Below are positions 1 to 64,000 of a stretch of DNA of 64,000 bases, one piece after another; the first letter of the stretch is position 1, and every line of letters starts with the position of its first letter. The stretch is taken from the NCBI GenBank assembly GCA_964566055.1, contig CAZMHI010000004.1, positions 20,053-84,052 on the forward strand, read 5' to 3'. Source of the DNA: an uncultured Rhodospirillaceae bacterium. GTDB lineage: Bacteria > Pseudomonadota > Alphaproteobacteria > Rhodospirillales > UBA2165. The translations under genes were made by a program, and so were the position numbers. The notes below the pieces were generated by a model. That model saw only the letters and a program-made list of their open reading frames with translations, did no database searches and was not told where the DNA came from.

Positions 1-778
1 GAGGAGAATTATAGGTGCCGCCAGACAAGATAACCTCTCCGGTTGCCGTAGCCTCTTTGATTTCTCCTTGGTGGAGGTAGCGCACACCAACGGCACGCCG
101 ATTTTCGGTTAGAACTTTATGTGCATGGGCGCGGGTGAGTACTGTTAAATTGGCGCGTTTCGCTGCCGGGCGTAAAAAAGCCCGGGCAGTTGATGAGCGT
201 CTGCCATGTCCGATCGTCATATCCGGTCGGGCCAGTCCTTCAGGATCGATGCCGTTGAAATCTTCGGTTATCGGTACACCAATTTTTTCAGCAGCCTCGT
301 GTAAAAGTTTATGTAAGGGATTTTTTACGCCACTTGGCGAAACTTTTAATGGCCCGCTGCCGCCATGAAAATCGCTGTCTCCACCCCAATGTCTCTCTGA
401 TCTCTTGAAATAAGGCAGCACATCTTGATAGCTCCATCCTTTCAAGCCCGACTGGTGCCATTGATCGTAGTCACTCGGATGTCCCCGGGCGTAAATCATC
501 GCATTAACAGATGACGTGCCGCCAAGAAGCTTTCCTCTGGGAGGTTCAAACACCCGATTGTTGCAATAAGGTTCAGGCTCAGTTTTGATGTTCCACAGAA
601 ATTTATTTGGGCCGACCGATACTTTTGGCATCGCCAGCGGAATGTGGATGAAAGGGTGCCGGTCTGGGCCGCCAGATTCCAATAACAAAACGCTATTGCT
701 TGAGTCCTCACTTAACCGGTTAGCCAATACACAGCCCGCTGAACCTGCTCCGATGATGATGTAGTCAAAGGAAATCAT
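1..778 (-). CDS. GMC-family FAD oxidoreductase (choline/alcohol dehydrogenase-like), N-terminal ~259 aa; the 3' end lies beyond the window start
   Basis: Absent from the ORF track because it runs off the edge. Reverse-strand translation from ATG (776-778) reads MISFDYIIIGAGSAGCVLANRLSEDSSNSVLLLESGGPD...GKLLGGTSSVNAMIYARG. That is a GxGxxG FAD fold plus the GMC signature. The frame is open to position 1. Confidence 0.85.
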   Translation of the reverse strand, partial: MISFDYIIIGAGSAGCVLANRLSEDSSNSVLLLESGGPDRHPFIHIPLAMPKVSVGPNKFLWNIKTEPEPYCNNRVFEPPRGKLLGGTSSVNAMIYARGHPSDYDQWHQSGLKGWSYQDVLPYFKRSERHWGGDSDFHGGSGPLKVSPSGVKNPLHKLLHEAAEKIGVPITEDFNGIDPEGLARPDMTIGHGRRSSTARAFLRPAAKRANLTVLTRAHAHKVLTENRRAVGVRYLHQGEIKEATATGEVILSGGTYNSP

Positions 779-792
779 GTAGTTCCGCCACT

Positions 793-1470
793 TTAATCCA
801 GTTGAGGTGCTTCAAGCGCTTTCCAATCTGCCGATTGTTGAAGAGGGGCGCCGGTCTTGTCTTGCAATTCTTCAAATGAAAGCTCTGCGATATGTTCCAG
901 AACAACCAAGCCTGCTAGCGTCACTTCAATGATCGCGAGATCGGTATAAATCCGATCAACACAAGCGAGGCCGGTTAAGGGCAGGGTGCACTTTTCGACT
1001 ATTTTAGGCCCACCGTCCCGGGCGTTATGATCGGTTAAGACAAACACGCGCTTGGCGCCGACAGCTAAATCCATTGCCCCGCCAACTGTTGGTGTGCGGA
1101 CGCCATCGCCCAAATTCCAATTCGCCAGATCACCATTGGCGGCAACTTGAAAAGCGCCGAGGGCGCAAATATCGATATGACCGCCCCTGATCATGGCGAA
1201 GGAGTCAGCATGGTGAAAATAACTGCCGCCTGGCAGCAGCGTAGTGGCCATGGTGCCGGCATTAACCAGTTCCCAATCCTCCTCGCCTTCCTTGGCGGGC
1301 GGGCCCATGCCAAGCAGACCGTTCTCGCTGTGCAGGATAACCTCGCGTTCCTCAGGAATAAAATTTGGAATACCGAGCGGCATGCCGATGCCGAGATTGA
1401 CAATCGCGCCATCTGGGATGTCTTGAGCTGCCCGCCAGGCAATTTGAGGTCGTGAAAGAGGGTGCGTCAT
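793..1470 (-). CDS. Family I CoA-transferase, subunit B (3-oxoacid/3-oxoadipate CoA-transferase beta-like)
   Basis: 225-aa ORF. The N-terminal region (IAWRAAQDIPDGAIVNLGIGMP...ILHSENGLLGMGP) is typical of B subunits. It overlaps the A-subunit gene by 4 nt. Confidence 0.85.
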   Translation of the reverse strand: MTHPLSRPQIAWRAAQDIPDGAIVNLGIGMPLGIPNFIPEEREVILHSENGLLGMGPPAKEGEEDWELVNAGTMATTLLPGGSYFHHADSFAMIRGGHIDICALGAFQVAANGDLANWNLGDGVRTPTVGGAMDLAVGAKRVFVLTDHNARDGGPKIVEKCTLPLTGLACVDRIYTDLAIIEVTLAGLVVLEHIAELSFEELQDKTGAPLQQSADWKALEAPQLD

Positions 1471-2156
1471 GGTTCACCATATAGCGTTGCCGGGATTTCG
1501 ACTTTGATGACCCGGTCAACGAAAATGCCAGGGGTCGCAATTCTTTCAGGGTCGAGTTCGCCAAGCTCGGCTATTTCTTCGACCTGGACGATGGTTAGCT
1601 CTGCCGCCATCGCCATAATCGGATTAAAGTTACGGCAGGATTTGACATATTCCAAATTACCCCAGCGATCAGCCCGTTTGGCCATAATGAGGGCAACATC
1701 GGCCTTAATAGCCCGTTCAAAAACGTATTCCCTGCCGTCAATTTCACGGGTTTCCTTACCCTCCGCCAAGGGAGTACCAAAAGCTGTGCCGGTATAAAAT
1801 CCGGGAATGCCTGCGCCTCCCGCTCGAATACGTTCGGCTAGCGTTCCTTGCGGCACCACCTCCAACTCAATATTTTCTGTTGGAGTTCCGGCATCAAATA
1901 TTGTCGTCCCGGGACCGCGCGGAAACGAAGCAATATATTTATCGACACAGCCGGCGGTAATTATCCGGCCTTGACCAAAATCCTCGGCGACAACGCCATT
2001 GCCTATGAGGGTCAGTCCTTTGAGCTGGCGCTCCATGAGGCCATGTATTAGATCGTTTGGTGAGCCTGCATCACCGAACCCGCCCGCCATAATAGTCATG
2101 CCATCGGCAATTCCAGCCAAAGCCTCGGTGAGATTAGATACCTGCTTGTTGATCAT
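1467..2156 (-). CDS. Family I CoA-transferase, subunit A
   Basis: 229-aa ORF beginning MINKQVSNLTEALAGIADGMTIMAGGFGDAGSPNDLI, typical of ScoA/PcaI/AtoD-type A subunits. Stop and start overlap with subunit B. Confidence 0.85.
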   Translation of the reverse strand: MINKQVSNLTEALAGIADGMTIMAGGFGDAGSPNDLIHGLMERQLKGLTLIGNGVVAEDFGQGRIITAGCVDKYIASFPRGPGTTIFDAGTPTENIELEVVPQGTLAERIRAGGAGIPGFYTGTAFGTPLAEGKETREIDGREYVFERAIKADVALIMAKRADRWGNLEYVKSCRNFNPIMAMAAELTIVQVEEIAELGELDPERIATPGIFVDRVIKVEIPATLYGEP

Positions 2157-2246
2157 AATATATACGGCTAACCTAAATTGAAGCGCGAGTTTATAGCCTC
2201 AGTGAATGAAGGCAATACCGGTCAAAAAAGACGGGAGGAAAAATAC

Positions 2247-3179
2247 ATGAAGGCTATGGTGATGCACGAGTTTGGCGGTCCGGAAGTCCTAAAACTCGAA
2301 GATGTGCCAGTACCGGAGATTGCCGACGGTGAAGTTTTGGTTGATGTCAAAGCCGTTGGTCTTAATCCCATTGACTATGTGGCGCGGACTAATGGCGGCC
2401 CCATGCGGAATAGTTTAGAGCAAGCCCTGCCGGCGATTTTAGGCTGGGATATTGCTGGTACAGTCAGTGAAACCAAGTCGGATCAGTTTCAAGCGGGAGA
2501 CCGGATATTTGCGCTCTCGAAGTTTCCCTATGTTGCTGGCGGCTATGCTGAGTTTGCCGCTGTGCCAGCCGGTGAAGCCGTCGCCATGCCGGCAAATCTC
2601 AGTTTTGAACAAGCTGCCGCCGTGCCGCTGGCTGCTCTTACCGCCTGGCAGGCCTTGGTTCAGACAGCGGATGTTCAAGCGGGTCAGAGCGTGCTTGTCC
2701 ATGCCGCTGCTGGTGGTGTCGGGCATTTCGCCGTCCAGATTGCCAAACACAAAGGCGCTTATATCATCGGCACGGCGTCAGCACGTAATACAGATTTTCT
2801 GAAGGGGCTCGGTATCGATGAAGTTGTTGATTACTCATCGCAAAATGTCGCCGAGGTGGTTTCTGATGTGGATATTGTGCTTCATGCCCTGCCGCCGGAT
2901 TTACGTGAAGGTGTTTCCTGGCCCTGCCTGAAAGAAAGCGGTTTGCTGCTTTCTTTGCTGGGTCCGGTGCCTGAGGAAGAAACAGCCAAATACAAGACGC
3001 GCGCAGCACAGATCGGGGTCCGCCCAAATCAGGCTCAATTGAAGGAAATTGCTGAACTGCTGGAAGATGGCACCTTTAAAGTTACGCTCGACAAGACCTA
3101 CCCACTGGAAGAAGTCGGCGCTGCTCATATCCAAATCGCAGAACGTCACACCCGCGGCAAGGTCGTGCTAACAGTTTAA
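2247..3179 (+). CDS. Medium-chain dehydrogenase/reductase, NADPH:quinone oxidoreductase-like
   Basis: The ORF track starts at 2178. I prefer ATG 2247, preceded by GGGAGGA (2233-2239), giving MKAMVMHEFGGPEVLKLEDVPVPEIADGEVLVDVKAVGLNPID plus the Rossmann motif AAAGGVGHFAVQIAK. Confidence 0.8.
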   Translation: MKAMVMHEFGGPEVLKLEDVPVPEIADGEVLVDVKAVGLNPIDYVARTNGGPMRNSLEQALPAILGWDIAGTVSETKSDQFQAGDRIFALSKFPYVAGGYAEFAAVPAGEAVAMPANLSFEQAAAVPLAALTAWQALVQTADVQAGQSVLVHAAAGGVGHFAVQIAKHKGAYIIGTASARNTDFLKGLGIDEVVDYSSQNVAEVVSDVDIVLHALPPDLREGVSWPCLKESGLLLSLLGPVPEEETAKYKTRAAQIGVRPNQAQLKEIAELLEDGTFKVTLDKTYPLEEVGAAHIQIAERHTRGKVVLTV

Positions 3180-3198
3180 TAGTATTGAGGAATAGTCG

Positions 3199-4209
3199 AT
3201 GAAAATTGCTACTGAAGAAGCCTTCACCACCCCGGAATTGGTTAAAGGGTGGAAAGAATTGTTGGATGCTGGATCACCCGCTGAGCCTGGTTTGCCGTTA
3301 TTAGCCGGTCTCTATCAAAATATGGAAATTGAGCGATCTTCCGAAGTTGCAATTAATTTGGCCGATCTCGGTGAGGGACGTATCGCCCATATGGATGAAG
3401 CCGGCGTTGATATGCAGGTAATTTTTATCACCGCCCCTGGTGTCCAGGTGTTTGATGCGGACACCGGTTGTGGCCTGGCTGAGAACGCCAACGATATTCT
3501 GGCCGAAGCCATCAAAACTCACCCGAGCAGATTTGCCGGGCTGGCCGCTATTGCGCCGCAAGCACCCGAACGCGCTGCCCGAGAATTGGAGCGGGCCGTT
3601 GGCTTGGGTCTTAAAGGCGCTGTTGTTAACTCTCATACCAAAGGACAATATCTTGATGCGCCGGAGTTTTGGCCGATCTTAGAGGCCGCTGAAAGTCTGG
3701 ATGTGCCTATTTATATTCATCCGCGGGAATCGGCTCCGGCGATGCTGACGCCTTTTGCCGAACGGCATCTGGAGAAAGCGATGTGGGGGTTTCAAACTGA
3801 AGTTGGTCTTCATGCCTTACGCATGATCGTCTCCGGCGTGTTTGATAGATTTCCCAAATTACAAATCGGCATCGGTCATTTAGGGGAGGGTATCCCCTTC
3901 TGGCTCGACCGTCAGGACAGATTTTATCTCCGCTACCGCCAAGCTCCCGATGCCTATCCACATTTTAAGGCCGAGCATGTGCCGAGCAAGTATTTTCTGG
4001 AAAATTTCTTCGTGACGACGAGCGGGCACAATTGGGATCCGGCGCTGCGATTTGTCGAAGAAGTGATTGGCGAAGATCGTCTGTTGTTTGCCGTCGATTA
4101 TCCGTATGAAAATTGTGTGCAGCAAACCGAACAAGCAGACGCAGTCACGGTAAAAAATCCGGATAAATTCTATCACTTGAACGCTAAGAAATTTTTTAAA
4201 CTCGATTAA
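3199..4209 (+). CDS. Amidohydrolase-2 (ACMSD/LigW-like) family protein, probable non-oxidative aromatic-acid decarboxylase or hydratase
   Basis: 336-aa ORF with N-terminal KIATEEAF and C-terminal FAVDYPYE motifs characteristic of the metal-dependent amidohydrolase_2 decarboxylase family. RBS GAGGAA lies upstream. Confidence 0.7.
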   Translation: MKIATEEAFTTPELVKGWKELLDAGSPAEPGLPLLAGLYQNMEIERSSEVAINLADLGEGRIAHMDEAGVDMQVIFITAPGVQVFDADTGCGLAENANDILAEAIKTHPSRFAGLAAIAPQAPERAARELERAVGLGLKGAVVNSHTKGQYLDAPEFWPILEAAESLDVPIYIHPRESAPAMLTPFAERHLEKAMWGFQTEVGLHALRMIVSGVFDRFPKLQIGIGHLGEGIPFWLDRQDRFYLRYRQAPDAYPHFKAEHVPSKYFLENFFVTTSGHNWDPALRFVEEVIGEDRLLFAVDYPYENCVQQTEQADAVTVKNPDKFYHLNAKKFFKLD

Positions 4210-5993
4210 AGTGATTGGATCGTTTCGGATTTTTTTAACCGGTAGGCCAGTTGCGGGCGAGTGAGGCCGAGCGTGCGGGCCGCTTGGGCAAGGTTGCCGT
4301 TAGCCCGCGCCACCGCTTCTTTCAGCAATTGTCCTTCCATTTCACCAAGTGGAATGCCGCGATCAAGAAAGCGGTCGAGCAAGTCAACATGCTCGGCTGC
4401 TTCAGCGCTCTCAGTATCTTGCTGTAAATTTCCGGTCTCATTGAGTGTCATCATTATCTCCGGAATCCTGCGGGCATCGGCAAACAGATCGGCGACATCG
4501 ATTGGCTGGTCTGAATCAACCAATATAACGGCCCGCTCGATCAGATTTTCCAATTCACGGACATTGCCGGGATAGTCATACTCATAAAGCGCATCAACAG
4601 CCTGCTCGGTAAAGCCAGGTACGGTGCGGCTGTGAGCGCTGGTGTAGCGTTGGAGAAAATGTCCCATCAATAGCGGGATGTCATCGCGGCGTTCGCGCAG
4701 GGGCGGAATATTGACCGGAAATACGTTGAGCCGGAACAATAAGTCCTCGCGAAATTGCTTGTCCCGCACTTTGTCGTCGAGACTTTCATTGGTCGCGGCG
4801 ACAATACGCACATTTGCCTTTCGCACCGTAGTGCCGCCAACCCGCTCGATTTCTTTCTCTTGTAAGGCCCGCAATAGCTTGATCTGAACCTGCAGATTAA
4901 GCGAGCCGATCTCATCTAAAAATAACGTGCCGCCTTCGGCGCGTTCGAAACGGCCGGGGCGTGATGCAACCGCACCGGTATAAGCGCCTTTCTCAACTCC
5001 GAAGAGCTCGGCCTCTACCAGGTTTTCCGGAATAGCGGCGCAGTTAACGGCGATGAAGGGTTTATCCGCGCGCGGTCCAATGCGATGAAGGGTGCGGGCG
5101 AAAATTTCTTTACCAACACCAGTTTCCCCCAAGAATAAAACCGTCGCGTCTGTGTCGGAGACTTTCTGGATCAGATGGCAGGTGGCGTTAAATCCTGGTG
5201 AGGCGCCAATGAGGTCATCGGCAAAGCGATCAGCCTCGGCAGTGTTTTCAACCGGCGTAATAGTTTTGCTTTGGCTGGAGCGGCGATTGGCAAAGGCTTC
5301 CGGCTGGAGGGCTCTCAACTCGGTTTCAATATCATCCCAGTCCTCAACCGGTTTGCCGATGATGCGGCAATGCGGCCCGCTGGCGGCGCGGCATTCAACT
5401 TCTTTAAACACCACCGAGCGGCCCATAAAAGTACTGGCATAACCGCTCGAATAGCCGCTTTGCATCCAACAGACCGCTTCATGGGTTAGGCCGTAGGTCG
5501 CAATATGGGTGTCGGCCTCGTAGGATTCCGGAAAAGTCGCTTCGGAATAAAAATGACCGTTACGTACGTCGATCTCAAACTTTACGGGCTCAAGTGCCGT
5601 CACACCTTGCAGTTTACGCAATTGCGGTCCGACGGCATAGGCATCACGTGTGGTGTGGTGAGGCCGCAGTTTGCGGGCGATATTGGCATCACGCGAACCG
5701 GAAGCGTAACCCATGCGCGTGAAAAAGCCGCGCGCTTCGTCAAGGCCTAGCTTGTCGATCATTTCGGCCCGCAAGGAAGCCAGCGTTGACAAATGGATCA
5801 GGGCTACTCGTTGAGTGTCGAGCCAGATGCGGCCGTTATTTAGAGAAAACCGGAGCCTGGAAACCAGATCGCTGAGATCTTCCGAATGATGCTCATCTTC
5901 CAACTGAGGTTCGATCAGCCGTCCTGTGGTCAATCTGGCTGCATCCGCCTGGCTGATAATCTCATCTGGACCGCCGGTAATTTGATCCGCCAT
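4206..5993 (-). CDS. Sigma-54-dependent transcriptional activator with an XylR_N/V4R aromatic-sensing domain (DmpR/MopR/XylR type)
   Basis: 595 aa. The N-terminus reads GRIWLDTQRVALIHLSTLASLRAEM...GYASGSRDA (XylR_N). The V4R region has C-x22-E-x2-C-x7-C. AAA+ motifs are Walker A GETGVGKE and GAYTGA (a GAFTGA variant). The C-terminal Fis-type HTH reads NLAQAARTLGLTRPQLAYRLKK. Confidence 0.9.
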   Translation of the reverse strand: MADQITGGPDEIISQADAARLTTGRLIEPQLEDEHHSEDLSDLVSRLRFSLNNGRIWLDTQRVALIHLSTLASLRAEMIDKLGLDEARGFFTRMGYASGSRDANIARKLRPHHTTRDAYAVGPQLRKLQGVTALEPVKFEIDVRNGHFYSEATFPESYEADTHIATYGLTHEAVCWMQSGYSSGYASTFMGRSVVFKEVECRAASGPHCRIIGKPVEDWDDIETELRALQPEAFANRRSSQSKTITPVENTAEADRFADDLIGASPGFNATCHLIQKVSDTDATVLFLGETGVGKEIFARTLHRIGPRADKPFIAVNCAAIPENLVEAELFGVEKGAYTGAVASRPGRFERAEGGTLFLDEIGSLNLQVQIKLLRALQEKEIERVGGTTVRKANVRIVAATNESLDDKVRDKQFREDLLFRLNVFPVNIPPLRERRDDIPLLMGHFLQRYTSAHSRTVPGFTEQAVDALYEYDYPGNVRELENLIERAVILVDSDQPIDVADLFADARRIPEIMMTLNETGNLQQDTESAEAAEHVDLLDRFLDRGIPLGEMEGQLLKEAVARANGNLAQAARTLGLTRPQLAYRLKKSETIQSL

Positions 5994-6070
5994 AGCACTC
6001 TCCGGAATTAGATGTAGAATCTATTCAATTGATTAAATCCTTACATTTTTTGTGGCTATTGGCAAATTAG

Positions 6071-6156
6071 ATTTGATCATTTGATAAACTATTTGATCAA
6101 TTAGTAATGTTACTAATTCTCATTTGATGAATTTAGTGCCTTTAGAATTAGATCAA
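6071..6156. promoter_or_regulatory. Candidate upstream activating sequences (repeated TTGAT[C/G]A half-sites and a palindrome) for the sigma-54 activator
   Basis: ATTTGATCA occurs at 6071-6079 and 6091-6099, ATTTGATGA at 6122-6130, and an inverted TTGATC at 6151-6156. A 7-2-7 palindrome TTAGTAA-TG-TTACTAA sits at 6101-6116. The sites lie 85-170 bp upstream of the -24/-12 box in AT-rich DNA. Confidence 0.4.
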
Positions 6157-6240
6157 TCAAAAAGCTAACTTCCTTGAATCAGGCTGCTTTTCAAATCAGC
6201 GAAAAATTAAACCACATTAAAAATCTCTAATACGTGAATC

Positions 6241-6256
6241 TGGCACGCTCCTTGCG
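6241..6256 (+). promoter_or_regulatory. Sigma-54 (-24/-12) promoter
   Basis: TGGCAC-GCTCC-TTGC matches the TGGCAC-N5-TTGC consensus exactly. It faces the operon starting at 6532 and is divergent from the sigma-54 activator gene. Confidence 0.7.
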
Positions 6257-6531
6257 ATTACGCTCCTAAGCATAAGCAGGGGGTGCGACCCGAGAATAGA
6301 ATATAAAAATTGAATAAAAAGTTTTGGTTAAAGGGGACACCAGCCGACCGGTGAACTAATGGTTGGTTGTCTCGGATATCTCAGCACTAGCAGGCGCGTT
6401 CGCATCTGCAACTCCTGTTTAAACCGATGGTTATAGAGCCAATAAATTGGCCGCCATGAAACTACTGAACATTCGGCTCTGCCGGATAGAAGTTTAACAG
6501 GAAGTAATTAACCCTAGCTGGGAGATTAAAC

Positions 6532-8364
6532 ATGTCTAAAAGTTTTCTAAATCCCCATGAAATCGAGGCCATACCCGGTACCGAAGGATGGGAACGGATG
6601 TATCCGTACCAATATCAATTCGTAACGGATGATCCGGAACGAAAAAAATACGAAGAAGAAACTTTCTGGTTCTATGACGGGTTGCATTACCCGGAACCGC
6701 TTTATCCGTTTGATACCATTTGGGATGAAGCCTGGTATCTGGCTTTATCACAATACAATACGCGCATTTTCTCATTGCCGCCGGTCTACGGTGTCGATCA
6801 CCGTATGATCAATGGCTACGTCTATATCTCACCCGTGCCGGTCACCGACCCCTCGGTCGTCGAGGCGCGTGTTCCCGATTTCATGGAACGCGCCGGTTAT
6901 TACTATCAAAACTGGGATGAGCTTGAGGCCAAATGGGAAGAGAAAATGAAAGGCACCATTGCCGAATTGGAGGCTTTGGAAATCGCCGCTCTACCCGATT
7001 TGGAAGAAAAAGGTGTAGTTGATGAGGCGATTGGCGAATCCAAGGGCTATCATCTGCTCAAATCCTATGACGATCTGATCGACCTTGGTATTCGCTGCTG
7101 GCAGTACCATTTCGAGTTCTTGAATTTGGGTTATGCGGCTTATGTCACTTTCATGGGACATTGCCAAAAGTTGTTCCCGGATATTCCGCCACAACGCGTT
7201 ACCCAAATGATATCGGGTATCGATGTGATCATGTATCAGCCGGATGAGGAACTCAAAAACCTCGCCCGCAAAGCGGTTGAACTTGGTGTCGTGGAAGCCG
7301 TCAAATTCAGCAATTCTTTTGATGAAGTCAAAGCCGGTCTGGAAAAAACCGATCCCGGTAAAGAATGGCTAGCTGCTTTGGAAAAAGCACGTTATCCGTG
7401 GTTCTATGTTTCGACCGGTACCGGCTGGTATCACCATGATCGCAGCTGGAACGATGATCTCGATGTTCCATTGGGTTCGATTGTCATTTATATCGAGAAA
7501 ATTATGGCCGGTGAAACCATCGACCGTCCCATGGAGCAGGTTCAACAGGAACGTGACCGCATCACCGCTGAGTATCGCGCGCTGATCGAAAACGAAGAAG
7601 ATCTGGGCGCCTTTGACGAATTGCTGCAAACCGCCAAAACTGTGTTCCCATACGTCGAAAACCATCTGTTCTATGTTGAGCATTGGTTCCATTCAGTGTT
7701 CTGGAACAAAGTGCGTGAAGTTGGCGAGATTATGAAAGCTCATGGTTTCATCAATGACGTCGAGGATATCTGGTATCTCAAACGGGGCGAAATTAAAGAC
7801 GCCTTGTGGGATCTCGTGACTGCTTGGGCGACCAATGTTAATCCTCGTGGTCCGGCAGTTTGGCCGAAAGAAATCGAAGAGCGTAAAGGCATCATGGCGA
7901 AGTTCCGTGAATGGTCTCCACCGCCAGCGATTGGTCCGGCTCCGGAAGTCATTCAAGAGCCGTTTACGGTTGTGCTCTGGGGCGTCACCAACGAGTCGCT
8001 TGAAAACTGGGCCGAAATCGATGAAGCCGCGGATATGGATAGCATTTCCGAATTCAAAGGCTTTGCCGGCAGTCCCGGTACGGTTGAAGGTAAAGCGCGG
8101 GTCTGCCGCACTGTTGCCGATATCGGTATGCTCGAAGAAGGCGAAATTCTGGTGGCCCCGACCACCTCGCCGTCCTGGGCTCCAGCTTTCACTAAGATCC
8201 AAGCCTGCGTCACGGACGTTGGTGGCGTGATGTGTCACGCAGCCATCGTCTGCCGTGAATATGGCGTGCCGGCGGTTGTCGGTACGGGTCATGCAACCAA
8301 GATCGTCAAGACGGGTCAAACCGTCCGGGTCAATGGTAGCACCGGTGAAATTTCCATCGTGTAA
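6532..8364 (+). CDS. PEP-utilising-enzyme family protein, phenylphosphate synthase alpha (PpsA)-like phosphohistidine carrier or substrate-binding subunit
   Basis: 610 aa. The C-terminal mobile domain carries GSPGTVEGKARV...LVAPTTSPSWAPAF...TDVGGVMCHAAIVCREYGVPAVVGT, the phosphohistidine signature. There is no ATP-grasp half. RBS GGGAG lies upstream. Confidence 0.7.
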   Translation: MSKSFLNPHEIEAIPGTEGWERMYPYQYQFVTDDPERKKYEEETFWFYDGLHYPEPLYPFDTIWDEAWYLALSQYNTRIFSLPPVYGVDHRMINGYVYISPVPVTDPSVVEARVPDFMERAGYYYQNWDELEAKWEEKMKGTIAELEALEIAALPDLEEKGVVDEAIGESKGYHLLKSYDDLIDLGIRCWQYHFEFLNLGYAAYVTFMGHCQKLFPDIPPQRVTQMISGIDVIMYQPDEELKNLARKAVELGVVEAVKFSNSFDEVKAGLEKTDPGKEWLAALEKARYPWFYVSTGTGWYHHDRSWNDDLDVPLGSIVIYIEKIMAGETIDRPMEQVQQERDRITAEYRALIENEEDLGAFDELLQTAKTVFPYVENHLFYVEHWFHSVFWNKVREVGEIMKAHGFINDVEDIWYLKRGEIKDALWDLVTAWATNVNPRGPAVWPKEIEERKGIMAKFREWSPPPAIGPAPEVIQEPFTVVLWGVTNESLENWAEIDEAADMDSISEFKGFAGSPGTVEGKARVCRTVADIGMLEEGEILVAPTTSPSWAPAFTKIQACVTDVGGVMCHAAIVCREYGVPAVVGTGHATKIVKTGQTVRVNGSTGEISIV

Positions 8365-8380
8365 GTAACCAACTGCTTGC

Positions 8381-8403
8381 CCACCCGGTCTTTGGCCGGG
8401 TGG
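8381..8403 (+). other. Intra-operon GC-rich hairpin (no T-tract)
   Basis: CCACCCGG-tctttgg-CCGGGTGG, a perfect 8-bp stem between the ppsA-like stop (8364) and the ppsB-like start (8430). Confidence 0.4.
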
Positions 8404-8429
8404 TGCGGGTGGTTAATTTGGAGGGATCG

Positions 8430-9509
8430 ATGGGTTCCGTTTCACCGATCGTTTGCTGGTTCGAAGATTGCAATAAAGATTCCGTTGATTTGGTTGGCGG
8501 TAAATGTTCGTCGCTGGGTGAGCTTATCAATGCCGGTATTCGGGTGCCGCCGGGCTTTGCCGTAACGACCGAAGGCTATCTGCGTTTTATGTCCGAAGGC
8601 GGCATGAGCAAGCAAATATTTAAGACTCTCGAAGGATTGGATCACGAAGATTTGCCGGCGCTTGAGGCGGCCAGTACCGAAATCCGTGATTTGATCGAAA
8701 ATCTGCCATTCTCGGAAGATTTCGAGGACGACGTTGCTGAATACTATCGTCAACTCTCTACCATCTGCTGTGTTCCGGCCGTACCGGTCGCCGTCCGCTC
8801 TAGTGCTACGGCTGAAGATTTACCCGATGCCAGTTTTGCCGGTCAGCAAGATACTTTTCTTTGGGTCCGTGGCATTGATGATGTCCTGACCCATGTCAAA
8901 AAATGTTTTTCCAGCCTGTTTACCGCCCGGGCCATCGCCTATCGCATTCAGATGAATTTTCCGCATGATCAAGTGGCGATTAGTGTCGGCGTACAGAAAA
9001 TGGCGAATTCTCATACTGCTGGCGTGATGTTCACAATCAATCCGGCAAATGGCGACCGTGCTTCCATCGTCATCAATTCAAGCTTCGGTTTTGGCGAGGC
9101 TGTGGTTTCCGGCGAAGTCACACCGGACGAATTCCTGGTTAATAAGATTTCAATGGAGATGCTTAACCGGGTGATTTCCAAGAAAGAGCTTTATTACACG
9201 GTCGATTTTGTCAGCCAAACCTCAAAGCTCTACGACGTGCCGGTTGAGCGGCAATCCATTCAATCTATTGTCGACGAGGAAGTTATAGATCTCGCCGAAA
9301 TGGGAAAACGCATCGAAAAGCATTATGGCCGTCCGATGGATATCGAATGGGCTGTCGACAAAGACATGCCGGCCGATGCCAATATTTTCATTCTCCAAGC
9401 ACGGCCTGAAACCGTGTGGAGTTCCAAGAAAAAAGAACCTGTTGCCGTCACCGGCAGCGCTATGGACCACATTTTAGCGTCAGTGATGGAGGGCAAAAGT
9501 CTCAACTAA
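8430..9509 (+). CDS. PEP synthase/PPDK N-terminal (ATP-grasp) domain protein, phenylphosphate synthase beta (PpsB)-like
   Basis: The ORF track starts at 8400. I prefer ATG 8430 after GGAGGGA. The sequence VDLVGGKCSSLGELINAGIRVPPGFAVTTEGY...VAVRSSATAEDLPDASFAGQQDTFL is the PPDK_N nucleotide-binding half only. Confidence 0.75.
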   Translation: MGSVSPIVCWFEDCNKDSVDLVGGKCSSLGELINAGIRVPPGFAVTTEGYLRFMSEGGMSKQIFKTLEGLDHEDLPALEAASTEIRDLIENLPFSEDFEDDVAEYYRQLSTICCVPAVPVAVRSSATAEDLPDASFAGQQDTFLWVRGIDDVLTHVKKCFSSLFTARAIAYRIQMNFPHDQVAISVGVQKMANSHTAGVMFTINPANGDRASIVINSSFGFGEAVVSGEVTPDEFLVNKISMEMLNRVISKKELYYTVDFVSQTSKLYDVPVERQSIQSIVDEEVIDLAEMGKRIEKHYGRPMDIEWAVDKDMPADANIFILQARPETVWSSKKKEPVAVTGSAMDHILASVMEGKSLN

Positions 9510-9601
9510 GAAATCAATTTGAAGCACCAGAATACCGGCTCAATCCACCAAGGATACCGGGAAATTATCACAATTATCTAGATTCAAAATAGGAGAGAAA
9601 A

Positions 9602-11101
9602 ATGGATAAACAACTTAAACCAAATGCGATTGATGATATTCGATCATACATTGCAGCGCTTGATGCTGCGGGAGAACTACATCGGGTTAAAACCGAAGTC
9701 GATTGGGAATATGAGCTTTGCCATGTTTCCAAGGTGAACGAAGAACAAGATGGTCCAGCGTTGCTATATGAAAACGTCAAAGACAATACGGTTCCGGTTT
9801 TCACCAGCGCCTTCACCACCAAAGAACGCTTGGCCATTGCGCTTGAGCAGGAACCAGGTCTTTCGATGAGTGATCTCGCCCAGAAATGGATGGAATTGAC
9901 CACTCAGGGACTTATACCGCCGGAATATGTTGATGAAGTTCCGGTCATGGAAAACCAGATGGTTGGTGACGATATCGATATCACCAAGTTTCCTGTGCCG
10001 TGGTTCTATCCCGATGATGGTGGCCGCTTCTTTGTGACTGCTGGTTATCTGATTACCGAAGATCCGGATACCGGCTGGTCCAACCTTGGTACTTATCGTT
10101 CGCAAGTCTTGGGACCGGATCTTCTGGGTTCGCAAATCCTGCCTGGTAAGCACGGTGAGTTCCACATGAAGAAATATCAGGAACGTGGTGAATTGATGCC
10201 GGCTGCTGCCGTGGTTGGTTGTGATCCTGTGCTGTTCCTGGCGGGCTCGACCTTGGTCAGTTCCGATGTCTCCGAATATGATGTCGCCGGTGCATTGCGC
10301 CAGCGTCCGGTACCGGTCTTTAAATCCGACGTGACCGGCCTGACTTTGCCGGCCAATGCGGAGATTATCGCTGAAGGCTTTGTTGATCCGAACGAGTTGA
10401 TGGATGAAGGTCCGTTTGGCGAATATACCGGTTACTATTCGGGTAACAAAGGTAAAGACTTCCCAAAACCGGTGCTGCGTATCAAACGTATCCTTTACCG
10501 GAACAAGCCGGTTATGTGGTCAACCACGGTTGGTAAACCAATCAATGACATTCACATGATCCAATCGCTTAACCGGACGGCAACGCTCTGGCATGATCTC
10601 GAAACCATGAAAGTGCCAGGTATCGAAAGTGTCTACATTCCACCGGAAGCTTGTGGCCGGTTCTGGGCTATCGTTTCGGTGCGCCAGAAATATCCGGGTC
10701 ACTCCAACCATGTCGGTAACGCGGTGATCGCGTCAACCACAGGTCACTATGGCATCAAGGGTGTGATTACGGTCGATCATGATATCCAGGCGGATGACTG
10801 GGATCGCGTGATGTGGGCCTTGTCGACCCGCTTCGATCCGAAACGTTCAGCCCAGATCATTGATCGTGGCCGCTCGACGGTGCTTGATCCGGGTCTGCCA
10901 ATCGATGCGCGTAAAATCACCAGCCGTATTCTGCTGGATGCTTGTACGCCGTATGAATGGGAAAATAAACCAAACGAGATTTTCATGGATCGCAAAGTTC
11001 TGCAGAAAGTCTCTGACCGGTGGAATGATTATGGCTTCGAAGGGACTAGCCCGGTTGCCAATATGATTGACCGGCTGACCAAACCGGAAACGGCTGAATA
11101 A
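9602..11101 (+). CDS. UbiD-family prFMN-dependent (de)carboxylase
   Basis: 499 aa. It has a UbiD-type N-terminus (DIRSYIAALDAAGELHRVKTEVDWEYEL) and UbiD-typical length and layout. RBS AGGAGA. UbiX and an LpdD-like gene lie in the same operon. Confidence 0.85.
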   Translation: MDKQLKPNAIDDIRSYIAALDAAGELHRVKTEVDWEYELCHVSKVNEEQDGPALLYENVKDNTVPVFTSAFTTKERLAIALEQEPGLSMSDLAQKWMELTTQGLIPPEYVDEVPVMENQMVGDDIDITKFPVPWFYPDDGGRFFVTAGYLITEDPDTGWSNLGTYRSQVLGPDLLGSQILPGKHGEFHMKKYQERGELMPAAAVVGCDPVLFLAGSTLVSSDVSEYDVAGALRQRPVPVFKSDVTGLTLPANAEIIAEGFVDPNELMDEGPFGEYTGYYSGNKGKDFPKPVLRIKRILYRNKPVMWSTTVGKPINDIHMIQSLNRTATLWHDLETMKVPGIESVYIPPEACGRFWAIVSVRQKYPGHSNHVGNAVIASTTGHYGIKGVITVDHDIQADDWDRVMWALSTRFDPKRSAQIIDRGRSTVLDPGLPIDARKITSRILLDACTPYEWENKPNEIFMDRKVLQKVSDRWNDYGFEGTSPVANMIDRLTKPETAE

Positions 11102-11114
11102 TATCCCAGCTAAA

Positions 11115-11152
11115 TAGGGGGGGTGGGTTCAACTCACTCCCCTAATTTTTTT
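11115..11152 (+). terminator. Candidate intrinsic terminator or attenuator inside the operon
   Basis: TAGGGG(gg)GTG...CAC(t)CCCCTA forms a GC-rich stem followed by AATTTTTTT (T-run 11146-11152). It lies between the UbiD stop and the UPF0261 start. Confidence 0.45.
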
Positions 11153-11184
11153 CAAGATTTAAAGTAAATAGGAATTACGGCGTC

Positions 11185-12447
11185 ATGGTTGAAAAAAAAG
11201 GAATTGTCATTATCTGCAACCTCGATACCAGGGGTGAAGATATCATCTTTGTCAAAGAGATGATCGAAGAGCGCGGCCACAATGCCGTGCTGGTCGATGT
11301 CAGTATGGAGGAACCACCACCTTTTGCCGGTGACGTTACGTGTGAAGAAGTTGCTGAACGCGGCGGTAAGACAATCGAGGAAGTGCGTAGATGTTACCGC
11401 GAAGACCGCGATGAGGCGACCCAAAACCAAATCAGAGGTGCGGCGGCAATTGTCGATGATCTCCTCAAAGAAGGTAAAGTCCACGGAATTTTTGGCGTTG
11501 GCGGCGGAACGGCGACGCTGATCTCAACTGCCATTATGAGGAAACTGCCATTTGGTATGCCGAAAGTCATGGCTTCGCCAATGGCCGCACATCCCCGCTA
11601 TATCGATAAATATGTCGGTACCAGCGACCTCACCATGCATCACACCATACTCGATATTGTCAAAATGAATCCGCTTCTGAAAGCGCAGATCACAAATGCG
11701 ATTGGCGCCATCTGCGGTATGGTCGAGATGACCATGGGCACTGAGTTTAAATTTGATAAGCCGGTGGTCGCGATCACCGCTTTTAGTTTCGGTGAAATGG
11801 CCGTGCAAACGGCTGTAAGGATGCTGGAAGAGGAAGGCTTTACGCCGATTGTTTGTCATTCCCAGGGTAAGGGCGACCGCGCCATGGAAGAAATGATTAA
11901 AGACGGCGCCTTTGATGGCATTATTGATATCTGCACCGGCGGCATTATGGAGCATCTTTATGATGGCAATCGTGATCCGGGCCCGGACCGTCTCAAAGCC
12001 GCGGCTGCGGCAGGTATCCCAGCCGTGCTGGCTCCCTGCGGGCTTGATATTCTGAGTTATGGCGGGCGGGAAGATAAAATCGAGCAATCCAAAGACCGGG
12101 TGCAATTTGTCCAGGATGCCCTGCGCGTCCAGGTGCGAACCAATGCAGAGGAACTTACCCAAGCAGCAGATGTGATTGCCGAGCGGCTCAACCAGTCGAC
12201 CGGCCCGTTTACTTTTATGCTGCCGATGCAGGGATGGTCGTCTCTGGACCGGGAAGGCTGCCCAATTTACGATCTTGAGGCTGATGCGGTTTTTGCCGAA
12301 CGCCTACAAGAGAAAATTGATGATAAGACCGCGGTTAAAGAAGTTGACCTGCACCTCTATACGCCGGAATTTGCCAGGGCGGCGGTTGATGAATTTAAGC
12401 GCCTCTATGAACTGAGCAATTCTTCCGAGATGGATAAAGCGGGATAA
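11185..12447 (+). CDS. UPF0261 / Tm-1-like ATP-binding domain protein (function unknown)
   Basis: 420 aa. The N-terminus MVEKKGIVIICNLDTRGEDIIFVKEMIEERGHNAVLVDVS resembles the UPF0261 family pattern (IxxxGTLDTKGEE...). Family assignment is from memory. Confidence 0.6.
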   Translation: MVEKKGIVIICNLDTRGEDIIFVKEMIEERGHNAVLVDVSMEEPPPFAGDVTCEEVAERGGKTIEEVRRCYREDRDEATQNQIRGAAAIVDDLLKEGKVHGIFGVGGGTATLISTAIMRKLPFGMPKVMASPMAAHPRYIDKYVGTSDLTMHHTILDIVKMNPLLKAQITNAIGAICGMVEMTMGTEFKFDKPVVAITAFSFGEMAVQTAVRMLEEEGFTPIVCHSQGKGDRAMEEMIKDGAFDGIIDICTGGIMEHLYDGNRDPGPDRLKAAAAAGIPAVLAPCGLDILSYGGREDKIEQSKDRVQFVQDALRVQVRTNAEELTQAADVIAERLNQSTGPFTFMLPMQGWSSLDREGCPIYDLEADAVFAERLQEKIDDKTAVKEVDLHLYTPEFARAAVDEFKRLYELSNSSEMDKAG

Positions 12448-12461
12448 TTGGAGGGCCTGTT

Positions 12462-13139
12462 ATGCTTGTGCAAAATTGGATGAAAAGTAATCCGGAAACA
12501 GTCACCAGTGATACTCTGGTTTCCGAGGCCAAGCGTCTTTTGACGGAAAAAAATCTGCGCGCCTTGCCGGTGGTGGATGACGACCGCTTGCGGGGGCTGA
12601 TTACGCGGGCCAATTGCCTGCGCGCTGCTGAGTTTGTTTCCCGTGGCCAGGACCCCAACGAATTTGATTTTTTCGCCAATCGTTTAAAAGTTAAAGACCT
12701 TATGTCCCGCCGCCCGGCAACGGTCAGTGCCGATGACACCATGGAGCATTGCCTGAGGCGTGGTCAGGATGAAGACATCAGCCAGTTTCCGGTCGTCGAT
12801 GGTGACAAGCTTATCGGTATAATTTCGGCATCGGAGATTTTCGGCTTGGCCGCTCATGTGCTGGGCGCTTGGGACAGCTGGAGCGGCATTACTCTATCCC
12901 CAATGATTATCGATAAAGGCACTTTGGGCGAGATTGCCGGCATTGTCGAAGACAACGGCGGCACACTGCAATCCATGTTCACGGTGGATGAAAACGGCAG
13001 TGATTTGAAACGGGTAATCTTAAGATTTCAGGCCGATGACTTTGATGCAGTGGGTGCAGCCCTGACAGATGCTGGATTTACGCTCTTGGAAGCTTGCCCT
13101 GAGGTGCAAAATAATCAAAATACGAGCGATGCAGGATAA
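12462..13139 (+). CDS. Tandem-CBS plus ACT-like domain protein (AcuB-like), phenylphosphate synthase stimulatory subunit (PpsC)-like
   Basis: 225 aa. Two CBS motifs are visible (LRALPVVDDDRLRGLITRAN; ISQFPVVDGDKLIGIISASEI) with a C-terminal ACT-like region. RBS GGAGGG. Confidence 0.7.
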   Translation: MLVQNWMKSNPETVTSDTLVSEAKRLLTEKNLRALPVVDDDRLRGLITRANCLRAAEFVSRGQDPNEFDFFANRLKVKDLMSRRPATVSADDTMEHCLRRGQDEDISQFPVVDGDKLIGIISASEIFGLAAHVLGAWDSWSGITLSPMIIDKGTLGEIAGIVEDNGGTLQSMFTVDENGSDLKRVILRFQADDFDAVGAALTDAGFTLLEACPEVQNNQNTSDAG

Positions 13140-13545
13140 TTCTGACAATCTTGAGAAATTTGCCGTTAGCAGCAGCGATGTGATATACACGGTTTGCGCC
13201 GAAGCAGTTAAAATCGGCAATGACTATCTGGTATATTTATGGGGTGGTGAAGCGCCTCATATCGGTGCTGTTGCAGCGGCCCAGCCCCGGCCCAGCTTGG
13301 TAGACCCGGCAGAAACCAGTGCGTCATCCTCGGTGTTGACCTATGTCGGTCATAAAGAGGATATTGTGGCCAAACAGGTCGCCGAAGATTTATCCAGTGC
13401 GCTTGATGAAAATGTTGTTGTCACCGCCGGGATTCATTGGGATAACATCGAAAAAACCGGTATCGAAAAAGTGGTTGCAGGATGCCGGGAAGTTACCGAA
13501 GCACTGATTGAGGTGCTCGGCAAACACAGCAAGGAAACGAAATGA
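13129..13545 (+). CDS. LpdD-like small protein (putative prenylated-flavin chaperone or accessory subunit of the UbiD enzyme)
   Basis: The ORF track starts at 13069, inside the CBS gene. I prefer ATG 13129, which overlaps the CBS stop. The motifs WGGEAPHIGAVA and VTAGIHWDNI resemble the GGxxPHIG and TAGIH motifs I recall from Lactobacillus LpdD. The stop overlaps the ubiX start (ATGA). Confidence 0.45.
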   Translation: MQDNSDNLEKFAVSSSDVIYTVCAEAVKIGNDYLVYLWGGEAPHIGAVAAAQPRPSLVDPAETSASSSVLTYVGHKEDIVAKQVAEDLSSALDENVVVTAGIHWDNIEKTGIEKVVAGCREVTEALIEVLGKHSKETK

Positions 13546-14192
13546 CACACCCTCTTGTCGTCGCTGTTACCGGTGCCACCGGCGTGATTTACGGCGTTGA
13601 ATTGCTTAAAGTTCTGAAAGAACTTGGCGAGGAAACCCATCTGATTTTAAGTGAATCAGCCGGCCGCAATTTGAAAATCGAGACTGAATATAATCTCGAT
13701 GATGTGCGCGCTTTGGCTGATGTTGTCTACAGCAACAAGGACATTGGTGCCGCGGTCGCCAGTGGATCTTTCCTGACCCGGGGTATGGTGGTCGTGCCCT
13801 GCACAATCAAAAGCCTTTCGGCGATTGCCAATTCCTACAATGACAATCTCGTTGCCCGGGCAGCCGATGTGACTTTGAAGGAGAAGCGCCGCTTGGTGCT
13901 GATGGTAAGGGAAACACCCTTGCACAAAGGCCATCTCGATTTGATGTCCCGTAGCGCTGATTTGGGGGCGACGATCCTGCCGCCGATGCCGTCCTTTTAT
14001 CACGGACCGCAAACCATCCAGGACATTATTAACCAAAGTATCGGTAAGGTGCTGGATCAGTTCAGCATCGAGCATAGTCTTTTCCGCCGCTGGAAAGGCG
14101 ATGAGCGGGTGACCGATCGGGAAGTTAAAACGCCTAGCAAAGATAGAGTAGAAGAGCTGGAATCCCGCTTCGGTGAAATCAAGCGTATGTAG
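13542..14192 (+). CDS. ubiX: UbiX-family flavin prenyltransferase (prFMN synthase)
   Basis: 216 aa. VVAVTGATGVIYGVELLKVL...MVVVPCTIKSLSAIANSYNDNLVARAADVTLKEKRRLVLMVRETPL is a classic UbiX/Pad1 sequence. Confidence 0.9.
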   Translation: MTHPLVVAVTGATGVIYGVELLKVLKELGEETHLILSESAGRNLKIETEYNLDDVRALADVVYSNKDIGAAVASGSFLTRGMVVVPCTIKSLSAIANSYNDNLVARAADVTLKEKRRLVLMVRETPLHKGHLDLMSRSADLGATILPPMPSFYHGPQTIQDIINQSIGKVLDQFSIEHSLFRRWKGDERVTDREVKTPSKDRVEELESRFGEIKRM

Positions 14193-14198
14193 GCTGGG

Positions 14199-16526
14199 CT
14201 ACTCCTGTTGCTCCAGCACGTCCAAGACTTTTTCAGGTGTCATTGGTAGAGAATTTGGCCGCCCGCCAATAGCATCATCAATGGCATTGGCAATTGCTGG
14301 CGCGACGCCAACCATCGCCGGTTCACCGACACCCTTGGCGCCGAAAGGTCCAGCTGGTTCCGGGTCTTCAACAATTATCGTCTGAACTTTGGGCACTTCT
14401 TTGACGCCCGGCACTTTGTATTCCATCAGCGTTGGATTGACCAAACGGCCATTGTCCCAGACCATTTCTTCAAACAGCGCATAGCCCATGCCTTGGGCGA
14501 AACCACCTTGGATTTGGCCTTCAATATTTGTCGGATTAATCGCCTTACCGACATCAGCGGCAGCCCAGGCTTTGACCACTTCAACCTGGCCGGTGACTTC
14601 GTCAACATCAACGGCGGCACCCTGAACGCCGTAAATATAGGCGCCCATATTACCGAAGACGACGGCTTTCATCTTGGAGCCTTCACGATCGAAGGGCGGT
14701 CCATCAAAAACAAACGTATGGGTGCCGATGATCGGTCCGCCAACCCCATAATGCGCACGCAACGAGGCCTCTTTAAAAGTGATGGTGCGGTTGACCAAAG
14801 GACTGTCTGTAACGTCAGCTTTTACGCCGACCTGGCCGCCTGAAATTAACGTCAGCTGAGCCGGGTCACAGTCGAGCATAGCAGCTGCGTGTTCCATGAT
14901 CTGATCGGCAACGTCTTCGGCTGCCGCCTTAACTGCCCGGCCCGTGGTGTAGGTGGTGCGGCTGCCGACAGATTTGTAATTGTAGGGTGTCGTGTCGGTA
15001 TCAGGCTCGGTTACATTTATGGCTTCGATCGGCAGCTTAAGAGCTTCGGCGCAAATTTGCGCCAAGATGGTACTCGCGCCCTGGCCGATCTCAATACCGC
15101 CGGTATTCATGGTAATGGTGCCGTCTTCACGCAGTTGCACTGAAGCACCGCTGGCCAAAAAACTGCTGATATGGGCAAAACCTGAAAAACCAAAGCCGCG
15201 TTTTTTACCGGCTACAGGTGGCGGCAATTGATCTTTATCTAGTTCCGCCGCCTTTTGTACTTCTTCGAGGCATTGGGCAAAGCCGCAGGCCGGCACTTCC
15301 TGGCCGCCCAGCCATTTATCGCCGGCCACCATGGCGTTCTTTTGGCGCACTTCCATTGGTGACAGCTCAAGCGCTTGGGCGAGGCGGTCAATCAGGCATT
15401 CACGGGCGATGGTGGTTTGCGGATTGCCGAAGCCCCGGAACGAGCCGGCTCGTAGTTTATTGGTGTAAAATGCCCGGGCTGAGCCGCGGAAATTTGGGAT
15501 CCGGTAGGGCCCCCGCGCCATCATCAGGCCGAAACTTGCAACCGCCGGGGTTTCGTCCATGAAAGAGCCGCCATCGAACAATAGTTCGGCTTCCTGAGCG
15601 ATAAAAGTGCCGTCTTTCTTAGCGCCCATTTTCATGCGCACGCGTGACGGGTGACGCGACCGGCAGGTTTCAAAATCCAAGGTGCGAGAGAGAGTAATTT
15701 TAACCGGTTTGCTGGCTTTAAGCGCCAGGGCAGCGGCAATCGGCTGCATATGAGGCCCAGCCCGGCCACCAAAGCCACCACCAACAGCTGGAGAAATTGC
15801 CCGCACTTTGGTAAGCGGCAGGCCGAGATAATCAGCTGTCCGGGTTTGAATGAAATGAACACCCTGGTTCGGCCCCCAAACCGTTACTTTACCATTAGCG
15901 TCGACATCGGCGAGAGCAGAGGCTGGCTCTAAATAGAGATGATGCTGAGCCTGGGTCTCAAATGTTTCTTCGACCACGGCATCGCACTCAGCCCAGGCAG
16001 CATCAACATCACCTTCCTCTGCCGAGGTTGCCCAGCATTCATTGCCGCTAACCTCGAGGTCCGTTACTTTCATTTGGTAGGTAGAGAAATCCGGGTGGAT
16101 GATCGGCAGATCAGGATTCATCGCATCATCAATCGAGAGAATTGGCGTCAGCTCTTCATACTCGACTTGGATCAAGCGGGTGGCTTCTTCAGCGGCTTCT
16201 CGCGAGCGAGCGGCAACGGCGGCAACCGGCTCACCGATATAGCGGACCCTGCCTTTGGCCAGCAAGGTTTCGTCTTTGACGTGGCCACCGCTGCGAAACC
16301 AATCATAGTCATCACCGGTGATGACGGCTTTGACGCCGGGCACCTTAAGGGCTGCAGAAATATCGTAAGATACTATGGTGGCATGGGCGTGCGGGCTTGT
16401 AGCAATGGCCCCAAAGAGCATGCCGGGCAAGGTCATGTCATCGGTATAGCGGGCGCGACCGATTGCTTTATCTTTACCTTCGAGCCGGGTAACGCGTTGG
16501 CCAATCGTGTCTAAGACTTCGGTCAT
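14199..16526 (-). CDS. Xanthine-dehydrogenase-family molybdopterin-binding large subunit (set 1)
   Basis: 775 aa. It has an Ald_Xan_dh N-terminal domain (GRARYTDDMTLPGMLFGAIATSPHAHA) and the GGGFGGR Mo-cofactor motif. It overlaps the 2Fe-2S subunit gene by 4 nt. Confidence 0.9.
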   Translation of the reverse strand: MTEVLDTIGQRVTRLEGKDKAIGRARYTDDMTLPGMLFGAIATSPHAHATIVSYDISAALKVPGVKAVITGDDYDWFRSGGHVKDETLLAKGRVRYIGEPVAAVAARSREAAEEATRLIQVEYEELTPILSIDDAMNPDLPIIHPDFSTYQMKVTDLEVSGNECWATSAEEGDVDAAWAECDAVVEETFETQAQHHLYLEPASALADVDANGKVTVWGPNQGVHFIQTRTADYLGLPLTKVRAISPAVGGGFGGRAGPHMQPIAAALALKASKPVKITLSRTLDFETCRSRHPSRVRMKMGAKKDGTFIAQEAELLFDGGSFMDETPAVASFGLMMARGPYRIPNFRGSARAFYTNKLRAGSFRGFGNPQTTIARECLIDRLAQALELSPMEVRQKNAMVAGDKWLGGQEVPACGFAQCLEEVQKAAELDKDQLPPPVAGKKRGFGFSGFAHISSFLASGASVQLREDGTITMNTGGIEIGQGASTILAQICAEALKLPIEAINVTEPDTDTTPYNYKSVGSRTTYTTGRAVKAAAEDVADQIMEHAAAMLDCDPAQLTLISGGQVGVKADVTDSPLVNRTITFKEASLRAHYGVGGPIIGTHTFVFDGPPFDREGSKMKAVVFGNMGAYIYGVQGAAVDVDEVTGQVEVVKAWAAADVGKAINPTNIEGQIQGGFAQGMGYALFEEMVWDNGRLVNPTLMEYKVPGVKEVPKVQTIIVEDPEPAGPFGAKGVGEPAMVGVAPAIANAIDDAIGGRPNSLPMTPEKVLDVLEQQE

Positions 16527-17008
16527 TGCGCTGCTCCCTTGAGTTGACCGGCAGCTTGAACGGCCGAGGCGATAATTTTTTCATAGCCGGTACAGCGGCA
16601 GATGTTGCCTGAAATACCTTCACGAATCTCGGCTTTGCCCGCCTCGGGATTGCTTTTAAGGATGGAACTGACGGTCAGGATCATACCGGACGAACAAAAA
16701 CCGCATTGAATGCCGCCGGTATCAACGAAGGATTGTTGCACAACGTCCAAACCTTCGGGTGTGGCCAGTCCCTCGATGGTGGTTATCTCAGCACCTTCGC
16801 AGAGGGCAGCGATAGTTAAACAGCCCCGTACCGGTTCACCATTGATCAAAACCGTGCAGGTGCCGCAGACGCCCTGATCGCAGCCCCGTTTGGCACCGGT
16901 TAAATTAAGTCTTTCGCGCAGCACAGTCAGTAGAGTTTCCTGAGCCGGCGCCGTGACGGTTTCAATCTCGCCATTAATATTGAGATCGTAAGTTAAAGTA
17001 TCACTCAT
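16523..17008 (-). CDS. (2Fe-2S)-binding small subunit of the Mo hydroxylase (set 1)
   Basis: 161 aa with both cluster motifs: CDQGVCGTCTV...C and QCGFCSSGM...CRCTGY. Confidence 0.9.
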   Translation of the reverse strand: MSDTLTYDLNINGEIETVTAPAQETLLTVLRERLNLTGAKRGCDQGVCGTCTVLINGEPVRGCLTIAALCEGAEITTIEGLATPEGLDVVQQSFVDTGGIQCGFCSSGMILTVSSILKSNPEAGKAEIREGISGNICRCTGYEKIIASAVQAAGQLKGAAQ

Positions 17009-24611: not shown

Positions 24612-26936
24612 ATGGGAATGAAACCATCTCCCTTTGGGACCCAAATACCTTATGAGGAAAAAGAACTTAAAGTCGTCGGCACCAACCCGGAAGCTCGGCC
24701 GGATGCTGTCGACAAAGTAACTGGCAAGGCGCGCTACGCCGCCGATATCAACGTGCCAGGGCAATTAATTGGTAAGGTACTGAGAAGCCCGCACGCGCAT
24801 GCTGTCATCAAGTCCATCGATACTTCGGAAGCTGAAAAGCTAAAAGGCGTCAAGGCGGTAATATGCCGTGATGATTTACCGGATATGCCGGTCATGCACG
24901 CGGCAGCCGGTGAGATTATGGTTAATTTCCGTGATGTCACCCGTGCCATAATGGCGCGTGAGAAAGCTTTGTTTGATGGTCATCCCGTGGCTGCTGTGGC
25001 TGCCACCAGTGAATCTGTCGCCAAGGCGGCCCTCAAGCTGATTAAAGTAGAGTATGAAGTGCTGCCCCATGTTATTGATGTGGTTGATGCCATGAAACCG
25101 GATGCGCCACTTCTTAATGAAGAACAATTTACCAAAGGTGTTGAACCGGCGCCCGATAAGCCCTCCAACATCGCTGCACGAATGACCAGCGTACTGGGTG
25201 ACGTTGAAGAAGGATTTGGACAGGCTGATCTGGTCGTCGAACGCGAATTTAATACCAAGGCCGCTCATCAAGGCTATATCGAGCCCCATGCCAGTCTGGC
25301 CATTTATACCGAGGGCGGAAACGCCGAGGTTTGGACCAGTACTCAGGGTCATTTCCTGATCCGCGCCCAGACCGCTAAGATTCTGGAAATGGATGTCTCC
25401 CGCGTTAAGGTAACACCGGCGGAACTCGGTGGCGGTTTCGGCGGTAAAAACATGATTTATCTGGAGCCGCTGGCCATCGTTTTGTCTAAGAAATCGGGAC
25501 GACCGGTGAAAATGGTGATGACGCGGGACGAGGTGTTCCGCGCTTCGGGTCCGACCTCAGGCACAAACATTATCATTAAGATCGGTGTCACCAAGGACGG
25601 CAGGATAACGGCCGCTCAGGCGATTTTAAATTATCAATCGGGTTGTTTCCCGGGTTCTTCGCTGCCGCTCTGCACGCCGACCGCCTTCACCCGCTATGAT
25701 ATCGCCAACGTCCTGGTGATCGGCAATGACGTTGTCTGTAACCGGCCGAAAGTTACAGCCTACCGGGCGCCAGGAGCCCCGATGATCGCCTTTGGCGTTG
25801 AAACGGTGATGGATGAAATTGCTGAAGAGCTGGATATTGATCGTCTCGAAATCCGGCTTATGAATGCCGCCAAAGAAGGCACCCAGACCCATTTCGGGCC
25901 AAAACTGGGACCGATCGGCTTTATTGAAACGCTGGAAGCGGCAAAAGCTCATGACCATCTGAAGGAGAAGCTCGGACCCAATCAGGGCCGCGGTATTGCC
26001 ACCGGTTTCTGGAACACGCTGGGTATGGAAACGTCAGCAACTCTCAACGTCAACCAGGACGGCACAGCCTCCCTGATTTATGGTACGGTTGATGTGGCGG
26101 GCGGTATGCGCGCTGCCTATTCACAGATTGTTGCTGAAGAATTAGGTATTCCGTTTGAGAAAGTGCGGGCGATCCAGAGCGATACCACGTCTTTGGGTTT
26201 CAACTTTACGACAGCCGGCAGCCGGGGCACGGCGGCGGGCGGAATGGCGGCGGTTAAAGCCAGCCGCGATGCCATCACCCGCATGTGCGAGGTGGCTGCC
26301 CGTATCTGGGAAGTGGAGCCGGACCAAGTCGTTTGGGAAAACGGTCATGCCCGCCCGGCCAGTTCCAATGTCGGCGAGTTTGAGCCCTTGTCGCTGGCCG
26401 AGATCGCCATGAAAGCAGGCTTTTTTGGCGGCACCATTGCAGGCCATGCGGAAATTAATGTGACCGGCGGTGGGCCCGGCTTCGGCACTCATCTGGTAGA
26501 CGTCGAAGTTGACCGGGAAACCGGTGCGGTTAAAGTGCTGCGCTATACTATTGTCCAGGATGCCGGCAAGGCCGTGTTCCCGGATTATGTCAAAGCTCAG
26601 TTCCACGGTGCTGCGGTTCAAGGTATCGGCTTGGCTCTGAACGAGGAATATATCTATGACGAAAACGGCGTGATGGCCAATCCGGGATTCTTGGATTACC
26701 GGGTGCCGGTTGCCTCAGACATTCCGCCTATTGAAACCGTGATCGTTGAAGTACCGAATCCGAACCATCCTTACGGCATTAGAGGTGTTGGTGAAGTGCC
26801 GATCATTCCGCCACTTGGGGCGATTTCTAACGCGATTTATGACGCCGTTGGTATTCGGATGCGGGATCATCCGATGTCGCCACCAAAAGTCCTGGCCGCT
26901 CTAGATGAAGCCGAACCGGCGGCAGCGGCGGAGTAA
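24612..26936 (+). CDS. Xanthine-dehydrogenase-family molybdopterin-binding large subunit (set 2)
   Basis: 774 aa. GKARYAADINVPGQLIGKVLRSPHAHA and the GGGFGGK motif. It is tightly spaced with the S and M subunit genes. Confidence 0.9.
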   Translation: MGMKPSPFGTQIPYEEKELKVVGTNPEARPDAVDKVTGKARYAADINVPGQLIGKVLRSPHAHAVIKSIDTSEAEKLKGVKAVICRDDLPDMPVMHAAAGEIMVNFRDVTRAIMAREKALFDGHPVAAVAATSESVAKAALKLIKVEYEVLPHVIDVVDAMKPDAPLLNEEQFTKGVEPAPDKPSNIAARMTSVLGDVEEGFGQADLVVEREFNTKAAHQGYIEPHASLAIYTEGGNAEVWTSTQGHFLIRAQTAKILEMDVSRVKVTPAELGGGFGGKNMIYLEPLAIVLSKKSGRPVKMVMTRDEVFRASGPTSGTNIIIKIGVTKDGRITAAQAILNYQSGCFPGSSLPLCTPTAFTRYDIANVLVIGNDVVCNRPKVTAYRAPGAPMIAFGVETVMDEIAEELDIDRLEIRLMNAAKEGTQTHFGPKLGPIGFIETLEAAKAHDHLKEKLGPNQGRGIATGFWNTLGMETSATLNVNQDGTASLIYGTVDVAGGMRAAYSQIVAEELGIPFEKVRAIQSDTTSLGFNFTTAGSRGTAAGGMAAVKASRDAITRMCEVAARIWEVEPDQVVWENGHARPASSNVGEFEPLSLAEIAMKAGFFGGTIAGHAEINVTGGGPGFGTHLVDVEVDRETGAVKVLRYTIVQDAGKAVFPDYVKAQFHGAAVQGIGLALNEEYIYDENGVMANPGFLDYRVPVASDIPPIETVIVEVPNPNHPYGIRGVGEVPIIPPLGAISNAIYDAVGIRMRDHPMSPPKVLAALDEAEPAAAAE

Positions 26937-26942
26937 TATTTT

Positions 26943-26984
26943 CGGTGACAGTCTACTTTTCAGGAGTTTTGTAAACTGTCACCG
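26943..26984. terminator. Hairpin between convergent genes (possible bidirectional terminator)
   Basis: CGGTGACAGT-(22 nt)-ACTGTCACCG, perfect 10-bp arms. It lies between the stop at 26936 (+) and the stop at 26992 (-). There is no clean T-tract. Confidence 0.4.
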
Positions 26985-26991
26985 AATTAGC

Positions 26992-28017
26992 TTAGGACCA
27001 GACGCCGAAAGTATTGGCGTTACCGGTACCCGCATCAGATCGGTAGCAGGGCACGTAATCCAGCAAATCAAACTTGAGACCTGAGCCTTGAGTTGCGCCC
27101 ATGGCGGCGATCCAGTTTTTAATTTCGGAACTGCCTGACTGATAAGAGTATTCTGGCTCATTGATGATGGCCGCTTCATCACCATCAGCAATGGCTTTAA
27201 GAATGCGGTGATCAAGCTCTTCATCAATGACGAAGTGGCTAAAGCCACCCGAGGCGGCAATGCCGACGCGCTTGTCGCTTTTCCACGACCGGATCGCGTT
27301 GCCGACAGCTTTGCCGAAATTCAAAACCCGTTTGGCGGTAGGCTGGTTAGGCGGGAAGAAGGTGTTGATAAAAATCGGCAGGGTCGCCATGTCTTTGCAT
27401 GCTTCGAAGTCGTTCAATATACGATGATAGAAAAAGCCAAAGGCGTGGCCGATGCCGTTCTCACCCCATTTACCATCTGGCATTTTGCTCGAAACCGAAA
27501 CATCAAACTCATCAACCATCAATGAGGAAACAACATAGTTAGCCAAATCTGGCTCTCCGGCATATTCGAGATCTTGATTTTCCGGCACGTTGGTCCAGGC
27601 GGCAATAGCGATACCGGGTGGCATCGCGTCAAGACGTTCCTGGCTCAATACTTTGTTGAGTACTTTCTCGCCGTTATAAACCGAAAAAGCAGGTGACTGT
27701 TCAGGCAAAAAACATTCCCGCTGGTCGTCCCCGAATATGACCAGAACATCCAGATCGGCAGCGCGAATTTTATCGCCCAACTGATCAAGCACTTTCTGAC
27801 TGGCCTGATGGCGCTCTTCGCGGACTTCTGGCGTGTGTTGAGCGGCGAGATTTTCGCCTTTCCGCAATTCCGCCAATTCTTCATAAGTGTAAACGCCACC
27901 CCGGAAGGGGTGAGCCGGATTGTTACGGTCCGCTTCGGCGCGCTGATCCCAATCTTCCGGTTGGGTGCCCAGCATCGGCGTGTGGGAAGAACCCACTCCA
28001 AATACAATTTCAGCCAT
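26992..28017 (-). CDS. Class III extradiol ring-cleavage dioxygenase (LigB family)
   Basis: 341 aa. It begins MAEIVFGVGSSHTPML and contains IAASGGFSHFVIDEE, both typical LigB-family catalytic-subunit features. Confidence 0.7.
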   Translation of the reverse strand: MAEIVFGVGSSHTPMLGTQPEDWDQRAEADRNNPAHPFRGGVYTYEELAELRKGENLAAQHTPEVREERHQASQKVLDQLGDKIRAADLDVLVIFGDDQRECFLPEQSPAFSVYNGEKVLNKVLSQERLDAMPPGIAIAAWTNVPENQDLEYAGEPDLANYVVSSLMVDEFDVSVSSKMPDGKWGENGIGHAFGFFYHRILNDFEACKDMATLPIFINTFFPPNQPTAKRVLNFGKAVGNAIRSWKSDKRVGIAASGGFSHFVIDEELDHRILKAIADGDEAAIINEPEYSYQSGSSEIKNWIAAMGATQGSGLKFDLLDYVPCYRSDAGTGNANTFGVWS

Positions 28018-28085
28018 GATTACCTCCTTGATATTAGCTTTGCCAAATTAGTTGCATTTTTATAATTAGTGTTCCCTGATGCTGA

Positions 28086-28826
28086 TCAGTTATTTTCCTT
28101 GTCGGGACGGTAAATTTCAGTGTTACCGCCAAGCGATCTGGTCAATCCTGCCACTGCATGCAAGAGGCCCTGTTTCATCGCCGTCATGATATCTTCCGAC
28201 AGGCGATATTGCGGACCTGAGAGTTGGAGCGCGCCCAATAATTCGCTTCCTGCGCCAAACAGCGGGCAAGCTATGGCGGCAGCATCCGGATATAAAGTGC
28301 CGAAGGAAGTGGCATGGATGTCGCTTCGGATTTGTTTAAAGTTTTCGCCCGCTTCGCCCGAAAAGGCGCGGAGCACTTGTGATGAGGCGCCATTATTGAG
28401 ATCATAACGGTCGCCGATACTGGACCCGGCATCGCGAATACCTTGTGCCGGTTCAACTTTGTGCAGGCAGACGACACTGTCGCCATCGCGCACGGTAAAG
28501 GTCGCACATTCCTTAAATTCCCCGACCAAGGCCTGCATCACCGGATCAATGACATCAACTATCTGAAAGCTTCGCTGGTAGGCCGAGCCGAGATGGAATA
28601 ACGCCGCACCTAACTGGAACCAGCCGTCTTCACGGCGTTTGATAAAACCCTGACGCTCTAGCGAAACACAAAGCCGTAAAATGGTGCTTTTGTTGAGACC
28701 GGTGATTTCAGCGAGATCGGTGAGGCGAAGGGCACTTCGTTCATTGCCGAAGGCCGACAATAGGGAGAGCCCGCGTTCGAGAGCAATAACGCCGCCTTTA
28801 GGTTCTGGTCTTAAATCTCCATCCAC
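28086..28826 (-). CDS. IclR-family transcriptional regulator
   Basis: 246 aa. N-terminal wHTH (RGLSLLSAFGNERSALRLTDLAEITGLNKSTILRLCVSLERQGFI) plus a C-terminal IclR effector domain. Confidence 0.85.
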   Translation of the reverse strand: MDGDLRPEPKGGVIALERGLSLLSAFGNERSALRLTDLAEITGLNKSTILRLCVSLERQGFIKRREDGWFQLGAALFHLGSAYQRSFQIVDVIDPVMQALVGEFKECATFTVRDGDSVVCLHKVEPAQGIRDAGSSIGDRYDLNNGASSQVLRAFSGEAGENFKQIRSDIHATSFGTLYPDAAAIACPLFGAGSELLGALQLSGPQYRLSEDIMTAMKQGLLHAVAGLTRSLGGNTEIYRPDKENN

Positions 28827-28897
28827 AATTTATTTCCTTATCCACACAAAATATGTTGCTTTGTGAATTGACCTGTTGTTATACTACACGAAATAAA

Positions 28898-28914
28898 GTT
28901 TCATGCAATGAAAC
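28898..28914. promoter_or_regulatory. Candidate operator (7-3-7 perfect inverted repeat) in the IclR / Mo-enzyme divergent region
   Basis: GTTTCAT-GCA-ATGAAAC. It lies between the divergent starts at 28826 (-) and 28948 (+). Confidence 0.35.
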
Positions 28915-28947
28915 AATTTAAAATTATGAGAATGGGTCGAAAAATCT

Positions 28948-29364
28948 ATGAATAAAATTCTTGGACCGGATGAATCAGCACCGATTTGGTACAGCGCTTC
29001 AAGCAAGCGCGGCGGCAATACTGACAGTTCGGCCGATCTGCCGGCGGATGAGGCAACCGAAAATTCCGCCGATATCACCTTGAATATCGCACTCTTCGGC
29101 TATCTCTCGACCAAAGCCGAAAATGACCGTTTAACGCTGAGCGTTCCCGGGAATGCCAAAGTGCGAGATGTGATCGAAACTATCGGCGAAGCCTGCGGTC
29201 CCGAAATAGCAGCGACTTTCAATAATGACAGTGGTGAATTTATTGAATGCTGCCGGATTTTTGTTGAAGGCGTGCTGCTGGACGATCTTGAGGCGAGGAT
29301 TAGTTCAAAAGGCGGCCCAACTGATATTGAAATAATACTGTTGATGGCGAATGAAGCTGGTTAA
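28948..29364 (+). CDS. Hypothetical protein with a MoaD/ThiS-like beta-grasp C-terminal region that ends -EAG rather than -GG
   Basis: 138 aa. Residues ~50-138 (ITLNIALFGYL...LTLSVPGNAKVRDVIETI...RIFVEG...IEIILLMANEAG) follow the MoaD layout. The N-terminal ~50 aa are low-complexity and the start is uncertain. Confidence 0.3.
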   Translation: MNKILGPDESAPIWYSASSKRGGNTDSSADLPADEATENSADITLNIALFGYLSTKAENDRLTLSVPGNAKVRDVIETIGEACGPEIAATFNNDSGEFIECCRIFVEGVLLDDLEARISSKGGPTDIEIILLMANEAG

Positions 29365-29382
29365 TTAAGGTAGGAAAAAACA

Positions 29383-31998
29383 ATGGATGATGTCCCTCAA
29401 AATTTAACTGATTCAGCCGACACGACTGACAAAGTAGATGACAAATGGATCTCCTCATCCTGCAGTCTTTGCTATTCGTCCTGTTCGATCAAAGCTCACC
29501 GGGTAAACGGTACGGTCGTTAAAATCGAAGGCAACCCGGAAAGTGAAGTTGGCAAGGGCCGGCTTTGCGGCAAAGGGGTCAGCGGCATTATGTCCCATTA
29601 TGATCCCAACCGTCTCAACAAACCGATGAAGCGCACCAACCCTGAAAAAGGCAAAGGCATCGACCCAATGTGGGAAGAGATTTCCTGGGATGAGGCGCTC
29701 GATACCGTGGCTGAAAAACTAAAAGCACTGCGTGAAGATGACCCGCGTAAATTATTTATCATGCGGACGACCACGGTAATGACCCAGCACATTCCGCCCT
29801 TTGCCTTTATGTCAGCCTTTGGCACCCCGAATGCCTCGGCGGCCGGTGGCGGACTGCATTGCGGTAATGGCGCTCATTTAATCAGCGGCATCATGCATTC
29901 GTCCTGGTCGATTGTGCCGGATTTTCAATATTGCAATTACGCGGTTTATTTCGGCGCTTCGAAAGGCCACGCCGCCGGTCACGCGTCTTGCTCCAATATG
30001 ACGATGGCGGCGGATGCCAGGGCGCGCGGTATGAAAATGGTGGTGGTTGATCCCTTCGCCAATCAGGCAGGAGCTAATTCCACCGAATGGGTGCCGATCC
30101 GGGTTGGCACCGATGCCGGCTTGGCGCTCTCAATGGCCAATGTTCTGGTCAATGAGCTGGAAATGTATGACGTCGCTTATCTCAAAGCCAAAACCAATAT
30201 GCCGTATTTGATTGGTGATGATACCCGCTACATTCGCGATCCCGAAACCAATAAGCCCATGGTCTGGGACAGCGAAACCGGTCAGGCGTGCACCTTTGAT
30301 GCGACAGATTCAGCTGACATGGCGCTTGAGGGCACCTATATGGTCGACGGCAAGCAATGCCGCCCGGGCTTCGTGCTGATGAAGGAGCATCTGAAAACCT
30401 ATACGGTTGAGCGTGGTGAGGAAATCACCACCATACCGGCTGAAAACATCCGCCGGATCGCTACTGAGTTTGCTGAAGAAGCGCGCATCGGCAGCACCAT
30501 CGTCATTGATGGCGTGACGGTGCCGTACCGCCCGGTGGCGGCGATCGCTTTCCGCGGCTCGCAAGGCCACAAGAACTCAACCTACAATATGCTGTCGGTT
30601 GATCTGCTGAACCATTTGGTCGGCGCTGCCGATGTTGCTGGTGGTTGTCTCGGCTTTAACCCGGCCTGCGATGGTTATCCTGAAACCGGACGCTTGAAAT
30701 ATATTCCTCATCCTGATCCGGATGGCTTGATGATTACCGGCTCCTGGATGGGCCCGCACGGACCGTATCCGATCAATGATCCAGCCCCACCGGAAAGGGT
30801 TGGTTTACAGAATTTATTCCCAATGGCGATGGGCTCAGTATTCCAGGCTTCCACCGATCAGGAGGAAATGTGGGAAAAATTTGATTTCGATTACCGCCCT
30901 GAGTTTTTGCTCAATCTCGGCGCCAATCAGATCATGAGTGTCGGCAATAGTGAAGCCACCGAAGCCTCCTTGAAAAAATTCAAGTTCATTGTTTCTTTTG
31001 ATATTTTCGCCACTGAAACCACCGAATTTGCTGATATCGTATTCCCCGATTGCGGCTATCTTGAAACCACCGATTCCCGCTCGAATTTTCCGTTTATATT
31101 CAGTTTGCCTGCTGGTTTGGGTGATTGGTGCTGGCCGATCCGCCAGGAAGTTGTTGAGCCCGAAGGCGAGCGACGACTATTTGCTGATGTCCTGCAAGAA
31201 CTGGCAGACCGGATTGGCATTACGCCCGATTTAAACGCCGCATACAACGCCTGGTTCGAGCTTGAAGGCGAGAACCGGCTGAAACCAGACCGCAAATATA
31301 CCTTTGCCGAGATCGGCGATCACGATTTGAAGGATAAGTTCGGTCCCGATAAAGGCCTCGAATACTTTAAGGAACATGGTTTGGTCAAATGGCCGAAAAA
31401 ACCCAATGAGGTGTATTGGCGCGCCTTTACCGATGTCAGGGTGCCGCTCTATTGGGAGTGGATGACTGATACCTGGGAGAAAACAGTGGCAATCGCCGGG
31501 CCTAAAGGCTTGGATATTCCGCAAGAATATTACAGCCCTTTGCCGGATTGGCTGCCCTGTCCGTCCCATGAATGTAACCATGAAGATTTTGATTTCTATG
31601 CTTTCTATTACCGTGACATTGTTCACACCAATAGTCTGACGATGGAAAACGCCTGGCTGGACGAGGCTGCTCAGCTCGATCCTTATTCTTATAACATTGC
31701 GATCAATGCCGGAGTGGGTCGCGAAAAAGGATTGCAGTCAGGCGACCTTATCTCGGTGGAGAACGAGCACGGCCACAAGGTCGAGGGCCGCGCACGGCTG
31801 ACCGAAACCATCCACCCCGAAGGCTTAGGCATTGGCGCCTGTGCCGGTCATTGGGCGCGCCGTATGCCGACCGCCAAAGGCAAGGGCGTTTTCTTCAATG
31901 ATCTGGTTGAGCTCGATTGGGAACATTCAAGCCCGAACAATCTAACCGTTGATCTTTGCGCCAAAGTAAAGGTCACCAAATTGGAGGCAGCACAATGA
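29383..31998 (+). CDS. Mo/W-bis(pyranopterin guanine dinucleotide) oxidoreductase catalytic subunit (DMSO-reductase superfamily), with no Tat signal
   Basis: 871 aa. N-terminal FS0 motif C-x2-C-x3-C...C (CSLCYSSC...GRLCGKG). The first 26 aa (MDDVPQNLTDSADTTDKVDDKWISSS) have no RR motif and no hydrophobic segment. Confidence 0.85.
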   Translation: MDDVPQNLTDSADTTDKVDDKWISSSCSLCYSSCSIKAHRVNGTVVKIEGNPESEVGKGRLCGKGVSGIMSHYDPNRLNKPMKRTNPEKGKGIDPMWEEISWDEALDTVAEKLKALREDDPRKLFIMRTTTVMTQHIPPFAFMSAFGTPNASAAGGGLHCGNGAHLISGIMHSSWSIVPDFQYCNYAVYFGASKGHAAGHASCSNMTMAADARARGMKMVVVDPFANQAGANSTEWVPIRVGTDAGLALSMANVLVNELEMYDVAYLKAKTNMPYLIGDDTRYIRDPETNKPMVWDSETGQACTFDATDSADMALEGTYMVDGKQCRPGFVLMKEHLKTYTVERGEEITTIPAENIRRIATEFAEEARIGSTIVIDGVTVPYRPVAAIAFRGSQGHKNSTYNMLSVDLLNHLVGAADVAGGCLGFNPACDGYPETGRLKYIPHPDPDGLMITGSWMGPHGPYPINDPAPPERVGLQNLFPMAMGSVFQASTDQEEMWEKFDFDYRPEFLLNLGANQIMSVGNSEATEASLKKFKFIVSFDIFATETTEFADIVFPDCGYLETTDSRSNFPFIFSLPAGLGDWCWPIRQEVVEPEGERRLFADVLQELADRIGITPDLNAAYNAWFELEGENRLKPDRKYTFAEIGDHDLKDKFGPDKGLEYFKEHGLVKWPKKPNEVYWRAFTDVRVPLYWEWMTDTWEKTVAIAGPKGLDIPQEYYSPLPDWLPCPSHECNHEDFDFYAFYYRDIVHTNSLTMENAWLDEAAQLDPYSYNIAINAGVGREKGLQSGDLISVENEHGHKVEGRARLTETIHPEGLGIGACAGHWARRMPTAKGKGVFFNDLVELDWEHSSPNNLTVDLCAKVKVTKLEAAQ

Positions 31999-32603
31999 GA
32001 TGGGGTATGGTGATCGACTTGAAGCGCTGCATCGGCTGCTATGGCTGTCAGCTTTCCTGCAAGGCTGAAAATGGCACGCCCCCCGGCGTCTTTTTCGCCC
32101 GCGTCCACAAACAGGAAGAAGGCCAGTATCCGACGGCGCAGACGACCTTCCTGCCTGTTTTGTGTAATCACTGTGATGATCCGCCTTGTGTCGATGTCTG
32201 CCCAACCGGCGCCAGTTTCGTTTGGGAAGATGACGGTATTGTCGATATCGATGCTGATAAATGCGTTGGCTGCCGGTCCTGCATGATGGCCTGCCCGTAT
32301 TCGCAGCGCTTCCTCAATGATGAGCCCCAGAATTATTACGGCGATCAGGGAGCGACCCCTTACGAAGAAGCGCGCGTTCAGCAGCATCAAGAGGGCGTGG
32401 TTATGAAATGTAACTTCTGCCGCGACCGGGTGCGTAACGGTCAGAATCCTGCCTGCGTTGAAAACTGTCCGACTATTGCCCGCTATTTTGGTGATCTCGA
32501 TGATCCGAAGAGCGAAGTGTCGCGTTTGATCCGAGAGCGTAGCGGCTTCCCGCTGCACCCGGAAAAAGGCACCAATCCAAACGTTTACTATTTGCCGGCT
32601 TGA
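31995..32603 (+). CDS. 4Fe-4S ferredoxin-type electron-transfer subunit (DmsB/PsrB-like)
   Basis: I prefer ATG 31995, an ATGA overlap with the alpha-subunit stop. MRWGMVIDLKRCIGCYGCQLSCK...CNHCDDPPCVDVCP...CVGCRSCMMACP...CNFCRDR...PACVENCP shows four Cys clusters. Confidence 0.85.
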   Translation: MRWGMVIDLKRCIGCYGCQLSCKAENGTPPGVFFARVHKQEEGQYPTAQTTFLPVLCNHCDDPPCVDVCPTGASFVWEDDGIVDIDADKCVGCRSCMMACPYSQRFLNDEPQNYYGDQGATPYEEARVQQHQEGVVMKCNFCRDRVRNGQNPACVENCPTIARYFGDLDDPKSEVSRLIRERSGFPLHPEKGTNPNVYYLPA

Positions 32604-32619
32604 TTGGGGAGGGGAAATA

Positions 32620-33573
32620 ATGTCAGCCACGAATTCAGGACGCTATCAACAGCTCATCAAGGATTATCAAACCGAATACCGGCCTCAACGGGAATGGTCA
32701 GAGGGCCGCGGCTTTTATCTCATCCTTGGCCACTTTCTGGTCGGCGTTGCCGCCGGCGCCTGGCTGTTTGGTCTGTTCTTCGACGATTTGATTTCCCTGC
32801 TGGCCGGTTTTGTCCTGGCCGGTCTCGGCGGTTTGGCGCATTTGGTTAATTTGGCGCGGCCGGAGCGGTTTATCTTGATGATGCTGAGAACGGCAACGTC
32901 CTGGGTGTCGCGTGGATTTTGGGGGCTGACGTTGTTTTTGATCGGCAGCGTGATCTATCTGCCATCCCTAATATTTACTGACACTTTCTGGCACAGTGAT
33001 TCGCCTTTCGCCAATCTAGGCATTGCGCTTTCGATTGCCGGCTCCATCGTCATGATGGCCTATATGGGATTTGTCTATACGGCGTCGAAGGCTATCGCCT
33101 TTTGGAACTCAACCCTGCATCCTGTGCTCTATATCGCTTATGCCTTGCGCGGAGGGGCAGCAGCCTATCTGTTGTCACTCGCCTTTCAGGGCGAAGCTGT
33201 CAGTGGCGGCTCCGATATCCTGATATTCTGGGTTGCTGTCACGGCGACCGTCATTGTGCTCTGGATATTTGAAATCCAAGGTGCGCTCACCAGCGGTGAA
33301 GAAGCAGCGGTACGCTCGGTTCACGATATCCTGGCGGGCCGTCTGGCGCTCTATTTCTATGTTGGCATTCTACTGGTTGGTCTGGTTGTGCCGGTGTTCC
33401 TGATGGCTGGCATTATCGCGCCTCTCTCACCAACTCTCTTTGCCATTATCGGATTATCGTCGGTTGCTGGTGATTTCTTTATGAAATTCTCCTCGATCAA
33501 AGCAGGCGTTTTCAGTCCGGTCCGGCTCTATAGCGGCAATAACAGAAGAGCAACACGTCGCCGAAAAATCTAA
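32620..33573 (+). CDS. NrfD/DmsC/PsrC-like integral membrane (quinone-interacting) subunit
   Basis: 317 aa. Multiple long hydrophobic segments are visible throughout. Its position follows the Mo and FeS subunit genes. Confidence 0.65.
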   Translation: MSATNSGRYQQLIKDYQTEYRPQREWSEGRGFYLILGHFLVGVAAGAWLFGLFFDDLISLLAGFVLAGLGGLAHLVNLARPERFILMMLRTATSWVSRGFWGLTLFLIGSVIYLPSLIFTDTFWHSDSPFANLGIALSIAGSIVMMAYMGFVYTASKAIAFWNSTLHPVLYIAYALRGGAAAYLLSLAFQGEAVSGGSDILIFWVAVTATVIVLWIFEIQGALTSGEEAAVRSVHDILAGRLALYFYVGILLVGLVVPVFLMAGIIAPLSPTLFAIIGLSSVAGDFFMKFSSIKAGVFSPVRLYSGNNRRATRRRKI

Positions 33574-33604
33574 ATTAACTCTGAAAGATAACGGGAGCCC
33601 CACC

Positions 33605-34582
33605 TTGATTATCGATTGGCAACATCACGCATCACCCAAAGTGTTTTTTGACCGCCGCGGCGGCAAAGCAGGTGCGCCGGTGATCCAGAACGGCAAGGTC
33701 AATCTGCGGCTGCGTCCCGAGGTCTACCAAATCGATATGCAGCTCGACTATATGGATGCTGCCGGTATTGATATCTCGGTGCTGTCGGCGACCCTGGAAA
33801 ATCATGATGATTGCTCAATTACCAGTGAATTCTACGCCGAAGTTGTGAGCGATCATCCGGACCGCTTTGTCTGTCTGGCGCCTTGTTTACCGCTGCACGG
33901 ACCGGAAGCGCTTACCGAGCTTAAACGCGCCATCACTGATTTGGGCCTGAAAGGCGTGGTGATCTCACCGCAGAATGGCGGCGAGGCGATGGATTCCAAA
34001 AAAATGTGGCCGTTCTATGAATTGGTGCAAAAGCTCGATGTGCCGATCTTCGTGCATATATCCGGCGTGCCGGTTGGCTATGACGCGCTCGAAGCCGACT
34101 GGAACATCAATGTAACTATGACCCGGGAGTTCGATGTCGCCTCCAACGCTATCCGTCTGGTCAATGGCGGTGTGCTGACCGAGTTTCCTGAACTGAATTT
34201 CGTTATCGCTCATTTCGGCGGCGGCGTCTCCTCGATTTACGAACGGGTCGAGCGATACGTCGATTCCTGGGGAGATCGTTTCTGGGAAGACCAAGGCGGC
34301 AAAGCACCTTTCGCCCAACCTTATAAACAAAGTTTCCGGGAGGCCTTTGACCGGCTCTATTTTGATATGGCGGGATTTGAAGGTGGCATGAACGCCGTCA
34401 ATTGTGCGCTTACGACCATTCGCCCGGACCGCCTGCTCTTCGCGACCGATTATCCCTACAATTTTTCCGACGATCCGGAAATGGTGAAGCACTATGTCGA
34501 GAACATCCGTGCGCTAGATCTGGCGCCGGAAATTATCGATGACATTCTGGGCGGCACAGCGGCCCAGCTTTTGAAACTCTAA
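33605..34582 (+). CDS. Amidohydrolase-2 (ACMSD/LigW-like) family protein, second copy
   Basis: 325 aa with a TTG start after GGGAG. IDWQHH... at the N-terminus and FATDYPYN near the C-terminus are amidohydrolase_2 decarboxylase-type features. Confidence 0.7.
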   Translation: MIIDWQHHASPKVFFDRRGGKAGAPVIQNGKVNLRLRPEVYQIDMQLDYMDAAGIDISVLSATLENHDDCSITSEFYAEVVSDHPDRFVCLAPCLPLHGPEALTELKRAITDLGLKGVVISPQNGGEAMDSKKMWPFYELVQKLDVPIFVHISGVPVGYDALEADWNINVTMTREFDVASNAIRLVNGGVLTEFPELNFVIAHFGGGVSSIYERVERYVDSWGDRFWEDQGGKAPFAQPYKQSFREAFDRLYFDMAGFEGGMNAVNCALTTIRPDRLLFATDYPYNFSDDPEMVKHYVENIRALDLAPEIIDDILGGTAAQLLKL

Positions 34583-34598
34583 AAAGGGAGATTGCCCC

Positions 34599-36134
34599 AT
34601 GACTGAAGCAACCAAAACAGCGCCTGTCGATGCCGATATGGCCCTTGGCGCCATGACTGGTGAACGCTATATCAAAAGTCTGCAGGATGACCGCGAAGTC
34701 TTTATCGATGGCGAGCAAGTTAAAGATGTTACCAAGCACCCGGCCTTTACCGGCATCATCAATGAAATGGCCCGTCTCTATGATTTGCAGAACAGCGATG
34801 AATATAAAGACGAAATGACCTTCGTTGATCCTGCGTCGGGGGTACGCTCTTCGGTTTCCTGGATGGTGCCGAAATCAGCCGATGATCTGAAACGCAAACG
34901 CCGCAACAGCCAAATTTGGAACCAGCAAACCTGGGGGCAGCTTGGCCGCTCTCATGATATTCTGGCGCCCTATATTATCGGTGCGCTCAACCGCAAGGAT
35001 CTCTTCAGCGAGGTTAAGCATGACAAATGTGATTTTGGTGAGAATCTCGAGAATTATTATAACTACTGCATGAAGAACGATCTGTTTCTGACCCATGCGC
35101 TGGGTGATCCGCAAGTGGATCGCAGCGCCACGGCGCAGAATGAGAAGCAAAAAACCCAGGAAGATTTGGAAGTCGCTTTGCATGTGGTCGAGGAAACCGC
35201 CGACGGCGTGATTGTGACCGGCGGTAAGCAGCTCTCAACGGCAGCCACCCATGCCAATGAATGCTACATTTCATTATCAGCGACGTTTGCCCGCCGCAAT
35301 GATCCAAACTGCGTGCTGGCCTTCTCCATTCCGCAAAACACACCCGGCCTGAAAGCGCTGGCCCGTGAGCCGAATTCCCGCTGGTTCGGGTCTTGGGGAC
35401 ATCCTTTGCAAAATCTTGATGAGCAGGATTGTATGCTGTTCTTTGATAACGTTTTGGTGCCTTGGGACCGCCTGTTTATGCTCTATGATCCCTCGCCGAT
35501 GGCGAAAATTCTGGGTGCCGGCGGCGGCAGTGTGAACTTTAATTTCTTGGGCTGGGCCAATTTGTGCCGGGCTGAAGAACGCATGAAGCTGATCACGGCG
35601 GTAGCCACCATGGTGGCCGAATCTATCGGTGTTATCCAATACCGCGAAGTTGCCTCCAAGCTTGGTGAGCTGGTGACCTATTGTCACGTTTGGGATCACG
35701 CCATGGAAGGCGTCGAGCATGAAGCGATTGAATCGCCGAGCGGCCAGTGGTCCCTGGGCCATGCCCGTGGCCTGCATATTTGGTTTGCTCAGGTTTCCGG
35801 GCGGATGCTTGAAATCCTGCGCGAGATTTGCGGCGCCGGCATCACCATGCAGCCGAGCGAAAAAGACCTCGCCAATCCGGACATCCGCCAATATCTCGAT
35901 AAATATATGCGCGGTAAGGATTGCGATGTTGAGTATAAGTCACGGCTCTTCCGTCTGGCCCACGATCTGGCAGCCTCTTCCTTCGGCCTGCGCCAGGATA
36001 TTTACGAATACTGGCACGGTGGCGATCCGAGCCGCAACCGCATCAATCTGCTGAACGGCTATGATCAAAGCGAGATCATGGACCGTGTGAAAGACTTGAT
36101 CAGCCGGCCCCTGCCGCATGGTGTTGAGAAGTAG
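34599..36134 (+). CDS. HpaB-family flavin-dependent aromatic monooxygenase, oxygenase component
   Basis: 511 aa. GERYIKSLQDDREVFIDGEQVKDVTKHPAF...ARLYDLQ and THALGDPQVDRS parallel the Thermus HpaB blocks (GAEYIEALK..., THALTNPQVNR). No reductase component is adjacent. Confidence 0.8.
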   Translation: MTEATKTAPVDADMALGAMTGERYIKSLQDDREVFIDGEQVKDVTKHPAFTGIINEMARLYDLQNSDEYKDEMTFVDPASGVRSSVSWMVPKSADDLKRKRRNSQIWNQQTWGQLGRSHDILAPYIIGALNRKDLFSEVKHDKCDFGENLENYYNYCMKNDLFLTHALGDPQVDRSATAQNEKQKTQEDLEVALHVVEETADGVIVTGGKQLSTAATHANECYISLSATFARRNDPNCVLAFSIPQNTPGLKALAREPNSRWFGSWGHPLQNLDEQDCMLFFDNVLVPWDRLFMLYDPSPMAKILGAGGGSVNFNFLGWANLCRAEERMKLITAVATMVAESIGVIQYREVASKLGELVTYCHVWDHAMEGVEHEAIESPSGQWSLGHARGLHIWFAQVSGRMLEILREICGAGITMQPSEKDLANPDIRQYLDKYMRGKDCDVEYKSRLFRLAHDLAASSFGLRQDIYEYWHGGDPSRNRINLLNGYDQSEIMDRVKDLISRPLPHGVEK

Positions 36135-36157
36135 GAACATCTGAAACGGATTAAAGG

Positions 36158-36194
36158 CGCCGGGAGGGTCGAGAGATGCTCCCGGCGTTTTTTT
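36158..36194 (+). terminator. Rho-independent terminator
   Basis: CGCCGGGAG-(12 nt)-CTCCCGGCG, a perfect 9-bp stem followed by TTTTTTT (36188-36194). It lies between convergent genes. Confidence 0.75.
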
Positions 36195-37776
36195 ATTCCC
36201 CGACGGCTTTCGCCATCAAAGCTGCCGTTTCTGCTGGCGCATTATTACCGCACCAAACGACGTAGTGGTCCGGGCGGATCAGGATGTAGCGGCTCTCATA
36301 AGCCTCGCGGGGTCCGGCGAAGGTGTCGCGGATGATACTGAACGGGATATTTTGTGCTTGAGCAGCGGTTTCGAAAGCGCTGGTCACCGAGTCTTCGCCA
36401 TCCAATGACAAAAGCGAAAAGTCATTGCTAAGCTCTTCATAAATATTTTTACCGGACGACATTTCAAGCGGCGCCAGATGGTGTCCGGCCTGAGCTTTAA
36501 AAGTATGCTTGCCATGGGCCGAGCAAACGCCACCTTCTGGGCCATCTATCACGCCCGAGCCTTCGTAGTTGGGCTCATAGCTTAGCATAGTTCCCTTGGC
36601 GCCGGCCTTTCTATCCTCCCAGGCTTTAAGAAAGGCGTCCAAGTCTTTATCCGGATTGTAGGTCGACAGAAATTGATTTTCGCGTTCGATGCCGGTGGCG
36701 ATAAAATCCTCACCGGTTTCTTTGAAAATCGGATGGCGCTCGACGCTGTAGGAGTCGAGCAGGGCCTCGCCGCCCCAACCCTGCAATACGCCAGCAAGCT
36801 TCCAGCCGAGATTGCGCGCATCTTCAAGCCCGTTATTGACGCCAAAGCCGCCATAAGGCGGGTGGGAGTGAGCGGCATCTCCGGCGATGAAAACCCGGCC
36901 GACCTGATAGGTCTCGGCGACGGCGACCCGCAAATCCCAAAATCCGACATGGTCAAACTCGCAAGCGAACTCAAAACCGGCGGCTTTTTGGATCAAGGCT
37001 TTAAAATCATAGTTATCGACAGTAGTATCCATCGGCACCGGGGCATGGAAAAACCAGCCTTCGCCGACATCGATGCGGCCAAAAAACTGCCAATAGCCGT
37101 TCAGTTCCGGGTCCATGGCGCGGTAGGTGCTGCGTTCGGGAAAGCGTTTGAGACCTTCATGCAGCTCTTTCGAACGGAAGACCGCCAGCACCATTTTCTG
37201 ATCAAAGTCGGAGCCTTTGCGTTCAATACCGATGGCATCCCGCACCATCGAATGAGCGCCATCGCAGCCGACCAGATAATCCCCTTCGAGGGTCTGGCTT
37301 TCCTCGCCGTCCTCTATCTTGATGATGACACTGACACCGCTTTCATCCTGCTCTAAGGCCTCGGCTTTCCAGCCGAAATACGTTTCGACCTCTGGCATTT
37401 CTGCCACTTTTTTCTGCAGCACTTCTTCCATGCAATATTGCGGCATCCGTTCATTGGCCTGAAAGAAAAAATCTTTGACCAATTCGCGCTGGGGCGGGGA
37501 ATACCAATACTTGCTCATTAAATTGCCATAGGCGACGATGCCGCCAATCGGGGATTTGGCCGGCATGACCCGGGCAGCGCGCATTTCTTTGATGATACCC
37601 CAGCTATCGAAGTGATCGAGCGTGCGCTGCATCAGATTTTGGCCTTTGGGGATGCGATGGGGCTCGGTGCGGCGCTCGATGATGGCAGATGAAATACCCC
37701 GCAAGCCAAGTTCAATGGCGAGGCCCATTCCGACCGGCCCGCCGCCGACAATCAAAACCTGTTGCCGATAGCTCAT
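36193..37776 (-). CDS. FAD-dependent aromatic-ring hydroxylase (PheA/TfdB/MhpA/PcpB-type group A monooxygenase)
   Basis: 527 aa. It has the dinucleotide fold VLIVGGGPVGMGLAIELGLRG, the motif FIAGDAAHSHPPYGGFGVNNGLEDARNLGWKL and a C-terminal Trx-like extension. Confidence 0.85.
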   Translation of the reverse strand: MSYRQQVLIVGGGPVGMGLAIELGLRGISSAIIERRTEPHRIPKGQNLMQRTLDHFDSWGIIKEMRAARVMPAKSPIGGIVAYGNLMSKYWYSPPQRELVKDFFFQANERMPQYCMEEVLQKKVAEMPEVETYFGWKAEALEQDESGVSVIIKIEDGEESQTLEGDYLVGCDGAHSMVRDAIGIERKGSDFDQKMVLAVFRSKELHEGLKRFPERSTYRAMDPELNGYWQFFGRIDVGEGWFFHAPVPMDTTVDNYDFKALIQKAAGFEFACEFDHVGFWDLRVAVAETYQVGRVFIAGDAAHSHPPYGGFGVNNGLEDARNLGWKLAGVLQGWGGEALLDSYSVERHPIFKETGEDFIATGIERENQFLSTYNPDKDLDAFLKAWEDRKAGAKGTMLSYEPNYEGSGVIDGPEGGVCSAHGKHTFKAQAGHHLAPLEMSSGKNIYEELSNDFSLLSLDGEDSVTSAFETAAQAQNIPFSIIRDTFAGPREAYESRYILIRPDHYVVWCGNNAPAETAALMAKAVGE

Positions 37777-37791
37777 TGAATTCCCCTCTGG

Positions 37792-38526
37792 TTACGCCTC
37801 GCTATCCAGCTCCGGATAATGGCGGAACACACCCATGGTGTTGAACGGAATGCGCCGCTCGGAGGCTAAATAGGCCGCCGTATTTGGCCGTTCCGCCACC
37901 GCCTCATGAAGCGCGATCATCTGCGGATAATTGCCTTCAACTTTAGCAAAGGCCTTGGGGAATGCATAGCGGAGCCCTTCCACAATCTGGAATAACGACA
38001 AATCGGGATAGGTGAGGGCGTCACCAATCAGCCAGCCTGATTTGGCTGGATTGTTGGCAAGTATGCTTTCGTAATAGCCCATATGTTTGGGAATACGATG
38101 CTCGATGAAATTGGCGGCGCGTTTTTTAGATTCTTCGACCTGATCCTCGTAATAAAGCGCGCTGGCAATCGGATGATGGGTGTCGTGCACCTCCATCAAT
38201 AAATCCGTCACCGTGAGCTGAAGCTGATGGGCGAACACTTGATCCGCTTCGCTCTTAGGCGCGAGGCCGATCTTGGGCGCAAGGTAGTTCAGAATATTGG
38301 CGGCCTGTGCGATGGTCACATCACCATCGATCAGGAAAGGCGGTGCGAAGGGTGGGCGGGTCTGACTGGCATCTTGCAGGATTTCCAATATTGCTGCCCG
38401 GTTGTCTTCTTGTTCGCTTGGCAAGCGGGCGACATCAACGTAGTCGGCGCCGGCTTCTTCAAGGGCCAGGCGCACAACTTCACCCCGTCCCTGGATCATC
38501 GGCCAGTAATAGAATTGGTACGCCAT
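37792..38526 (-). CDS. Glutathione S-transferase family protein (Tyr-type N-terminus resembling alpha/mu/pi/sigma classes)
   Basis: 244 aa. The N-terminus YQFYYWPMIQGRGEVVRLALEEAG resembles the Y(F/W)xxRGRxExxR pattern. Its ATG directly abuts the upstream stop (TAGATG). Confidence 0.65.
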   Translation of the reverse strand: MAYQFYYWPMIQGRGEVVRLALEEAGADYVDVARLPSEQEDNRAAILEILQDASQTRPPFAPPFLIDGDVTIAQAANILNYLAPKIGLAPKSEADQVFAHQLQLTVTDLLMEVHDTHHPIASALYYEDQVEESKKRAANFIEHRIPKHMGYYESILANNPAKSGWLIGDALTYPDLSLFQIVEGLRYAFPKAFAKVEGNYPQMIALHEAVAERPNTAAYLASERRIPFNTMGVFRHYPELDSEA

Positions 38527-39135
38527 CTAACTATGCGACCAGTTGTCGGGATCATCGGAATCGTTAGGCGACAATCCTAAAATGTCTCCCTCGGTTGAGC
38601 AGCCGAGACCCACGACCGTGCGGTTGGCATAAGCGAAATAGGAGACCAACTGGTTGATTTCCAGAATCTCACCATCATCATAGCCGGCATCCCGCATGTC
38701 TTTCACCAACTGCTCCGGCATGTCAGTGACGTCGACGGTGAGAGCTCTCGCATAACGTAGTGCCGCCGCTTCCTGATCTGAGAACACGCCTTCAAATTGA
38801 TCGGTCTCCAAGGCTGCTCGAATGGCAGTCGAAAGTTCTTCATTATCCAGCAAACGCGTTAGACCCGCGAAATGATGCTCGACACAATAATGACAATTGT
38901 TGAGATGACTGACATAAACGCCGAGAGTTTCCAGAAACCACTTGGGCACCTGATTGGCCGAATGATGGATGACATACTTATAAATGGTCATATGCGCCTC
39001 CATCGTGTGCGGACGGAGGCTGTGCATCATCATGATATTATCGACGTTATTATCGGGGCCTTTCACTTTGTCATAAAGCGATTTCAGGCGGCCTTCAGCA
39101 TCGTCGTAGTCGACGACATCAATCCATGGGGTCAT
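38527..39135 (-). CDS. AhpD-like / carboxymuconolactone decarboxylase-family protein (uncharacterised peroxidase-related enzyme type), Cys form
   Basis: 202 aa with the CxxC redox motif in the context LGVYVSHLNNCHYCVEHH. It lies 11 nt downstream of the peroxiredoxin gene. Confidence 0.75.
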   Translation of the reverse strand: MTPWIDVVDYDDAEGRLKSLYDKVKGPDNNVDNIMMMHSLRPHTMEAHMTIYKYVIHHSANQVPKWFLETLGVYVSHLNNCHYCVEHHFAGLTRLLDNEELSTAIRAALETDQFEGVFSDQEAAALRYARALTVDVTDMPEQLVKDMRDAGYDDGEILEINQLVSYFAYANRTVVGLGCSTEGDILGLSPNDSDDPDNWSHS

Positions 39136-39146
39136 TCGTACTTCCT

Positions 39147-39590
39147 TTAAAGTGAGGCTAAATCAGCCAGTACCTGATCCGGATGCTCCGCCGGTGTCAC
39201 TGTCTCATACGCTTTGGCCACCGACCCATCCGGTGCAACCAGTACCGATATCCGGCTGGCATTGCCGGTATCCGAGGTGACGACGCCATAAGCTGTCGAG
39301 GCCGCTCGATCCCCATCTGTTAACAGATCATACGGAAAGTCGAACTTGTCTTTGAACGCTTTGTTATCGGCGTTGCTGTCGAAACTCACCCCGAGAATGA
39401 CACAATTTTTATCATTAAAGTCTTGGATTCGATCACGGAACCCATTGCCTTCGATGGTTCAACCTGGTGTATCGGCTTTGGGATACCACCAGAGCAAAAC
39501 ATATTTGCCCGAAAAGTCATCAAGCGACACAGCCGCGCCGTCTTGATTGGTAAAGGAAAAGGCCGGAGCCTGCTCACCTGCTGCTATCAT
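39147..39590 (-). CDS. Bcp-type peroxiredoxin with an in-frame UGA (predicted selenocysteine) at the peroxidatic position
   Basis: ORF-track pieces 39459..39653 and 39147..39389 are in the same frame. Read through TGA (39459-39461) the protein is MIAAGEQAPAFSF...YVLLWWYPKADTPG-U-TIEGNGFRDRIQDFNDKNCVILGVSFDS..., 147 aa. The UGA aligns with the Cys of the PGCT Prx motif. RBS AGGTGG lies upstream of ATG 39590. Confidence 0.7.
39425..39443 (-). other. Candidate bacterial SECIS hairpin for the peroxiredoxin UGA
   Basis: The mRNA reads GGGUUC-CGUGAUC-GAAUCC (6 bp including one G-U pair, 7-nt loop containing GU). It begins 16 nt after the UGA codon. An alternative stem GAACCAU/AUG(G)GUUC overlaps the UGA. 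Confidence 0.35.
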
Positions 39591-39797
39591 GGTTTTGTTC
39601 CACCTTTCTATTTTTGAAATAAGCCAAAAAAGTGCCCTGAGTAAATGTCTCATCCAACCAGCTTAGCGCGCTGCCATGCGTTGTAAAGACCGCTCTGAGA
39701 TTCAAGTTGACTCTGAATCGGCCTACGCTAAAGTATGTTTAGATACTAAATCAATGTTTTATATATGAAACGTTCTGGTACCTAAAGGTATTCATAA

Positions 39798-40619
39798 ATG
39801 CTCGATAGCCCCAACAATTATCGCATTGAATATCGTGGCGTTGGCAAGCAATTCGTCAACACCCAGCCGAATGCCAGTGATGAATTTATCATTGCTGTGA
39901 GAAAAGTTGATTTAGCGGTTCGTGACGGCGAGGTGGTGTCATTGATCGGCCCGAGCGGTTGCGGCAAATCAACCTTGTTAAATATGGGCTCAGGGCTCTA
40001 TCAACCGAGCGCCGGTGATGTTTATGTTGATCAGGAGATAGTTGACCGTCCGAACGCCCATGTCGGCTTCATGCTGCAGAAAGACTTGCTGCTGGCGTGG
40101 CGCACCATTCGGAAAAATGTTGAGTTTGGCTTGGAAATTCAAGGTGTGCCGGCGAGTGTTCGTCACGAGCGTTCTTCCGACTTGCTGGAGAAATGCCGTC
40201 TCAGCGGATTTGAAGATCACTATCCTCATCAGTTATCCGGTGGTATGCGCCAACGCGCGGCGCTGGCTAGAACGCTGGCCGCTGAACCAAGTGTGTTGCT
40301 GCTGGATGAGCCGTTTTCGGCCCTTGATGCCCAGACCAAAATGATATTGCAGCAGGATTTAGCGGAAACTCTCGCAGCTGAGAAAAAAACCGCCCTTTTT
40401 ATTACCCATGATCTCGCGGAATCAGTCGCTTTGTCTGACCGCGTTTTTGTGATGAGTCAACGGCCCGGAACGATAATTGAGGAAATCGATATCGATTTGC
40501 CACTCCGGGAAAATCCGATGGCTCGCCGGCAAGAATTACAGAAAGACGTTGGCGACTATGTCTCCCGTCTGATGGAACTATTGCATGTCGGTGAATTGGC
40601 ATCGGAAGTAGAAATTTAG
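39798..40619 (+). CDS. ABC transporter ATP-binding protein (NitT/TauT aliphatic sulfonate/nitrate/taurine family type)
   Basis: 273 aa. Walker A GPSGCGKST, signature LSGGMRQR, Walker B LLLDEPFSALD. Confidence 0.9.
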   Translation: MLDSPNNYRIEYRGVGKQFVNTQPNASDEFIIAVRKVDLAVRDGEVVSLIGPSGCGKSTLLNMGSGLYQPSAGDVYVDQEIVDRPNAHVGFMLQKDLLLAWRTIRKNVEFGLEIQGVPASVRHERSSDLLEKCRLSGFEDHYPHQLSGGMRQRAALARTLAAEPSVLLLDEPFSALDAQTKMILQQDLAETLAAEKKTALFITHDLAESVALSDRVFVMSQRPGTIIEEIDIDLPLRENPMARRQELQKDVGDYVSRLMELLHVGELASEVEI

Positions 40620-40676
40620 TCAACAGGGAAAACCAACTACAAATATTTTATCTGTTTAACAATGGAGGTATCTAAA

Positions 40677-41600
40677 ATGTTACATCAAAATAAGCTTCTA
40701 AAATTACTGGCCGTACCAGTTTTGGCGGTTGGTACTCTCATCGCTACCGCACCGGCGCAAACTGCCGCGGCGAAAGACGTCACCTATTTACTACCTGCAC
40801 CTGGCTTCCTGCCGGCTTTTGCTCCTTGGATGCTGGCGCAGGCCCGTGGCTATTACAAAGCCGAAGGCCTCAATGTAAAATTTCAGACGGCTCGCGGCGG
40901 TGTAGATGTGGCCAAACAAGTTGGCGCCGGCAACGCTGTAGTCGGCGGTGGTCTTGGTGATACGCCTATTATTGTGCGCCCTAATGGCATTCCGGTAAAA
41001 GCAGTTGCCGTTTTGGGTGGCCGTTCATTGATGCAATTGGTGACCCGCAATGACCGGGGTATCAAATCGCTTAAAGACCTCAAAGGTAAAACCATTACGT
41101 CGATATCACTGCAAGACACCACTTACTATGCCCTGCTGGGTATGCTAGCGACCGCGGGTCTGACCAAAAACGATGTTAAAGCCCAAGCTGCGGGCCCGGT
41201 TGGCGTCTGGAAACTTTTCCTTGCCGGTAAATCTGATGCCATGGCGGCCGTACCAGATTGGATTGGCATTGCGAGGGGAGCCAAGGTGAAGCTCACAATT
41301 TGGCCGGCCGATGATCATTTCAAAAGTATGGCTCAAGCGATCCTTGCAGCGGATAAAACCATCAAGGAGAATCCGCAACTGATTGGAAAACTTGTGCGGG
41401 CCACGCTCAAAGGTTTGAAAGACATCATGAAGGACTCAGATGGAGTAATTGCCGATTACATCAAACATGTTCCAAAAAACAAAGGCAAAGAGAAATACCT
41501 TTCCGGCGTGTTTAAGCTCTACAACAAATATGTCTATCCGGGACAGAAAACTGTCGGCGAGATGGATCGCGCGCGTTTGAAAGCATTGCAGGAGTTCTAG
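40677..41600 (+). CDS. ABC transporter periplasmic substrate-binding protein (NMT1/SsuA-like)
   Basis: I prefer ATG 40677, with GGAGG 7 nt upstream. It has a signal peptide (LLKLLAVPVLAVGTLIATAPAQTAAA). Gene order places it between the ATPase and the permease. Confidence 0.7.
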   Translation: MLHQNKLLKLLAVPVLAVGTLIATAPAQTAAAKDVTYLLPAPGFLPAFAPWMLAQARGYYKAEGLNVKFQTARGGVDVAKQVGAGNAVVGGGLGDTPIIVRPNGIPVKAVAVLGGRSLMQLVTRNDRGIKSLKDLKGKTITSISLQDTTYYALLGMLATAGLTKNDVKAQAAGPVGVWKLFLAGKSDAMAAVPDWIGIARGAKVKLTIWPADDHFKSMAQAILAADKTIKENPQLIGKLVRATLKGLKDIMKDSDGVIADYIKHVPKNKGKEKYLSGVFKLYNKYVYPGQKTVGEMDRARLKALQEF

Positions 41601-41696
41601 GTTGGCCAAGGTGTCTTGCGTAAATCCTCAAAGCTTGACGATCTCTATACCAATCAGTTCGTCAACTAAGTCAAATAAGAGCCGAAGAAGCAGATC

Positions 41697-42497
41697 ATGT
41701 CTGATACAGCCAAGCCGAAAACCAACGGAAATCAGGGCAGCATCGGTGCCAGTATTGCCGTTGCCGTTGTTTTCCTCATCGGTTGGGAATGGGGACCGGG
41801 ATTTTTCAACATTCCGCCCTATATCATCCCGTCTGCTTCTTCGGTTTATTTTGAATTTTTTGATGCCATCGAACGGGAAAATCTGCTCGTTCACACCGGC
41901 ATTACTTTGCTGGAAACGATTGCCGGCTTTATCATTGGCTCCCTGATGGGCATGATCATCGGCTATATCCTGGGAATATCGCCGAAAGCGGAGTTTGTTT
42001 TCTCACCCTATATTTTAGCCTTGCAGATTGCGCCAAAGGTGGCTTTTGCGCCGCTGTTTGTTGTCTGGTTTGGCTTTACAGTTTATCCGAAAATTCTGGT
42101 TGCCGTGTTGATCGTATTTTTCCCGATCATGGTGAATGTATTAGGCGCCGTTCGCAGGGTTGATCCGGATATGGTTAATCTTGCCCGAACCTTTAATGCC
42201 ACGCGCTGGCAAATATTTAAAATGATCGAATTTCGGGACGCCATGCCGCCTCTGTTCTCCGGTCTGCGCATCGGGGCCACTTTGGCCATCATTGGTGTCG
42301 CGGTCGGTGAAATGATGGGCGGCAGCCAAGGACTTGGCGCGGTGCTGATTTTCGGCGGCGGGTCTGGCAATACAGCCCTGACGTTTGTCGCCATTATCAT
42401 GCTGACTTTTGTCGGTATCTTGGCTTATGTCGCCGTCGTCATCGTAGAAAAGCGTGTGCTGCACTATCTGCCGCGCAGTGAGTTTAATTCAGTTTAG
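41697..42497 (+). CDS. ABC transporter permease (binding-protein-dependent transport family)
   Basis: 266 aa, polytopic and hydrophobic, with an EAA-like loop region (NLARTFNATRWQIFKMIEFRDAMPPLFSGLRIG). Confidence 0.85.
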   Translation: MSDTAKPKTNGNQGSIGASIAVAVVFLIGWEWGPGFFNIPPYIIPSASSVYFEFFDAIERENLLVHTGITLLETIAGFIIGSLMGMIIGYILGISPKAEFVFSPYILALQIAPKVAFAPLFVVWFGFTVYPKILVAVLIVFFPIMVNVLGAVRRVDPDMVNLARTFNATRWQIFKMIEFRDAMPPLFSGLRIGATLAIIGVAVGEMMGGSQGLGAVLIFGGGSGNTALTFVAIIMLTFVGILAYVAVVIVEKRVLHYLPRSEFNSV

Positions 42498-42583
42498 TTT
42501 TGCAGTTAAAAAGTCGTCATTAGTTGAGGGCATTAAATGACTGAAGTGACCAAAATTAACCCGCTTGAGCTTCGAGGAGGCTG

Positions 42584-43429
42584 GTGATGCCGGATGCCGA
42601 TAAGCTTGCAGGTGATTTTAAAGACCAGGATATTGCACAGAAATACATTGTGCCGGGATTGCAGCGTGGCTTGCAAATCCTTCAAGCTTTTAACCGCGAC
42701 CGCCCCAATATTGGCGCCCCGGAGATAGCCAAAGAGCTGGGAATTCCACGTTCGACGGTATTTAGGTTGATGCAGACTCTCGAATTTATGGGATTTTTGG
42801 AGAAGCTTGAGAATTCCAGCGAATATCGCTTGGGCGTCGGTGTCTTGTCTTTGGGCTTTGAATATTTTGCCTCGCTTGAGGTGACAGAATTAGCGCGTCC
42901 GATCTTGGAAAAGCTGCGCGATGATACTGGATTTTCGGCGCATTTGGTTATTCGCGATGGTTGGGATGTGGTTTTTATCTTAAAAGCCGCTGCCAAGGAC
43001 ACCTTTTCGAATTCGGTCAATGTCGGCTTACGGTTGCCCGCGCATAGTTCGATTCTCGGGCGGATGTTGCTGGCTGATTTATCGGATGCTGAACTTAAGC
43101 AGGTATTCCCTGTAGGTGAGCTTACAAAGTTTTCAGATCAAACGCCGACAACTTTGGCCGAGATGACCAAGTTGCTTCAAGAAGACCGCAAAAATGGTTA
43201 CGCCGTAGGTGCGTCCTATTTTCAAAGTGGCATCGGCTCAATTTCTGCTCAGGTACGGGATAACTCCCGCCGAGTGGTCGCCGCTATTAACGTGATTTAT
43301 CACGACAGCACGGTCAAAAAATCAGATGCCGAAGGAAAATACTTGGATCGAGTCCTACAAGCTGCGCATGAGATATCCCGGCTGTTGGATTACCATCCCG
43401 GTGGTATGGAAGGGAGTGGCCGCGGCTAA
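42584..43429 (+). CDS. IclR-family transcriptional regulator (second)
   Basis: 281 aa. wHTH region LQRGLQILQAFNRDRPNIGAPEIAKELGIPRSTVFRLMQTLEFMGFL plus an IclR effector domain. RBS GAGGAGG. Confidence 0.85.
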   Translation: MMPDADKLAGDFKDQDIAQKYIVPGLQRGLQILQAFNRDRPNIGAPEIAKELGIPRSTVFRLMQTLEFMGFLEKLENSSEYRLGVGVLSLGFEYFASLEVTELARPILEKLRDDTGFSAHLVIRDGWDVVFILKAAAKDTFSNSVNVGLRLPAHSSILGRMLLADLSDAELKQVFPVGELTKFSDQTPTTLAEMTKLLQEDRKNGYAVGASYFQSGIGSISAQVRDNSRRVVAAINVIYHDSTVKKSDAEGKYLDRVLQAAHEISRLLDYHPGGMEGSGRG

Positions 43430-43431
43430 TG

Positions 43432-44100
43432 CTATTGGGCATCTGCTCCAGCTGTCGGTAGGCCAGCCGCTTTCCATTCAGGCAGGCCTTCGTCCAACCG
43501 GCGGGCGTTGAACCCCTGAGTACGCAGCGCCGCCACGGCTTCAAACGACAGCACGCAATAGGCGCTCCGGCAGTAGGCGACGACTTCTTTGTCTGGATCG
43601 AGATCACCCAGCCGGGTTTCTAAATCATTGAGCGGAATATTGACCGCACCGGCAAGATGCCCTTGGGCAAATTCATCAGGAGGCCGGACGTCCAGCACAG
43701 TGACCATGCCGGCACGCGTGCGTTCGAGAAGCTCATCCCGAGAGACCGGCTCCATATCATCGCGATCATCGAAATAGCCGTGCACAATGCGATCCACCTC
43801 GGCAATGTTGCGTTCCGCCACTATCCTGAGAGTGTTTAATAATTCCAGGACAGAATCATCAGAGAGCCGGTACAGGATGAATTTGCCTTCGCGCCGCGAA
43901 GTTACCAGCCCAGCCCGCCGCAGATGCTGTAAATGCTGTGACGTATTGGCGATTGAGAGATCGATAGTGGAGGCCAAGGCATCAACGCCGCGTTCTCCCT
44001 GAGCTAAATGTTCTAGAATTTCCAATCTATTGGCATGTCCAACGGCGCGGGCGACGGTAGCGAATTCTTCAAACAATGCCTGTTTCGGACCTCTTGACAT
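43432..44100 (-). CDS. ArsR/SmtB-family regulator fused to a rhodanese domain
   Basis: I prefer ATG 44100 (MSRGPKQALFEEF...). The ArsR HTH reads HANRLEILEHLAQGERGVDALAS...ANTSQHLQHLRRAGLV. The C-terminal rhodanese carries the loop VVAYCRSAYC. Confidence 0.8.
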   Translation of the reverse strand: MSRGPKQALFEEFATVARAVGHANRLEILEHLAQGERGVDALASTIDLSIANTSQHLQHLRRAGLVTSRREGKFILYRLSDDSVLELLNTLRIVAERNIAEVDRIVHGYFDDRDDMEPVSRDELLERTRAGMVTVLDVRPPDEFAQGHLAGAVNIPLNDLETRLGDLDPDKEVVAYCRSAYCVLSFEAVAALRTQGFNARRLDEGLPEWKAAGLPTAGADAQ

Positions 44101-44182
44101 TTTGAACTCCATTAGATATAACATTCAATTGAATGATTGAATAATAAAGATAAAGGGCGCCCAGCGCAAGGAAAAAATACAA

Positions 44183-45028
44183 TTGTCTGAATTTTTATTG
44201 ACCAACGAACCAATAATCAGACTATCGGCTTTTCTCGGTATTCTTGTTGTTATGATGATCTGGGAAGTGGCGTCGCCCTGCCGCAGACTTGAAATTCCTA
44301 GGCTTATTCGCTGGTCAAATAATCTCGGTATCGTTGCCGTTAATACAATTGTGGTGCGTCTTACATTTCCCATTGTTGCCGTTGGGCTAGCCCTTCATGC
44401 GGAAAGCCAGAATTGGGGATTGTTCAATTTAATTGAACTGCCAATGTGGCTGGCAATTGTCATTTCCGTAGTGCTGCTTGATCTGGTGATTTATTTGCAG
44501 CATGTGATGGTTCATGCCATTCCCATATTGTGGCGGCTGCATCGCCTGCACCATGCTGATTTAGACTACGACGTCACCACTGGATTGCGCTTTCACCCTT
44601 TTGAAATAATTTTATCGATGGCGATTAAGCTGGTCGTCATTTTCGCGCTCGGACCGCCCGCAGCAGCGGTTTTAATCTTTGAAGTTCTCTTGAACGGTAC
44701 GGCCATGTTCAATCATGGTAATGTCCGGTTACCTTTAGTATTAGACAAGGTGTTGCGTTGGATCGTTGTGACGCCGGATATGCACCGCGTTCACCACTCC
44801 GTCAGGCCCGAGGAAGCCAACAGTAATTTCGGCTTCAACTTGCCGTGGTGGGATCGCTTACTCGGGACCTATCGCGAGCAGCCCCAGGATGGTCACGCCG
44901 AAATGACCATCGGTATTGAGCAATTTCGGAACCCGCGCGATCTCTGGCTGGATCGATTGCTGGTGCAGCCGTGGCTGGGACCCGCCGGCGGTTATCCAAT
45001 TAACCGGCAAAGGGACATCAGTGAATGA
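44183..45028 (+). CDS. Fatty acid hydroxylase / sterol desaturase-family membrane di-iron enzyme
   Basis: 281 aa. It is hydrophobic at the N-terminus and has His boxes HVMVH, HRLHHAD and HRVHH. Confidence 0.8.
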   Translation: MSEFLLTNEPIIRLSAFLGILVVMMIWEVASPCRRLEIPRLIRWSNNLGIVAVNTIVVRLTFPIVAVGLALHAESQNWGLFNLIELPMWLAIVISVVLLDLVIYLQHVMVHAIPILWRLHRLHHADLDYDVTTGLRFHPFEIILSMAIKLVVIFALGPPAAAVLIFEVLLNGTAMFNHGNVRLPLVLDKVLRWIVVTPDMHRVHHSVRPEEANSNFGFNLPWWDRLLGTYREQPQDGHAEMTIGIEQFRNPRDLWLDRLLVQPWLGPAGGYPINRQRDISE

Positions 45029-45699
45029 AAATGTCACGAATTATCCCTCGTCTGATTCTGCTTACCGGTATTGTGGCAGCGATTATCTGGGTTGGCCGGA
45101 ATTTTGATCAGCTGGATTCTGCAGCGCTTGATGTCTGGCTTTCGGAGTTTGGGATTTGGGCGCCGCTCGCTTTTATAGTTCTTTATATAATTGCCACAGT
45201 TATTTTTATGCCGGGGTCACTGTTTGCGCTCGCCGCCGGGGCTTTGTTCGGCCCAATTTGGGGCTCCCTGTTAAGTTTATTGGGCGCGACCTTGGGGGCC
45301 GGCATGGCGTTTGTGATCGCCCGCTACTTTGCCGGTGATTGGGTCGCCCGAAAAACCGGCGGTGGGTTAAAAAAATTTATCGAGGGCGTTGAGGCTGAAA
45401 ACTGGCGCTTCGTTGCCTTTGTGCGCCTGGTGCCGTTATTCCCGTTTAATTTAACCAATTATGCGCTGGGCCTTACGCGCATAAAATTAGTGCCTTATGT
45501 TATCACCTCTTTCATTTGCATGGCACCCGGTGGCGTGGCCTACACTTGGCTAGGTCATGCAGGACGCGAAGCCTTTGACGGCAATATTGCTGCTATTCAA
45601 TGGGGCATATTGGCTCTGGCCTTACTCGCCGCAATTGCCTTTTTGCCGCGCCTCGTGCGCCGCCTGAAAGAAAATGGCGCGCCTCAACTTTCTGCTTAG
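45025..45699 (+). CDS. TVP38/TMEM64 (DedA/VTT-domain) family membrane protein
   Basis: 224 aa and multi-TM. The motifs FMPGSLFALAAGALFG and VRLVPLFPFNLTNYALGLT are typical of the VTT domain. It overlaps the upstream gene via ATGA. Confidence 0.75.
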   Translation: MKMSRIIPRLILLTGIVAAIIWVGRNFDQLDSAALDVWLSEFGIWAPLAFIVLYIIATVIFMPGSLFALAAGALFGPIWGSLLSLLGATLGAGMAFVIARYFAGDWVARKTGGGLKKFIEGVEAENWRFVAFVRLVPLFPFNLTNYALGLTRIKLVPYVITSFICMAPGGVAYTWLGHAGREAFDGNIAAIQWGILALALLAAIAFLPRLVRRLKENGAPQLSA

Positions 45700-47990
45700 T
45701 TCTGCTTTGTTGCTTGTATCACCTGCCAGATAGACTCGGCTGTTGCAGGAGTATCGATATGATGGATACCTAACGGTGAGAGCGCATCAACCAAAGCATT
45801 GACGATGGTGGCAACGGCGCAGCCGGTGCCGATCTCACCCGCACCCTTGACGCCGAGCGGATTAACTTCGGTCGAGCTTGGATTGTCATAAGTTTCAATA
45901 AAGCACATATCTTTGGCTTTGGGCATGGCGTAATCCATGTAGGAGCCGGATAACAGTTGGCCGGTCTCAGCATCGTAGGCGATATTTTCGGATAAGACCT
46001 GCCCCAGCGCCTGGACAATGCCGCCTTTGACCTGGCCTTCAACTTGAGTAGGGTTAATCGACTTGCCGACATCGGTAACGGCAATATAGCGTTTAATCTC
46101 AACGCCACCGGTATCCGGGTCAACCTCAAGCTCGCAGATATGACAACCCGAAGGGAAGGTCGGCGCGCTGGTTTTGTGAGTGCCGACAACCGTCAGGTCG
46201 TTTTCTTTGGCCAATTCGGCGAAGGTGATGGCGCGATCCGTACCGGCGACAGTAAAGGTTTGATCAGCAAAATCGATATCGGCTTCAGCTGCTTCCAAAT
46301 GTTCGGCGGCGAGCTCTTTGCCTTTCTCAATGATCATACCGGTGGTTACAAATACAGCTGAGCCGCCTATACCTGATACTTTTGAGCCACCTGCACCAAA
46401 GCCTTTTTCCAACGTGCTGGTGTCACCTTCGACGATCTGTACTTGATCTGGGCTCATCCCCAATTTCTCACAGATGATTTGGGTGTACATGGTGGCGTGG
46501 CCCTGGCCTTGATCCGTGGAGCCTGCGTAGAGCAGGGCGTTGCCATCCGCATCAATGCCGAGTTTGGCAAATTCCTGGCCGGGTGGCGCTGAGCTCTCTA
46601 CATTGTTGCCCATGCCGAGGCCGAGCATTTTTCCCCGCTCTTGAGCTTCCTTGCGCCGCGCCGCGAAGCCGTCGTATTCAGCTTTAGTCAATGCCACTTC
46701 TTGGTTTTTCGGGAAATGTCCGGAATCATAAGGCGGGCCAAGGGCCGGTTTAAACGGCATCATGTCTTCGGCAATGAGATTGCGGCGGCGAAGTTCTGCC
46801 GGGTCAATGTCCAATTCCCGGGCCGCGATATCAATGATGCGCTCGATGACGTAGCCTGCATCGGGCCGGCCCGAGCCGCGATAGGGCGACATTGGGTTTG
46901 AATTCGAAAACACTGCTGTGGCGTGATAGTGAATGGCCGGTGTTTTATAGGCGCCGGCGAGGCCGCTGGTCGACATAATGATCGGGAAGGTCGACGTGGT
47001 TGAATAATAAGCGCCCGTGTTGGCTATCGAATGAACTCTAAGCGCCAGAAAATTAAAATTGTCATCCAAGGCGAGCTCTGCCTCGATGATTTTATCACGG
47101 GCATGATTGTCGCTGACAAAGGCTTCCGAGCGGTCGCTGATCCATTTTACCGGCCGCCCATGTTTTTGTGAGGCCCAAACGGCGAGCGGCGTTTCGGAAT
47201 ACATTGAGCCCTTCATACCGAAGCTGCCACCGATATCGCCGGTAACCACCCGGAAATTCTCTTCTGGCTGATTGAAAAATTTATTGGCGAGAATCCCACG
47301 AGAACCAAAGGCAGCTTGAGTTGGCAAATGAACGGTGGTGAATTTGGTTTCAGGATTATAGTCGGCGACGACTCCCCTTGTTTCAATTGTGCTTGCGGTT
47401 AAGCGGTTGATGCGAATTTGATGTTTGACGATATGAGTCGCTGCAGCAAAGGCTTGGTCGGTGGCCTCGATATCCCCCTGATGATACTCGTAGGCAATAT
47501 TATTAGGACAGTCATCCCGGACCAGCGGCGCACCATCAGATATTGCTTGGGCCGGGCCAACCACAGCTGGCAGTATTTTATACTCAACATTTATTAACTC
47601 GGCGGCATCCTGGGCCTGTGTCTTGCTTTCAGCGACAATGAAGGCGACGCCATCGCCGACATAGCGGACCCGCTCGGCGGCCAGGGGATAATGTTTGGCT
47701 GGATAAATTTTCTCCGGATCAAAGGTCGGCAGGGTAGCCAAATTATGCGGCATTTCGCCGAGCCCAGCAGCCAGATAATCAGCGCCGGTGAACACATCGA
47801 CCACACCCGGTGCAGCTTTGGCAGTGCCAACATCAATTGTTACTATCTCAGCATGCGCGTGCGGTGAGCGCAGCATGTGGCCATAGAGCTGATTGGGCAG
47901 GATATTATCATCAATAAACTGGCCATTACCCTTGAGTAAGCGCGGGTCTTCGGTCCGGACTACGGGTGAATTGGGGCTGAATTTATTCAT
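45696..47990 (-). CDS. Xanthine-dehydrogenase-family molybdopterin-binding large subunit (CoxL-like, orphan: no adjacent FeS or FAD subunit genes)
   Basis: 764 aa. VVRTEDPRLLKGNGQFIDD...LYGHMLRSPHAHAEI, a GGSFG motif, and YRGSGRP in place of the CODH active-site loop. Confidence 0.85.
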   Translation of the reverse strand: MNKFSPNSPVVRTEDPRLLKGNGQFIDDNILPNQLYGHMLRSPHAHAEIVTIDVGTAKAAPGVVDVFTGADYLAAGLGEMPHNLATLPTFDPEKIYPAKHYPLAAERVRYVGDGVAFIVAESKTQAQDAAELINVEYKILPAVVGPAQAISDGAPLVRDDCPNNIAYEYHQGDIEATDQAFAAATHIVKHQIRINRLTASTIETRGVVADYNPETKFTTVHLPTQAAFGSRGILANKFFNQPEENFRVVTGDIGGSFGMKGSMYSETPLAVWASQKHGRPVKWISDRSEAFVSDNHARDKIIEAELALDDNFNFLALRVHSIANTGAYYSTTSTFPIIMSTSGLAGAYKTPAIHYHATAVFSNSNPMSPYRGSGRPDAGYVIERIIDIAARELDIDPAELRRRNLIAEDMMPFKPALGPPYDSGHFPKNQEVALTKAEYDGFAARRKEAQERGKMLGLGMGNNVESSAPPGQEFAKLGIDADGNALLYAGSTDQGQGHATMYTQIICEKLGMSPDQVQIVEGDTSTLEKGFGAGGSKVSGIGGSAVFVTTGMIIEKGKELAAEHLEAAEADIDFADQTFTVAGTDRAITFAELAKENDLTVVGTHKTSAPTFPSGCHICELEVDPDTGGVEIKRYIAVTDVGKSINPTQVEGQVKGGIVQALGQVLSENIAYDAETGQLLSGSYMDYAMPKAKDMCFIETYDNPSSTEVNPLGVKGAGEIGTGCAVATIVNALVDALSPLGIHHIDTPATAESIWQVIQATKQN

Positions 47991-48134
47991 GCATTGCTAC
48001 CCTGAAAGTATAATTATTTTCGCTACTGTAGAGAGCAAATTCGGGACCTGCAAGCGATCTCAGAGCGGCTGTTAAGGGGGTGTTATTGCGGCGAATTACG
48101 GTTATAGATAGCGCTAATTTTAAGGAGTTTTCTG

Positions 48135-48347
48135 GTGGGTAAAATTTTCGTGCCATTGTTTGTCATCGTGTTGATTGCGGTTTCTTTCTGGATGTTCCGC
48201 TACCAATATTTCGACAAGGAATTTGAGGGGCGAAAATATACCACCCGCCGTCATATCGTTACCGGTGAAGAGTGTTACTTTGTCGGCGAATTCAAGCGTT
48301 CTGAAATTAAACGTTTGAACCTCGTGCATTGTGCGATGGCGGAGTAG
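48135..48347 (+). CDS. Hypothetical small membrane protein
   Basis: 70 aa with a GTG start 6 nt after a strong AAGGAG RBS. One N-terminal TM segment (IFVPLFVIVLIAVSFWMF). I recognise no family. Confidence 0.3.
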   Translation: MGKIFVPLFVIVLIAVSFWMFRYQYFDKEFEGRKYTTRRHIVTGEECYFVGEFKRSEIKRLNLVHCAMAE

Positions 48348-48351
48348 AGAT

Positions 48352-49653
48352 TTATCCCCGCTCAAACAGCGCAACCAATTCGACATGCGCGGAATATTTA
48401 AATTGATCGACCGGCGTGACGCATTTCAGCTCATAGCCGCCTCCGACCAGTGTTGCAGCGTCTCTCGCAAAACTCACCGGATCACAGGATACAGCGACGA
48501 CGGATTTGACACTTGAGGCAGCAAGCTGTTCGGCTTGCACTTTGGCGCCGGCACGCGGTGGATCAAACAGCACGGCCTCAAATTTATTAAGTTCGGCTGG
48601 CATGAGCGGCCTTTCAAATAGATCTCGCTCGACGGCTTCAACAGGTTTCAGATTTTGGGCGTTGTTGGCCGCATGAGTCAAAGCGGCGATGCTGGGTGCA
48701 TCATTGTCGGCGGCAAAAACCGCGGCAAATTCAGCAAGCCGAAGCGCGAAGGGTCCAACACCGCAAAAGAGATCGGCGATTTTGAGGGCTTCTTCGAGAT
48801 GTTCCAGTACTAGATTGGTGAGTATTTCCTCTCCGGCCTGAGTTGCTTGCAAAAAACAGGCGGGTGGTAAAATTAGCTTGGTGTCACCGATTTCGATACT
48901 CGGCGATTGGCGTTCAATAATTGTTTCACCATCAAAGGTGATGCGGGCCAGGTTATGCTCATTTGCTAACTCGGTGATCTCGGTAAAAATTTCAGCACCG
49001 TCTATGGCCGCGCCGCGAATATTGCAGTCGAGCCCGTTATCGGTGGTTGTAAATTGAATATCCAGAGGTTTGGAGCGCGTCGGCACCAAATTGGCCAATG
49101 CGCGGGCGATGTCCAAACCTGAAGTGAGTTTAGGCTCCAGAATAGGACATGCATCGAGGTCGAGAATGCGGTGGCTGCGGGCTTTCATAAAACCCGCGTT
49201 GATTTCATTTTTTTCTCGTTTGGCATGGAACGTCACCCGGCGGCGGCCTTCGCCATGGCTATCGATCAGCGGATCGATTTCAGGTGCAAGGCCCTTATGG
49301 GAAAGGGCGGTTTCGACAATCCCGCGTTTCCAATCTTGGTAGAGGGCAGGGGAGACATGCTGCAACGCACAACCGCCACAAATGCCAAAATGGGGACAGA
49401 TCGGTTCGACCCGATCCGCCGAGGCGGTTTTGATGGTTAGAATTTGGGAACGGTTGCCAGTGCGCTCAATATCGACGATTTCACCAGCCAGCGAAAAGGG
49501 CACGAAGCAGGTCTCGCCATTTGCCAGGGTGGCAATGCCATCACCACGCCGGCCAAGCTCGGTAATCTCAACCGTTTCCTGAATTTTTTCCGGGGCAGTG
49601 TAGTTCTGCGGCCGGGCTTTGCGACGAGGTTTACGATGGCGCGCCATCAGCAC
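48352..49653 (-). CDS. TRAM-domain, Fe-S-containing RNA (uracil-5)-methyltransferase (RlmD/RumA/TrmA family)
   Basis: 433 aa. It has a TRAM region (ELGRRGDGIA...FVPFSLAGE), a Cys cluster (CPHFGICGGCALQH) and a SAM motif (DLFCGVGPF). Confidence 0.8.
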   Translation of the reverse strand: MLMARHRKPRRKARPQNYTAPEKIQETVEITELGRRGDGIATLANGETCFVPFSLAGEIVDIERTGNRSQILTIKTASADRVEPICPHFGICGGCALQHVSPALYQDWKRGIVETALSHKGLAPEIDPLIDSHGEGRRRVTFHAKREKNEINAGFMKARSHRILDLDACPILEPKLTSGLDIARALANLVPTRSKPLDIQFTTTDNGLDCNIRGAAIDGAEIFTEITELANEHNLARITFDGETIIERQSPSIEIGDTKLILPPACFLQATQAGEEILTNLVLEHLEEALKIADLFCGVGPFALRLAEFAAVFAADNDAPSIAALTHAANNAQNLKPVEAVERDLFERPLMPAELNKFEAVLFDPPRAGAKVQAEQLAASSVKSVVAVSCDPVSFARDAATLVGGGYELKCVTPVDQFKYSAHVELVALFERG

Positions 49654-49656
49654 TCC

Positions 49657-50163
49657 TTATTTCGGCATGTTTTGTTTTAGGGGCAGAATATGCCATTCAA
49701 CTTCGGGTTCGATCCCGGCATCATCCAGTAAGGCGCCAATCGGGCAACGATCAATTGAAAGCTGTTTAAGACGTTCGACCTTGGTATCAGGCTCGTCGGT
49801 TTCGATGCTGATGATCATTTTTGCTCCAACAAAACGCAAAATCTTACTATCAGCTTCACGTCCTTCGCCCATACCAGAATCAATGATCGCATCAATTTTA
49901 ATTTCACCATACTTAAGCCGCATCGCTTCAGCGACCTTGACGACTTGCACGGTTTGACAGGAGGCGAGGGCAGCGGAGAAATGGAGGAGGGGAGATGCCC
50001 CGTCATCCTTGCCGCCGCGTTCCGGCGGCTCATCAATGATGATGGCATGATTGTCCATTTGAATATCACATCTGACAGTGCCAGCTGCTGTAACGGAGCG
50101 CGCCGTCCTGGTGCGCGGTTCTGGTTTTTCTTTGAGTTTGATGGCGCTCATTCTGTTCCCCAA
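49657..50163 (-). CDS. OsmC/Ohr-family protein
   Basis: 168 aa. DEPPERGGKDDGASPLLHFSAALASCQ and the C-terminal ...SIDRCPIGALL are OsmC-like. Confidence 0.7.
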   Translation of the reverse strand: MGNRMSAIKLKEKPEPRTRTARSVTAAGTVRCDIQMDNHAIIIDEPPERGGKDDGASPLLHFSAALASCQTVQVVKVAEAMRLKYGEIKIDAIIDSGMGEGREADSKILRFVGAKMIISIETDEPDTKVERLKQLSIDRCPIGALLDDAGIEPEVEWHILPLKQNMPK

Positions 50164-50252
50164 TAATTTTAGTGTGCGTGAAGCCCGGCATTTTAGGTTT
50201 CATCACCCCGATAGCAAACGTTTACAATTATCATTGACTCATTTTTTAAAAA

Positions 50253-50271
50253 TAGCTAAGTTACTTAGCTA
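50253..50271. promoter_or_regulatory. Perfect 19-bp palindrome, candidate MarR operator
   Basis: TAGCTAAGT-T-ACTTAGCTA. It ends 16 bp upstream of the UbiD-2 start (50288). A MarR gene closes the same operon. Confidence 0.45.
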
Positions 50272-50287
50272 AATAAGGGAGGGTAGA

Positions 50288-51658
50288 ATGGCGAAGAACC
50301 AACTTGATCCCGATCTCAGGGGCTATCTGGAAACCAATAAGGATATTCTGACGGTTATTGAAAAGCCGGTGAGCATCAATGATATCGGTGCGCTGTCGGC
50401 GCAAAGCGACGGTCCAATCCTGTTTGAGAATATAAAGGAACATCCGGGCTTTAGATTGTGCGATATGCTGGTGCGTCACCGCTGGTCGCAATGCCGGGCA
50501 TTAGGTGTTGAAGAAAAGGACTATCTGCCGACATTAGCACAGCGCTTGCGCAAACCGCCGCGGGGTTTAGTTGATGTTGAGACCGGCCCGGTTAAAGAAG
50601 TGATCTGGACTGGCAAAGAGGCAGACTGGCTCAAATTGCCGATTCCCATTCATTCTGAGCAGGAAGACAAGCCCTATGTCACGGCGATGAATATCGTCAA
50701 AGACCCAGAGACCAGCTTTTATAATTCATCCCATGCCGGCACTCAGGCGGTCGGCCCTCAAAAAGGGTTGGTGAGTTTTATCACGCCCCATACCCACGCC
50801 ATTATCCAAAAATATTTGGCCCGGGGTGAAAAAGAAATGCCGATTGCGGTGGTGTTTGGCATCCCGCCCGCATTTGAAATTATGGGTAATTTTTCCGGCC
50901 TTCATATGGATTTGTGGGGTGAGATGGAAATGGTTGGCACGATCATGGATATGGATATTGAAATGGTGCCCTGTGAAACCATTCCGCTGACCGTGCCGGC
51001 TCATGCCGAAATTATCGTGGAGGCGGTGGTCGACCTAGAAAGCCAGACTGATATTGGTGTTGGTGTCTCACCTTCAATGTATTATCTGCCGAAGACTGCG
51101 ACTTTGCCGGATATGCATATTAAGGCGATTACCATGCGGGAAGACCGGCCGATCTATCGCAATCATCTTACGACGCCGGATACAGATCATCAGACCCTGC
51201 CGCGCTTGTGTCACGAAGCCGTGCTTTTTAACCGGCTCACAGAGATTGGTGTCAAAGTCCACGATGTACAGTTCCCAACCTGGGGAGCCGCACTTTCCTG
51301 TATAATCCAGCTTGAGGCGCCTCGGGAAGGCTTTATCAACGACGCGTTATTACAAGCGATGGGATCACCCTGGCTCAACACCAAAATGGTCGTTGCCGTC
51401 AGCCCGGACACCGATATTTCAAATGCGCAAGAAGTTTATCATGCCATAGCGACGCGCTGCGATCCGTCCCGGGACATAATTATTGCTGACAATACGAGGG
51501 GCTCACCGTTCGATCCATCGGGTGAGCCAATCGATGCATTTTGGCGGACGGTCGGCAAGATCGGTATTGATGCCACCGCCAAATCACGGAATTTAGCCGA
51601 TCATGAACGCGCCTGGCCTTTGAATTGGGGCAAGGTCAAACTCGAAGACTATTTATAA
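50288..51658 (+). CDS. UbiD-family (de)carboxylase, second copy
   Basis: 456 aa. It has a UbiD-like N-terminus (DLRGYLETNKDILTVIEKPVSINDIGAL) and UbiD-like overall length. RBS AGGGAGGG. Confidence 0.8.
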   Translation: MAKNQLDPDLRGYLETNKDILTVIEKPVSINDIGALSAQSDGPILFENIKEHPGFRLCDMLVRHRWSQCRALGVEEKDYLPTLAQRLRKPPRGLVDVETGPVKEVIWTGKEADWLKLPIPIHSEQEDKPYVTAMNIVKDPETSFYNSSHAGTQAVGPQKGLVSFITPHTHAIIQKYLARGEKEMPIAVVFGIPPAFEIMGNFSGLHMDLWGEMEMVGTIMDMDIEMVPCETIPLTVPAHAEIIVEAVVDLESQTDIGVGVSPSMYYLPKTATLPDMHIKAITMREDRPIYRNHLTTPDTDHQTLPRLCHEAVLFNRLTEIGVKVHDVQFPTWGAALSCIIQLEAPREGFINDALLQAMGSPWLNTKMVVAVSPDTDISNAQEVYHAIATRCDPSRDIIIADNTRGSPFDPSGEPIDAFWRTVGKIGIDATAKSRNLADHERAWPLNWGKVKLEDYL

Positions 51659-51670
51659 GGAGGAAGTCAT

Positions 51671-52291
51671 ATGGATGCACCAAACCCTAAAATTACCAAA
51701 GAAGAAGAACCGTTTATTCCTTATGTTGAGGAAGAAAACTATCCGGAAAGCCTGCAGCCTCTGCTTGGGCCCTATATTGAGCGGATGGGATTCTTACCCA
51801 ACGCCTTGAAACTATATATGCACCGGCCGGAAATCGCCGGCACGCTTTTTGCGCTCAACAGTAACATTATGCGCGATCCATCTTCGACCCTGGATCAGCA
51901 GCTCAAACGTAAATTGGGCACGGTTGCGAGTAAGATCAACGGGTGCACCTATTGAACAAGCCATGGCTGCGGCGTGCTGCAGAACGATGGTGAAGACGGT
52001 GCCGAAGGCTGGGATTTTGACAACGAAGAACTTTCCGAGTTGTTGACCGATCCGCAGCCCAAGGACGATTTCGAAAAGGCTTGTTTTGACTATGTTGAAG
52101 CGGCTTCTTTCGACCCGGCCAATGTGCCGGACGAGGTGTTGGAAAATCTCAAAAAGCACCTCACGCCCCCGCAAGTGGTTGAACTCGCTTGTGTTGTTGG
52201 CTTCTGGAAGATGTACAATACTATCCACGACAGTTTGAAGATTCCGCTTGAGAAGCATCTTCATGCGGTTTCGGGTTTTGTTGATCTTTAG
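51671..52291 (+). CDS. AhpD-like / carboxymuconolactone decarboxylase-family protein with an in-frame UGA (predicted selenocysteine) in a C-x-x-U motif
   Basis: ORF-track pieces 51671..51955 and 51974..52291 share a frame. Read through TGA (51953-51955) the protein is ...LGTVASKINGCTY-U-TSHGCGVLQ..., 206 aa. This aligns with the LGVYVSHLNNCHYCVEHH motif of the Cys paralogue at 38527-39135. RBS AAGGAGGAA. Confidence 0.7.
51961..51990 (+). other. Candidate SECIS hairpin for the AhpD-like UGA
   Basis: Lower stem CCAU/AUGG (51961-64 / 51987-90). Upper stem CUGCGG/CUGCAG (CUGC:GCAG plus G-U and G-C pairs). Apical loop CGUG. It starts 6 nt after the UGA codon. Confidence 0.35.
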
Positions 52292-52299
52292 AACTTTCA

Positions 52300-52806
52300 A
52301 TGAAACTTAAATCTACCAACCGAGATGAATTGCTGGAAGCGGGTTCAGATGTCCGCTTCCGGCAGCTTGTCTATGATTTGTTTACGATCTCGACGCATAT
52401 GCAAAGCGTGCGCGATCATGTCGCCGAGCGCATCGGCGTTACCGGTCCGCAATACAGTATCCTGTTGGCGATCGCAGAAATGGGAAATGATGTCGGGGTC
52501 AGCGTAAAGCGCGTTGCCGAGCATCTGCATGTTAGCGGCGCCTTTGTCACCGCCGAGACCGGTAAATTGATAAAGACCGGATACTTGAATAAGCAGCAAG
52601 ACCAGGATGACCGGCGCGCTGTGCGCCTGACTTTATCAACAAAAGGTCTTACGGAGATTGAACGCGTGTTGCCCGAGCTTAGAGAGATAAATGACACTTT
52701 CTTTGGCAGCTTGAATAAACCTGAATTTGAAGATTTGTCTACTATCATTGCTGGCATGATCGGAGGCGCCGAGCGTGCAACCGAAAATACAAACTCTGAC
52801 GGGTGA
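52300..52806 (+). CDS. MarR-family transcriptional regulator
   Basis: 168 aa. wHTH region (GVTGPQYSILLAIAEMGNDVGVSVKRVAEHLHVSGAFVTAETGKLIKTGYL...DRRAVRLTLS). It starts 8 nt after the upstream stop. Confidence 0.8.
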   Translation: MKLKSTNRDELLEAGSDVRFRQLVYDLFTISTHMQSVRDHVAERIGVTGPQYSILLAIAEMGNDVGVSVKRVAEHLHVSGAFVTAETGKLIKTGYLNKQQDQDDRRAVRLTLSTKGLTEIERVLPELREINDTFFGSLNKPEFEDLSTIIAGMIGGAERATENTNSDG

Positions 52807-52872
52807 CAATCATTATTCTGCATGTTAGAAGAATTCCAAAGTTGATTTTGCTAATAATGATGGGGAAAAAAT

Positions 52873-53658
52873 ATGCTAGCTCTCGTATCGCCGGCGAAAA
52901 AAATGGACTTTGCCGACCTTGGCCGGTCGCTGTCGTATACTGAACCCGACTTTCCGAGTGATACCAGGCATTTGGTGGCCCGGGCTCGGAAACTAAAAAA
53001 ATCCGATATTCAACAGTTGATGAATCTTAGCGACGACTTGACGGATTTAAATTATCAAAGGTTCAAAGCATTTTCACGGCATCCCTCGCCAGATAACGCT
53101 AAGCAAGCTGTGATGGCTTTTGCGGGTGATACCTATCTTGGTCTCGATTCGGCAACCCTTGCCGATAAGGATTTGGATTATGCCCAGGATCATCTACGCA
53201 TTTTGTCAGGTCTGTACGGATTGTTGCGCCCTCTTGATCTGATCCAGCCTTACCGACTTGAAATGGGCCGGCGGCTAACCAACAAGCGGGGTGAAAATCT
53301 TTATGATTTTTGGGGCGACAAGCTCGCCAAGGGCATCAATAAAATTGTCAAAGATCATCAGGATTCAACAGTGATTAATTTGGCTTCCAATGAATATTTT
53401 AAAGCAGCCAACCAAAAAGCCATTAAATCACGCATTATTAGGCCGGTGTTTAAGGAGATCAAAGGCGATCGTGCGATGGTTATTGGTTTCCTGGCTAAAA
53501 AGGCGCGTGGTACGATGGCCCGCTTTATTATTCAAAACCAGGTAGAAAAATCTGAGGACTTGAAAGCCTTCGCAGAAGACCGTTTTAAATTCCAAGCCGA
53601 TCAATCAGATGATAAAAAATGGGTGTTCAGCCGTAAATTTATCCCGGTCGGCAGCTAG
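52873..53658 (+). CDS. yaaA: Peroxide stress protein YaaA (UPF0246)
   Basis: 261 aa. MLALVSPAKKMDF..., LRILSGLYGLLRPLDLIQPYRLEMG and INLASNEYFK are close to the E. coli YaaA blocks. Confidence 0.85.
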   Translation: MLALVSPAKKMDFADLGRSLSYTEPDFPSDTRHLVARARKLKKSDIQQLMNLSDDLTDLNYQRFKAFSRHPSPDNAKQAVMAFAGDTYLGLDSATLADKDLDYAQDHLRILSGLYGLLRPLDLIQPYRLEMGRRLTNKRGENLYDFWGDKLAKGINKIVKDHQDSTVINLASNEYFKAANQKAIKSRIIRPVFKEIKGDRAMVIGFLAKKARGTMARFIIQNQVEKSEDLKAFAEDRFKFQADQSDDKKWVFSRKFIPVGS

Positions 53659-53689
53659 CCGTTATACCCAGTTATAATCGTTATCGTTT

Positions 53690-54142
53690 TCAAGAATGCG
53701 AAGGTACAATTGTGTCTTTCAGACGTTTTGAAACATCGTAATTCACGTCCAATTCCAGCCATTCCTTCGCTGATTCAATATCAGTGAATACTTCACTATT
53801 GATTTCCGGGATATTTTTCATGGTTTCTATCATGCCATCAAAAAATTCAAGGAGATTCTCGTTGACTAAACAGGCCATTTTACTTTGTTTAAAAGAGCCG
53901 AAGAGAGATCGTAATCGAGAACGATAGATATCTCTCTCTCCCGGCGGTATGGTGTCTTTGTCGACATTGAATTCCGGCGGCACCTCGTCCCGGTGGTCAA
54001 AAAACATATTGAGACCTGATGTAAAATCTGCGTGCAGCAAAATCTCTTCCAATTGAGCACATAAATCTGCGCTGGAAACACGGCCAATGTGGCGAACGAA
54101 GATTACGTCGACCGTTCGGTCAATATGATAAAAATAAGGCAT
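53690..54142 (-). CDS. Hypothetical protein
   Basis: 150-aa ORF in an AT-rich stretch. I recognise no motif. Confidence 0.3.
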   Translation of the reverse strand: MPYFYHIDRTVDVIFVRHIGRVSSADLCAQLEEILLHADFTSGLNMFFDHRDEVPPEFNVDKDTIPPGERDIYRSRLRSLFGSFKQSKMACLVNENLLEFFDGMIETMKNIPEINSEVFTDIESAKEWLELDVNYDVSKRLKDTIVPSHS

Positions 54143-54253
54143 TGGAAAACAGAAATAACCTAAGTTGAAAATATGGCTACGTATATATTTATATGGTTGT
54201 TTTCTTGTTATTTTTGAAGGACTTAGGTGGCCAAACTGCCCACCAACTGCAAA

Positions 54254-54631
54254 TTATTCATATTCAAGAATTCGTTGCATTGACTCTGTATTGGCGCTAA
54301 TCGCCTCAGCGATCCAATCATCAAGAAATTTTATTGCCAGTTGAGTGATGTGAACCATTGTTTCGCTTTTCATTTCTTCAATTGTAACCCAACCCAATGT
54401 TTCCATGTTGGTCAGGCGTCTGCGAATGGTGCGGCGCGGCGCATCAAGAATATTGGACAAAGAGCTGACATTAATCCCACGATTCCCACTATCTTCATCG
54501 GCATCACGTAAAATTATCAGTATCTCAAATCCAAAATCTCCTAAATCTCCAAATATTTTTCTGCGCTGCGCTGCCTCTGCTAATTGAAGTTTTCGAAACA
54601 GCTGGAATTTCGTTTTATTTGATTTAGACAT
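54254..54631 (-). CDS. Hypothetical protein, possible winged-helix DNA-binding protein
   Basis: 125 aa. The segment VSSLSNILDAPRRTIRRRLTNMETLGWV looks like an HTH recognition region. The family call is weak. Confidence 0.3.
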   Translation of the reverse strand: MSKSNKTKFQLFRKLQLAEAAQRRKIFGDLGDFGFEILIILRDADEDSGNRGINVSSLSNILDAPRRTIRRRLTNMETLGWVTIEEMKSETMVHITQLAIKFLDDWIAEAISANTESMQRILEYE

Positions 54632-54834
54632 AATTTATTTTCATTTTTAACCCTCGGTAGCATTTAGGCCAAGACTATCTCTATGCAGGATAGTTCGAAA
54701 CCCAGTAATGTGGCCAAAACGCCCATAGAAATAGCCAAAGTTAGTTTCCATCTAAGTACGGTGGTACTCACATTTAACGGTACTTCCTTTGCAAATATTG
54801 TATATCTTGCCTGTCCAAGGCGCATCCCTTAGCG

Positions 54835-54880
54835 TTACAATAAATAGTGGTTATTATTAAATAGGTACTATTTATTGTAA
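54835..54880. promoter_or_regulatory. 14-bp perfect inverted repeat with an 18-nt spacer (candidate operator)
   Basis: TTACAATAAATAGT-(18 nt)-ACTATTTATTGTAA. It lies about 80 bp upstream of the 2-hydroxyacid dehydrogenase start in a 327-bp AT-rich intergenic region. Confidence 0.35.
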
Positions 54881-54958
54881 CTACAAATTTGCAGGCTTTT
54901 ACACCTTACCTCTGATCTATAAACTGATCGGAAAAATGGCGGTCAGGGGAGGATTATT

Positions 54959-56017
54959 TTGTCAAAGCCTAAAGTTTTTATCTATACGCCGGTGGATCAA
55001 ACCGGTGAATCACATCGTCAATTGGAGGCCGTGGGATGCGATCTCAAGCTCGGTGAAATTTCATGGAACAAGCTTGAAGGTGACTTGGATATTGTCGCCG
55101 ACGTGGCGGAAGATACTGCAGCATTGGTTGGTGTGGCGGTGCGTAAGATTCCGATCACTCGCGAGGTTATGCTGAAATCTCCAAATCTCCGCATTGTCGC
55201 GAAATATACGGTTGGCACCGATGACGTCGATGTAGAGGCGGCCACAGAGCTTGGTATTTTAGTCACTCATTGCCCGACCGAAGCCAATTGGTCCGGCGTT
55301 GCCGAAGGCGCAATGGCGTTTATGCTGGCGTTGCTAAAAAAAGTCCGGGAGCGGGACCAATATGTCAAAGATGGCAATTGGCGGGATGAAAACCTGCAGG
55401 GTACTTATCTTGGCCGCCGCCAGGATGGCTATGACGGTATCACCATCGGCATTGTCGGTTTGGGCCGCATTGGCTCACGCCTGGCAGATTTACTAGCGCC
55501 ATGGCGGGTGCGGTTGATCGCCTATGATCCATATAAAGGCGACCAGCAGTTTATTCATCACAATGTCGAACGCGTAGAATTGGATGAACTGCTGGCCACC
55601 GCCGATGTCGTTACCCTGCATACCAACCTCACCGAAGAAACCCGTGGCCTGATGGGAGCAGTTGAATTGTCTAAAATGAAAGAGACCGCTTATTTGCTTA
55701 ACACTTCAAGGGGCGCAGTGGTTGATGAAAGCGCCCTCTATGATGCTTTGGACAAGGATCAGATTGCCGGCGCTGCGATTGATGTGTTCGAAGAAGAACC
55801 TCTGCCGAAACAATCAGCTTTGCTTGGACTAGGTAATAAGATATTGCTGTCACCGCATGTTATCACTTTTAATGTTGGTGCTGGCCTCACCACCGCGATT
55901 CCCTGGGCGACAGAGCATGTGACCCAAGCATTGAAAGGTGAAGTCCCGGAACATGTCTATAATGAGGCCGTCATTGGACGCTGGGTTGAGCGTTTTGGGG
56001 GCAATAGTCTTTTATAA
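54959..56017 (+). CDS. D-isomer-specific 2-hydroxyacid dehydrogenase family protein
   Basis: 352 aa with a TTG start after GGGGAGGA. NAD motif IGIVGLGRIGSRLA and catalytic region LLNTSRGAVVDESAL...AAIDVFEEEP. Confidence 0.85.
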   Translation: MSKPKVFIYTPVDQTGESHRQLEAVGCDLKLGEISWNKLEGDLDIVADVAEDTAALVGVAVRKIPITREVMLKSPNLRIVAKYTVGTDDVDVEAATELGILVTHCPTEANWSGVAEGAMAFMLALLKKVRERDQYVKDGNWRDENLQGTYLGRRQDGYDGITIGIVGLGRIGSRLADLLAPWRVRLIAYDPYKGDQQFIHHNVERVELDELLATADVVTLHTNLTEETRGLMGAVELSKMKETAYLLNTSRGAVVDESALYDALDKDQIAGAAIDVFEEEPLPKQSALLGLGNKILLSPHVITFNVGAGLTTAIPWATEHVTQALKGEVPEHVYNEAVIGRWVERFGGNSLL

Positions 56018-56030
56018 TCTGGAGAAGTAA

Positions 56031-56837
56031 GTGCCTTCCAAAAATGTCGGCGGCGTGACCGTCAATTATCATGATGTCGGTTCTGGTCAACCCATTGTCC
56101 TGATCCATTGTTCTTCCAGTTCGCACCGCCAATGGCGGGCACTGTGGGAATTGTTGCAGGATACTCATCGAGTAATTGCAATTGATATGCTGGATTGGGG
56201 CGGTACGGATGCCTGGTCCAACCATGAAGGCTCTTTGTTCGCCGATGAAGTTGCGTTAATTCATGCTATTACTGGAGATATCGAAGAGCCGTTTCACTTG
56301 GTTGGGCATTCTTATGGTGGAGGCGTTTCTTATCACTTGGCGATGACGACACCGGACCGGGTTAAAAGTTTGACCCTGATCGAGCCCATGATTGGCTGGA
56401 TACTCGACCCTTTAGAAGATCAGATATTTTATGATGAAATCTTAGGTGTCGCAGAAAATTTTTGGCGAAAATTTGAGGCCGGCAAAGCGGAAGAAGGCAT
56501 CAATCATTATTTCGATTATTGGAACGGCGAAGGTGCCTGGGACACTTTGGATCAAGGATTGGCGGATTATGTGCTCGCCGGTGCTCAAAAAAATTATCAT
56601 GAGTTCAAAGTGATTTTTAATGGTGGTACAGATTTGCCCGCGCCCGAAGCGTTTTTAAAACCGACTTTGCTGATGGGTGGAGAGCAATCAAAAAAACCGA
56701 CGCTGAGGATCCTTGAGATATTAGAAACAAAGTTTCCCGATGCTCGGAGAAGTCTTGTTTCAGGAGCCGGTCATATGTCCCCGATCACTCATAGCGATCA
56801 GGTCAACGCCATCATCGAAGGGTTTATACGGCGCTAA
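56031..56837 (+). CDS. Alpha/beta-fold hydrolase
   Basis: 268 aa. It has an HGxxSS-like start (IVLIHCSSSS), the nucleophile elbow GHSYGG and a C-terminal GAGHMSP. Confidence 0.8.
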   Translation: MPSKNVGGVTVNYHDVGSGQPIVLIHCSSSSHRQWRALWELLQDTHRVIAIDMLDWGGTDAWSNHEGSLFADEVALIHAITGDIEEPFHLVGHSYGGGVSYHLAMTTPDRVKSLTLIEPMIGWILDPLEDQIFYDEILGVAENFWRKFEAGKAEEGINHYFDYWNGEGAWDTLDQGLADYVLAGAQKNYHEFKVIFNGGTDLPAPEAFLKPTLLMGGEQSKKPTLRILEILETKFPDARRSLVSGAGHMSPITHSDQVNAIIEGFIRR

Positions 56838-57334
56838 TCTCCACCATTTTCTTTGTGGAGCGGTGCCGAGTATTGCACATCGGTATCCCAGGGAAAGAAT
56901 ACCCAGTAATTCTGAGGTACTTCATGGACAAATGTATCGACTGATGGTCGCCCCATCTCTTTGGCGTAAACTGTGGCGATGTGGCAATCAGGTAAAAGTT
57001 CTCGAGCTGCTTTAATAGTTGTGCCGGTATCCACCAGATCATCAATCATCAGCCAGCCTTCACCTTTCTCAGCGACCGCAATTTCCGGCACTTTGATCAT
57101 GTTGACATCACCTATATGTTGCTCGTCATAGGTGGCGATACAAATGGTATCGATATTGCGGATATCCATTTCCCGGGCGATGATGGCCGCCGGGATCAAG
57201 CCGCCGCGCGTAATGGCGATAATGCCTTTCCAATCTCCAGTGCCGATGAGTTTCCTCGCGAGAAGCTTGGTATCACGGTGAACCTCTGACCAAGTCACCA
57301 CATAATCAACGACGTCGTCCCGGAGTTCATTCAT
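56834..57334 (-). CDS. gpt: Xanthine-guanine phosphoribosyltransferase
   Basis: 166 aa. VVTWSEVHRDTKLLARKL...WKGIIAITRGGLIPAAIIAREM and LMIDDLVDTGTT (PRPP motif) are collinear with E. coli Gpt. Confidence 0.85.
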   Translation of the reverse strand: MNELRDDVVDYVVTWSEVHRDTKLLARKLIGTGDWKGIIAITRGGLIPAAIIAREMDIRNIDTICIATYDEQHIGDVNMIKVPEIAVAEKGEGWLMIDDLVDTGTTIKAARELLPDCHIATVYAKEMGRPSVDTFVHEVPQNYWVFFPWDTDVQYSAPLHKENGGD

Positions 57335-57471
57335 TTGATTTTTTCGCCCCCTGATTTTCTTGTTTCATCAGATCAATTATTACACTGAAAAGAAGTTTAG
57401 CATTGGATTGTGTCATGGCAAGTCCGAGGGTATGGTCTCCTCGAGCATTACCCTGCGATATGAAATTGTGA

Positions 57472-58146
57472 GTGAAAATGTCATTTGAAGAATATTTGAA
57501 ACCGGGAAAGTTTATTGATAGCGATCATCCCGACGTTATCGAATATGCCAAAAAGCATGTTGGCAACGGCACCACCGATACCGAAAAAACTTTAAGTCTG
57601 TTTTACGCCATCCGTGATGGCATTCGCTACAACCCTTATATGGATATCATCAGTCCGACCGCCTATCGGGCCAGTGATGCGGTTAAGTCAGGCGAAGGAT
57701 GGTGCGTGCCGAAAGCCTCGCTGATGGCGGCGTGTTTGCGGATATATGGCATCCCGGCACGACCCGGCTATGCCGATGTGAAGAACCATCTGGCATCAAA
57801 GCGCCTGTTAGATCTGATGGGGACCGATACTTTTCCCTGGCATTCTTATTGCGAAGTTTATCTTGAAGGTAAATGGGTCAAAGCAACACCATCTTTCAAT
57901 CTGTCCCTTTGCGAGAAATTTGGCCTCAAGCCGTTGGATTTTGATGGCAAAAACGATTCGCTGTTCCATGAGTTTGACCAAGCCGGCAACAAGCATATGG
58001 ATTACATCAAAGATCGCGGTACCTTTGTAGACGTGCCGATGGACGAGATTGTCAAAACTTTTCAGGAACTCTATCGGCCAGAATACTTCGAAAGCGTTGG
58101 TGGCGATTTATACGCCGAAGCCGATGCTGAAAGGGCTGCAGACTAG
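57472..58146 (+). CDS. Transglutaminase-like superfamily protein
   Basis: 224 aa. The Cys-containing core GEGWCVPKASLMAACLR with downstream H and D residues is typical of the transglutaminase-like fold. The start is GTG 57472 or ATG 57478. Confidence 0.65.
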   Translation: MKMSFEEYLKPGKFIDSDHPDVIEYAKKHVGNGTTDTEKTLSLFYAIRDGIRYNPYMDIISPTAYRASDAVKSGEGWCVPKASLMAACLRIYGIPARPGYADVKNHLASKRLLDLMGTDTFPWHSYCEVYLEGKWVKATPSFNLSLCEKFGLKPLDFDGKNDSLFHEFDQAGNKHMDYIKDRGTFVDVPMDEIVKTFQELYRPEYFESVGGDLYAEADAERAAD

Positions 58147-58763
58147 TCTTTCGCTTGATCGAACATCAGCTCAATATAGTTGCGATAATGGCCCAGTTGC
58201 ACCGCCGTCATCACCGGATCGTTGAGCGTTTTTGACATGATAAAGACGCCTTCATAGACAACCAAAATCATATCGGCGAGACTTTCCGGCGTGAAATCAA
58301 ATTTTGGCGGATATTTCTCCATTATTTGTTTAAATTTGGCGCTGAGGCGCTGACGCCAAACAAGCATGACATCTTCAATGATTTTATGGGTGTCATCAGT
58401 AAAGAGCTGAGCTTCATAGCAATAGGACGCATAAAGGCAGCCAGGGAAGGGTTCAGTTAATCCTTCCATTTCCTCTTTAAGCAAACCGGTGAAAATCAGC
58501 ATCTGTTGCAGCGGGTCGCGGCTGAGTTCTTCCGCCCGCGTCATATTCAATTCAAGGTGTTCCCGGTCGACCTCGGCATAGCGTTCAACCAATGCCAAGG
58601 CCAGATCTGCCTTAGCGTCAAAGTGATAGTAAAAGGCGCCTTTGGTAATACCGGTTTTTTCGATTACGGCATCAACCGACGTCGCCGAAAAACCCTGATC
58701 CAGAATAAGCTCCTGGGCCGAATCCATGATCGACGTGCGGGTAATGTTTCCGTCTCTGGGCAT
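58143..58763 (-). CDS. TetR/AcrR-family transcriptional regulator
   Basis: 206 aa. N-terminal HTH: ILDSAQELILDQGFSATSVDAVIEKTGITKGAFYYHF. Confidence 0.85.
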   Translation of the reverse strand: MPRDGNITRTSIMDSAQELILDQGFSATSVDAVIEKTGITKGAFYYHFDAKADLALALVERYAEVDREHLELNMTRAEELSRDPLQQMLIFTGLLKEEMEGLTEPFPGCLYASYCYEAQLFTDDTHKIIEDVMLVWRQRLSAKFKQIMEKYPPKFDFTPESLADMILVVYEGVFIMSKTLNDPVMTAVQLGHYRNYIELMFDQAKD

Positions 58764-58987
58764 TTAATCGCTCCTGAAGTTCAATTAGACCATACTATAC
58801 TAAATAGTCTGTTTCAATCAATTTGCCATGAATATTTTTTTCTAAAAAATAATTATTAATTATCAAATAGTTATTCATAATTAAGTGTACCAGGTACACT
58901 TTAAGTAGATTTTACCTGTTGACTCTTAATCCGAATCAGTTTTATTTATACCGACTAGTTGGTTTAAATAAAACTTTGGAGAGTGAT

Positions 58988-60115
58988 ATGTTGGCAATTG
59001 ACGAATTTGATATGGTTAAAGCAGAAGCGTTTGAAGAAAAGATGGTGGACATCCTGAATTCGGGCGCAGTGAATTTGATGATTTCGGTTGGCCATCGGAC
59101 CGGCTTGTTCGATGTAATGGCTAAAATGAAACCCGCAACCAGTCAGGAAATTTCTGATCAAGCAAAATTAAACGAGCGCTATGTACGTGAATGGCTGGGC
59201 GCGATGACGGCGTCTGGATTTGTTGATGTCGATGCTGATGCAACAACGCACGACCACGATCACGGCCATAGCCACTACAATGAGGCAGCTTTATTCAAAC
59301 TGCCTGCCGAGCATGCGGCCTGTCTGACCCGCGAGGCTTCGCCCAACAATGTCGCCGTGTTCTCGCAATATATTGCTGTCTTAGGTGGCGTCGAGGATGA
59401 TATCGTTGAATGTTTCCATAATGGCGGCGGCGTACCTTACGAGCGCTTTGGCCGCTTTAATGAAGTGATGGCGGAAGATAGCGGCCAAACTGTATTACCC
59501 GCGTTACACGATCACATTCTGCCGCTGATTCCTGGTCTGGTAGAGAAACTAACCGAAGGTATGCGGGTGCTTGATGCCGGTTGCGGCCGGGGCCGGGCGA
59601 TAACCATGCTCGCTCAGGATTTTCCGAAAAGCACTTTTATTGGCTATGATCTGCTTCAAGACACGGTTGATTTTGGCAACGCGGAAGCCGAACGCCTTGG
59701 TCTCGACAATCTGCAATTCGTACAGAAAGATCTGACCGCGTTTGATGATGACGTTGATAAGGGTTCGTTTGATTTCATCACCACTTTTGATGCCATCCAT
59801 GATCAGGGTGATCCCGGCGGTATGCTGCGGGGAATCAGAAAAGCCCTGGCGGTAGATGGTGTATATCTGGCTCAGGATATTAACAGCTCCAGCCACGTCC
59901 ACAATAATATGGATCACCCGATTGGCCCATTGCTTTACACGATATCATGCATGCATTGCATGACGGTTTCCCTGGCTCAGGACGGTGACGGACTTGGCGC
60001 CATGTGGGGCCGCGAAAAAGCAGCTCAAATGTTTGAAGCAGCCGGTTTTGATCATGTCGAAGTTCATGAACTCGAACACGATATTCAAAACTGCTACTAT
60101 GTTGTTCGGCCTTAA
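58988..60115 (+). CDS. Class I SAM-dependent methyltransferase with an N-terminal winged-helix/dimerisation-like domain and a His-rich insert
   Basis: I prefer ATG 58988 after GGAGAG. SAM motif VLDAGCGRGRAI. The His-rich stretch THDHDHGHSHY sits at codons 87-97. Confidence 0.75.
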   Translation: MLAIDEFDMVKAEAFEEKMVDILNSGAVNLMISVGHRTGLFDVMAKMKPATSQEISDQAKLNERYVREWLGAMTASGFVDVDADATTHDHDHGHSHYNEAALFKLPAEHAACLTREASPNNVAVFSQYIAVLGGVEDDIVECFHNGGGVPYERFGRFNEVMAEDSGQTVLPALHDHILPLIPGLVEKLTEGMRVLDAGCGRGRAITMLAQDFPKSTFIGYDLLQDTVDFGNAEAERLGLDNLQFVQKDLTAFDDDVDKGSFDFITTFDAIHDQGDPGGMLRGIRKALAVDGVYLAQDINSSSHVHNNMDHPIGPLLYTISCMHCMTVSLAQDGDGLGAMWGREKAAQMFEAAGFDHVEVHELEHDIQNCYYVVRP

Positions 60116-60131
60116 GATAGCTAAAGAGGAA

Positions 60132-60938
60132 ATGATGGATACCCAATCGCGCCGAGTGGAAGACGTCGAGTTAGCTGCCTTTATCGATTTTAGTGAAGCG
60201 GCGGCCGGCTTGGAGCCCTTGGCTCTACACCATGAAATTATCGACAATGCTTTAATCATGGTAGCGGCGGGTGATCCTCATTTCCTCATTAATCGCGTGA
60301 TCGGGCTTGGTGTGTCTGCACCGGCCCAGCGCGAAACGATTACTCACTTCAAACAAGTTTTCGATGCCGCTGATATTGGACGGTATTTCGTTCATATTAC
60401 CGATGACGCCCAACCGGCAGAGTTAAATGACTGGCTGACAGCAGAGAATCTCGTGCCTCAGCGCCGCTGGATGAAATTCATTCACAAAGGCGGGCTTGCT
60501 CCAGACTCCGGCTCTGATCTCGAAGTAAAACAAATTGGCGGAGAGCATGGTCAGGCTTTCGGAGAAATTGTCGCTGCCAGCTTTGATATGGGTGAGGCGT
60601 CTATTCCAGCGCTTGCCAAACTACCTGATCGTGAGAATTGGCACATCTATATGGGCTTTGCCGATGGAGAGCCGGCCGCCACCGGTGCACTATTTGTTGA
60701 TCAAGGTGTCGGCTGGTGTGATTTTGGCGCAACGTCACCCAAGTTTCGACGGCGTGGTGGACAGCGGGCAATGCTGGCGGCGCGCATTCAGGCGGCCCGA
60801 GATCTCGGCTGTGACTTGATCGCGACTGAAACTGGTGAAGCGGTTGAGGGTGACGCCCAGCACTCCTATCACAACATTCAATGGGCCGGTTTTGAAGAGT
60901 CTTACCTCCGCGCCAATTACGCACCGGCTAGAGACTAA
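60132..60938 (+). CDS. GNAT-family N-acetyltransferase
   Basis: I prefer ATG 60132 after AAGAGGA; the ORF-track start 59985 lies inside the preceding gene. The acetyl-CoA motif region reads FRRRGGQRAMLAARIQAARDLGC. Confidence 0.65.
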   Translation: MMDTQSRRVEDVELAAFIDFSEAAAGLEPLALHHEIIDNALIMVAAGDPHFLINRVIGLGVSAPAQRETITHFKQVFDAADIGRYFVHITDDAQPAELNDWLTAENLVPQRRWMKFIHKGGLAPDSGSDLEVKQIGGEHGQAFGEIVAASFDMGEASIPALAKLPDRENWHIYMGFADGEPAATGALFVDQGVGWCDFGATSPKFRRRGGQRAMLAARIQAARDLGCDLIATETGEAVEGDAQHSYHNIQWAGFEESYLRANYAPARD

Positions 60939-61040
60939 GCACCAAAAGGTGCCCAAATTCCCTATTTTGTGATTGGTTACTCCCCCTTTGACCGGCTATA
61001 AGGTTATCCGGAACACTAACTAACCAAAGGAAATCCGGAC

Positions 61041-64000: not shown

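What the first reader, a model, noticed from the sequence alone, without database searches (positions are those of the whole stretch)
6532..14192. Non-canonical ATP-dependent aromatic carboxylation operon: PpsA/B/C-like kinase, single UbiD, UPF0261, LpdD-like and UbiX
Seven same-strand genes are packed tightly, with gaps of 14-92 nt, one ATGA overlap and one 11-nt overlap. Three of them reproduce the unusual split of phenylphosphate synthase described in Thauera aromatica. The first is a 610-aa protein with only the phosphohistidine swivel domain (GGVMCHAAIVCRE). The second is a 359-aa protein with only the PPDK_N ATP-grasp half. The third is a 225-aa 2xCBS/AcuB-like protein. By length these correspond to roughly 70, 40 and 24 kDa subunits. 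Where the described pathway has phenylphosphate carboxylase (two UbiD paralogues, a ~10-kDa subunit and a HAD-phosphatase-like subunit), this operon has something different. It has one UbiD, its own prFMN synthase (UbiX), an LpdD-like protein of the kind found in reversible hydroxyarylic-acid decarboxylases, and an uncharacterised UPF0261 ATP-binding protein. So a phosphoryl-activating front end is wired to a different, self-sufficient prFMN (de)carboxylase back end, under a phenol-sensor-type sigma-54 activator. The surrounding genome also encodes oxygenases. Neither the substrate nor the way the phosphate ester is coupled to carboxylation without the delta or gamma subunits can be predicted from known systems.
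Basis: partly seen in the sequence, partly recalled or inferred. Interest (0 to 1): 0.8.

Follow-up and report, generated by a model that had tools for sequence, protein, structure and literature searches.

The report
Geobacter-type phenol carboxylation operon
This is a well-conserved bacterial operon that most likely phosphorylates phenol and then adds CO2 to make 4-hydroxybenzoate; the operon type has been known from Geobacter since 2007, but its always-present "unknown" gene belongs to a family shown in 2025 to be aromatic kinases, which gives a testable lead to how this carboxylase works with a single UbiD subunit.

Summary
Seven tightly packed same-strand genes lie at 6532-14192: PpsA-like, PpsB-like, UbiD, UPF0261, 2xCBS, LpdD and UbiX. 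A divergent XylR-type sigma-54 activator sits upstream, and the window's only perfect -24/-12 promoter is at 6241-6255.

Regulator | ppsA ppsB ppcB 418-aa hypothetical CBS ubiX is the order of Geobacter metallireducens Gmet_2099-2105. It recurs in 46 of 49 full-context loci from Beta-, Gamma-, Alpha- and Deltaproteobacteria, Bacillota and Actinomycetota.

The kinase proteins are 72%, 65% and 51% identical to PpsABC of a canonical ppsABC-ppcBDAG cluster (Azoarcus KH32C). The UbiD passes the NCBIfam PpcB equivalog cut-off. Phenol is therefore the predicted substrate.

What is new is the role suggested for UPF0261:
- It replaces PpcD/PpcA/PpcG. It is present in 46 of 49 window-type loci and in 0 of 5 canonical loci, and no PpcG homologue was found in any locus.
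- It belongs to the family of MarK, an ATP-dependent phenolic-OH kinase described in 2025.
- Its Desulfatiglans anilini counterpart (H567DRAFT_02057) is about 50-fold more abundant on phenol in published proteome tables, which the paper's text does not discuss.

Its exact step is inferred, not shown. The operon is a new member of a known kind, and interest is moderate.

The parts
4206..5993 (-). XylR/DmpR-type sigma-54 transcriptional activator (aromatic-effector sensor domain, AAA+ domain, Fis-type HTH)
   Evidence: Pfam XylR_N, V4R, Sigma54_activat, AAA_lid_14 and HTH_8. It is 48% identical to the regulator of the canonical Azoarcus KH32C pps-ppc cluster. A homologue sits in the same divergent position in 34 of 49 full-context loci.
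6027..6170 (.). AT-rich block of repeated or palindromic ATTTGATCA-like motifs; candidate upstream activating sequences for the activator
   Evidence: Direct and inverted repeat families D1-D3 and I2, I3, I6. They lie 70-215 bp upstream of the -24/-12 promoter. Function is inferred from position only.
6241..6255 (+). Sigma-54 (-24/-12) promoter TGGCACGCTCCTTGC
   Evidence: This is the only zero-mismatch match to TGGCAC-N5-TTGC in the 64-kb window. It lies in the regulator-ppsA intergenic region, 277 bp upstream of the ppsA ATG.
6532..8364 (+). PpsA: phenylphosphate synthase alpha subunit (phospho-histidine swivel domain plus an N-terminal domain with no Pfam match)
   Evidence: PEP-utilizers domain at residues 534-605 only. 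NCBIfam NF006152 scores 1120 bits against a cut-off of 723. It is 71.6% identical over 609 aa to PpsA of the Azoarcus KH32C ppsABC-ppcBDAG cluster. His motif GGVMCHAAIVCRE is at residue 564.
8430..9509 (+). PpsB: phenylphosphate synthase beta subunit (ATP-grasp / PPDK_N half)
   Evidence: PPDK_N only, E=1.7e-116. 65.6% identical to Azoarcus PpsB. A GGAGG site precedes the ATG at 8430.
9602..11101 (+). PpcB-type UbiD (prFMN-dependent carboxylase), the only carboxylase subunit in the operon
   Evidence: TIGR02724 phenyl_P_beta scores 561 bits (cut-off 469). phenyl_P_alpha scores only 205 bits (cut-off 565). 52.7% identical to Azoarcus PpcB and 30% to PpcA. It keeps N161, R166, H184, E225, E269 and E274, which correspond to AnFdc1 N168, R173, H191, E233, E277 and E282.
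11185..12447 (+). UPF0261 / MarK-family ATP-binding protein; conserved partner of single-UbiD (PpcB-only) clusters
   Evidence: Pfam UPF0261 and UPF0261_C. Hits MarK (9MPY) at E=6e-54 and Tm-1 at 2e-39. Present in 72 of 81 related loci, usually immediately after the UbiD gene, and in 0 of 5 canonical clusters. D14, T15 and H219 are conserved; K16 is R.
12462..13139 (+). PpsC: CBS-pair protein (stimulatory gamma subunit of phenylphosphate synthase)
   Evidence: Two CBS domains. 51% identical to the CBS protein encoded between ppsB and ppcB in Azoarcus KH32C.
13129..13545 (+). LpdD-like prFMNH2-binding chaperone (accessory; present in only 9 of 81 related loci)
   Evidence: Pfam PAC_bac E=1.6e-36. 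Hits solved LpdD structures 8pzh, 8p4w and 8po5 at E=8e-5. Function taken from PMC10865409. Never co-occurs with the PNPOx-family gene found in 40 of 81 other loci.
13542..14192 (+). UbiX flavin prenyltransferase (prFMN synthase)
   Evidence: NF004685 scores 252 bits (cut-off 188) and TIGR00421 scores 246 bits. 55% identical to the Azoarcus cluster UbiX.

Best explanation
The operon is a sigma-54-controlled module for ATP-dependent para-carboxylation of phenol, or a very close analogue, to 4-hydroxybenzoate. It is of the 'PpcB-only' type first seen in Geobacter metallireducens and Desulfatiglans anilini.

Steps supported by orthology:
1. The XylR-type activator senses the aromatic compound and fires the -24/-12 promoter at 6241-6255.
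2. PpsB pyrophosphorylates the swivel histidine of PpsA from ATP. PpsA transfers phosphate to phenol, giving phenylphosphate + AMP + Pi. The CBS protein PpsC stimulates the reaction.
3. UbiX makes prFMNH2 and LpdD chaperones it into the UbiD.
4. The PpcB-type UbiD, which keeps the full set of metal-binding and catalytic residues, adds CO2 para to the oxygen.

Inferred step: the UPF0261 protein, a member of the MarK family of phenolic-OH kinases, is an integral pathway protein. It takes over what PpcD (phosphatase-like), PpcA and PpcG do in the Thauera-type enzyme. It would bind phenol or phenylphosphate at its conserved His225 (MarK His219) pocket. It would then carry out the phosphoryl transfer that delivers phenolate to the UbiD. 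This could run forward (phenol + ATP -> phenylphosphate + ADP) or in reverse (phenylphosphate + ADP -> phenolate + ATP). Which direction it runs is not known.
For: Kinase orthology:
- PpsA, PpsB and PpsC are 71.6%, 65.6% and 51.4% identical to those of a canonical ppsABC-ppcBDAG cluster. The regulator is 48% and UbiX 55% identical.

UbiD:
- It passes the PpcB equivalog cut-off, as do its Geobacter, Desulfotomaculum, Desulfomonilaceae and Actinomycetota counterparts.
- The active site N-R-H-E-E-E is intact. The roles of these residues in Fdc1 come from PMC4947166.

Gene order:
- The order matches Gmet_2099-2105, Geobacter argillaceus L051 and Geotalea toluenoxydans L054.
- Phenol induction and phenylphosphate formation are reported for PpcB-only clusters in D. 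anilini (PMC6114531).

Promoter.

UPF0261:
- Present in 46 of 49 full-context window-type loci and in 0 of 5 canonical loci, Fisher p=1.8e-5.
- No PpcG homologue was found in any locus, and PpcD appears in only 1 of 81.
- The subfamily is 72-95% conserved.
- The MarK ATP-site residues D-T-(K/R) and the phenolic-O histidine are invariant in 58-59 sequences.
- MarK's activity is described in PMC12624787.
- D. anilini UPF0261 (H567DRAFT_02057) has proteome areas of 0 / 5e7 / 5e7 / 2.5e9. The high value is in the same column as the peaks of PpcB, the AMP ligase and UbiX, and it is about 65 times the UbiX signal.
- Two loci, L053 and L062, carry regulator-UbiD-UPF0261-UbiX with no PpsAB within 10 kb.
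Against: - No enzyme activity was or could be measured here.
- Only 64 kb of the genome is visible, so ppcD- or ppcG-like genes could lie elsewhere.
- The window shows no 4-hydroxybenzoate-CoA ligase and no bona fide 4-hydroxybenzoyl-CoA reductase. The neighbouring Mo-hydroxylases score far below the 4-HBCR cut-offs. The genes around the operon look aerobic: LigB, HpaB and an FAD monooxygenase.
- MarK residues that contact the acetovanillone substituents (H304, H348, T196, I285) are replaced by Q, L, F and S. K16 is R. Substrate and activity therefore cannot be transferred directly from MarK.
- Most of the divergent UPF0261 subtype in Deltaproteobacteria and Bacillota (10 of 17 group-B sequences) has Ser instead of His219.
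- Canonical clusters also differ by carrying a riboflavin-kinase (DUF120) gene and a third UbiD. UPF0261 could be replacing one of those functions instead.
- The co-occurrence statistics are not corrected for phylogeny.
Confidence: 0.7

Rival explanations
1. Same machinery, different substrate. The operon would activate and carboxylate a substituted phenol, a dihydroxybenzene, aniline or a hydroxy-N-heterocycle rather than phenol itself.
For: - The window is an aromatic and heterocycle catabolic island. It has three Mo-hydroxylase sets, two Amidohydro_2 decarboxylase-like genes, LigB, HpaB and an FAD hydroxylase.
- Pps-family kinases have diverged to aniline (PasAB, PMC7500099), to 4-alkylphenols (CreHI) and to hydroxyphenylethanones (HpeHI) (PMC9618137).
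- The window-type UbiD is only 53% identical to canonical PpcB.
Against: - PpsA is 72% identical to the PpsA of a canonical phenol cluster. By contrast, the aniline enzyme PasA is only about 27% identical to PpsA in the same organism.
- The phenol, alkylphenol and hydroxyphenylethanone kinases form separate clades.
- The Geobacter and D. anilini versions of this operon type are tied to growth on phenol.
- The adjacent Mo-hydroxylase is not conserved even in the closest relative, L003.
Confidence: 0.15
2. UPF0261 is not a pathway enzyme but a cofactor-supply kinase for prFMN. It would phosphorylate riboflavin to FMN or prenol to dimethylallyl phosphate, substituting for the DUF120 riboflavin kinase and NUDIX genes of canonical clusters.
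For: - All 5 canonical clusters carry a CTP-dependent riboflavin kinase (DUF120) next to ubiX. Only 3-4 of 81 window-type loci carry one.
- These operons collect prFMN helper genes: UbiX, LpdD, PNPOx-family, NUDIX and HAD.
- MarK-family proteins are ADP-forming kinases of hydroxyl groups on aromatic compounds.
Against: - The gene lies directly after the UbiD gene and is separated from ubiX by the CBS gene. In delta and Bacillota loci ubiX lies upstream of ppsA, far from UPF0261.
- The Geobacter-like loci L051, L055, L058 and L062 have both DUF120-HAD and UPF0261.
- In D. anilini the UPF0261 signal is about 65 times that of UbiX and about one seventh that of PpcB, which is more like a pathway protein.
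- The His that H-bonds the phenolic oxygen in MarK is invariant in the window subfamily.
Confidence: 0.12
3. UPF0261 is simply a second, independent ADP-forming phenol kinase running in parallel with PpsABC, for example for a different concentration range or a wider substrate range. The single UbiD alone would do everything that PpcABCD does.
For: - MarK and the Pps-like AcvAB/HpeHI kinases phosphorylate the same substrates. About 25% of genomes that have either one encode both.
- L053 and L062 have UbiD-UPF0261-UbiX without nearby Pps.
- Two PpcB-like proteins alone converted phenylphosphoamidate in vitro (PMC7500099).
Against: - Redundancy does not explain the strict alternation with PpcD/A/G, nor the very high conservation (72-95%) and fixed position after the UbiD gene.
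- The MarK authors report no phosphorylation of guaiacol and a preference for aldehyde- or ketone-substituted aromatics. Simple phenols may therefore be poor substrates for this family.
Confidence: 0.2

Closest known systems
Geobacter metallireducens GS-15 pps-ppcB cluster (Gmet_2099-Gmet_2105)
   Same: The gene order is identical: Fis-family sigma-54 regulator | PpsA, PpsB, UbiD/'carboxylyase' (PpcB), a 1257-bp hypothetical gene, a CBS protein and a UbiX-type 'phenylacrylic acid decarboxylase'. Other Geobacteraceae loci (L051, L054) carry UbiD at 73-75%, UPF0261 at 72-73% and PpsA at 69-70% identity to the window. There is no ppcA or ppcC in the cluster.
   Different: The window adds LpdD between the CBS gene and ubiX, and lacks the PNPOx-family gene. 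The host appears to be a marine gamma- or alphaproteobacterium with oxygenase genes, not a strict anaerobe with a benzoyl-CoA island. I could not read the Gmet_2103 sequence itself. Its identity as UPF0261 rests on size, position and the two related Geobacteraceae loci.
Thauera/Azoarcus-type ppsABC-ppcBDAG(C) phenol cluster (here Azoarcus sp. KH32C pAZKH, L082)
   Same: It has the same regulator type, PpsA/B/C orthologues (72/65/51% identity), a PpcB homologue (53%), UbiX (55%) and sigma-54 control.
   Different: The canonical cluster has PpcD (HAD), PpcA, PpcG (PF09662), a third UbiD and a DUF120 riboflavin kinase, and it has no UPF0261. ppsC precedes ppcB. Canonical PpcB and PpcA have lost the Fdc1-H191-equivalent Mn ligand (H->R and H->L), which the window UbiD keeps.
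Desulfatiglans anilini phe cluster (H567DRAFT_02049-02059)
   Same: It has PpsA, PpsB, a single PpcB, UbiX and a UPF0261 protein (02057), with no ppcC. It is phenol-induced at protein level.
   Different: The D. anilini arrangement includes an AMP ligase between ppcB and UPF0261. It also includes a CoA ligase and a putative 4-hydroxybenzoyl-CoA reductase, and its ppsC lies elsewhere. In the related delta and Bacillota loci the cluster UPF0261 is a divergent subtype, about 35% identical to the window protein and with Ser at MarK His219. The D. anilini sequence itself was not examined.
MarK (Saro_1862, PDB 9MPY), multiple aromatic kinase of Novosphingobium aromaticivorans
   Same: Same two-domain UPF0261 fold family (E=6e-54, about 31% identity). 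The ATP-site Asp-Thr and the phenolic-oxygen His are conserved.
   Different: K16 is Arg. The pocket residues H304, H348, T196 and I285 become Q, L, F and S. The genomic partner is a UbiD carboxylase rather than a biotin carboxylase and phosphatase (acvCDEF). The substrate and the direction of the reaction are unknown.
LpdBCD / VdcBCD-type hydroxyarylic acid decarboxylases
   Same: The UbiD + UbiX + LpdD trio. LpdD has been characterised as a prFMNH2 chaperone.
   Different: The window UbiD scores only 287 bits against VdcC (cut-off 650). It is coupled to an ATP-dependent kinase front end. LpdD is optional in this operon family, present in 9 of 81 loci.

Membership tests
Phenylphosphate synthase (PpsABC) | Alpha subunit of about 70 kDa with a phospho-histidine swivel (PEP-utilizers) domain and no ATP-grasp domain; conserved catalytic His motif | tested here: met
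   610 aa with PEP-utilizers at residues 534-605 only. GGVMCHAAIVCRE is at residue 564, against GGVMSHAAIVCRE in Azoarcus PpsA.
Phenylphosphate synthase (PpsABC) | Separate beta subunit of about 40 kDa consisting of the PPDK_N ATP-binding half | tested here: met
   359 aa, PPDK_N only. 65.6% identical to Azoarcus PpsB.
Phenylphosphate synthase (PpsABC) | Gamma subunit of about 24 kDa with a CBS pair, encoded in the same operon | tested here: met
   225 aa with 2xCBS. 51% identical to the Azoarcus cluster CBS protein.
Phenylphosphate synthase (PpsABC) | Orthology to PpsA of a cluster that also encodes PpcABCD, rather than to PEP synthase, rifampicin phosphotransferase or PasA | tested here: met
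   71.6% identity over 609 aa to Azoarcus KH32C PpsA. PEP synthase and rifampicin phosphotransferase models match only the C-terminal 100 residues, at 100-120 bits against cut-offs of 600-1000.
Phenylphosphate synthase (PpsABC) | Catalyses phenol + ATP -> phenylphosphate + AMP + Pi | not testable with these tools
   Requires an enzyme assay.
Thauera-type phenylphosphate carboxylase (PpcABCD) | Beta subunit (UbiD family, TIGR02724) | tested here: met
   561 bits against a cut-off of 469. 52.7% identical to Azoarcus PpcB.
Thauera-type phenylphosphate carboxylase (PpcABCD) | Alpha subunit (second UbiD paralogue, TIGR02723) encoded alongside | tested here: not met
   There is no PpcA-like gene in the operon or the window. 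The only other UbiD-like gene (50288-51658) scores 94 bits against a cut-off of 565 and lacks the catalytic residues.
Thauera-type phenylphosphate carboxylase (PpcABCD) | Gamma subunit (about 10 kDa, Pfam PF09662 Phenyl_P_gamma) | tested here: not met
   tblastn with Azoarcus PpcG found nothing in the window or in the 81 related loci. The rest of the genome is not visible.
Thauera-type phenylphosphate carboxylase (PpcABCD) | Delta subunit (KdsC-like HAD phosphatase) | tested here: not met
   tblastn with Azoarcus PpcD found nothing in the window and a hit in only 1 of 81 loci, L078. The rest of the genome is not visible.
Geobacter/Desulfatiglans-type PpcB-only pps-ppc cluster | Gene order: sigma-54 regulator | ppsA ppsB ppcB (about 418-aa hypothetical/UPF0261) CBS ubiX, without ppcA or ppcC | tested here: met
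   Window order. Gmet_2099-2105 table. L051, L054 and L055. This order occurs in 28 of 49 full-context loci.
Geobacter/Desulfatiglans-type PpcB-only pps-ppc cluster | Induced by, and required for, anaerobic growth on phenol | not testable with these tools
   Literature only: D. anilini proteomics and RT-PCR.
prFMN-dependent UbiD (de)carboxylases | Mn2+/prFMN-phosphate ligands and the catalytic R/E/E (AnFdc1 N168, H191, E233; R173, E277, E282) | tested here: met
   N161, H184, E225, R166, E269 and E274 are present and invariant in alignment A1. Residue roles come from PMC4947166. The correspondence to Fdc1 numbering is by motif and spacing, not by a direct alignment to Fdc1.
prFMN-dependent UbiD (de)carboxylases | Cognate UbiX flavin prenyltransferase available | tested here: met
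   The gene at 13542-14192 scores 252 bits against NF004685, cut-off 188.
MarK / UPF0261 aromatic kinases | Two-domain UPF0261 architecture with full-length similarity to MarK | tested here: met
   Pfam PF06792 and PF23189. 9MPY at E=6e-54 over residues 1-404.
MarK / UPF0261 aromatic kinases | ATP-site D14-T15-K16 | tested here: inconclusive
   D and T are conserved. K16 is Arg in the window and in all 58 aligned subfamily members with a residue at this position (one further sequence has a gap). MarK with Glu at this position is about 1600-fold slower. The effect of Arg is unknown.
MarK / UPF0261 aromatic kinases | His219 hydrogen-bonding the phenolic oxygen | tested here: met
   His225 of the window protein aligns with it. 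It is invariant in 59 of 59 window-subfamily sequences.
MarK / UPF0261 aromatic kinases | Acetovanillone-pocket residues G195, T196, H304 and H348, and clustering with acvCDEF/hpeCBAD genes | tested here: not met
   In the window these are S, F, Q and L. Across the subfamily F, Q and L are conserved, and position 195 is Gly in 54 of 59. No biotin carboxylase genes are nearby. This protein is therefore not a MarK orthologue but a distinct subfamily.
MarK / UPF0261 aromatic kinases | ATP-dependent phosphorylation of a phenolic hydroxyl with ADP as product | not testable with these tools
   Requires an enzyme assay.
LpdD prFMNH2 chaperone | PAC_bac fold family, similarity to solved LpdD, and the conserved H35/H61/D63 metal site | tested here: met
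   PF21758 at E=1.6e-36. 8pzh at E=8e-5. In that alignment PHIG and GHKED align with LpdD PHIG and HKD. The two His are kept, and Glu aligns with the Asp of HKD. The identification of these residues as H35, H61 and D63 is by motif. The site is described in PMC10865409.
4-hydroxybenzoyl-CoA reductase (for the adjacent Mo-hydroxylase 14199-17847) | Alpha, beta and gamma subunits reach the TIGR03194, TIGR03195 and TIGR03193 cut-offs; the beta subunit carries the extra Fe-S insertion | tested here: not met
   Alpha scores 565 against 995, beta 118 against 405 (matching only model positions 160-316; the protein is 279 aa), and gamma 150 against 258.

The most novel reading that the evidence does not exclude
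The MarK-family UPF0261 protein is the missing catalytic partner of single-UbiD phenylphosphate carboxylases. There are two possibilities. It could be an ADP-dependent phenylphosphate phosphotransferase that hands phenolate to PpcB and regenerates ATP. This would halve the ATP cost and would explain how iron reducers, sulfate reducers and syntrophs can afford phenol carboxylation. Alternatively it could be an ADP-forming phenol kinase that, with one UbiD and UbiX, forms a minimal three-gene ATP-dependent phenol carboxylase, as in loci L053 and L062.
Probability: 0.4. Interest if true: 0.75.

Novelty: new member of a known kind. Interest (0 to 1): 0.5.

Why it matters
Anaerobic phenol carboxylation is the textbook biological counterpart of the Kolbe-Schmitt reaction. 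Only the four-subunit Thauera enzyme has been dissected. The D. anilini study states that the lack of ppcC there and in Geobacter points to a different catalytic mechanism, and it leaves the ATP budget of sulfate reducers unexplained.

This analysis shows three things:
- The PpcB-only operon is the widespread form.
- Its one unannotated gene is nearly always present and alternates with PpcD/A/G.
- That gene belongs to a family now known to phosphorylate phenolic hydroxyl groups.

This turns an old open question into a simple set of experiments: UbiD with and without UPF0261, with ATP or ADP. If the result is confirmed, it would give a compact, self-sufficient gene set (UbiD, UPF0261, UbiX, LpdD, with or without PpsABC) for biocatalytic para-carboxylation of phenols. 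For the window itself the result is ordinary: another member of this operon family, in a marine proteobacterium that also carries oxygenase-based aromatic pathways.

Tried and rejected
1. Adjacent Mo-hydroxylase (14199-17847) as 4-hydroxybenzoyl-CoA reductase. Rejected. All three subunits score far below the NCBIfam cut-offs, the FAD subunit lacks the HcrB-specific part, and the adjacency is not conserved in L003.

2. Recurrent HAD gene in related loci as the 'missing' PpcD. Rejected. It is a PGP-type HAD, and in Geobacter-like loci it is fused to a CTP-dependent riboflavin kinase. tblastn with a real PpcD found only L078.

3. A general UbiD-UPF0261 pairing beyond PpcB. In L075 a menaquinone-type UbiD sits next to a second UPF0261. 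This is seen in that one locus only, so it was dropped.

4. Second UbiD genes in L017, L063 and L075 as PpcA. Rejected. None reaches the TIGR02723 cut-off.

5. Unbiased ORF clustering of the 81 loci. It was partly spoiled by long antisense ORFs in high-GC genomes. I used it only to pick candidates, which were then checked by Pfam and tblastn.

6. Primary papers of Schleinitz 2009, Schuhle & Fuchs 2004 and Breinig 2000. They are not held in the library. Statements about them come from citing papers or are marked as my own recollection.

7. Solved structures. There is none for the PpsA N-terminal 500 residues.

8. Literature search for UPF0261 together with UbiD found nothing. The MarK paper never mentions phenylphosphate, UbiD or anaerobes.

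9. No structure prediction was run. The sequence match to 9MPY was already decisive for family assignment, and a monomer model could not tell the rival functions apart.

Full report
OBSERVATION

The seven ORFs are real and lie on the + strand. Using the start codons with ribosome-binding sites, the gene coordinates are:
- 6532-8364 (610 aa)
- 8430-9509 (359 aa)
- 9602-11101 (499 aa)
- 11185-12447 (420 aa)
- 12462-13139 (225 aa)
- 13129-13545 (138 aa)
- 13542-14192 (216 aa)

Pfam and NCBIfam assign the seven proteins as follows:
- A PEP-utilizers swivel domain with nothing else recognisable. The motif GGVMCHAAIVCRE is at residue 564.
- PPDK_N only.
- A three-domain UbiD.
- Both UPF0261 domains.
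- Two CBS domains.
- PAC_bac (PF21758).
- UbiX.

The PAC_bac protein also matches the solved LpdD structures 8pzh, 8p4w and 8po5 at E=8e-5.

The divergent upstream gene (4206-5993, - strand) is a XylR_N/V4R/sigma-54/HTH_8 activator. The intergenic region holds the window's only perfect TGGCAC-N5-TTGC site, at 6241-6255 on the + strand. Repeated ATTTGATCA-like motifs lie 70-215 bp upstream of that site.

WHAT IT IS

I scanned one genome per species with an alignment of UbiD relatives. tblastn of the window proteins against these loci gave the following:
- PpsA > PpsB > UbiD > UPF0261 > CBS > UbiX is the commonest order, in 28 of 49 loci with full flanks.
- UPF0261 is present in 46 of those 49.
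- The same XylR-type regulator sits in the same divergent position in 34 of 49.

The hosts are Burkholderiales, Rhodocyclales (including Georgfuchsia toluolica), Gamma- and Alphaproteobacteria, Geobacter argillaceus, Geotalea toluenoxydans and Desulfuromonadaceae. With a more divergent layout, they also include Desulfomonilaceae, Desulfotomaculum, other Bacillota and an Actinomycetota MAG.

The closest relatives are two marine MAGs. In L002 (Gammaproteobacteria NP949) the six shared genes (regulator, PpsA, PpsB, UbiD, UPF0261, CBS) are 91-96% identical. In L003 (Rhodospirillaceae NP992) the UbiD is 92% identical.

The exact seven-gene order including LpdD is rare: 3 of 49 full-context loci, and LpdD in 9 of 81 loci overall.

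This is not an undescribed arrangement. The gene table of the G. metallireducens aromatic island lists the following (supplement of PMC1924859):
- Gmet_2099: Fis-family regulator
- Gmet_2100: best hit Thauera PpsA
- Gmet_2101: PPDK-type protein
- Gmet_2102: carboxylyase, best hit a Thauera aromatica protein
- Gmet_2103: 'hypothetical', 1257 bp, that is 418 aa
- Gmet_2104: CBS protein, best hit Thauera
- Gmet_2105: phenylacrylic acid decarboxylase, that is UbiX

The main text names Gmet_2100-2102 as the phenol genes.

For Desulfatiglans anilini, PMC6114531 describes a phenol-induced cluster with ppsA, ppsB, one ppcB and a ubiX-like gene. It reports no ppcC in the genome. It states that this agrees with Geobacter and points to 'a different catalytic mechanism'.

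COMPARISON WITH THE CANONICAL SYSTEM

A plasmid search returned a fully annotated Thauera-type cluster on Azoarcus sp. KH32C pAZKH. Its order is: PNPOx-family gene and sigma-54 regulator (both on the opposite strand) | ppsA ppsB CBS ppcB ppcD ppcA ppcG ubiD' ubiX DUF120 NUDIX AMP-ligase.

Identity of the window proteins to their Azoarcus counterparts:

| Window protein | Azoarcus counterpart | Identity |
|---|---|---|
| PpsA | PpsA | 71.6% |
| PpsB | PpsB | 65.6% |
| CBS | PpsC | 51.4% |
| Regulator | Regulator | 48% |
| UbiX | UbiX | 55% |
| UbiD | PpcB | 52.7% |
| UbiD | PpcA | 30% |

The UbiD exceeds the PpcB equivalog cut-off, scoring 561 against 469. So do its counterparts in Geobacter, Desulfotomaculum, Desulfomonilaceae and Actinomycetota.

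The front end is therefore an orthologue of phenylphosphate synthase. It is not a PEP synthase half, not a rifampicin phosphotransferase, and not the aniline enzyme. In D. anilini the aniline enzyme is only about 27% identical to PpsA.

tblastn with the Azoarcus subunits gave these results:
- PpcG: nothing in the window or in any of the 81 loci.
- PpcD: L078 only.
- PpcA: no orthologue.

I then sampled four further canonical PpcB relatives, found with the Azoarcus PpcB as query. They come from Pseudomonadales, Chloroflexi, Clostridia and Deferrisoma camini. All show ppcB-HAD-ppcA-Phenyl_P_gamma-ubiD'-ubiX plus PpsA, PpsB and a CTP-dependent riboflavin kinase. None has UPF0261 within 9 kb.

UPF0261 is thus in 46 of 49 window-type loci and in 0 of 5 canonical loci (Fisher p=1.8e-5; not corrected for phylogeny). 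The two operon types share one scaffold. They differ by a swapped module: PpcD/PpcA/PpcG/UbiD'/DUF120 in one, UPF0261 in the other.

THE UPF0261 PROTEIN

The UPF0261 protein matches PDB 9MPY at E=6e-54 over its whole length, and Tm-1 at 2e-39. 9MPY is MarK of Novosphingobium aromaticivorans. It was reported in 2025 as the first catalytic activity for this family: ATP-dependent, ADP-forming phosphorylation of the phenolic hydroxyl of acetovanillone and related aromatics (PMC12624787).

The MarK paper does not mention phenylphosphate, UbiD or anaerobes. No paper in the searchable library contains both 'UPF0261' and 'UbiD'.

I aligned MarK with 76 UPF0261 sequences (one from the window, 75 from the related loci). 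The 59 sequences of the window subfamily (the window protein plus 58 from the loci) show the following:
- MarK D14 and T15 are conserved.
- K16 is Arg in every sequence with a residue at that position.
- His219, the residue that hydrogen-bonds the phenolic oxygen, is invariant. It is His225 in the window protein.
- The residues around the acetovanillone substituents are replaced by a different set that is itself conserved: T196F, I285S, H304Q and H348L.

This is therefore a distinct subfamily with its own pocket. It is very strongly conserved: the best 120 database hits are 72-95% identical and none carries a functional name.

A divergent subtype is about 35% identical to the window protein. 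It occurs in delta and Bacillota loci, usually after an AMP ligase that follows the UbiD gene. Most of these have Ser at the His219 position.

D. anilini has such a gene: H567DRAFT_02057, annotated 'UPF0261 family', 403 aa. It lies between ubiX (02056) and the AMP ligase/ppcB pair (02058/02059). In the published proteome table its areas are 0, 5.0e7, 5.3e7 and 2.5e9. The high value falls in the same column as the maxima for PpcB and the ligase, and that is the only column in which UbiX is detected. The paper says UbiX is seen only with phenol. The protein is thus about 50-fold phenol-induced and about 65 times more abundant than UbiX. The paper's main text never mentions 02057.

THE UbiD

The window UbiD and all its PpcB-only relatives keep N161, R166, H184, E225, E269 and E274. 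By motif and spacing these correspond to AnFdc1 N168, R173, H191, E233, E277 and E282. In Fdc1 these are the Mn2+ ligands and the cofactor-associated residues (PMC4947166).

Canonical Azoarcus PpcB has Arg and Asp at the H191 and E233 positions, and PpcA has Leu at H191. The single-subunit enzymes therefore look like complete, standard prFMN enzymes. Both canonical paralogues have an altered metal site. This fits a model in which the window-type UbiD works as a homo-oligomer. That model is an inference.

LpdD is a prFMNH2-binding chaperone (PMC10865409). In these operons it never co-occurs with the PNPOx-family gene that accompanies 40 of 81 loci and the canonical cluster. Among full-context loci the counts are 0 with both, 7 with LpdD only, 30 with PNPOx only and 12 with neither (p=6e-4).

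MECHANISM

Supported by orthology:
1. The aromatic compound is sensed by the XylR-type activator, which drives sigma-54 transcription.
2. PpsB, PpsA and PpsC make phenylphosphate from phenol and ATP, with AMP + Pi as products. The chemistry is summarised in PMC6114531.
3. UbiX and LpdD supply prFMN.
4. The PpcB-type UbiD carboxylates para to the oxygen, giving 4-hydroxybenzoate.

Inferred: UPF0261 is a pathway protein that handles the phenol/phenylphosphate phosphoryl transfer. It stands in for the phosphatase-like PpcD and for the PpcA and PpcG partners. The direction could be forward, as a second and cheaper ADP-forming kinase. Two loci, L053 and L062, carry only regulator-UbiD-UPF0261-UbiX with no Pps within 10 kb. 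The direction could instead be reverse, with phenylphosphate + ADP giving phenolate for the UbiD plus ATP. That would ease the ATP-budget problem raised for sulfate reducers. I cannot decide between these.

Rivals are a cofactor-supply kinase (because DUF120 also alternates with UPF0261), a purely parallel kinase, and a different substrate.

CONTEXT AND CAVEATS

The window is an aromatic catabolic island. It contains:
- three Mo-hydroxylase sets, none of which reaches the 4-hydroxybenzoyl-CoA reductase cut-offs
- two Amidohydro_2 genes
- a LigB-type dioxygenase
- HpaB
- an FAD aromatic hydroxylase with a GST
- a DMSO-reductase-family enzyme with NrfD
- a degenerate UbiD-like gene

No CoA ligase or benzoyl-CoA pathway gene is visible. 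The fate of 4-hydroxybenzoate and the oxygen regime under which the operon is used are unknown.

Phenol-type kinases do occur in aerobes (CreHI, HpeHI, AcvAB, MarK), so an oxygen-tolerant host is not a contradiction. Only 64 kb of the genome can be seen. All functional statements rest on homology, synteny and published data from other organisms.

VERDICT

The window carries a new member of the Geobacter/Desulfatiglans-type PpcB-only phenol carboxylation operon.

The useful new point is the tight, module-swapping association of a MarK-family UPF0261 protein with single-UbiD phenylphosphate carboxylases. It makes the long-standing question of how these enzymes work directly testable.

Scores: interest 0.5; novelty, new member of a known kind.

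Noticed in passing
window 13129-13545; loci L002-L081: LpdD and a PNPOx-family flavoprotein gene (usually next to the regulator, and also present in the canonical Azoarcus cluster) never occur in the same locus. Among 49 full-context loci, 0 have both, 7 have LpdD only, 30 have PNPOx only and 12 have neither (Fisher p=6e-4). They may be alternative helpers for prFMN loading or maturation.
   Followed up: partly
L082 13998-15419 (PpcB) and 15981-17441 (PpcA), compared with window 9602-11101: Canonical Azoarcus PpcB has Arg and Asp, and PpcA has Leu, at the positions of the Fdc1 Mn2+ ligands H191 and E233. All PpcB-only UbiDs keep His and Glu. The canonical heteromer may bind its cofactor or metal differently.
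   Followed up: partly
window 50288-51658 (+): A second UbiD-family gene (456 aa) sits next to a MarR regulator. It lacks the catalytic R/E/E (N-G-H-E-I-S at the six key positions) and the UbiD_N domain, and it scores below every NCBIfam cut-off. It is probably a non-catalytic or diverged paralogue.
   Followed up: partly
L008, L013, L076 (Burkholderiales); L066-L078 (delta and Bacillota): An AMP-forming ligase of about 550 aa lies directly after the UbiD gene. It resembles D. anilini 02058, annotated '2,3-dihydroxybenzoate-AMP ligase', which is phenol-induced and of unknown role. In L008, L013 and L076 it occupies the slot where UPF0261 normally sits. In the delta and Bacillota loci ligase and UPF0261 occur together.
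   Followed up: partly
L053 7641-13473; L062 about 9968-13491: A minimal arrangement of sigma-54 regulator, UbiD, UPF0261 and UbiX, with no PpsA or PpsB within 10 kb on either side. L053 also has a second, MarK-like UPF0261 (DTK, His219) next to DUF1302/DUF1329 outer-membrane genes.
   Followed up: partly
L051 17890-18948 (-), also L055, L058, L062: In Geobacter-like loci a CTP-dependent riboflavin kinase domain (DUF120) is fused to a HAD phosphatase and lies next to the PNPOx gene on the opposite strand. From memory, Schleinitz et al. 2009 reported a ppcD homologue near the Geobacter cluster on the opposite strand. This gene might be that one, which would make it a flavin-metabolism gene rather than a carboxylase subunit.
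   Followed up: partly
L066-L078, UPF0261 copies downstream of the UbiD/ligase genes: The cluster-linked UPF0261 of Desulfomonilaceae, Desulfotomaculum and Bacillota has Ser (GFSA[AT]G) where MarK and the window subfamily have the phenol-binding His. A second, divergently transcribed UPF0261 in the same Desulfomonilaceae loci keeps the His.
   Followed up: no
window 14199-17847 (-), 23264-26936 (+), 45696-47990 (-): Three xanthine-dehydrogenase-family Mo-hydroxylase sets lie within 64 kb. All are below the cut-offs for 4-hydroxybenzoyl-CoA reductase, xanthine dehydrogenase and CO dehydrogenase, and their substrates are unknown. The first converges on ubiX with a 6-nt gap and is followed by a DUF2478 gene.
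   Followed up: partly
window 29383-33573 (+): A DMSO-reductase-family molybdoenzyme (871 aa, of which only the N-terminal third resembles PhsA) with an NrfD-type membrane subunit is embedded among aromatic catabolic genes (Amidohydro_2, HpaB). It could be an anaerobic hydroxylase or a respiratory enzyme.
   Followed up: no
window 18001-22000: GC content drops to 0.44-0.45, against about 0.52 on either side. The region holds ORFs with no Pfam match (18671-19636, 19633-20364, 21971-23128). It may be an island boundary or an insertion.
   Followed up: no

Follow-up and report, generated by a model that had tools for sequence, protein, structure and literature searches.

The four-subunit Thauera enzyme is the only one for which two-step anaerobic phenol activation, phosphorylation followed by carboxylation, is understood. 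In the enzyme of Thauera and Azoarcus, the dephosphorylation job belongs to a HAD-type delta subunit, which acts together with the alpha and gamma subunits. A single UbiD without an alpha or delta subunit is all that Geobacter, Desulfatiglans and, as the present loci show, numerous marine and soil Proteobacteria possess; published work holds that single-UbiD organisms must use a different catalytic mechanism, at an energy cost that is unexplained (PMC6114531). The phenol operon of Geobacter metallireducens (Gmet_2100-2105) has a gene order like that of the locus described here, with ppsB, ubiD, Gmet_2103, a CBS gene and ubiX. Gmet_2103 encodes a 418-aa 'hypothetical' protein whose best match is from a haloarchaeon; its size, position and haloarchaeal match suggest that it is a UPF0261 protein, and no Geobacter-labelled protein was found among the best 120 matches of the protein search. 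ppcG (gamma) is missing from the Geobacter and Desulfatiglans anilini systems, for which no reconstituted carboxylase activity is known. Published papers on these clusters leave Gmet_2103 and the D. anilini UPF0261 genes uncharacterised, and a literature search, with Schleinitz et al. 2009 outside its scope, found no discussion of UPF0261 or Tm-1-like ATP-binding proteins in phenol clusters.

Within the UPF0261 family, MarK (Saro_1862 of Novosphingobium aromaticivorans, PDB 9MPY) is an ATP-dependent phenol-O kinase that yields ADP (Hall et al., JBC 2025, PMC12624787). The earlier note had hoped for the first functional assignment of the family from the present locus, a claim that MarK, as a kinase of phenolic hydroxyls, has made outdated. 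MarK is a stand-alone homodimer and works without a TIM-barrel partner. Its His219 hydrogen-bonds the phenolic oxygen, Lys16 raises activity about 1600-fold, and phenols with a para carbonyl group are favoured. Both the triad D14-T15-K16 and the substrate contacts G195 and H304 are more than 90% conserved in MarK homologues (all PMC12624787).

The gene order here is ppsA-ppsB-ubiD-UPF0261-CBS-lpdD-ubiX, flanked by a divergent regulator and a convergent molybdenum hydroxylase. The main features of the window, meaning the whole 64-kb stretch of DNA that was analysed, are as follows.

4206..5993, minus strand: divergent sigma-54 activator of the phenol-sensor type (XylR_N + V4R), MobR/PheR-like (Pfam Sigma54_activat, XylR_N, V4R, HTH_8)
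6532..8364, plus strand: PpsA-like phenylphosphate synthase subunit with the phospho-histidine mobile domain (PF00391 PEP-utilizers; NF006152, 1120 bits)
8400..9509, plus strand: PpsB-like ATP-binding dikinase subunit (PF01326 PPDK_N, 389 bits)
9602..11101, plus strand: UbiD-family (prFMN) carboxylase of the PpcB type, the sole one in the operon (UbiD_N, UbiD, UbiD_C)
11117..11143, plus strand: GC-rich hairpin and T-run, terminator-like or attenuator-like, between the UbiD stop and the UPF0261 start
11185..12447, plus strand: two-domain protein of the UPF0261 / Tm-1-like / MarK family, the target of this analysis (ATG start, 420 aa)
12462..13139, plus strand: PpsC-like CBS-pair protein (PF00571, twice)
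13129..13545, plus strand: LpdD-like prFMNH2-binding chaperone (PF21758, PAC_bac / LpdD_chaperone, 125 bits)
13542..14192, plus strand: UbiX flavin prenyltransferase (PF02441; NF004685, 252 bits against a cut-off of 188)
14199..17847, minus strand: convergent molybdenum hydroxylase in three genes (large, 2Fe-2S, FAD), 4-hydroxybenzoyl-CoA-reductase-like (MoCoBD_1/2, Fer2_2, FAD_binding_5)

The target gene therefore lies, as the earlier note had claimed, between UbiD upstream and the PpsC-like CBS gene downstream. To judge from domain and family models, the gene set of a single-UbiD (Geobacter-type) operon is present, namely ppsA, ppsB, a ppsC-like CBS gene, a PpcB-type UbiD and UbiX. The UbiD scores 561 bits with the phenylphosphate-carboxylase-beta model TIGR02724 (phenyl_P_beta; cut-off 469) and is 75-93% identical to its counterparts in most related loci, yet only 53% identical to Azoarcus ppcB; a second UbiD of the window (50288-51658) is 37 kb away. 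The function of LpdD is described in PMC10865409, and the longest open reading frame of the LpdD-like gene begins at 13069, with ATG 13129 as the likely start. The sigma-54 activator scores 549 bits with the NCBIfam MobR model, short of the exception cut-off, and has a homologue in 32 of 37 related loci. For the molybdenum hydroxylase, the HcrA model TIGR03194 gives 565 bits, below its cut-off of 995, marking it as an HcrA relative unconfirmed as HcrA itself.

The hairpin has a stem of 12 pairs, 7 of them GC, followed by AATTTTTTTC. RNAfold assigns -21.5 kcal/mol to the 83-nt spacer between UbiD and UPF0261, and a hairpin occupies the same position in six related loci (L001, L002, L003, L005, L008 and L010). 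An AGGA stands 11 nt 5' of the UPF0261 ATG; the UPF0261 stop and the CBS start are 14 nt apart, and the CBS gene has the ribosome-binding site GGAGGG.

The family and fold of the target are established, in agreement with the assignment first proposed. Both Pfam domains lie far above their gathering cut-offs of 27 (PF06792, the UPF0261 N-terminal domain, residues 6-183, 175.1 bits; PF23189, UPF0261_C, residues 192-407, 222.2 bits). The NCBIfam model NF002676 (PRK02399.1-4) gives 533.8 bits, slightly short of its cut-off of 556, while the target passes the cut-off of the subfamily model NF002674. MarK (9MPY) aligns over its full length (residues 1-404, E = 6e-54), and Tm-1 aligns end to end (E = 2e-39). 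In Foldseek searches with an AlphaFold2 model of the target (pLDDT 86, pTM 0.80), MarK 9MPY and Tm-1 3WRW/X/Y were the only two-domain matches (E ~1e-33 to 1e-30).

Comparison with MarK reveals a divergent active site on a shared scaffold. The target belongs to a clade of 121 members, clade I, with the signature N12-L-D-T-R16-G ... H225 ... Q310-D311; no clade-I member occurs in the plasmid collection, where all 347 matches fall below 40% identity. D14, T15 and H225 are identical in 120 or 121 of the 121 members, and H225, which aligns with the phenol-oxygen-binding H219 of MarK, is invariant (121/121). Of the ATP-site triad, D14 and T15 are kept, and position 16 is Arg in 121/121 clade members; across 131 representatives of the UPF0261 family, the same position is Lys in 120 and Arg in 8. 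At only about 30% identity, the substrate contacts differ as well. H304 of MarK is Q310 in all 121 members, H302 and H304 together become F/Y and Q, N305 becomes Asp, and the ketone-binding H348 is L354 in the target. MarK G195 corresponds to S201 in the target, yet it is Gly in 116/121 clade members. By these residues, the clade is a specialised UPF0261 variant in which the ATP-site Lys has given way to Arg, the phenol-binding His is retained and the pocket is remodelled.

[quoted passage not shown] It would spend one ATP equivalent where the AMP-forming PpsAB spends two, and UPF0261 could, for example, serve at high phenol while PpsAB scavenges at low phenol. This reading transfers function directly from the only characterised homologue, and the ATP-site motif D-T-(K/R)-G is conserved along with His225 of the phenol pocket. 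The MarK paper reports both kinases in about 25% of the genomes that have either type (PMC12624787). The replacement of MarK's Lys by Arg throughout the clade and the altered G195 and H304 contacts speak against it, and we consider a second kinase, the chief competitor of our preferred reading, a credible but unlikely answer.

Tm-1 and certain bacterial UPF0261 proteins are fused to, or encoded next to, a PEP-hydrolase-like TIM-barrel protein, unlike the target. Tm-1 and the Rhizobium RLEG3_RS31840/31835 pairs share with the target the UPF0261 domains and the position of the nucleotide-site motif, but their motifs are the canonical T-x-D-T-K-G and H-x-H-N, and the Rhizobium-type pairs lie beside sugar transporters and GntR regulators, unlike the operon here. 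The earlier note had reported the partner as absent, and locally this holds. A tblastn search with a Rhizobium seed (L060:3681-4523) over the 64-kb window and 59 loci returned a best E of 2.4 for the PEP-hydrolase family, and Pfam scans of the 40 larger window ORFs outside the operon revealed no PEP_hydrolase domain. These negatives also reject a distant or split TIM-barrel partner inside the window.

The gene neighbourhood, likewise established, was sampled in 37 clade-I loci whose flanks reach at least 5 kb upstream and at least 2.5 kb downstream. PpsA, PpsB and UbiD are all present in 34 of the 37, a CBS gene in 33 and UbiX in 32; the immediate upstream neighbour of UPF0261 is UbiD in 30/37 loci, and the immediate downstream neighbour is CBS in 29/37. 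The hosts span six groups (Alpha-, Beta- and Gammaproteobacteria, Myxococcota, Desulfobacterota and Spirochaetes), and the Pps/UbiD association recurs in a second UPF0261 clade of about 35% identity, found in Syntrophorhabdaceae, D. anilini and Bacillota. The association is thus not peculiar to this genome, a prospect that had been raised at the outset; the link of UPF0261 with Pps and UbiD is among the most conserved neighbourhoods measurable here.

The retained dikinase weighs further on the second-kinase reading. MarK replaces the PpsAB dikinase, whereas the Pps/UbiD operons of the target clade always co-encode it: PpsAB is kept in 34/34 operons with UbiD and UPF0261. A second kinase would be redundant with PpsAB, and the fact that PpsAB is never lost argues that the two are not redundant; moreover, UPF0261 is conserved more strongly than PpsA or PpsB. 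In three clade-I loci (L026, L027 and L043), the UPF0261 gene has no Pps or UbiD nearby, which implies that the protein can act alone and fits a kinase. Other UPF0261 clades adjoin PpsAB-like dikinases and biotin-type carboxylases in clusters that have neither UbiD nor UbiX close by, and there an aryl phosphate would be the carboxylase substrate, again as a kinase reading expects. MarK resembles the target in being stand-alone and in being encoded next to a carboxylase whose substrate is a phosphorylated phenol, but its carboxylase is a biotin enzyme, while that of the target is a UbiD/prFMN ring carboxylase. The acvCDEF/hpeCBAD-type biotin carboxylase and phosphatase genes are not beside the target, whose neighbours are ppsAB, ubiD, CBS, the lpdD-like gene and ubiX.

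The flanking genes also bear on a kinase for another phenolic, such as 4-hydroxybenzoate, 4-hydroxybenzoyl-CoA, catechol, cresols or hydroquinone. Phosphorylation of 4-hydroxybenzoyl-CoA would give a better leaving group for reductive dehydroxylation, and this thioester is one of the para-carbonyl phenols that MarK favours. In Desulfobacterota and Syntrophorhabdaceae, the UPF0261 gene directly adjoins Hcr-like molybdenum-enzyme genes and an AMP-forming ligase, and the pocket residues of the target clade are unlike those of MarK. However, the clade-I core comprises only ppsA-ppsB-ubiD-UPF0261-CBS-ubiX, with no ligase gene inside the conserved core operon, and Hcr-like genes lie within 10 kb in only 4/37 clade-I loci. 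To our knowledge, the 4-hydroxybenzoyl-CoA reductases described so far (Thauera) require no ATP, and this reading has a rather slim chance of being correct.

A non-catalytic role is conceivable, in which UPF0261 is a nucleotide sensor or dikinase regulator, either as a PpsC-like stimulator or as a PSRP-like kinase/phosphatase acting on PpsA. In Syntrophorhabdaceae operons without the CBS protein, a second UPF0261 copy fills the slot after PpsB; Lys16 is replaced by Arg in the target clade, and tomato Tm-1, an ATP-bridged inhibitor of a viral replicase that is not known as an enzyme, acts through protein binding. Against this, proteobacterial operons hold both a CBS protein and UPF0261, the copy after PpsB belongs to a different, canonical clade, and the substrate-pocket His is invariant in clade I, so that a purely regulatory function seems very unlikely.

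What sets UPF0261 operons apart becomes clearer beside the pps-ppc cluster of Azoarcus KH32C (L088). Its PpsA, PpsB and CBS proteins are 71%, 64% and 52% identical to those of the window, its CBS protein stands after PpsB, and its carboxylase genes run ppcB-ppcD-ppcA-ppcG, with a ppcB 53% identical to the window UbiD. UPF0261 was not detectable in this cluster. The kinase module is thus similar but comes without UPF0261, which indicates that UPF0261 follows the type of carboxylase rather than that of the kinase, a further point against a second kinase. Mirror-tree correlations, which are descriptive and differ little, peak for UbiD (r = 0.79, partial 0.31) and are weakest for PpsA (r = 0.67, partial -0.18), a modest, suggestive preference of UPF0261 for UbiD.

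The Azoarcus cluster bears equally on a helper for UbiD maturation, which would supply dimethylallyl phosphate to UbiX or drive prFMN loading with ATP. The target gene lies among ubiD, the lpdD-like gene and ubiX, and in a sister clade (L054 type) UPF0261 comes after ubiX. Yet the Azoarcus cluster also needs prFMN and does without UPF0261, the UPF0261 clades beside biotin carboxylases have no UbiD or UbiX to serve, and the phenol-binding His is conserved. Dimethylallyl phosphate synthesis is more commonly ascribed to a Nudix enzyme, and Nudix genes occur between UPF0261 and CBS in Burkholderiales clusters and, with DUF120, after ubiX in Azoarcus. A cofactor-supply role for UPF0261 is unlikely, and the helper reading as a whole is given very little chance.

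The phosphatase-like delta subunit is the counterpart that the earlier note had in mind when it proposed a phosphate-handling, coupling role. PpcD, the HAD-type phosphatase of Thauera and Azoarcus, occupies the same operon slot directly after the PpcB-type UbiD and shares the proposed job, which is to split the aryl-O-P bond of phenylphosphate on behalf of a UbiD-type carboxylase. In sequence and fold, the two are unrelated, the target being a UPF0261 protein and not a KDO-8-P-phosphatase-like HAD. PpcD hydrolyses the ester with the alpha, beta and gamma subunits, whereas the target, with its nucleotide site, could hand the phosphate on to ADP or AMP. If the two are equivalent, it would be in function alone.

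No delta-like HAD was found in the 64-kb window or in 58 related loci. A metagenome scan with delta-like HAD seeds recovered the L054-type sister clade (45% identity to the target, Lys16 retained) beside ppcB-HAD-HAD-ppcA-like-UbiD-UbiX clusters, with two delta-like HAD genes, in three of the five loci long enough to be informative. Strict mutual exclusion of UPF0261 and delta is therefore rejected, and a UPF0261 protein and a delta-type phosphatase can coexist; in a Bacillota locus (L064), UPF0261 is likewise followed by a HAD hydrolase. This co-occurrence, like the stand-alone loci, fits a second kinase. Of the proposed coupling role, the carboxylase-side part is favoured by the Azoarcus contrast, the single UbiD and the absence of a delta-like HAD, while the sister clade weakens the idea that UPF0261 simply replaces the delta subunit. 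A coupling subunit, and any binding of it to UbiD, is at this stage a hypothesis.

Relatives in D. anilini show co-expression of UPF0261 with the pathway. The UPF0261 protein of the phenol cluster (H567DRAFT_02057) reaches an area of 2.5e9 on phenol against 5e7 on benzoate, about 48-fold, and that of the aniline cluster (H567DRAFT_03869) was detected only on aniline or 4-aminobenzoate. The 02057 type (clade IIa) is about 35% identical to the target and carries Ser where the phenol-binding His would be. Extracts of D. anilini gave no demonstrable phenylphosphate carboxylase activity (PMC6114531), and the recombinant UbiD pair converted phenylphosphoamidate but not phenylphosphate (PMC7500099). 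These failures suggest that a component was missing from the phenylphosphate assays. The aniline route, however, worked in an in-vitro reconstitution that lacked the UPF0261 protein (PMC7500099).

Taken together, the best reading of the sequence evidence is that the target is a specialised MarK/UPF0261 aryl-O-phosphotransferase belonging to the carboxylase side of a phenol operon of the Geobacter type. More specifically, we put the probability that it is the phosphoryl-handling partner of the single UbiD, acting on phenylphosphate, at roughly 40%. In the proposed mechanism, PpsA and PpsB, stimulated by the CBS protein, would convert phenol to phenylphosphate, with ATP going to AMP and Pi, while UbiX and the LpdD-like chaperone would load the single UbiD with prFMN. 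The C-terminal phenol pocket of UPF0261 (His225) would bind phenylphosphate, and its N-terminal nucleotide site (D14-T15-R16-G17) would take the phosphoryl group off to ADP, AMP or water. Phenolate would thus be handed to UbiD, which would carboxylate the ring para to the oxygen. We infer the substrate, the direction of transfer and any physical contact with UbiD.

Several lines favour this phosphoryl-handling role: the aryl-O chemistry of MarK with D14, T15 and H225 kept, the conserved neighbourhood in which UPF0261 covaries with the carboxylase and PpsAB is never replaced, and, as hints, the D. anilini induction and failed phenylphosphate assays. Others oppose it. HAD genes co-occur with UPF0261 in L054 and L064, three loci carry the gene alone, and the sole relative with a characterised activity catalyses the forward, kinase reaction. 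In clade IIa, Ser replaces the His, the aniline route works without UPF0261, and the mirror-tree differences are small. One specific version has the protein run the MarK reaction in reverse, with ADP, or the AMP that PpsAB releases, accepting the phosphoryl group of phenylphosphate while phenolate goes to UbiD; this version is distinctly unlikely as it stands.

For the family, a gene long labelled 'hypothetical' or 'uncharacterized' beside the carboxylase now belongs to proteins with proven aryl-O-phosphate chemistry. Among candidates for the component that the phenol-carboxylating enzyme system has lacked since 2009, UPF0261 is the strongest, and a concrete candidate for reconstitution assays makes the question directly testable. 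The clade is sharply delimited (N-L-D-T-R-G, C-H, Q-D) and could receive an annotation name apart from the generic Tm-1-like proteins. If the reverse MarK reaction were true, part of the activation ATP would be regained, halving the cost of phenol activation. Such a reaction would account both for the ability of iron reducers, sulfate reducers and syntrophs to pay for the pathway and for the failure, in Geobacter and D. anilini, of phenylphosphate carboxylase assays run without a nucleotide acceptor.

The UPF0261 gene of the window lies in an operon that carries PpsAB-like phenylphosphate synthase genes and a single gene for a UbiD carboxylase:

4206-5993, divergent from the operon: sigma-54 activator, XylR_N/V4R phenol-sensor type
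6532-8364, same strand as the UPF0261 gene: PpsA-like
8400-9509, same strand: PpsB-like
9602-11101, same strand: UbiD, above the TIGR02724 (phenylphosphate-carboxylase-beta) cut-off
11185-12447, +: UPF0261, after UbiD and before the CBS pair
12462-13139, same strand: CBS pair
13069-13545 (longest ORF; likely start 13129), same strand: PF21758 protein, between the CBS gene and ubiX
13542-14192, same strand: UbiX
14199-17847, -, convergent with the operon: molybdenum enzyme resembling 4-hydroxybenzoyl-CoA reductase

The encoded protein of 420 amino acids matches both Pfam halves of the family (PF06792, 175 bits; PF23189, 222 bits; cut-offs 27) and aligns along its entire sequence with MarK, a protein of known crystal structure (9MPY; E = 6e-54), and with tomato Tm-1; these two are the only two-domain PDB matches to its AlphaFold2 model (pLDDT 86). 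Family membership is secure, and the Pfam matches and gene array bear out every particular of the observation in the earlier note, which had placed a UPF0261 gene between UbiD and a PpsC-like CBS protein. The note was also right that the PEP-hydrolase-like TIM-barrel partner is absent, both from the window and from 59 related loci.

UbiD and UPF0261 are separated, from stop codon to start codon, by an 83-nt spacer that contains a strong terminator-like hairpin (11117-11143; 12-pair stem and T-run), and GC-rich hairpins of differing sequence occupy the equivalent position in six related loci (L001, L002, L003, L005, L008 and L010). The element may act as an intra-operon attenuator or mRNA-stability element that keeps UbiD above the downstream genes. 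The PF21758 family (PAC_bac, newly named LpdD_chaperone in Pfam) includes LpdD, a prFMNH2-binding chaperone that aids activation of UbiD enzymes (PMC10865409); of 37 related loci, only 11 have such a gene.

A genome scan, limited to one genome per species, yielded the 59 loci with UPF0261 relatives, in 55 of which the encoded protein shares at least 65% identity with that of the window. Neighbours were counted over the 37 loci of this clade (at least 65% identity) flanked by at least 5 kb on the upstream and 2.5 kb on the downstream side. PpsA, PpsB and UbiD occur together in 34, the CBS protein in 33, and UbiX and the sigma-54 activator in 32 each; directly upstream of UPF0261 lies UbiD in 30 loci, and directly downstream lies CBS in 29. 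These loci come from Alpha-, Beta- and Gammaproteobacteria, Anaeromyxobacter, Thermodesulfobacteriota and one spirochaete, so the Pps/UbiD association, which the earlier note had left to gene-neighbourhood statistics, extends beyond this genome. In the three exceptions (L026, L027 and L043; Xanthobacteraceae, Roseiarcus), the gene has as neighbours dehydrogenases, transporters, an amidase and a MalT-type regulator. This is a real feature, and a strongly conserved one.

A second clade, about 35% identical to the window protein, is abundant in Syntrophorhabdaceae, Syntrophus and Bacillota, with the order UbiD, AMP-ligase, UPF0261, Hcr-like, PpsA, PpsB, UPF0261, LpdD-like, UbiX. Operons of the Syntrophorhabdaceae type (L062/L063, 9001-10224 and 17291-18520; L056) thus carry two paralogues: the first follows UbiD and AMP-ligase and has Ser in place of the pocket His, while the second is canonical and follows PpsB, the slot of the CBS protein in Proteobacteria. 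About eight Burkholderiales loci have a gap of some 600 bp between UPF0261 and CBS; in L023, the one inspected, it holds a 182-aa ORF (11248-11796) with a Nudix-box-like motif judged by eye. In the Azoarcus sp. KH32C cluster, DUF120 and one annotated NUDIX gene directly follow ubiX (L088, 18446-19448). The products of these genes may provide the FMN and dimethylallyl phosphate from which prFMN is made.

Elsewhere in the window, three separate xanthine-dehydrogenase-family molybdenum hydroxylases are encoded (14199-17847, -; 23264-26936, +; 45696-47990, -); the one adjoining the operon, a putative 4-hydroxybenzoyl-CoA reductase, scores 565 bits against an HcrA cut-off of 995. Oxygen-dependent aromatic catabolism genes of LigB-type dioxygenase, HpaB-type hydroxylase and FAD ring hydroxylase types (26992-28017, 34599-36134, 36193-37776) share the window with this "anaerobic" operon, and the closest relative (94% identity) is a marine gammaproteobacterial MAG (L001), so the operon type is widespread in probably facultative aerobes and not only in strict anaerobes. 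At a distance of 37 kb from the operon, a second UbiD-family gene (50288-51658) encodes UbiD and UbiD_C domains; UbiD_N was not detected. A possible inserted segment (18671-23128) has a lower G+C (0.44-0.45 versus about 0.52) and contains four ORFs lacking Pfam matches (18671-19636, 19633-20364, 20585-21025, 21971-23128) along with a gene of the endonuclease/exonuclease/phosphatase family.

The earlier note's expectation of a first functional assignment for the family has been overtaken by MarK, a stand-alone homodimeric UPF0261 protein that uses ATP to phosphorylate acetovanillone and related compounds at their phenolic hydroxyl, producing ADP (Hall et al., JBC 2025; PMC12624787). Its nucleotide site comprises D14, T15 and K16, and G195, H219 and H304 surround the phenol (PMC12624787). 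MarK supplies a biotin-dependent carboxylase for which the phenol is a substrate only once phosphorylated, after which a HAD phosphatase takes off the phosphate (PMC9618137). AcvAB and HpeHI, homologues of PpsAB, are alternative kinases of this pathway, and restoring Lys for Glu in MarK (E16K) raises activity 1600-fold. The window's clade, 121 sequences 72-95% identical to the window protein, differs from the family consensus as follows:

Nucleotide site: consensus T-x-D-T-K-G; this clade N-L-D-T-R-G, invariant
Motif before the pocket: consensus G-x-T-T; this clade (G/S)-F-G-E
Phenol-binding His: consensus F-H; this clade C-H, with H225 invariant
Stacking His pair: consensus H-x-H-N; this clade (Y/F)-x-Q-D

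The clade therefore keeps the nucleotide site and the His contacting the phenol oxygen, whereas Arg replaces the rate-raising Lys16 and Gln the stacking His. By plain transfer of MarK's function, the protein would be a second, ADP-forming phenol kinase working alongside PpsAB; this reading is rather unlikely. Several residues that define the MarK functional type fail, so the protein should not be filed as MarK. In a 1.84-billion-protein library, the nearest representative outside the clade is only 47% identical. This outgroup, P0241 (L065, 407-2394), also has N-x-D-T-R-G, and its gene, on a short contig, is translationally coupled to an HD-domain phosphohydrolase gene. A rough neighbour-joining tree unites the clade in one super-clade with its relatives at 45-47% identity and with clade IIa, which is UbiD-adjacent (Syntrophorhabdaceae, D. 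anilini, Bacillota; pocket His replaced by Ser), and outside this super-clade fall MarK, the TIM-partnered Rhizobium type and clade IIb, the canonical copy after PpsB in Syntrophorhabdaceae.

On the question of which half of the pathway the protein serves, the annotated plasmid cluster of Azoarcus sp. KH32C offers the most informative comparison. Its PpsA, PpsB and CBS proteins (71%, 64% and 52% identical to the window's) are as near as those of many window-type loci, yet its carboxylase is ppcB (53% to the window UbiD)-ppcD-ppcA-ppcG, and the cluster has no detectable UPF0261. Window-type operons instead combine one UbiD (75-93% identical among most) with UPF0261, and no delta-like HAD was found in the window or in 58 related loci. 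UPF0261 thus tracks the carboxylase type, not the kinase. This fits the UPF0261 distance matrix, which correlates best with UbiD and worst with PpsA (a weak effect), the absence among the clade's compared loci of any UbiD operon in which UPF0261 replaces PpsAB, and conservation above that of PpsA, PpsB, UbiX and CBS.

As a counter-test, a metagenome scan seeded with delta-like HAD proteins found clusters of the order ppcB, HAD, HAD, ppcA-like, UbiD, UbiX. In three of the five extending far enough, a sister-clade UPF0261 retaining Lys16 follows UbiX, and a Bacillota locus has a HAD hydrolase gene after UPF0261; to equate the protein with "delta in another fold" would thus be too simple. Other UPF0261 clades accompany PpsAB-like dikinases and biotin-type carboxyltransferases, or thiolases, with no UbiD. 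This recurring theme of dikinase, UPF0261 and carboxylase speaks against a prFMN-specific role, so that a cofactor helper is very improbable. Three metagenome contigs with such clades (L068, 9001-14717; L072, 269-12353, a MAG assembly; L070, 1851-7654) carry biotin-carboxylase or PYC_OADA carboxyltransferase genes and/or PpsAB-like dikinases, SDRs and a thiolase; they seem to encode variants, as yet uncharacterised, of the hydroxyacetophenone/acetovanillone kinase-carboxylase pathway.

The favoured reading, at a probability of about 0.4, is that the window's clade deals with the phosphoryl group of phenylphosphate on behalf of the single UbiD. The ester would bind in the His225 pocket, its phosphate would move via the D-T-R-G site to a nucleotide or water, and the phenolate set free would undergo para-carboxylation by UbiD. 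Fukami and Lipmann reportedly found in 1983 that tyrosine kinases are readily reversible and that the O-P bond in tyrosine phosphate carries about as much energy as ATP's terminal bond, which makes phosphate transfer from phenylphosphate to ADP thermodynamically reasonable. A kinase acting on another phenolic of the pathway is improbable, and a regulator or sensor slightly more so.

For the model organism Geobacter metallireducens, Butler et al. 2007 give in a supplementary gene table Gmet_2101 as PpsB, Gmet_2102 as UbiD, Gmet_2103 as a 1257-bp "hypothetical" with a haloarchaeal best match, Gmet_2104 as CBS and Gmet_2105 as UbiX. This order is identical to the window's, from which we infer that Gmet_2103 is a putative orthologue. 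In Desulfatiglans anilini, H567DRAFT_02057 ("UPF0261 family", phenol cluster) reaches an area of 2.5e9 on phenol versus 5e7 on benzoate or aniline, and H567DRAFT_03869 ("UPF0261 family", aniline cluster) is detected only on aniline or 4-aminobenzoate (PMC7500099, Table_1); the authors drew both as uncharacterised. UbiD exceeds UPF0261 about 7-fold in this proteome. Extracts of D. anilini gave no phenylphosphate carboxylase activity (PMC6114531, which cites Geobacter as likewise without ppcG), and the recombinant UbiD pair acts on phenylphosphoamidate but not on phenylphosphate (PMC7500099), so some component was missing from the assays. A literature search found no paper treating UPF0261 in phenol/aniline clusters; searchable work on these model organisms has overlooked the gene. 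Its candidate role opens a long-standing question of anaerobic aromatic metabolism to experiment.

Follow-up and report, generated by a model that had tools for sequence, protein, structure and literature searches.

A Tat-less, membrane-anchored molybdoenzyme operon with a small MoaD-like partner in an aromatic-degradation gene setting

Results

The window analysed here is a 64,000-nucleotide stretch of contig CAZMHI010000004.1 from an uncultured Rhodospirillaceae bacterium (assembly GCA_964566055.1). Our check of open reading frames found four tightly coupled genes at 28948-33573 of the window, and we confirm that they form a genuine operon encoding a membrane-anchored Mo enzyme. The catalytic part is predicted to face inward; the gene setting is one of aromatic degradation, and the partner of the enzyme is a small ubiquitin-like protein.

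The catalytic alpha subunit (871 aa; 29383-31998, forward strand) is a Mo/W-bisPGD protein according to Pfam (PF04879, PF00384 and PF01568), NCBIfam and alignment. Its N-terminus reads MDDVPQNLTDSADTTDKVDDKWISSSCSLCYSSC and carries the FS0 [4Fe-4S] motif as C27-x2-C30-x3-C34...C62. The metal ligand, which a preliminary description of this DNA had not named, is predicted to be Cys160: this residue, located in GGGLHCGNG, aligns with the Mo-ligand Cys at position 173 of the PsrA chain 2vpw_A, and GGG[LMIQ]HCGNG is present in 85/94 family alphas. The similarity to PsrA (E of 1e-35 with the single sequence and 1e-45 with the profile) is unevenly spread, its strong part being confined to the first ~270 residues, which cover the FS0 domain and the start of the Mo domain and contribute 94.0 of the 158.8 bits. 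The structure prediction for alpha had a pLDDT of 41.7. The absence of a Tat signal, as described earlier, holds: scanning the alpha N-terminus detected neither an RR motif nor a hydrophobic stretch, and the near relatives, which all start 12-35 aa before FS0, likewise have no RR. Many relatives at 30-38% identity carry RRxFLK signals. We also considered a cryptic Tat signal at an upstream start. The codons 5' of alpha read ...GGT TAA TTA AGG TAG GAA AAA ACA ATG; since two in-frame stops lie at most 21 nt 5' of the start, neither an upstream alternative start nor a cryptic Tat signal is possible.

Beta (202 aa; 31995-32603, forward strand) is a four-cluster ferredoxin of the PsrB/DmsB/DsrO type by Pfam and NCBIfam, with 16 Cys in four ferredoxin-type motifs. 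It starts in the ATGA overlap reported earlier (ATG at 31995-31997, TGA at 31996-31998), with GGAGG preceding, and is translationally coupled to alpha through this overlap. Gamma (317 aa; 32620-33573, forward strand) is an NrfD/PsrC-type polytopic anchor by Pfam (NrfD, E of 9e-13), NCBIfam and topology prediction, which gives 8 TM helices. Its K+R count is 20 on the terminal side vs 2 on the other side, and the gamma homologues with 8 predicted TM helices show 200 vs 11. Because of this positive-inside bias, the termini and large loops of the anchor are placed in the cytoplasm, that is, the predicted topology is N-in/C-in. DmsC is periplasm-facing, and the window's gamma would be inverted relative to it. 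The cytoplasm-facing alpha-beta dimer that had been suggested for this locus fits both the charge bias of gamma and the Tat-less alpha; the same arrangement, in which an inverted NrfD-type anchor carries a Tat-less alpha-beta dimer at its N-side, has been proposed for SoeABC, the only complex listed as N-side-facing in a review of NrfD (PMC8076601).

The first gene of the operon (28948-29364, forward strand) encodes a small protein of 138 aa with the C-terminus ...MANEAG. We regard this ORF as a real gene: its dN/dS vs orthologues is 0.14-0.15, which points to purifying selection; homologues lie directly 5' of alpha in 49 of the 88 alpha genes having upstream sequence; and the AlphaFold (AF2) model shows a confident beta-grasp, with pLDDT around 90 over residues 41-134. 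The MoaD/ThiS-type character of the fold, suggested earlier from its layout, is borne out by the top Foldseek matches, which are SAMP1 (3po0/4hro; TM 0.83-0.89, rmsd 1.4-1.6 Å) and also include MoaD (6jbz/6jc0), and by the family profile, which reaches PF02597 proteins at E of 1e-19 to 1e-14. The Aromatoleum copy is named "MoaD/ThiS family protein" at NCBI. Taken alone, the window's small protein fails against the Pfam ThiS model, and its match to the SAMP1 model is sub-threshold (18.6 bits vs a cut-off of 60). An N-terminal extension of ~40 aa, predicted to be disordered, contains a conserved Trp motif. The tails across the family are 38 EGG, 9 EAG and 1 AAG; the terminal Gly is never lost, and we treat the C-terminal E-x-G as invariant. 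The -EAG/-AG ending is a variant specific to the clade of the window's orthologues, most other clades having -EGG. Since the terminal Gly is kept and the variant is conserved in orthologues, the earlier suggestion that the protein may not be activatable is not compelling.

Among the 71 family alphas with both flanks, the small gene is present with 31 of the 33 that have beta and gamma, while small, beta and gamma are all missing nearby in 29 (~41%), so that the accessory may act there in trans, or alpha as such may mature without it. The small protein is conserved into a sister family at about 40% identity. In the neighbourhoods across 78 loci, no ThiF/MoeB, MoaE or JAMM gene recurs nearby. 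The small protein is a conserved partner of this type of module and, in our reading, its dedicated accessory.

The arrangement had been described as known from only a few systems, but it is not rare in sequence space: the alpha family has 8709 cluster representatives at E<=1e-3, and some genomes contain many paralogues (up to 17 in one MAG; Aromatoleum toluclasticum has two copies). Alpha belongs to a huge, Tat-less, uncharacterised family that seems to be related to PadBCD, the link to PadB consisting of the architecture and one transferred name, a homologue 68% identical to alpha being called "related to phenylacetyl-CoA:acceptor oxidoreductase." Transhydroxylase chains were absent from the PDB matches of alpha at E<=1e-3 and from its profile matches at E<=1e-10.

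Pfam confirms each of the aromatic-degradation genes described around the operon. Upstream lie a LigB-type class III extradiol ring-cleavage dioxygenase (26992-28017, reverse strand; also NCBIfam) and a divergently transcribed IclR-family regulator (28086-28826, reverse strand; also NCBIfam); downstream lie an Amidohydro_2 enzyme (33605-34582, forward strand) and the oxygenase component of an HpaB-family flavin-dependent phenol hydroxylase (34599-36134, forward strand; also NCBIfam). Rearrangement notwithstanding, all of them remain with the module in orthologues at 83-96% identity: the IclR gene adjoins it in loci L004, L005, L007 and L009, LigB accompanies it in L004, L005, L007 and L008 and HpaB in L004, L007 and L008, and Amidohydro_2, also co-located with it in orthologues, occurs in 16/78 loci. 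The nearest relatives of the Amidohydro_2 enzyme are gamma-resorcylate decarboxylase, 2,3-dihydroxybenzoate decarboxylase and LigW, and it probably catalyses a non-oxidative decarboxylation of the hydroxybenzoate type within the same pathway. An FAD monooxygenase joins HpaB and LigB among the O2-dependent enzymes of the window's pathway. The intergenic region between the IclR gene and the operon contains a perfect palindrome, GTTTCAT-N3-ATGAAAC (28898-28914), as a candidate operator; it is kept exactly ~38 nt 5' of the small ORF in the orthologous loci L004, L005 and L006, and the IclR regulator may bind there. Across the 78 loci, the recurrent neighbours are TctC, Amidohydro_2, UbiD, IclR, a TPP enzyme, CoA ligase, TRAP transporters and aldehyde dehydrogenase, and no sulfur-metabolism gene recurs among them. 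The linked TPP enzymes all fall in NF006203 and match benzoylformate decarboxylase second best; Xsc was rejected as their identity (~95 bits on the Xsc model vs a cut-off of 676). An NMT1/THI5-type binding protein and an ABC transporter of the nitrate/sulfonate/taurine kind are encoded 6 kb downstream.

Discussion

We propose, with a probability of roughly 0.55, that the product of the operon is a complex iron-sulfur molybdoenzyme of the PadBCD type, which is mounted on the inner membrane at its cytoplasmic face, works in aromatic oxidation and has a dedicated MoaD-like maturation factor. From the gene context, its best reading would be a water-dependent, quinone-reducing hydroxylase/dehydrogenase of an aromatic carboxylate. 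The Cys-ligated Mo-bisPGD alpha would oxidise an intracellular aromatic intermediate, probably carboxylated, most likely by inserting a water-derived oxygen atom at an activated C-H. Electrons would then leave FS0 for gamma by way of the four [4Fe-4S] clusters in beta, and this NrfD-type subunit would reduce quinone at a site close to the cytoplasmic side. The enzymes that next handle the product would be those of the co-conserved Amidohydro_2 (decarboxylase), HpaB (phenol hydroxylase) and LigB (extradiol dioxygenase) genes, with IclR in control. The small protein would most likely be a private maturation factor working through its conserved -E(G/A)G tail, with which it would carry sulfur or dock at the active site as a chaperone. 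In this scheme, four points are inferred: which way catalysis runs, the class of substrate, the use of quinone as acceptor and what the small protein does.

Rhee and Fuchs reportedly described PadBCD in 1999 as a membrane-bound, ubiquinone-linked and oxygen-stable Mo-Fe-S enzyme with large Mo, ferredoxin-type and membrane subunits of 93, 27 and 26 kDa, which is said to act on an intracellular aromatic substrate with oxygen taken from water. The predicted subunit sizes in the window are similar to those of PadBCD (EC 1.17.5.1; Thauera aromatica/Aromatoleum), whose pathway role is that of a phenylacetyl-CoA:acceptor oxidoreductase (PMC5109826). The window differs in its aerobic host pathway and in having HpaB, LigB and Amidohydro_2 as neighbours, and the MoaD-like gene in front of alpha may be a further difference; within the window, neither a CoA ligase of the padJ type or otherwise nor padEFGHI-like genes adjoin the operon, and the reaction may therefore be something other than alpha-oxidation of phenylacetyl-CoA. 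The closest solved structure, PsrABC/PhsABC (PDB 2VPW), shares FS0, the Cys-ligated Mo-bisPGD, a four-cluster beta and an 8-TM NrfD-type gamma, but Psr is a Tat-exported, periplasm-facing, quinol-oxidising reductase. Pyrogallol-phloroglucinol transhydroxylase and the resorcinol/3,5-dihydroxybenzoate hydroxylases are cytoplasmic or membrane-associated Mo-bisPGD enzymes for O2-free aromatic hydroxylation, and the 3,5-dihydroxybenzoate pathway proceeds by hydroxylation and then decarboxylation; none of them is detectably close to the window's alpha, and the large subunit of the transhydroxylase is not known to contain FS0.

The role of the small protein was earlier called unexplained. It can still only be inferred, but a precedent exists: MoaD genes are linked to operons for tungsten aldehyde:ferredoxin oxidoreductase (AOR) and have been proposed as enzyme-specific maturation factors (Iyer, Burroughs and Aravind 2006; PMC1779556, PMC6365974). 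As with AorD/AorE of Aromatoleum, a MoaD-fold gene strictly adjoins the gene of a pterin-cofactor enzyme, apart from the general cofactor operon. The partner in the window, however, is a Mo-bisPGD enzyme of the DMSO-reductase family and not AOR, MoeB and MoaE are not recurrent near the module, and the N-terminal extension and -E(G/A)G tail distinguish the window's protein from AOR-linked MoaD and SAMP1. It is conceivable, though we doubt it, that the small protein is instead a stoichiometric fourth subunit, or else an active-site plug or docking adaptor, which works by protein-protein contact only and undergoes neither adenylation nor conversion to a thiocarboxylate. A co-evolving copy with a clade-specific tail (LLTAAEGG, LVLAYEGG, LLKGFEGG, LLMANEAG) belongs to each paralogous module, which would suit a subunit, as would the protein's tracking of beta-gamma-containing modules rather than of alpha alone, the lack of a recurrent E1-like, MoaE or JAMM gene nearby, the tolerance of a whole clade for the penultimate Gly-to-Ala change, and the Trp-motif extension, predicted to be disordered as would be expected if it became folded upon binding. 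Against this, an invariant terminal Gly and a MoaD/SAMP1 fold are hallmarks of activatable carriers, AOR was purified without the MoaD-like AorD and AorE, and purified PadBCD reportedly showed three subunits only. An extra MoaD paralogue, serving general molybdopterin synthesis with the housekeeping MoaE and MoeB on induction of the operon, would agree with the profile link to PF02597, the structural matches to MoaD, the NCBI name of the Aromatoleum copy and the AOR-MoaD precedent. Several copies per genome, one per module, would nevertheless be needless for a general carrier; the N-terminal extension and the invariant Glu at position -2 are untypical of MoaD, the window's copy ends in -AG, and orphan alphas occur without a copy. 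Such an extra paralogue, like the housekeeping MoaD itself, is unlikely, and we favour a private maturation factor.

Which way the electrons flow cannot be read from the sequence. The complex could run in reverse as a quinol-dependent cytoplasmic reductase, for reductive dehydroxylation of an aromatic or with an N-oxide, S-oxide or oxyanion as its substrate, and its closest solved or named relatives (PsrA/PhsA, ArrA, DmsA, TtrA) are indeed reductases. We think this quite improbable: the O2-dependent HpaB, LigB and FAD monooxygenase of the window's pathway suggest that the quinone pool has a high potential, so that oxidation of the substrate is favoured, the decarboxylase, hydroxylase and ring-cleavage genes downstream in the pathway fit an oxidative funnel, and, as far as is known, Tat-less enzymes on an NrfD anchor (PadBCD and SoeABC) work as dehydrogenases. 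A cytoplasmic sulfite:quinone oxidoreductase of the SoeABC type, detoxifying organosulfonate-derived sulfite, would share the three subunits, the Tat-less alpha-beta, the inverted NrfD-type anchor and the N-side orientation, and would suit the downstream transporter genes, but it is very improbable: SoeABC has an inorganic substrate and a sulfur context, whereas the window's family has aromatic/carboxylate neighbours with no recurrent sulfur gene or Xsc-grade TPP enzyme, a MoaD-like partner, and a paralogy so massive that it is ill-suited to a single inorganic substrate. The JGI names of the alpha relatives are generic and not SoeA, and SoeA would be ~100 aa longer.

Among NrfD-anchored molybdoenzymes, those facing the cytoplasm are textbook rarities, with PadBCD and SoeABC as the known examples. 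Based on our findings, we tentatively propose, at a probability of roughly one in four, that the small protein encoded ahead of the catalytic gene stands for a class not described before, serving as a private maturation factor, or as a fourth subunit, of molybdoenzymes that lack a Tat signal and face the cytoplasm. In this reading, the conserved -E(G/A)G tail of the small protein would enter alpha (e.g., for sulfido delivery or as a metal-site cap), and the enzymes would be a large, paralogue-rich family of oxygen-independent hydroxylases by which aerobic deep-ocean and groundwater bacteria open recalcitrant aromatic and alicyclic carboxylic acids.

Gene organization and superfamily of the catalytic subunit

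ORF listing and translation revealed four co-directional genes between window positions 28948 and 33573, all on the + strand: the small ORF (28948-29364; 138 aa, C-terminus ...LLMANEAG), alpha (29383-31998; 871 aa), beta (31995-32603; 202 aa) and gamma (32620-33573; 317 aa). Beta starts in an ATGA overlap with alpha, GGAGG stands ahead of both beta and gamma, and the genes are translationally coupled. The small ORF and alpha share one reading frame with two stops between them. Between them (29362-29385) stand only a TAA stop, two sense codons, a TAG stop and a further three codons, and the DNA ahead of the alpha start reads GCT GGT TAA TTA AGG TAG GAA AAA ACA ATG. Whereas an AOR-MoaD fusion has been reported for Azoarcus, none of the loci fetched around alpha homologues of other genomes (designated L below) showed a fused small-alpha ORF. 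Promoter and terminator scans gave background levels only. A perfect palindrome, GTTTCAT-N3-ATGAAAC, at 28898-28914 precedes the small ORF by some 34-38 nt and recurs exactly at L004:9480-9496, L005:8538-8554 and L006:764-780, in orthologues down to 86% alpha identity; it is a likely candidate for the operator of the divergent IclR regulator.

Alpha matches PF00384 (Molybdopterin; E 4e-25) and PF04879 (Molybdop_Fe4S4; E 1e-12), while PF01568 (Molydop_binding) scores 24.2 bits in the window copy, slightly below the cut-off of 26.8, and is called in many homologues. The motif of FS0, the N-terminal [4Fe-4S] cluster, is C27-x2-C30-x3-C34...C62; all 94 full-length family alphas of the fetched loci have it, and 85 of the 94 have GGG[LMIQ]HCGNG. 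In a profile alignment, Cys160 of the window alpha (GGGLHCGNG) shares its column with position 173 of 2vpw_A, a Cys that we take to be the molybdenum ligand of PsrA, reportedly identified by Jormakka et al. in 2008. From its domains, FS0 and this predicted metal-ligand cysteine, alpha is assigned to the Mo/W-bisPGD (DMSO reductase) superfamily. Among solved structures, the nearest to alpha are PsrA/PhsA (2VPW; E 1e-35 with the single sequence and 1e-45 with the family profile, the score coming mostly from the first ~270 residues of alpha), then ArrA and acetylene hydratase. The best named NCBIfam models are PhsA, DmsA/YnfE, ArrA and QrcB, all far under their cut-offs, and AlphaFold, given an alignment of 14 sequences, modelled alpha with a mean pLDDT of 41.7. 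Pyrogallol transhydroxylase chains are missing from the PDB matches of alpha by single sequence or profile; therefore, the transhydroxylase/resorcinol-hydroxylase lineage was ruled out.

Beta has 16 Cys in four ferredoxin motifs, with a Fer4_11 match and a resemblance to DsrO, ArrB, TtrB and NrfC in Pfam/NCBIfam, and gamma matches NrfD (E 9e-13). Alpha, the four-cluster beta and the NrfD-type gamma together make up a complex iron-sulfur molybdoenzyme.

Orientation of the complex

As stated in the preliminary description, alpha has no Tat signal: its acidic N-terminus lacks both an RR and a hydrophobic stretch. A cryptic Tat leader at an upstream start, which that description had kept in mind as a threat to its reading, is excluded, since two in-frame stops and no start codon are found upstream of ATG 29383. 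Because alpha carries no twin-arginine signal peptide, a periplasmic reductase of the Psr/Phs/Ttr/Dms type was also ruled out. All cluster representatives of ~38% identity or more start 12-35 residues ahead of FS0 with no RR, and classic RRxFLK signals occur in many representatives at 30-38% identity. In an NJ tree of 110 representatives, the window alpha falls inside an all-Tat-less clade of 17; outside it, Tat-positive and Tat-negative lineages interleave, so Tat loss was not one clean event, on Tat calls made by regex, which misses some signals.

Since gamma has no PDB match by sequence, its topology was derived from simple hydropathy and a positive-inside count over 40 gamma homologues, a crude method that under-calls helices (6 found in the window gamma versus 8 expected). 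In the ten homologues predicted with 8 helices, K+R number 200 on the termini side versus 11 on the opposite side. The window gamma has 20 versus 2, with 5 K/R at the N-terminus and a C-terminal tail of KFSSIKAGVFSPVRLYSGNNRRATRRRKI. From this bias, both termini and the large loops are predicted to be cytoplasmic, which would make gamma an inverted anchor; canonical 8-TM NrfD proteins reportedly have periplasmic termini, according to DmsC fusion studies. An inverted gamma and a Tat-less alpha-beta dimer support, at the level of prediction, the cytoplasm-facing topology suggested in the preliminary description. Among NrfD-type anchors, only SoeC is expected to be inverted (Calisto & Pereira review, PMC8076601).

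Conservation, fold and tail of the small protein

The small ORF, whose translation had been left in doubt, proved to be a real conserved gene. Its dN/dS is 0.14-0.15 against 96%-alpha orthologues (0.03 for alpha), the N-terminus MNKILGPD(E/K)SAPIWY is kept in orthologues, and for 49 of the 88 alphas with upstream sequence, tblastn placed a small-protein homologue directly ahead of the alpha gene and in the same orientation. Alone, the small protein has no Pfam match and reaches SAMP1 at E 0.002 (18.6 bits versus a cut-off of 60). With a profile built from 30 small proteins, ThiS/MoaD proteins of PF02597 are matched at E 1e-19 to 1e-14, and the Aromatoleum copy bears the NCBI name "MoaD/ThiS family protein."

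The beta-grasp layout noticed in the preliminary description is reproduced in an AlphaFold (AF2) model from a 30-row alignment, in which residues 41-134 are predicted with a pLDDT of ~90 and residues 1-40 form an extension predicted to be disordered. The top Foldseek matches of the model are SAMP1 (3po0 and 4hro; TM 0.83-0.89, rmsd 1.4-1.6 Å), along with mycobacterial MoaD, Urm1 and human MoaD (TM 0.81-0.85 for MoaD). The N-terminal extension of ~40 residues (28948-29070) carries a conserved Trp motif, APIWY in the window's clade and VRWDAVV in betaproteobacterial clades, and is absent from the 99-aa ThiS-type proteins of a sister family described below.

G51, G84 and the terminal G138 are invariant in the family, and E136 is invariant or nearly so. 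Among unique sequences, 38 tails end in -EGG, 9 in -EAG and 1 in -AAG. The small protein has the MoaD/ThiS fold in divergent form, and its window copy lacks the C-terminal Gly-Gly of PF02597 carriers and has Ala-Gly instead. Since the Ala tails are confined to the window's orthologue clade (alpha identity of at least 76%; L004-L011 and L018) and the terminal Gly is kept, the -AG ending is a fixed, conserved clade character and no decayed tail.

Role of the small protein

For 71 alpha genes both flanks were available. Small, beta and gamma genes accompany 31 of them, beta and gamma without a small gene 2, and a small gene alone 9, two of which (in L011 and L018) are faced by beta and gamma genes in convergent orientation on the opposite strand; the remaining 29 are orphans, often in tandem arrays. 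Such a consistently linked beta-grasp accessory has no description for inward-facing molybdoenzymes in the literature searched. None of the neighbour clusters shared by four or more of the 78 loci is a ThiF/MoeB, MoaE or JAMM gene. Precedents come from tungsten AOR systems, where MoaD genes are strictly adjacent to the AOR genes (Iyer, Burroughs & Aravind, PMC1779556) and where AorD and AorE of Aromatoleum, missing from the enzyme once purified, are taken to be maturation factors (PMC6365974). The small protein is most likely a private maturation factor.

The main rival is a purely structural or docking role, because each paralogue has its own co-evolving small copy and because the small copy tracks the modules containing beta and gamma. 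The strictly linked MoaD-like protein offers a tractable handle on the maturation of Tat-less bis-PGD enzymes, and the linkage carries the earlier AOR-MoaD observation over to the DMSO-reductase superfamily.

Family size and paralogy

A word-indexed search with alpha returned 4548 homologues, the best 120 of which are all at least 64% identical, essentially full length and mostly from MAGs of Rhodospirillales, other Alphaproteobacteria and Burkholderiales. When 50%-identity representatives were searched exhaustively, 8709 proteins passed E<=1e-3 and 612 passed E<=1e-30; at the former threshold, the inward-facing layout would belong to a very large family. A plasmid collection gave nothing above 30% identity.

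The genome scan showed strong alpha paralogy. Among the best 80 of 233 confirmed matches, at least 17 alpha genes lie in one mesopelagic Rhodospirillaceae MAG (SRP308112_co1_303), at least 6 in Arabian11_MAG_19 and at least 4-6 in several groundwater Betaproteobacteria; Aromatoleum toluclasticum has 2 copies within 25 kb, and Sterolibacterium MAGs also contain copies. Tandem arrays of 2-4 full-length alphas occur at L015:60-10592 (four), L017:7291-12550 (three), L029:7177-12613 (two) and L014:9-4609, all from SRP308112_co1_303. These alphas keep FS0 and the Cys-ligand motif, but small, beta and gamma genes are missing both between and beside them; they may either share one beta-gamma pair in trans or be soluble enzymes.

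A sister family with an alpha of ~843 aa, 37-41% identical, has the order ThiS-like gene (99 aa), alpha, NrfD (gamma), ferredoxin (beta), at L082:8001-12357, L083:541-4897, L045:10707-15057 and L046:173-4525. Its ThiS-type gene, directly upstream of alpha, was also predicted independently by the gene caller of the source. Since the sister family keeps this gene in that position, the small-alpha linkage is old. Near the L082 module are an FmdE/MobB-domain gene and NMT1-type binding proteins.

Genomic context and proposed reactions

The IclR regulator, LigB dioxygenase, Amidohydro_2 and HpaB genes named beside the module in the preliminary description were all confirmed by Pfam, and a PRK06126-type FAD monooxygenase is also among the flanking genes. 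The module stays with HpaB, LigB, Amidohydro_2 and IclR at 83-96% alpha identity despite rearrangement (L004, L005, L007, L008). In the window, the Amidohydro_2 protein is nearest to gamma-resorcylate decarboxylase, 2,3-dihydroxybenzoate decarboxylase and LigW, the HpaB-like protein to 4-hydroxyphenylacetate 3-hydroxylases, and LigB to protocatechuate 4,5-dioxygenase and gallate dioxygenase. ORF clustering over 78 loci, mostly MAG contigs and many of them incomplete, gave as recurrent neighbours TctC (19 loci), Amidohydro_2 (16), UbiD (14), IclR and ABC ATPase (13 each), TPP enzyme (11), CoA ligase (10), TRAP DctM (9), enoyl-CoA hydratase (8), TRAP DctP, aldehyde dehydrogenase and MarR (7 each), GST (6) and TRAP DctQ (4).

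The order alpha-beta-gamma, carboxylate-binding protein, TPP enzyme, aldehyde dehydrogenase recurs in L030, L021, L037, L001 and L061. A TctC or TRAP transporter gene often accompanies the TPP genes (L030:7066-8808, L001:18417-20153, L021:15141-16883, L037:9238-10950 and L061:14615-16372). The five TPP enzymes tested all fall in NF006203 (PRK08327, uncharacterised) at 605-680 bits, with benzoylformate decarboxylase as the next-best model; the five are not Xsc (~95 bits versus a cut-off of 676). These linked enzymes hint at a conserved 2-oxoacid decarboxylation downstream of the Mo enzyme.

We suggest two plausible schemes, both drawn from gene context. At the TPP-linked loci, a carboxymethyl side chain would undergo alpha-oxidation in the manner of PadBCD to a 2-oxoacid, which would then be decarboxylated and the resulting aldehyde oxidised. 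In the window's cluster, hydroxylation followed by decarboxylation would occur instead, because the decarboxylase there is of the ortho-hydroxybenzoate type.

By its layout, the module is likened to a PadBCD/SoeABC-style inward-facing molybdoenzyme, here putatively in an aerobic aromatic pathway. PadBCD is tentatively tied to the window alpha by this layout and by the transferred name of one homologue (P0031, 68% identical, "related to phenylacetyl-CoA:acceptor oxidoreductase"). The module differs from PadBCD in that neither PadJ (phenylacetate-CoA ligase) nor PadEFGHI (phenylglyoxylate oxidoreductase) is encoded near the window's operon, CoA ligases being found in 10 of the 78 paralogous loci. 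As for SoeABC, no sulfur-metabolism genes, including any sulfonate context, are among the recurrent neighbours of the 78 loci, which argues against such a role, and the linked TPP enzymes, as noted, are not Xsc. Apart from P0031, the source names of alpha homologues and of 20 distant cluster representatives are all generic. The "four-component" hydroxylases of pyridine-carboxylate degradation were rejected as the identity of the module: according to the literature, PicB belongs to the Rieske oxygenases and HpdA to the XDH type, and dip does not depend on the Mo cofactor.

The family is almost always found beside carboxylate transporters, decarboxylases, or ring-cleavage or 2-oxoacid-processing genes. 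If its members are water-dependent hydroxylases or dehydrogenases, they would provide an overlooked oxygenase-free route by which aerobes activate aromatic acids, and such a route, if true, would matter for how refractory dissolved organic matter is turned over.

Surroundings of the module in the window

The window is a dense aromatic/heteroaromatic catabolic island (4206-12447, 14199-17847, 23264-26936, 45696-47990 and 50288-51658). It holds a PEP-utilising enzyme beside a UbiD-family carboxylase, in a layout like that of phenylphosphate synthase/carboxylase, three separate large subunits of xanthine-dehydrogenase-family molybdenum hydroxylases, a XylR-type sigma-54 activator, a UPF0261 protein and a second UbiD. 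At 20585-21928, an ORF of the endonuclease/exonuclease/phosphatase family is immediately preceded by an aegerolysin-like one (Pfam E 1.7e-5). From 18 to 22 kb of the window, GC is 0.44-0.45, against 50-54% in the rest of the window, and this low-GC stretch may be a horizontally acquired insert.

What the first reader, a model, noticed from the sequence alone, without database searches (positions are those of the whole stretch)
39147..39653. Split ORFs are a single peroxiredoxin with UGA-selenocysteine at the catalytic site
The two ORF-track fragments (39459..39653 and 39147..39389) are in the same frame and separated by one TGA (39459-39461). Read-through gives ...LLWWYPKADTPG-U-TIEGNGFRD..., so the stop replaces exactly the peroxidatic Cys of the universal PxxxTxxC Prx motif. 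The downstream sequence keeps a normal Bcp fold pattern (GVSFDS..., FPYDLLTD). A 6-bp hairpin with a GU-containing loop starts 16 nt after the UGA. selD with its own UGA is present in the window, and a second redox protein shows the same Cys-to-UGA pattern.
Basis: partly seen in the sequence, partly recalled or inferred. Interest (0 to 1): 0.6.

Follow-up and report, generated by a model that had tools for sequence, protein, structure and literature searches.

The report
Selenocysteine peroxiredoxin gene, known marine family
The two "split" reading frames are one peroxiredoxin gene whose catalytic cysteine is replaced by UGA-encoded selenocysteine; the reading is correct, but it belongs to a marine selenoprotein family catalogued since 2005, so it is ordinary.

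Summary

- **The gene.** A 147-codon BCP/PrxQ-type peroxiredoxin (39147-39590, minus strand) has one in-frame TGA (39459-39461) at the peroxidatic Cys of PxxxTxxC.
- **Homologs.** The same codon is TGA in 78 of 80 species-representative genomes and in 30 metagenome relatives. It is TGC or TGT in more distant homologs, and never TGG, TAA or TAG.
- **Downstream frame.** The reading frame after the TGA stays open and under purifying selection.
- **SECIS-like hairpin.** The hairpin `UGGGUUC[CGUGAUC]GAAUCCA` lies at +18..+38. It is conserved with compensatory arm changes and is absent from Cys-codon homologs.
- **Sec machinery.** The same contig carries Sec-type selD, an AhpD-like CxxU gene and a UGSC-type gene, each with TGA plus a hairpin. 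In one relative, the TGA-Prx gene lies beside selA, selB and tRNA-Sec. selA, selB and selC were not found within about 10 kb either side of the window's contig region.
[quoted passage not shown] It is already known and of low interest.
- **Side notes.** Public gene calls truncate the protein or translate the codon as Trp. Sec forms have mostly lost the resolving Cys.

The parts
39147..39590 (-). Complete peroxiredoxin (BCP/PrxQ-type) gene of 147 codons plus TAA. The likely start is the ATG at 39590, and Sec is residue 44.
   Evidence: sequence and frame. (Pfam AhpC-TSA, 2e-31). (best NCBIfam matches are BCP and PrxQ). (aligns at 1-144 to solved Bcp1, 3DRN). (invariant P37, T41, R113).
39459..39461 (-). 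In-frame TGA, read as the selenocysteine codon, replacing the peroxidatic Cys of PxxxTxxC.
   Evidence: TGA is conserved in 38 of 77 motif-matched loci among the first 88 held (the other 39 are TGC or TGT; no TGG, TAA or TAG), and in 78 of 80 GTDB species genomes.
39417..39452 (-). SECIS-like stem-loop inside the coding sequence. The upper stem-loop is 39424-39444 (UGGGUUC[CGUGAUC]GAAUCCA, +18..+38). The lower 4-bp helix joins +10..13 with +42..45.
   Evidence: fold. (present in TGA loci and weaker in Cys loci; MFE -11.5 vs -7.0 kcal/mol, p=1.6e-6). (core 6 bp paired in 18 of 18 sequences, with compensatory changes). (same hairpin across genomes; absent in the 2 TGC genomes).
39600..39606 (-). 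Shine-Dalgarno-like AAGGTGG, 9 nt upstream of the ATG at 39590.
   Evidence: Read directly from the sequence.
38527..39135 (-). Next gene, 11 nt downstream of the Prx stop: an AhpD/CMD-like 'peroxidase-related enzyme' carrying a Cys-form CHYC motif. It is a possible redox partner.
   Evidence: TIGR01926, 83.8 bits, cutoff 81.8. (sequence). The same position is occupied in L098 and L099.
37792..38526 (-). Glutathione S-transferase gene abutting the AhpD-like gene. The Prx-to-GST adjacency is conserved in the window's sub-clade.
   Evidence: GST_C_3, 2.6e-30. (GST directly downstream of Prx in L098-L101, L103, L104, L136 and L140).
61041..62087 (+). selD (selenophosphate synthetase) with in-frame TGA at 61089-61091 (Sec17, LSHGGG-U-GCK), followed by the hairpin AGCAC[CGUCG]GUGCU at 61103-61117.
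   Evidence: (NF002098 SelD, 452 bits, cutoff 299, for the part after the TGA)..
51671..52291 (+). AhpD-like (TIGR01926-type) gene with in-frame TGA at 51953-51955 (CTY-U, a CxxU motif), followed by a hairpin at 51966-51985 with loop CGUG.
   Evidence: (weak matches to TIGR01926 and to AhpD-related (seleno)protein models)..

Best explanation
This is a functional gene for a BCP/PrxQ-type peroxiredoxin in an uncultured marine Rhodospirillaceae bacterium. Its peroxidatic residue is selenocysteine.

During translation, the UGA at codon 44 is recoded. A stem-loop that begins 17 nt downstream, inside the coding sequence, is bound by SelB carrying Sec-tRNA(Sec), and this delivers Sec to the ribosome. 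The Sec-type selD on the same contig supplies selenophosphate.

The enzyme reduces peroxides through a selenolate to selenenic acid cycle at U44, within the conserved P37/T41/R113 active site.

This clade lacks the +5 resolving Cys of BCPs, and half of its members have no Cys at all. The selenenic acid is therefore most likely reduced directly by an external thiol, in a 1-Sec mechanism. In this lineage the reductant is plausibly glutathione delivered by the co-operonic GST and/or the AhpD-like CxxC protein.

Shown here: gene integrity, the Sec/Cys pair, the conserved covarying hairpin, selD, and linkage to selA/selB/selC in a relative. Inferred: actual Sec insertion, SelB binding, and the identity of the reductant.
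For: - **One gene, Prx fold.** Pfam AhpC-TSA at 2e-31. Full-length alignment to solved BCPs at E=3e-21. P37, T41 and R113 are invariant across 43 homologs.
- **Sec/Cys pair.** The catalytic codon is TGA in 78 of 80 species-representative genomes and in 30 divergent metagenome relatives. It is TGC or TGT in 39 more distant ones, with no TGG and no other stop codon.
- **Downstream frame maintained.** There are no stops in the 55 codons after the TGA in 30 relatives. dN/dS is about 0.16 downstream and about 0.12 upstream.
- **SECIS.** The hairpin sits at a fixed position, with compensatory arm variants: GGGUUC/GAAUCC, GGGCUC/GAGCCC, GGAACUC/GAGUUCC and GGGCCUG/CAGGUCC. It is stronger than in Cys homologs at equal GC (p about 1e-6 to 1e-7). 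The two TGC genomes have no hairpin.
- **Sec trait in this organism.** selD has Sec at residue 17. The AhpD-like gene has CxxU. A UGSC-type gene on the contig flank has an in-frame TGA. All have hairpins with GU at +21 to +27.
- **Linkage to machinery.** In L163 the TGA-Prx gene lies beside selA (572 bits), selB (442 bits) and tRNA-Sec.
- **Not an error.** All eight independent assemblies of this population carry the TGA.
- **TGA is still a stop.** It terminates 6 of 47 long ORFs in the window.
- **Known family.** The literature lists Prx TxxU (COG1225/pfam00578) as an abundant marine selenoprotein family (PMC1088965, PMC2398784, PMC13188914).
Against: - No selA, selB or tRNA-Sec was found in the window or in about 10 kb of contig on either side. 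The machinery of this particular genome is therefore inferred, not shown.
- No Rfam family matches the hairpin, even at E<=10.
- The single-sequence fold of the hairpin region is no more stable than shuffled sequence (z = -0.42). The case for the element rests on comparative data.
- The homologs are phylogenetically related, so the p-values overstate independence.
- There is no protein-level evidence of Se incorporation.
- The proposed GST/AhpD-like reductant is supported only by gene adjacency in one sub-clade, 8 of about 73 genomes.
Confidence: 0.93

Rival explanations
1. The gene is a pseudogene. A nonsense mutation inactivated an ordinary Cys-peroxiredoxin, and the two ORF fragments are decaying remnants.
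For: Gene callers and NCBI annotate only 64-aa, 80-aa and 102-aa fragments. selA, selB and selC were not seen near the locus.
Against: The same TGA at the same codon is present in more than 100 homologs down to about 40% identity. None shows other stops or frameshifts. The downstream half is under purifying selection and retains the catalytic Arg. A covarying hairpin accompanies the TGA and is missing when the codon is TGC.
Confidence: 0.02
2. TGA is reassigned in this organism, to Trp (code 4) or Gly (code 25). The residue would then be Trp or Gly, as many public gene calls imply.
For: 78 of the 120 best database homologs are recorded with W at this position.
Against: All of those W calls correspond to TGA in the DNA, never TGG. 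Trp or Gly at the peroxidatic position would abolish catalysis, while the rest of the active site is invariant. TGA terminates 6 of 47 long ORFs in the window, including the CoA-transferase A subunit at an ATGA overlap. In-frame TGAs were found only at Cys-equivalent redox positions of known selenoprotein families.
Confidence: 0.01
3. The UGA is decoded mainly by something other than Sec. One option is Cys insertion by the Sec machinery or a near-cognate tRNA. Another is that it mostly terminates, so that the full-length selenoprotein is a minor product.
For: Bacterial Sec insertion competes with release factor 2, and Cys can be misinserted at UGA when selenium is scarce (general knowledge of the Sec system, not tested here). 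Open-ocean selenium is low.
Against: If Cys were the usual product, a TGC or TGT codon would be simpler, and it is used by related lineages that lack the hairpin. The Sec clade has specifically lost the resolving Cys: 7% keep it, versus 70% of Cys forms. This suggests chemistry adapted to selenium. Sec-type selD and three other TGA genes on the contig argue for an active Sec system.
Confidence: 0.04

Closest known systems
Marine bacterial Sec-containing peroxiredoxin family ('Prx', TxxU motif, COG1225/pfam00578), from the Sargasso Sea and GOS selenoproteomes (PMC1088965; PMC2398784)
   Same: It has the AhpC/TSA fold and UGA at the peroxidatic Cys (T-x-x-U). Cys homologs are widespread. A SECIS hairpin with a G in the apical loop lies immediately downstream. 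The source is marine bacteria. It co-occurs with SelD, AhpD-like (CxxU) and UGSC selenoproteins.
   Different: Nothing material. This is a member from a Rhodospirillaceae population. I could not compare directly with the 2005/2008 sequences, so sequence-level identity to those sets is inferred from family, motif and habitat.
BCP/PrxQ peroxiredoxins with solved structures (S. solfataricus Bcp1 3DRN, Burkholderia 5ENU, Xanthomonas campestris BCP 3GKK/5IIZ)
   Same: There is full-length sequence similarity (E=3e-21 to 1e-18). The PxxxTxxC active-site motif and the catalytic Arg are present.
   Different: It has Sec instead of Cys at the peroxidatic site. It has no resolving Cys at +5 (TPG-U-TIEGN versus TPGCTxxxC). 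It scores below the NCBIfam BCP and PrxQ equivalog cut-offs (105 vs 140 and 94 vs 260).
PrxU, the experimentally shown Sec-peroxiredoxin of Eubacterium (Peptoclostridium) acidaminophilum (NCBIfam NF040737)
   Same: It is a peroxiredoxin with Sec at the peroxidatic position, and the only type with biochemical evidence (cited as ref. 83 in PMC13188914).
   Different: It belongs to a different Prx subfamily. The window protein scores 54.8 bits against a cut-off of 270, and it is 147 aa against a profile of about 233 positions.
1-Cys peroxiredoxin Prdx6 reactivated by glutathione-loaded pi-class GST (mammals)
   Same: It is a peroxiredoxin without a resolving Cys. In the window's sub-clade the gene is followed by a GST with a GST_C_3-type C-terminal domain. 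This analogy is recalled from my own knowledge and was not tested.
   Different: The Prx subfamily is different (Prx6 versus BCP). It uses Sec, not Cys. The link rests on gene adjacency only, in 8 of about 73 genomes, and there is no biochemical evidence.

Membership tests
Bacterial Sec-containing peroxiredoxin (Prx, TxxU) | AhpC/TSA (thioredoxin-fold peroxiredoxin) domain across the whole protein, spanning the UGA. | tested here: met
   Pfam PF00578 at 2e-31, residues 5-126. Aligns at 1-144 to 3DRN.
Bacterial Sec-containing peroxiredoxin (Prx, TxxU) | In-frame UGA aligned with the peroxidatic Cys of PxxxTxxC, with Cys-containing homologs at the same column. | tested here: met
   Among the first 88 held loci, 38 have TGA and 39 have TGC/TGT, with no TGG. 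78 TGA and 2 TGC in 80 genomes. P37, T41 and R113 are invariant.
Bacterial Sec-containing peroxiredoxin (Prx, TxxU) | Bacterial SECIS: a stem-loop immediately downstream of the UGA, with a small apical loop containing G (GU) about 16-37 nt from the UGA. | tested here: met
   A 7-bp stem at +18..+38 with loop CGUGAUC. It is conserved, covaries, and is enriched relative to Cys homologs. The bSECISearch criteria were recalled from memory, and the program itself was not run.
Bacterial Sec-containing peroxiredoxin (Prx, TxxU) | The host genome has the Sec-decoding trait (selA, selB, selC, selD). | tested here: inconclusive
   selD (Sec form) is present. A relative (L163) has selA, selB and tRNA-Sec adjacent to its TGA-Prx gene.
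Bacterial Sec-containing peroxiredoxin (Prx, TxxU) | Selenium is actually incorporated at the UGA position. | not testable with these tools
   This needs 75Se labelling or mass spectrometry.
BCP/PrxQ peroxiredoxin subfamily | Closest sequence relationship is to BCP/PrxQ rather than to AhpC/Prx1, Tpx, Prx5 or Prx6. | tested here: met
   The top NCBIfam hits are BCP (PRK09437, 105 bits) and PrxQ (94 bits), both below their equivalog cut-offs. The top 12 PDB hits are all BCPs.
BCP/PrxQ peroxiredoxin subfamily | Resolving Cys five residues after the peroxidatic residue (atypical 2-Cys CxxxxC). | tested here: not met
   The window has Asn at +5. Only 7% of 104 TGA-type proteins have Cys at +5, versus 70% of Cys-type. 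1-Cys BCPs are known, so this defines a mechanistic subtype and does not exclude membership.
PrxU (NF040737, clostridial Sec-Prx) | Score at or above the curated equivalog cut-off. | tested here: not met
   54.8 bits against a cut-off of 270.
Rfam SECIS families | Covariance-model match to the region downstream of the UGA. | tested here: not met
   No hit at gathering score over the whole window. No hit at E<=10 on 39300-39600. Bacterial SECIS elements are poorly covered by Rfam, so this does not argue against function.

The most novel reading that the evidence does not exclude
The Sec-type BCPs form a mechanistically distinct '1-Sec' peroxidase clade that discarded the resolving Cys once selenium took over. 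93% lack the +5 Cys and about half have no Cys at all. In the Rhodospirillaceae sub-clade of this window, they are recycled by a dedicated co-operonic GST (with or without an AhpD-like CxxC protein). This would be a bacterial analogue of the Prdx6/pi-GST relay. I did not find this stated in the papers I read.
Probability: 0.3. Interest if true: 0.4.

Novelty: already known. Interest (0 to 1): 0.18.

Why it matters
Scientifically it adds little. [quoted passage not shown]

Its practical value is for annotation.
- The gene is truncated in NCBI MAG records, which list 80- or 102-aa 'redoxin domain-containing protein' entries.
- 78 of the 120 closest database proteins carry an impossible Trp at the catalytic site, because short contigs were called with genetic code 4.
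- This window, with three TGA genes plus one on the contig flank, marks its Rhodospirillaceae lineage as selenoprotein-rich.

The loss of the resolving Cys in Sec forms, and the lineage-specific Prx-GST operon, are modest and testable leads about how selenium changes peroxiredoxin recycling.

Tried and rejected
- **Rfam.** There were no matches at gathering score on the whole window, nor at E<=10 on 39300-39600. This is uninformative for bacterial SECIS.
- **Single-sequence folding.** The region after the UGA is not more stable than shuffles (z = -0.42). The structure was therefore judged only by comparison across homologs.
- **tRNA-Sec and selA/selB.** I searched the window and the contig flanks and found none. 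Walking further along the 102-kb contig was blocked by the look-up rules. The look-up with the UbiU protein also failed.
- **Pattern bias in the search for related loci.** One back-translated pattern used TGG/TGY for the catalytic column. This biases the metagenome set towards Cys codons, so TGA:Cys ratios are not frequencies.
- **dN/dS.** dS was saturated for most pairs, so only the closest comparisons and the absence of stops were used.
- **General conserved partner gene.** I tested for one and rejected the idea. Apart from GST in the window's sub-clade, downstream neighbours are variable, and the AhpD-like gene follows Prx only in L098 and L099.
- **Cys63 as a resolving Cys.** Rejected as a general feature, because it is present in only 18% of Sec-type proteins.
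- **Structure prediction.** Not run. Full-length homology to solved BCPs made it unnecessary.

Full report
**Observation**

On the minus strand, the frame that begins at 39653 runs to a TAA at 39147-39149 with a single in-frame stop. That stop is the TGA at 39459-39461, in the context ...LLWWYPKADTPG-*-TIEGNGFRD.... With Cys substituted for the stop, the 147-residue protein starting at the ATG at 39590 matches Pfam AhpC-TSA at E=2e-31 over residues 5-126. The match spans both 'fragments'. The ATG at 39590 is preceded by AAGGTGG and matches the N-termini of all homologs (MIxxGxxAP...), so the 21 extra upstream codons of the ORF track are not part of the gene. The TGA falls at the peroxidatic Cys of PxxxTxxC. 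P37, T41 and the catalytic R113 are invariant in a 43-sequence alignment.

**Family placement**

The best NCBIfam matches are BCP (PRK09437, 105 bits) and PrxQ (94 bits), both below their equivalog cut-offs. The clostridial selenoprotein model PrxU scores only 54.8 bits against a cut-off of 270. The twelve best solved structures are all BCPs, including 3DRN (E=3e-21, aligned 1-144), 5ENU and the Xanthomonas BCP. The protein is therefore a BCP/PrxQ-type peroxiredoxin.

**Sec/Cys pair**

A protein search returned 2285 homologs. Of the best 120, 78 have Trp at the catalytic position, 33 have Cys and 9 are fragments. Trp there is chemically impossible for a peroxiredoxin. At the DNA level, 38 of the first 88 loci fetched have TGA, 39 have TGC or TGT, and none has TGG, TAA or TAG. 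The 'W' is therefore TGA translated with genetic code 4 on short contigs. Among 80 GTDB species-representative genomes, 78 have TGA and 2 have TGC. Most are uncultured marine Rhodospirillaceae, Rhodospirillales or other Alphaproteobacteria. A few are Gammaproteobacteria, Defluviicoccus, Acidimicrobiales or Acidobacteriota. Eight independent assemblies of the window's own population all carry the TGA, so it is not a sequencing error.

**The downstream half is maintained**

In 30 divergent TGA-bearing relatives there is no stop in the 55 codons after the TGA. Where dS is not saturated (L001 versus L009), dN/dS is 0.16 downstream and 0.12 upstream. This excludes a decaying pseudogene. TGA also terminates 6 of 47 long ORFs in the window, including the CoA-transferase A subunit at an ATGA overlap. 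The codon is therefore not globally reassigned.

**SECIS-like element**

Counting from the U of UGA, the window sequence forms UGGGUUC[CGUGAUC]GAAUCCA at +18..+38, with a short lower helix joining +10..13 and +42..45. On its own this fold is not more stable than shuffled sequence (z = -0.42). The comparative evidence is strong:
- Across 31 unique TGA loci, the region +10..+48 folds at -11.5 kcal/mol, against -7.0 for 38 Cys-codon homologs at equal GC (0.54 versus 0.53; p=1.6e-6).
- The best perfect stem averages 7.1 bp against 5.1 bp (p=1.2e-7).
- In 23 of the 31, the 5' arm ends at exactly +24 and the loop begins CG(U/G)GA.
- The arms change in a compensatory way: GGGUUC/GAAUCC, GGAUUC/GAAUCC, GGGCUC/GAGCCC, GGAACUC/GAGUUCC, GAAGCUC/GAGUUUC, GUACUC/GAGUAC and GGGCCUG/CAGGUCC. 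Some of these require coordinated amino-acid changes.
- In an ungapped 18-sequence alignment, the six core pairs are formed in every sequence. Pair 22-34 switches UA to CG in three sequences, and pair 18-38 shows CG, UA and AU.
- Seven metagenome loci (L021, L022, L023, L025, L026, L035, L061) and the Acidimicrobiales and Acidobacteriota genomes L174 and L175 use a different hairpin, GGUCGCGG[GUU]CCGCGACC, with the loop at about +21.
- The two genomes with TGC (L166, L167) have no hairpin; their best stem is 3 bp.

These comparisons are between related sequences, so the p-values overstate independence. The number of distinct compensatory solutions does not depend on that. Rfam has no matching model, at gathering score or at E<=10.

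**Sec trait in this organism**

The window encodes selD with TGA at 61089-61091 (LSHGGG-U-GCKVAP, residue 17). The part after the TGA scores 452 bits to the SelD equivalog, against a cut-off of 299. An AhpD-like gene has TGA at 51953-51955 in KINGCTY-U-TSHG, a CxxU motif. About 9 kb upstream of the window on the same 102-kb contig, a UGSC-family gene next to a thioredoxin-reductase-like gene is split by TGA (GVGL-U-STC). Each TGA is followed by a small hairpin with GU at +21 to +27. Only 2.2% of all 2558 UGA trinucleotides in the window have a hairpin of at least 6 bp meeting these criteria, yet all three in-window candidates do.

No tRNA gene, selA or selB was found in the window or in about 10 kb of flank on either side. 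Downstream of selD lie ubiT, ubiU and ubiV, a radical-SAM gene and cobalamin genes. However, ARAGORN run over all 178 held sequences found one tRNA-Sec, on L163. This is a 4.4-kb contig of a Gammaproteobacteria MAG whose Prx (60% identical, with the same TGA and the same GGGUUC[CGUGAUC]GAAUCC hairpin) is transcribed divergently from selA (TIGR00474, 572 bits), selB (TIGR00475, 442 bits) and selC.

**Mechanism**

Canonical BCPs resolve the oxidised peroxidatic Cys with a Cys five residues downstream. That Cys is present in 70% of 40 Cys-type homologs but in only 7% of 104 unique TGA-type proteins. Fifty of the 104 have no Cys at all, against 1 of 40. The window protein has Asn at +5. Its only Cys (C63) is found in just 18% of the clade. 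The most likely cycle is a 1-Sec one: selenolate to selenenic acid, reduced by an external thiol.

In the window the gene is the first of a tight minus-strand cluster. It is followed by an AhpD-like CxxC protein after an 11-nt gap, then an abutting GST, then an FAD monooxygenase. Prx-to-GST adjacency recurs in relatives at 64-93% identity (L098-L101, L103, L104, L136, L140). It is not conserved beyond that sub-clade, and the AhpD-like gene intervenes only in L098 and L099. A glutathione/GST-linked recycling step is therefore a lineage-specific inference, not a family property.

**Comparison with what is known**

[quoted passage not shown] By my own knowledge, COG1225 is the Bcp-type peroxiredoxin group. 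The GOS analysis lists Prx (pfam00578, TxxU) with 253 sequences in 34 samples. It also lists SelD (357), AhpD-like 1 (CxxU, 299) and UGSC-containing (UxxC, 255) (PMC2398784, Table 2). These are exactly the four families on this contig. A 2026 review lists Prx (TxxU) ahead of its 'Predicted with high confidence' families, citing ref. 83 (by my own knowledge, the PrxU work), and notes a PxxxTxxU motif (PMC13188914). The window gene is an ordinary member of this family.

**Verdict**

My confidence that this is a genuine Sec-encoding peroxiredoxin gene is about 0.93. The remaining uncertainty is that the genome's selA, selB and selC were not seen and no protein data exist. Novelty is 'already known' and interest is low (0.18).

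The useful by-products are:
- annotation errors in public data, namely truncated proteins and Trp at the active site;
- the near-universal loss of the resolving Cys in Sec forms;
- a lineage-specific Prx-(AhpD-like)-GST operon.

Noticed in passing
window 51671-52291 (+), TGA at 51953-51955: A second candidate selenoprotein. It is an AhpD-like/TIGR01926-type protein with the motif C-T-Y-U (CxxU), followed by a 6-7 bp hairpin with loop CGUG. It lies directly after a UbiD-family decarboxylase gene and before a MarR regulator. It matches the known 'AhpD-like 1' marine selenoprotein family.
   Followed up: partly
window 61041-62087 (+), TGA at 61089-61091: selD encodes Sec at residue 17 (GGG-U-GCK), with a hairpin AGCAC[CGUCG]GUGCU at +15..+29. 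It is followed by ubiT, ubiU and ubiV (anaerobic ubiquinone biosynthesis), not by other selenium genes.
   Followed up: partly
L089:14997-16631 (+), TGA at 15285. This is the same contig, about 9 kb upstream of the window start.: A UGSC-family gene (called as 96 aa + 436 aa) is split by an in-frame TGA (GVGL-U-STC, UxxC), followed by CCGAC[GGUC]GUCGG. It lies directly after a thioredoxin-reductase-like gene. This is the fourth TGA-plus-hairpin gene on the contig.
   Followed up: partly
Protein database hits P0001-P0084: 78 of the 120 closest database proteins carry Trp at the peroxidatic position. Gene callers used genetic code 4 on short contigs; the DNA is TGA in every case checked. NCBI MAG records instead list truncated 80- or 102-aa 'redoxin domain-containing protein' entries.
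   Followed up: yes
104 TGA-type versus 40 Cys-type homologs from L009-L177: Sec-type BCPs have almost entirely lost the +5 resolving Cys (7% versus 70%), and about half contain no Cys at all (50 of 104, versus 1 of 40). I did not find this stated in the papers I read.
   Followed up: partly
L163:218-4296: In a Gammaproteobacteria MAG contig, the TGA-Prx gene is divergently adjacent to a selA-selB-tRNA(Sec) cluster.
   Followed up: yes
L021, L022, L025, L026, L035, L174, L175 (metagenome loci plus Acidimicrobiales and Acidobacteriota genomes): These TGA-Prx genes use a different hairpin, GGUCGCGG[GUU]CCGCGACC, with the loop about 5 nt closer to the UGA. The same recoding problem has therefore been solved with a second structure built from the same conserved codons (G-F-R-D).
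   Followed up: partly
window 37792-39135 (-), and L098-L104, L136, L140: The Prx gene heads a tight cluster with an AhpD-like CxxC protein (Cys form) and a GST. Prx-to-GST adjacency is conserved only in the window's sub-clade (64-93% identity).
   Followed up: partly
whole window: TGA is the rarest stop codon among long ORFs (TAA 26, TAG 15, TGA 6), despite 50.6% GC. I did not examine whether this relates to heavy Sec use.
   Followed up: no
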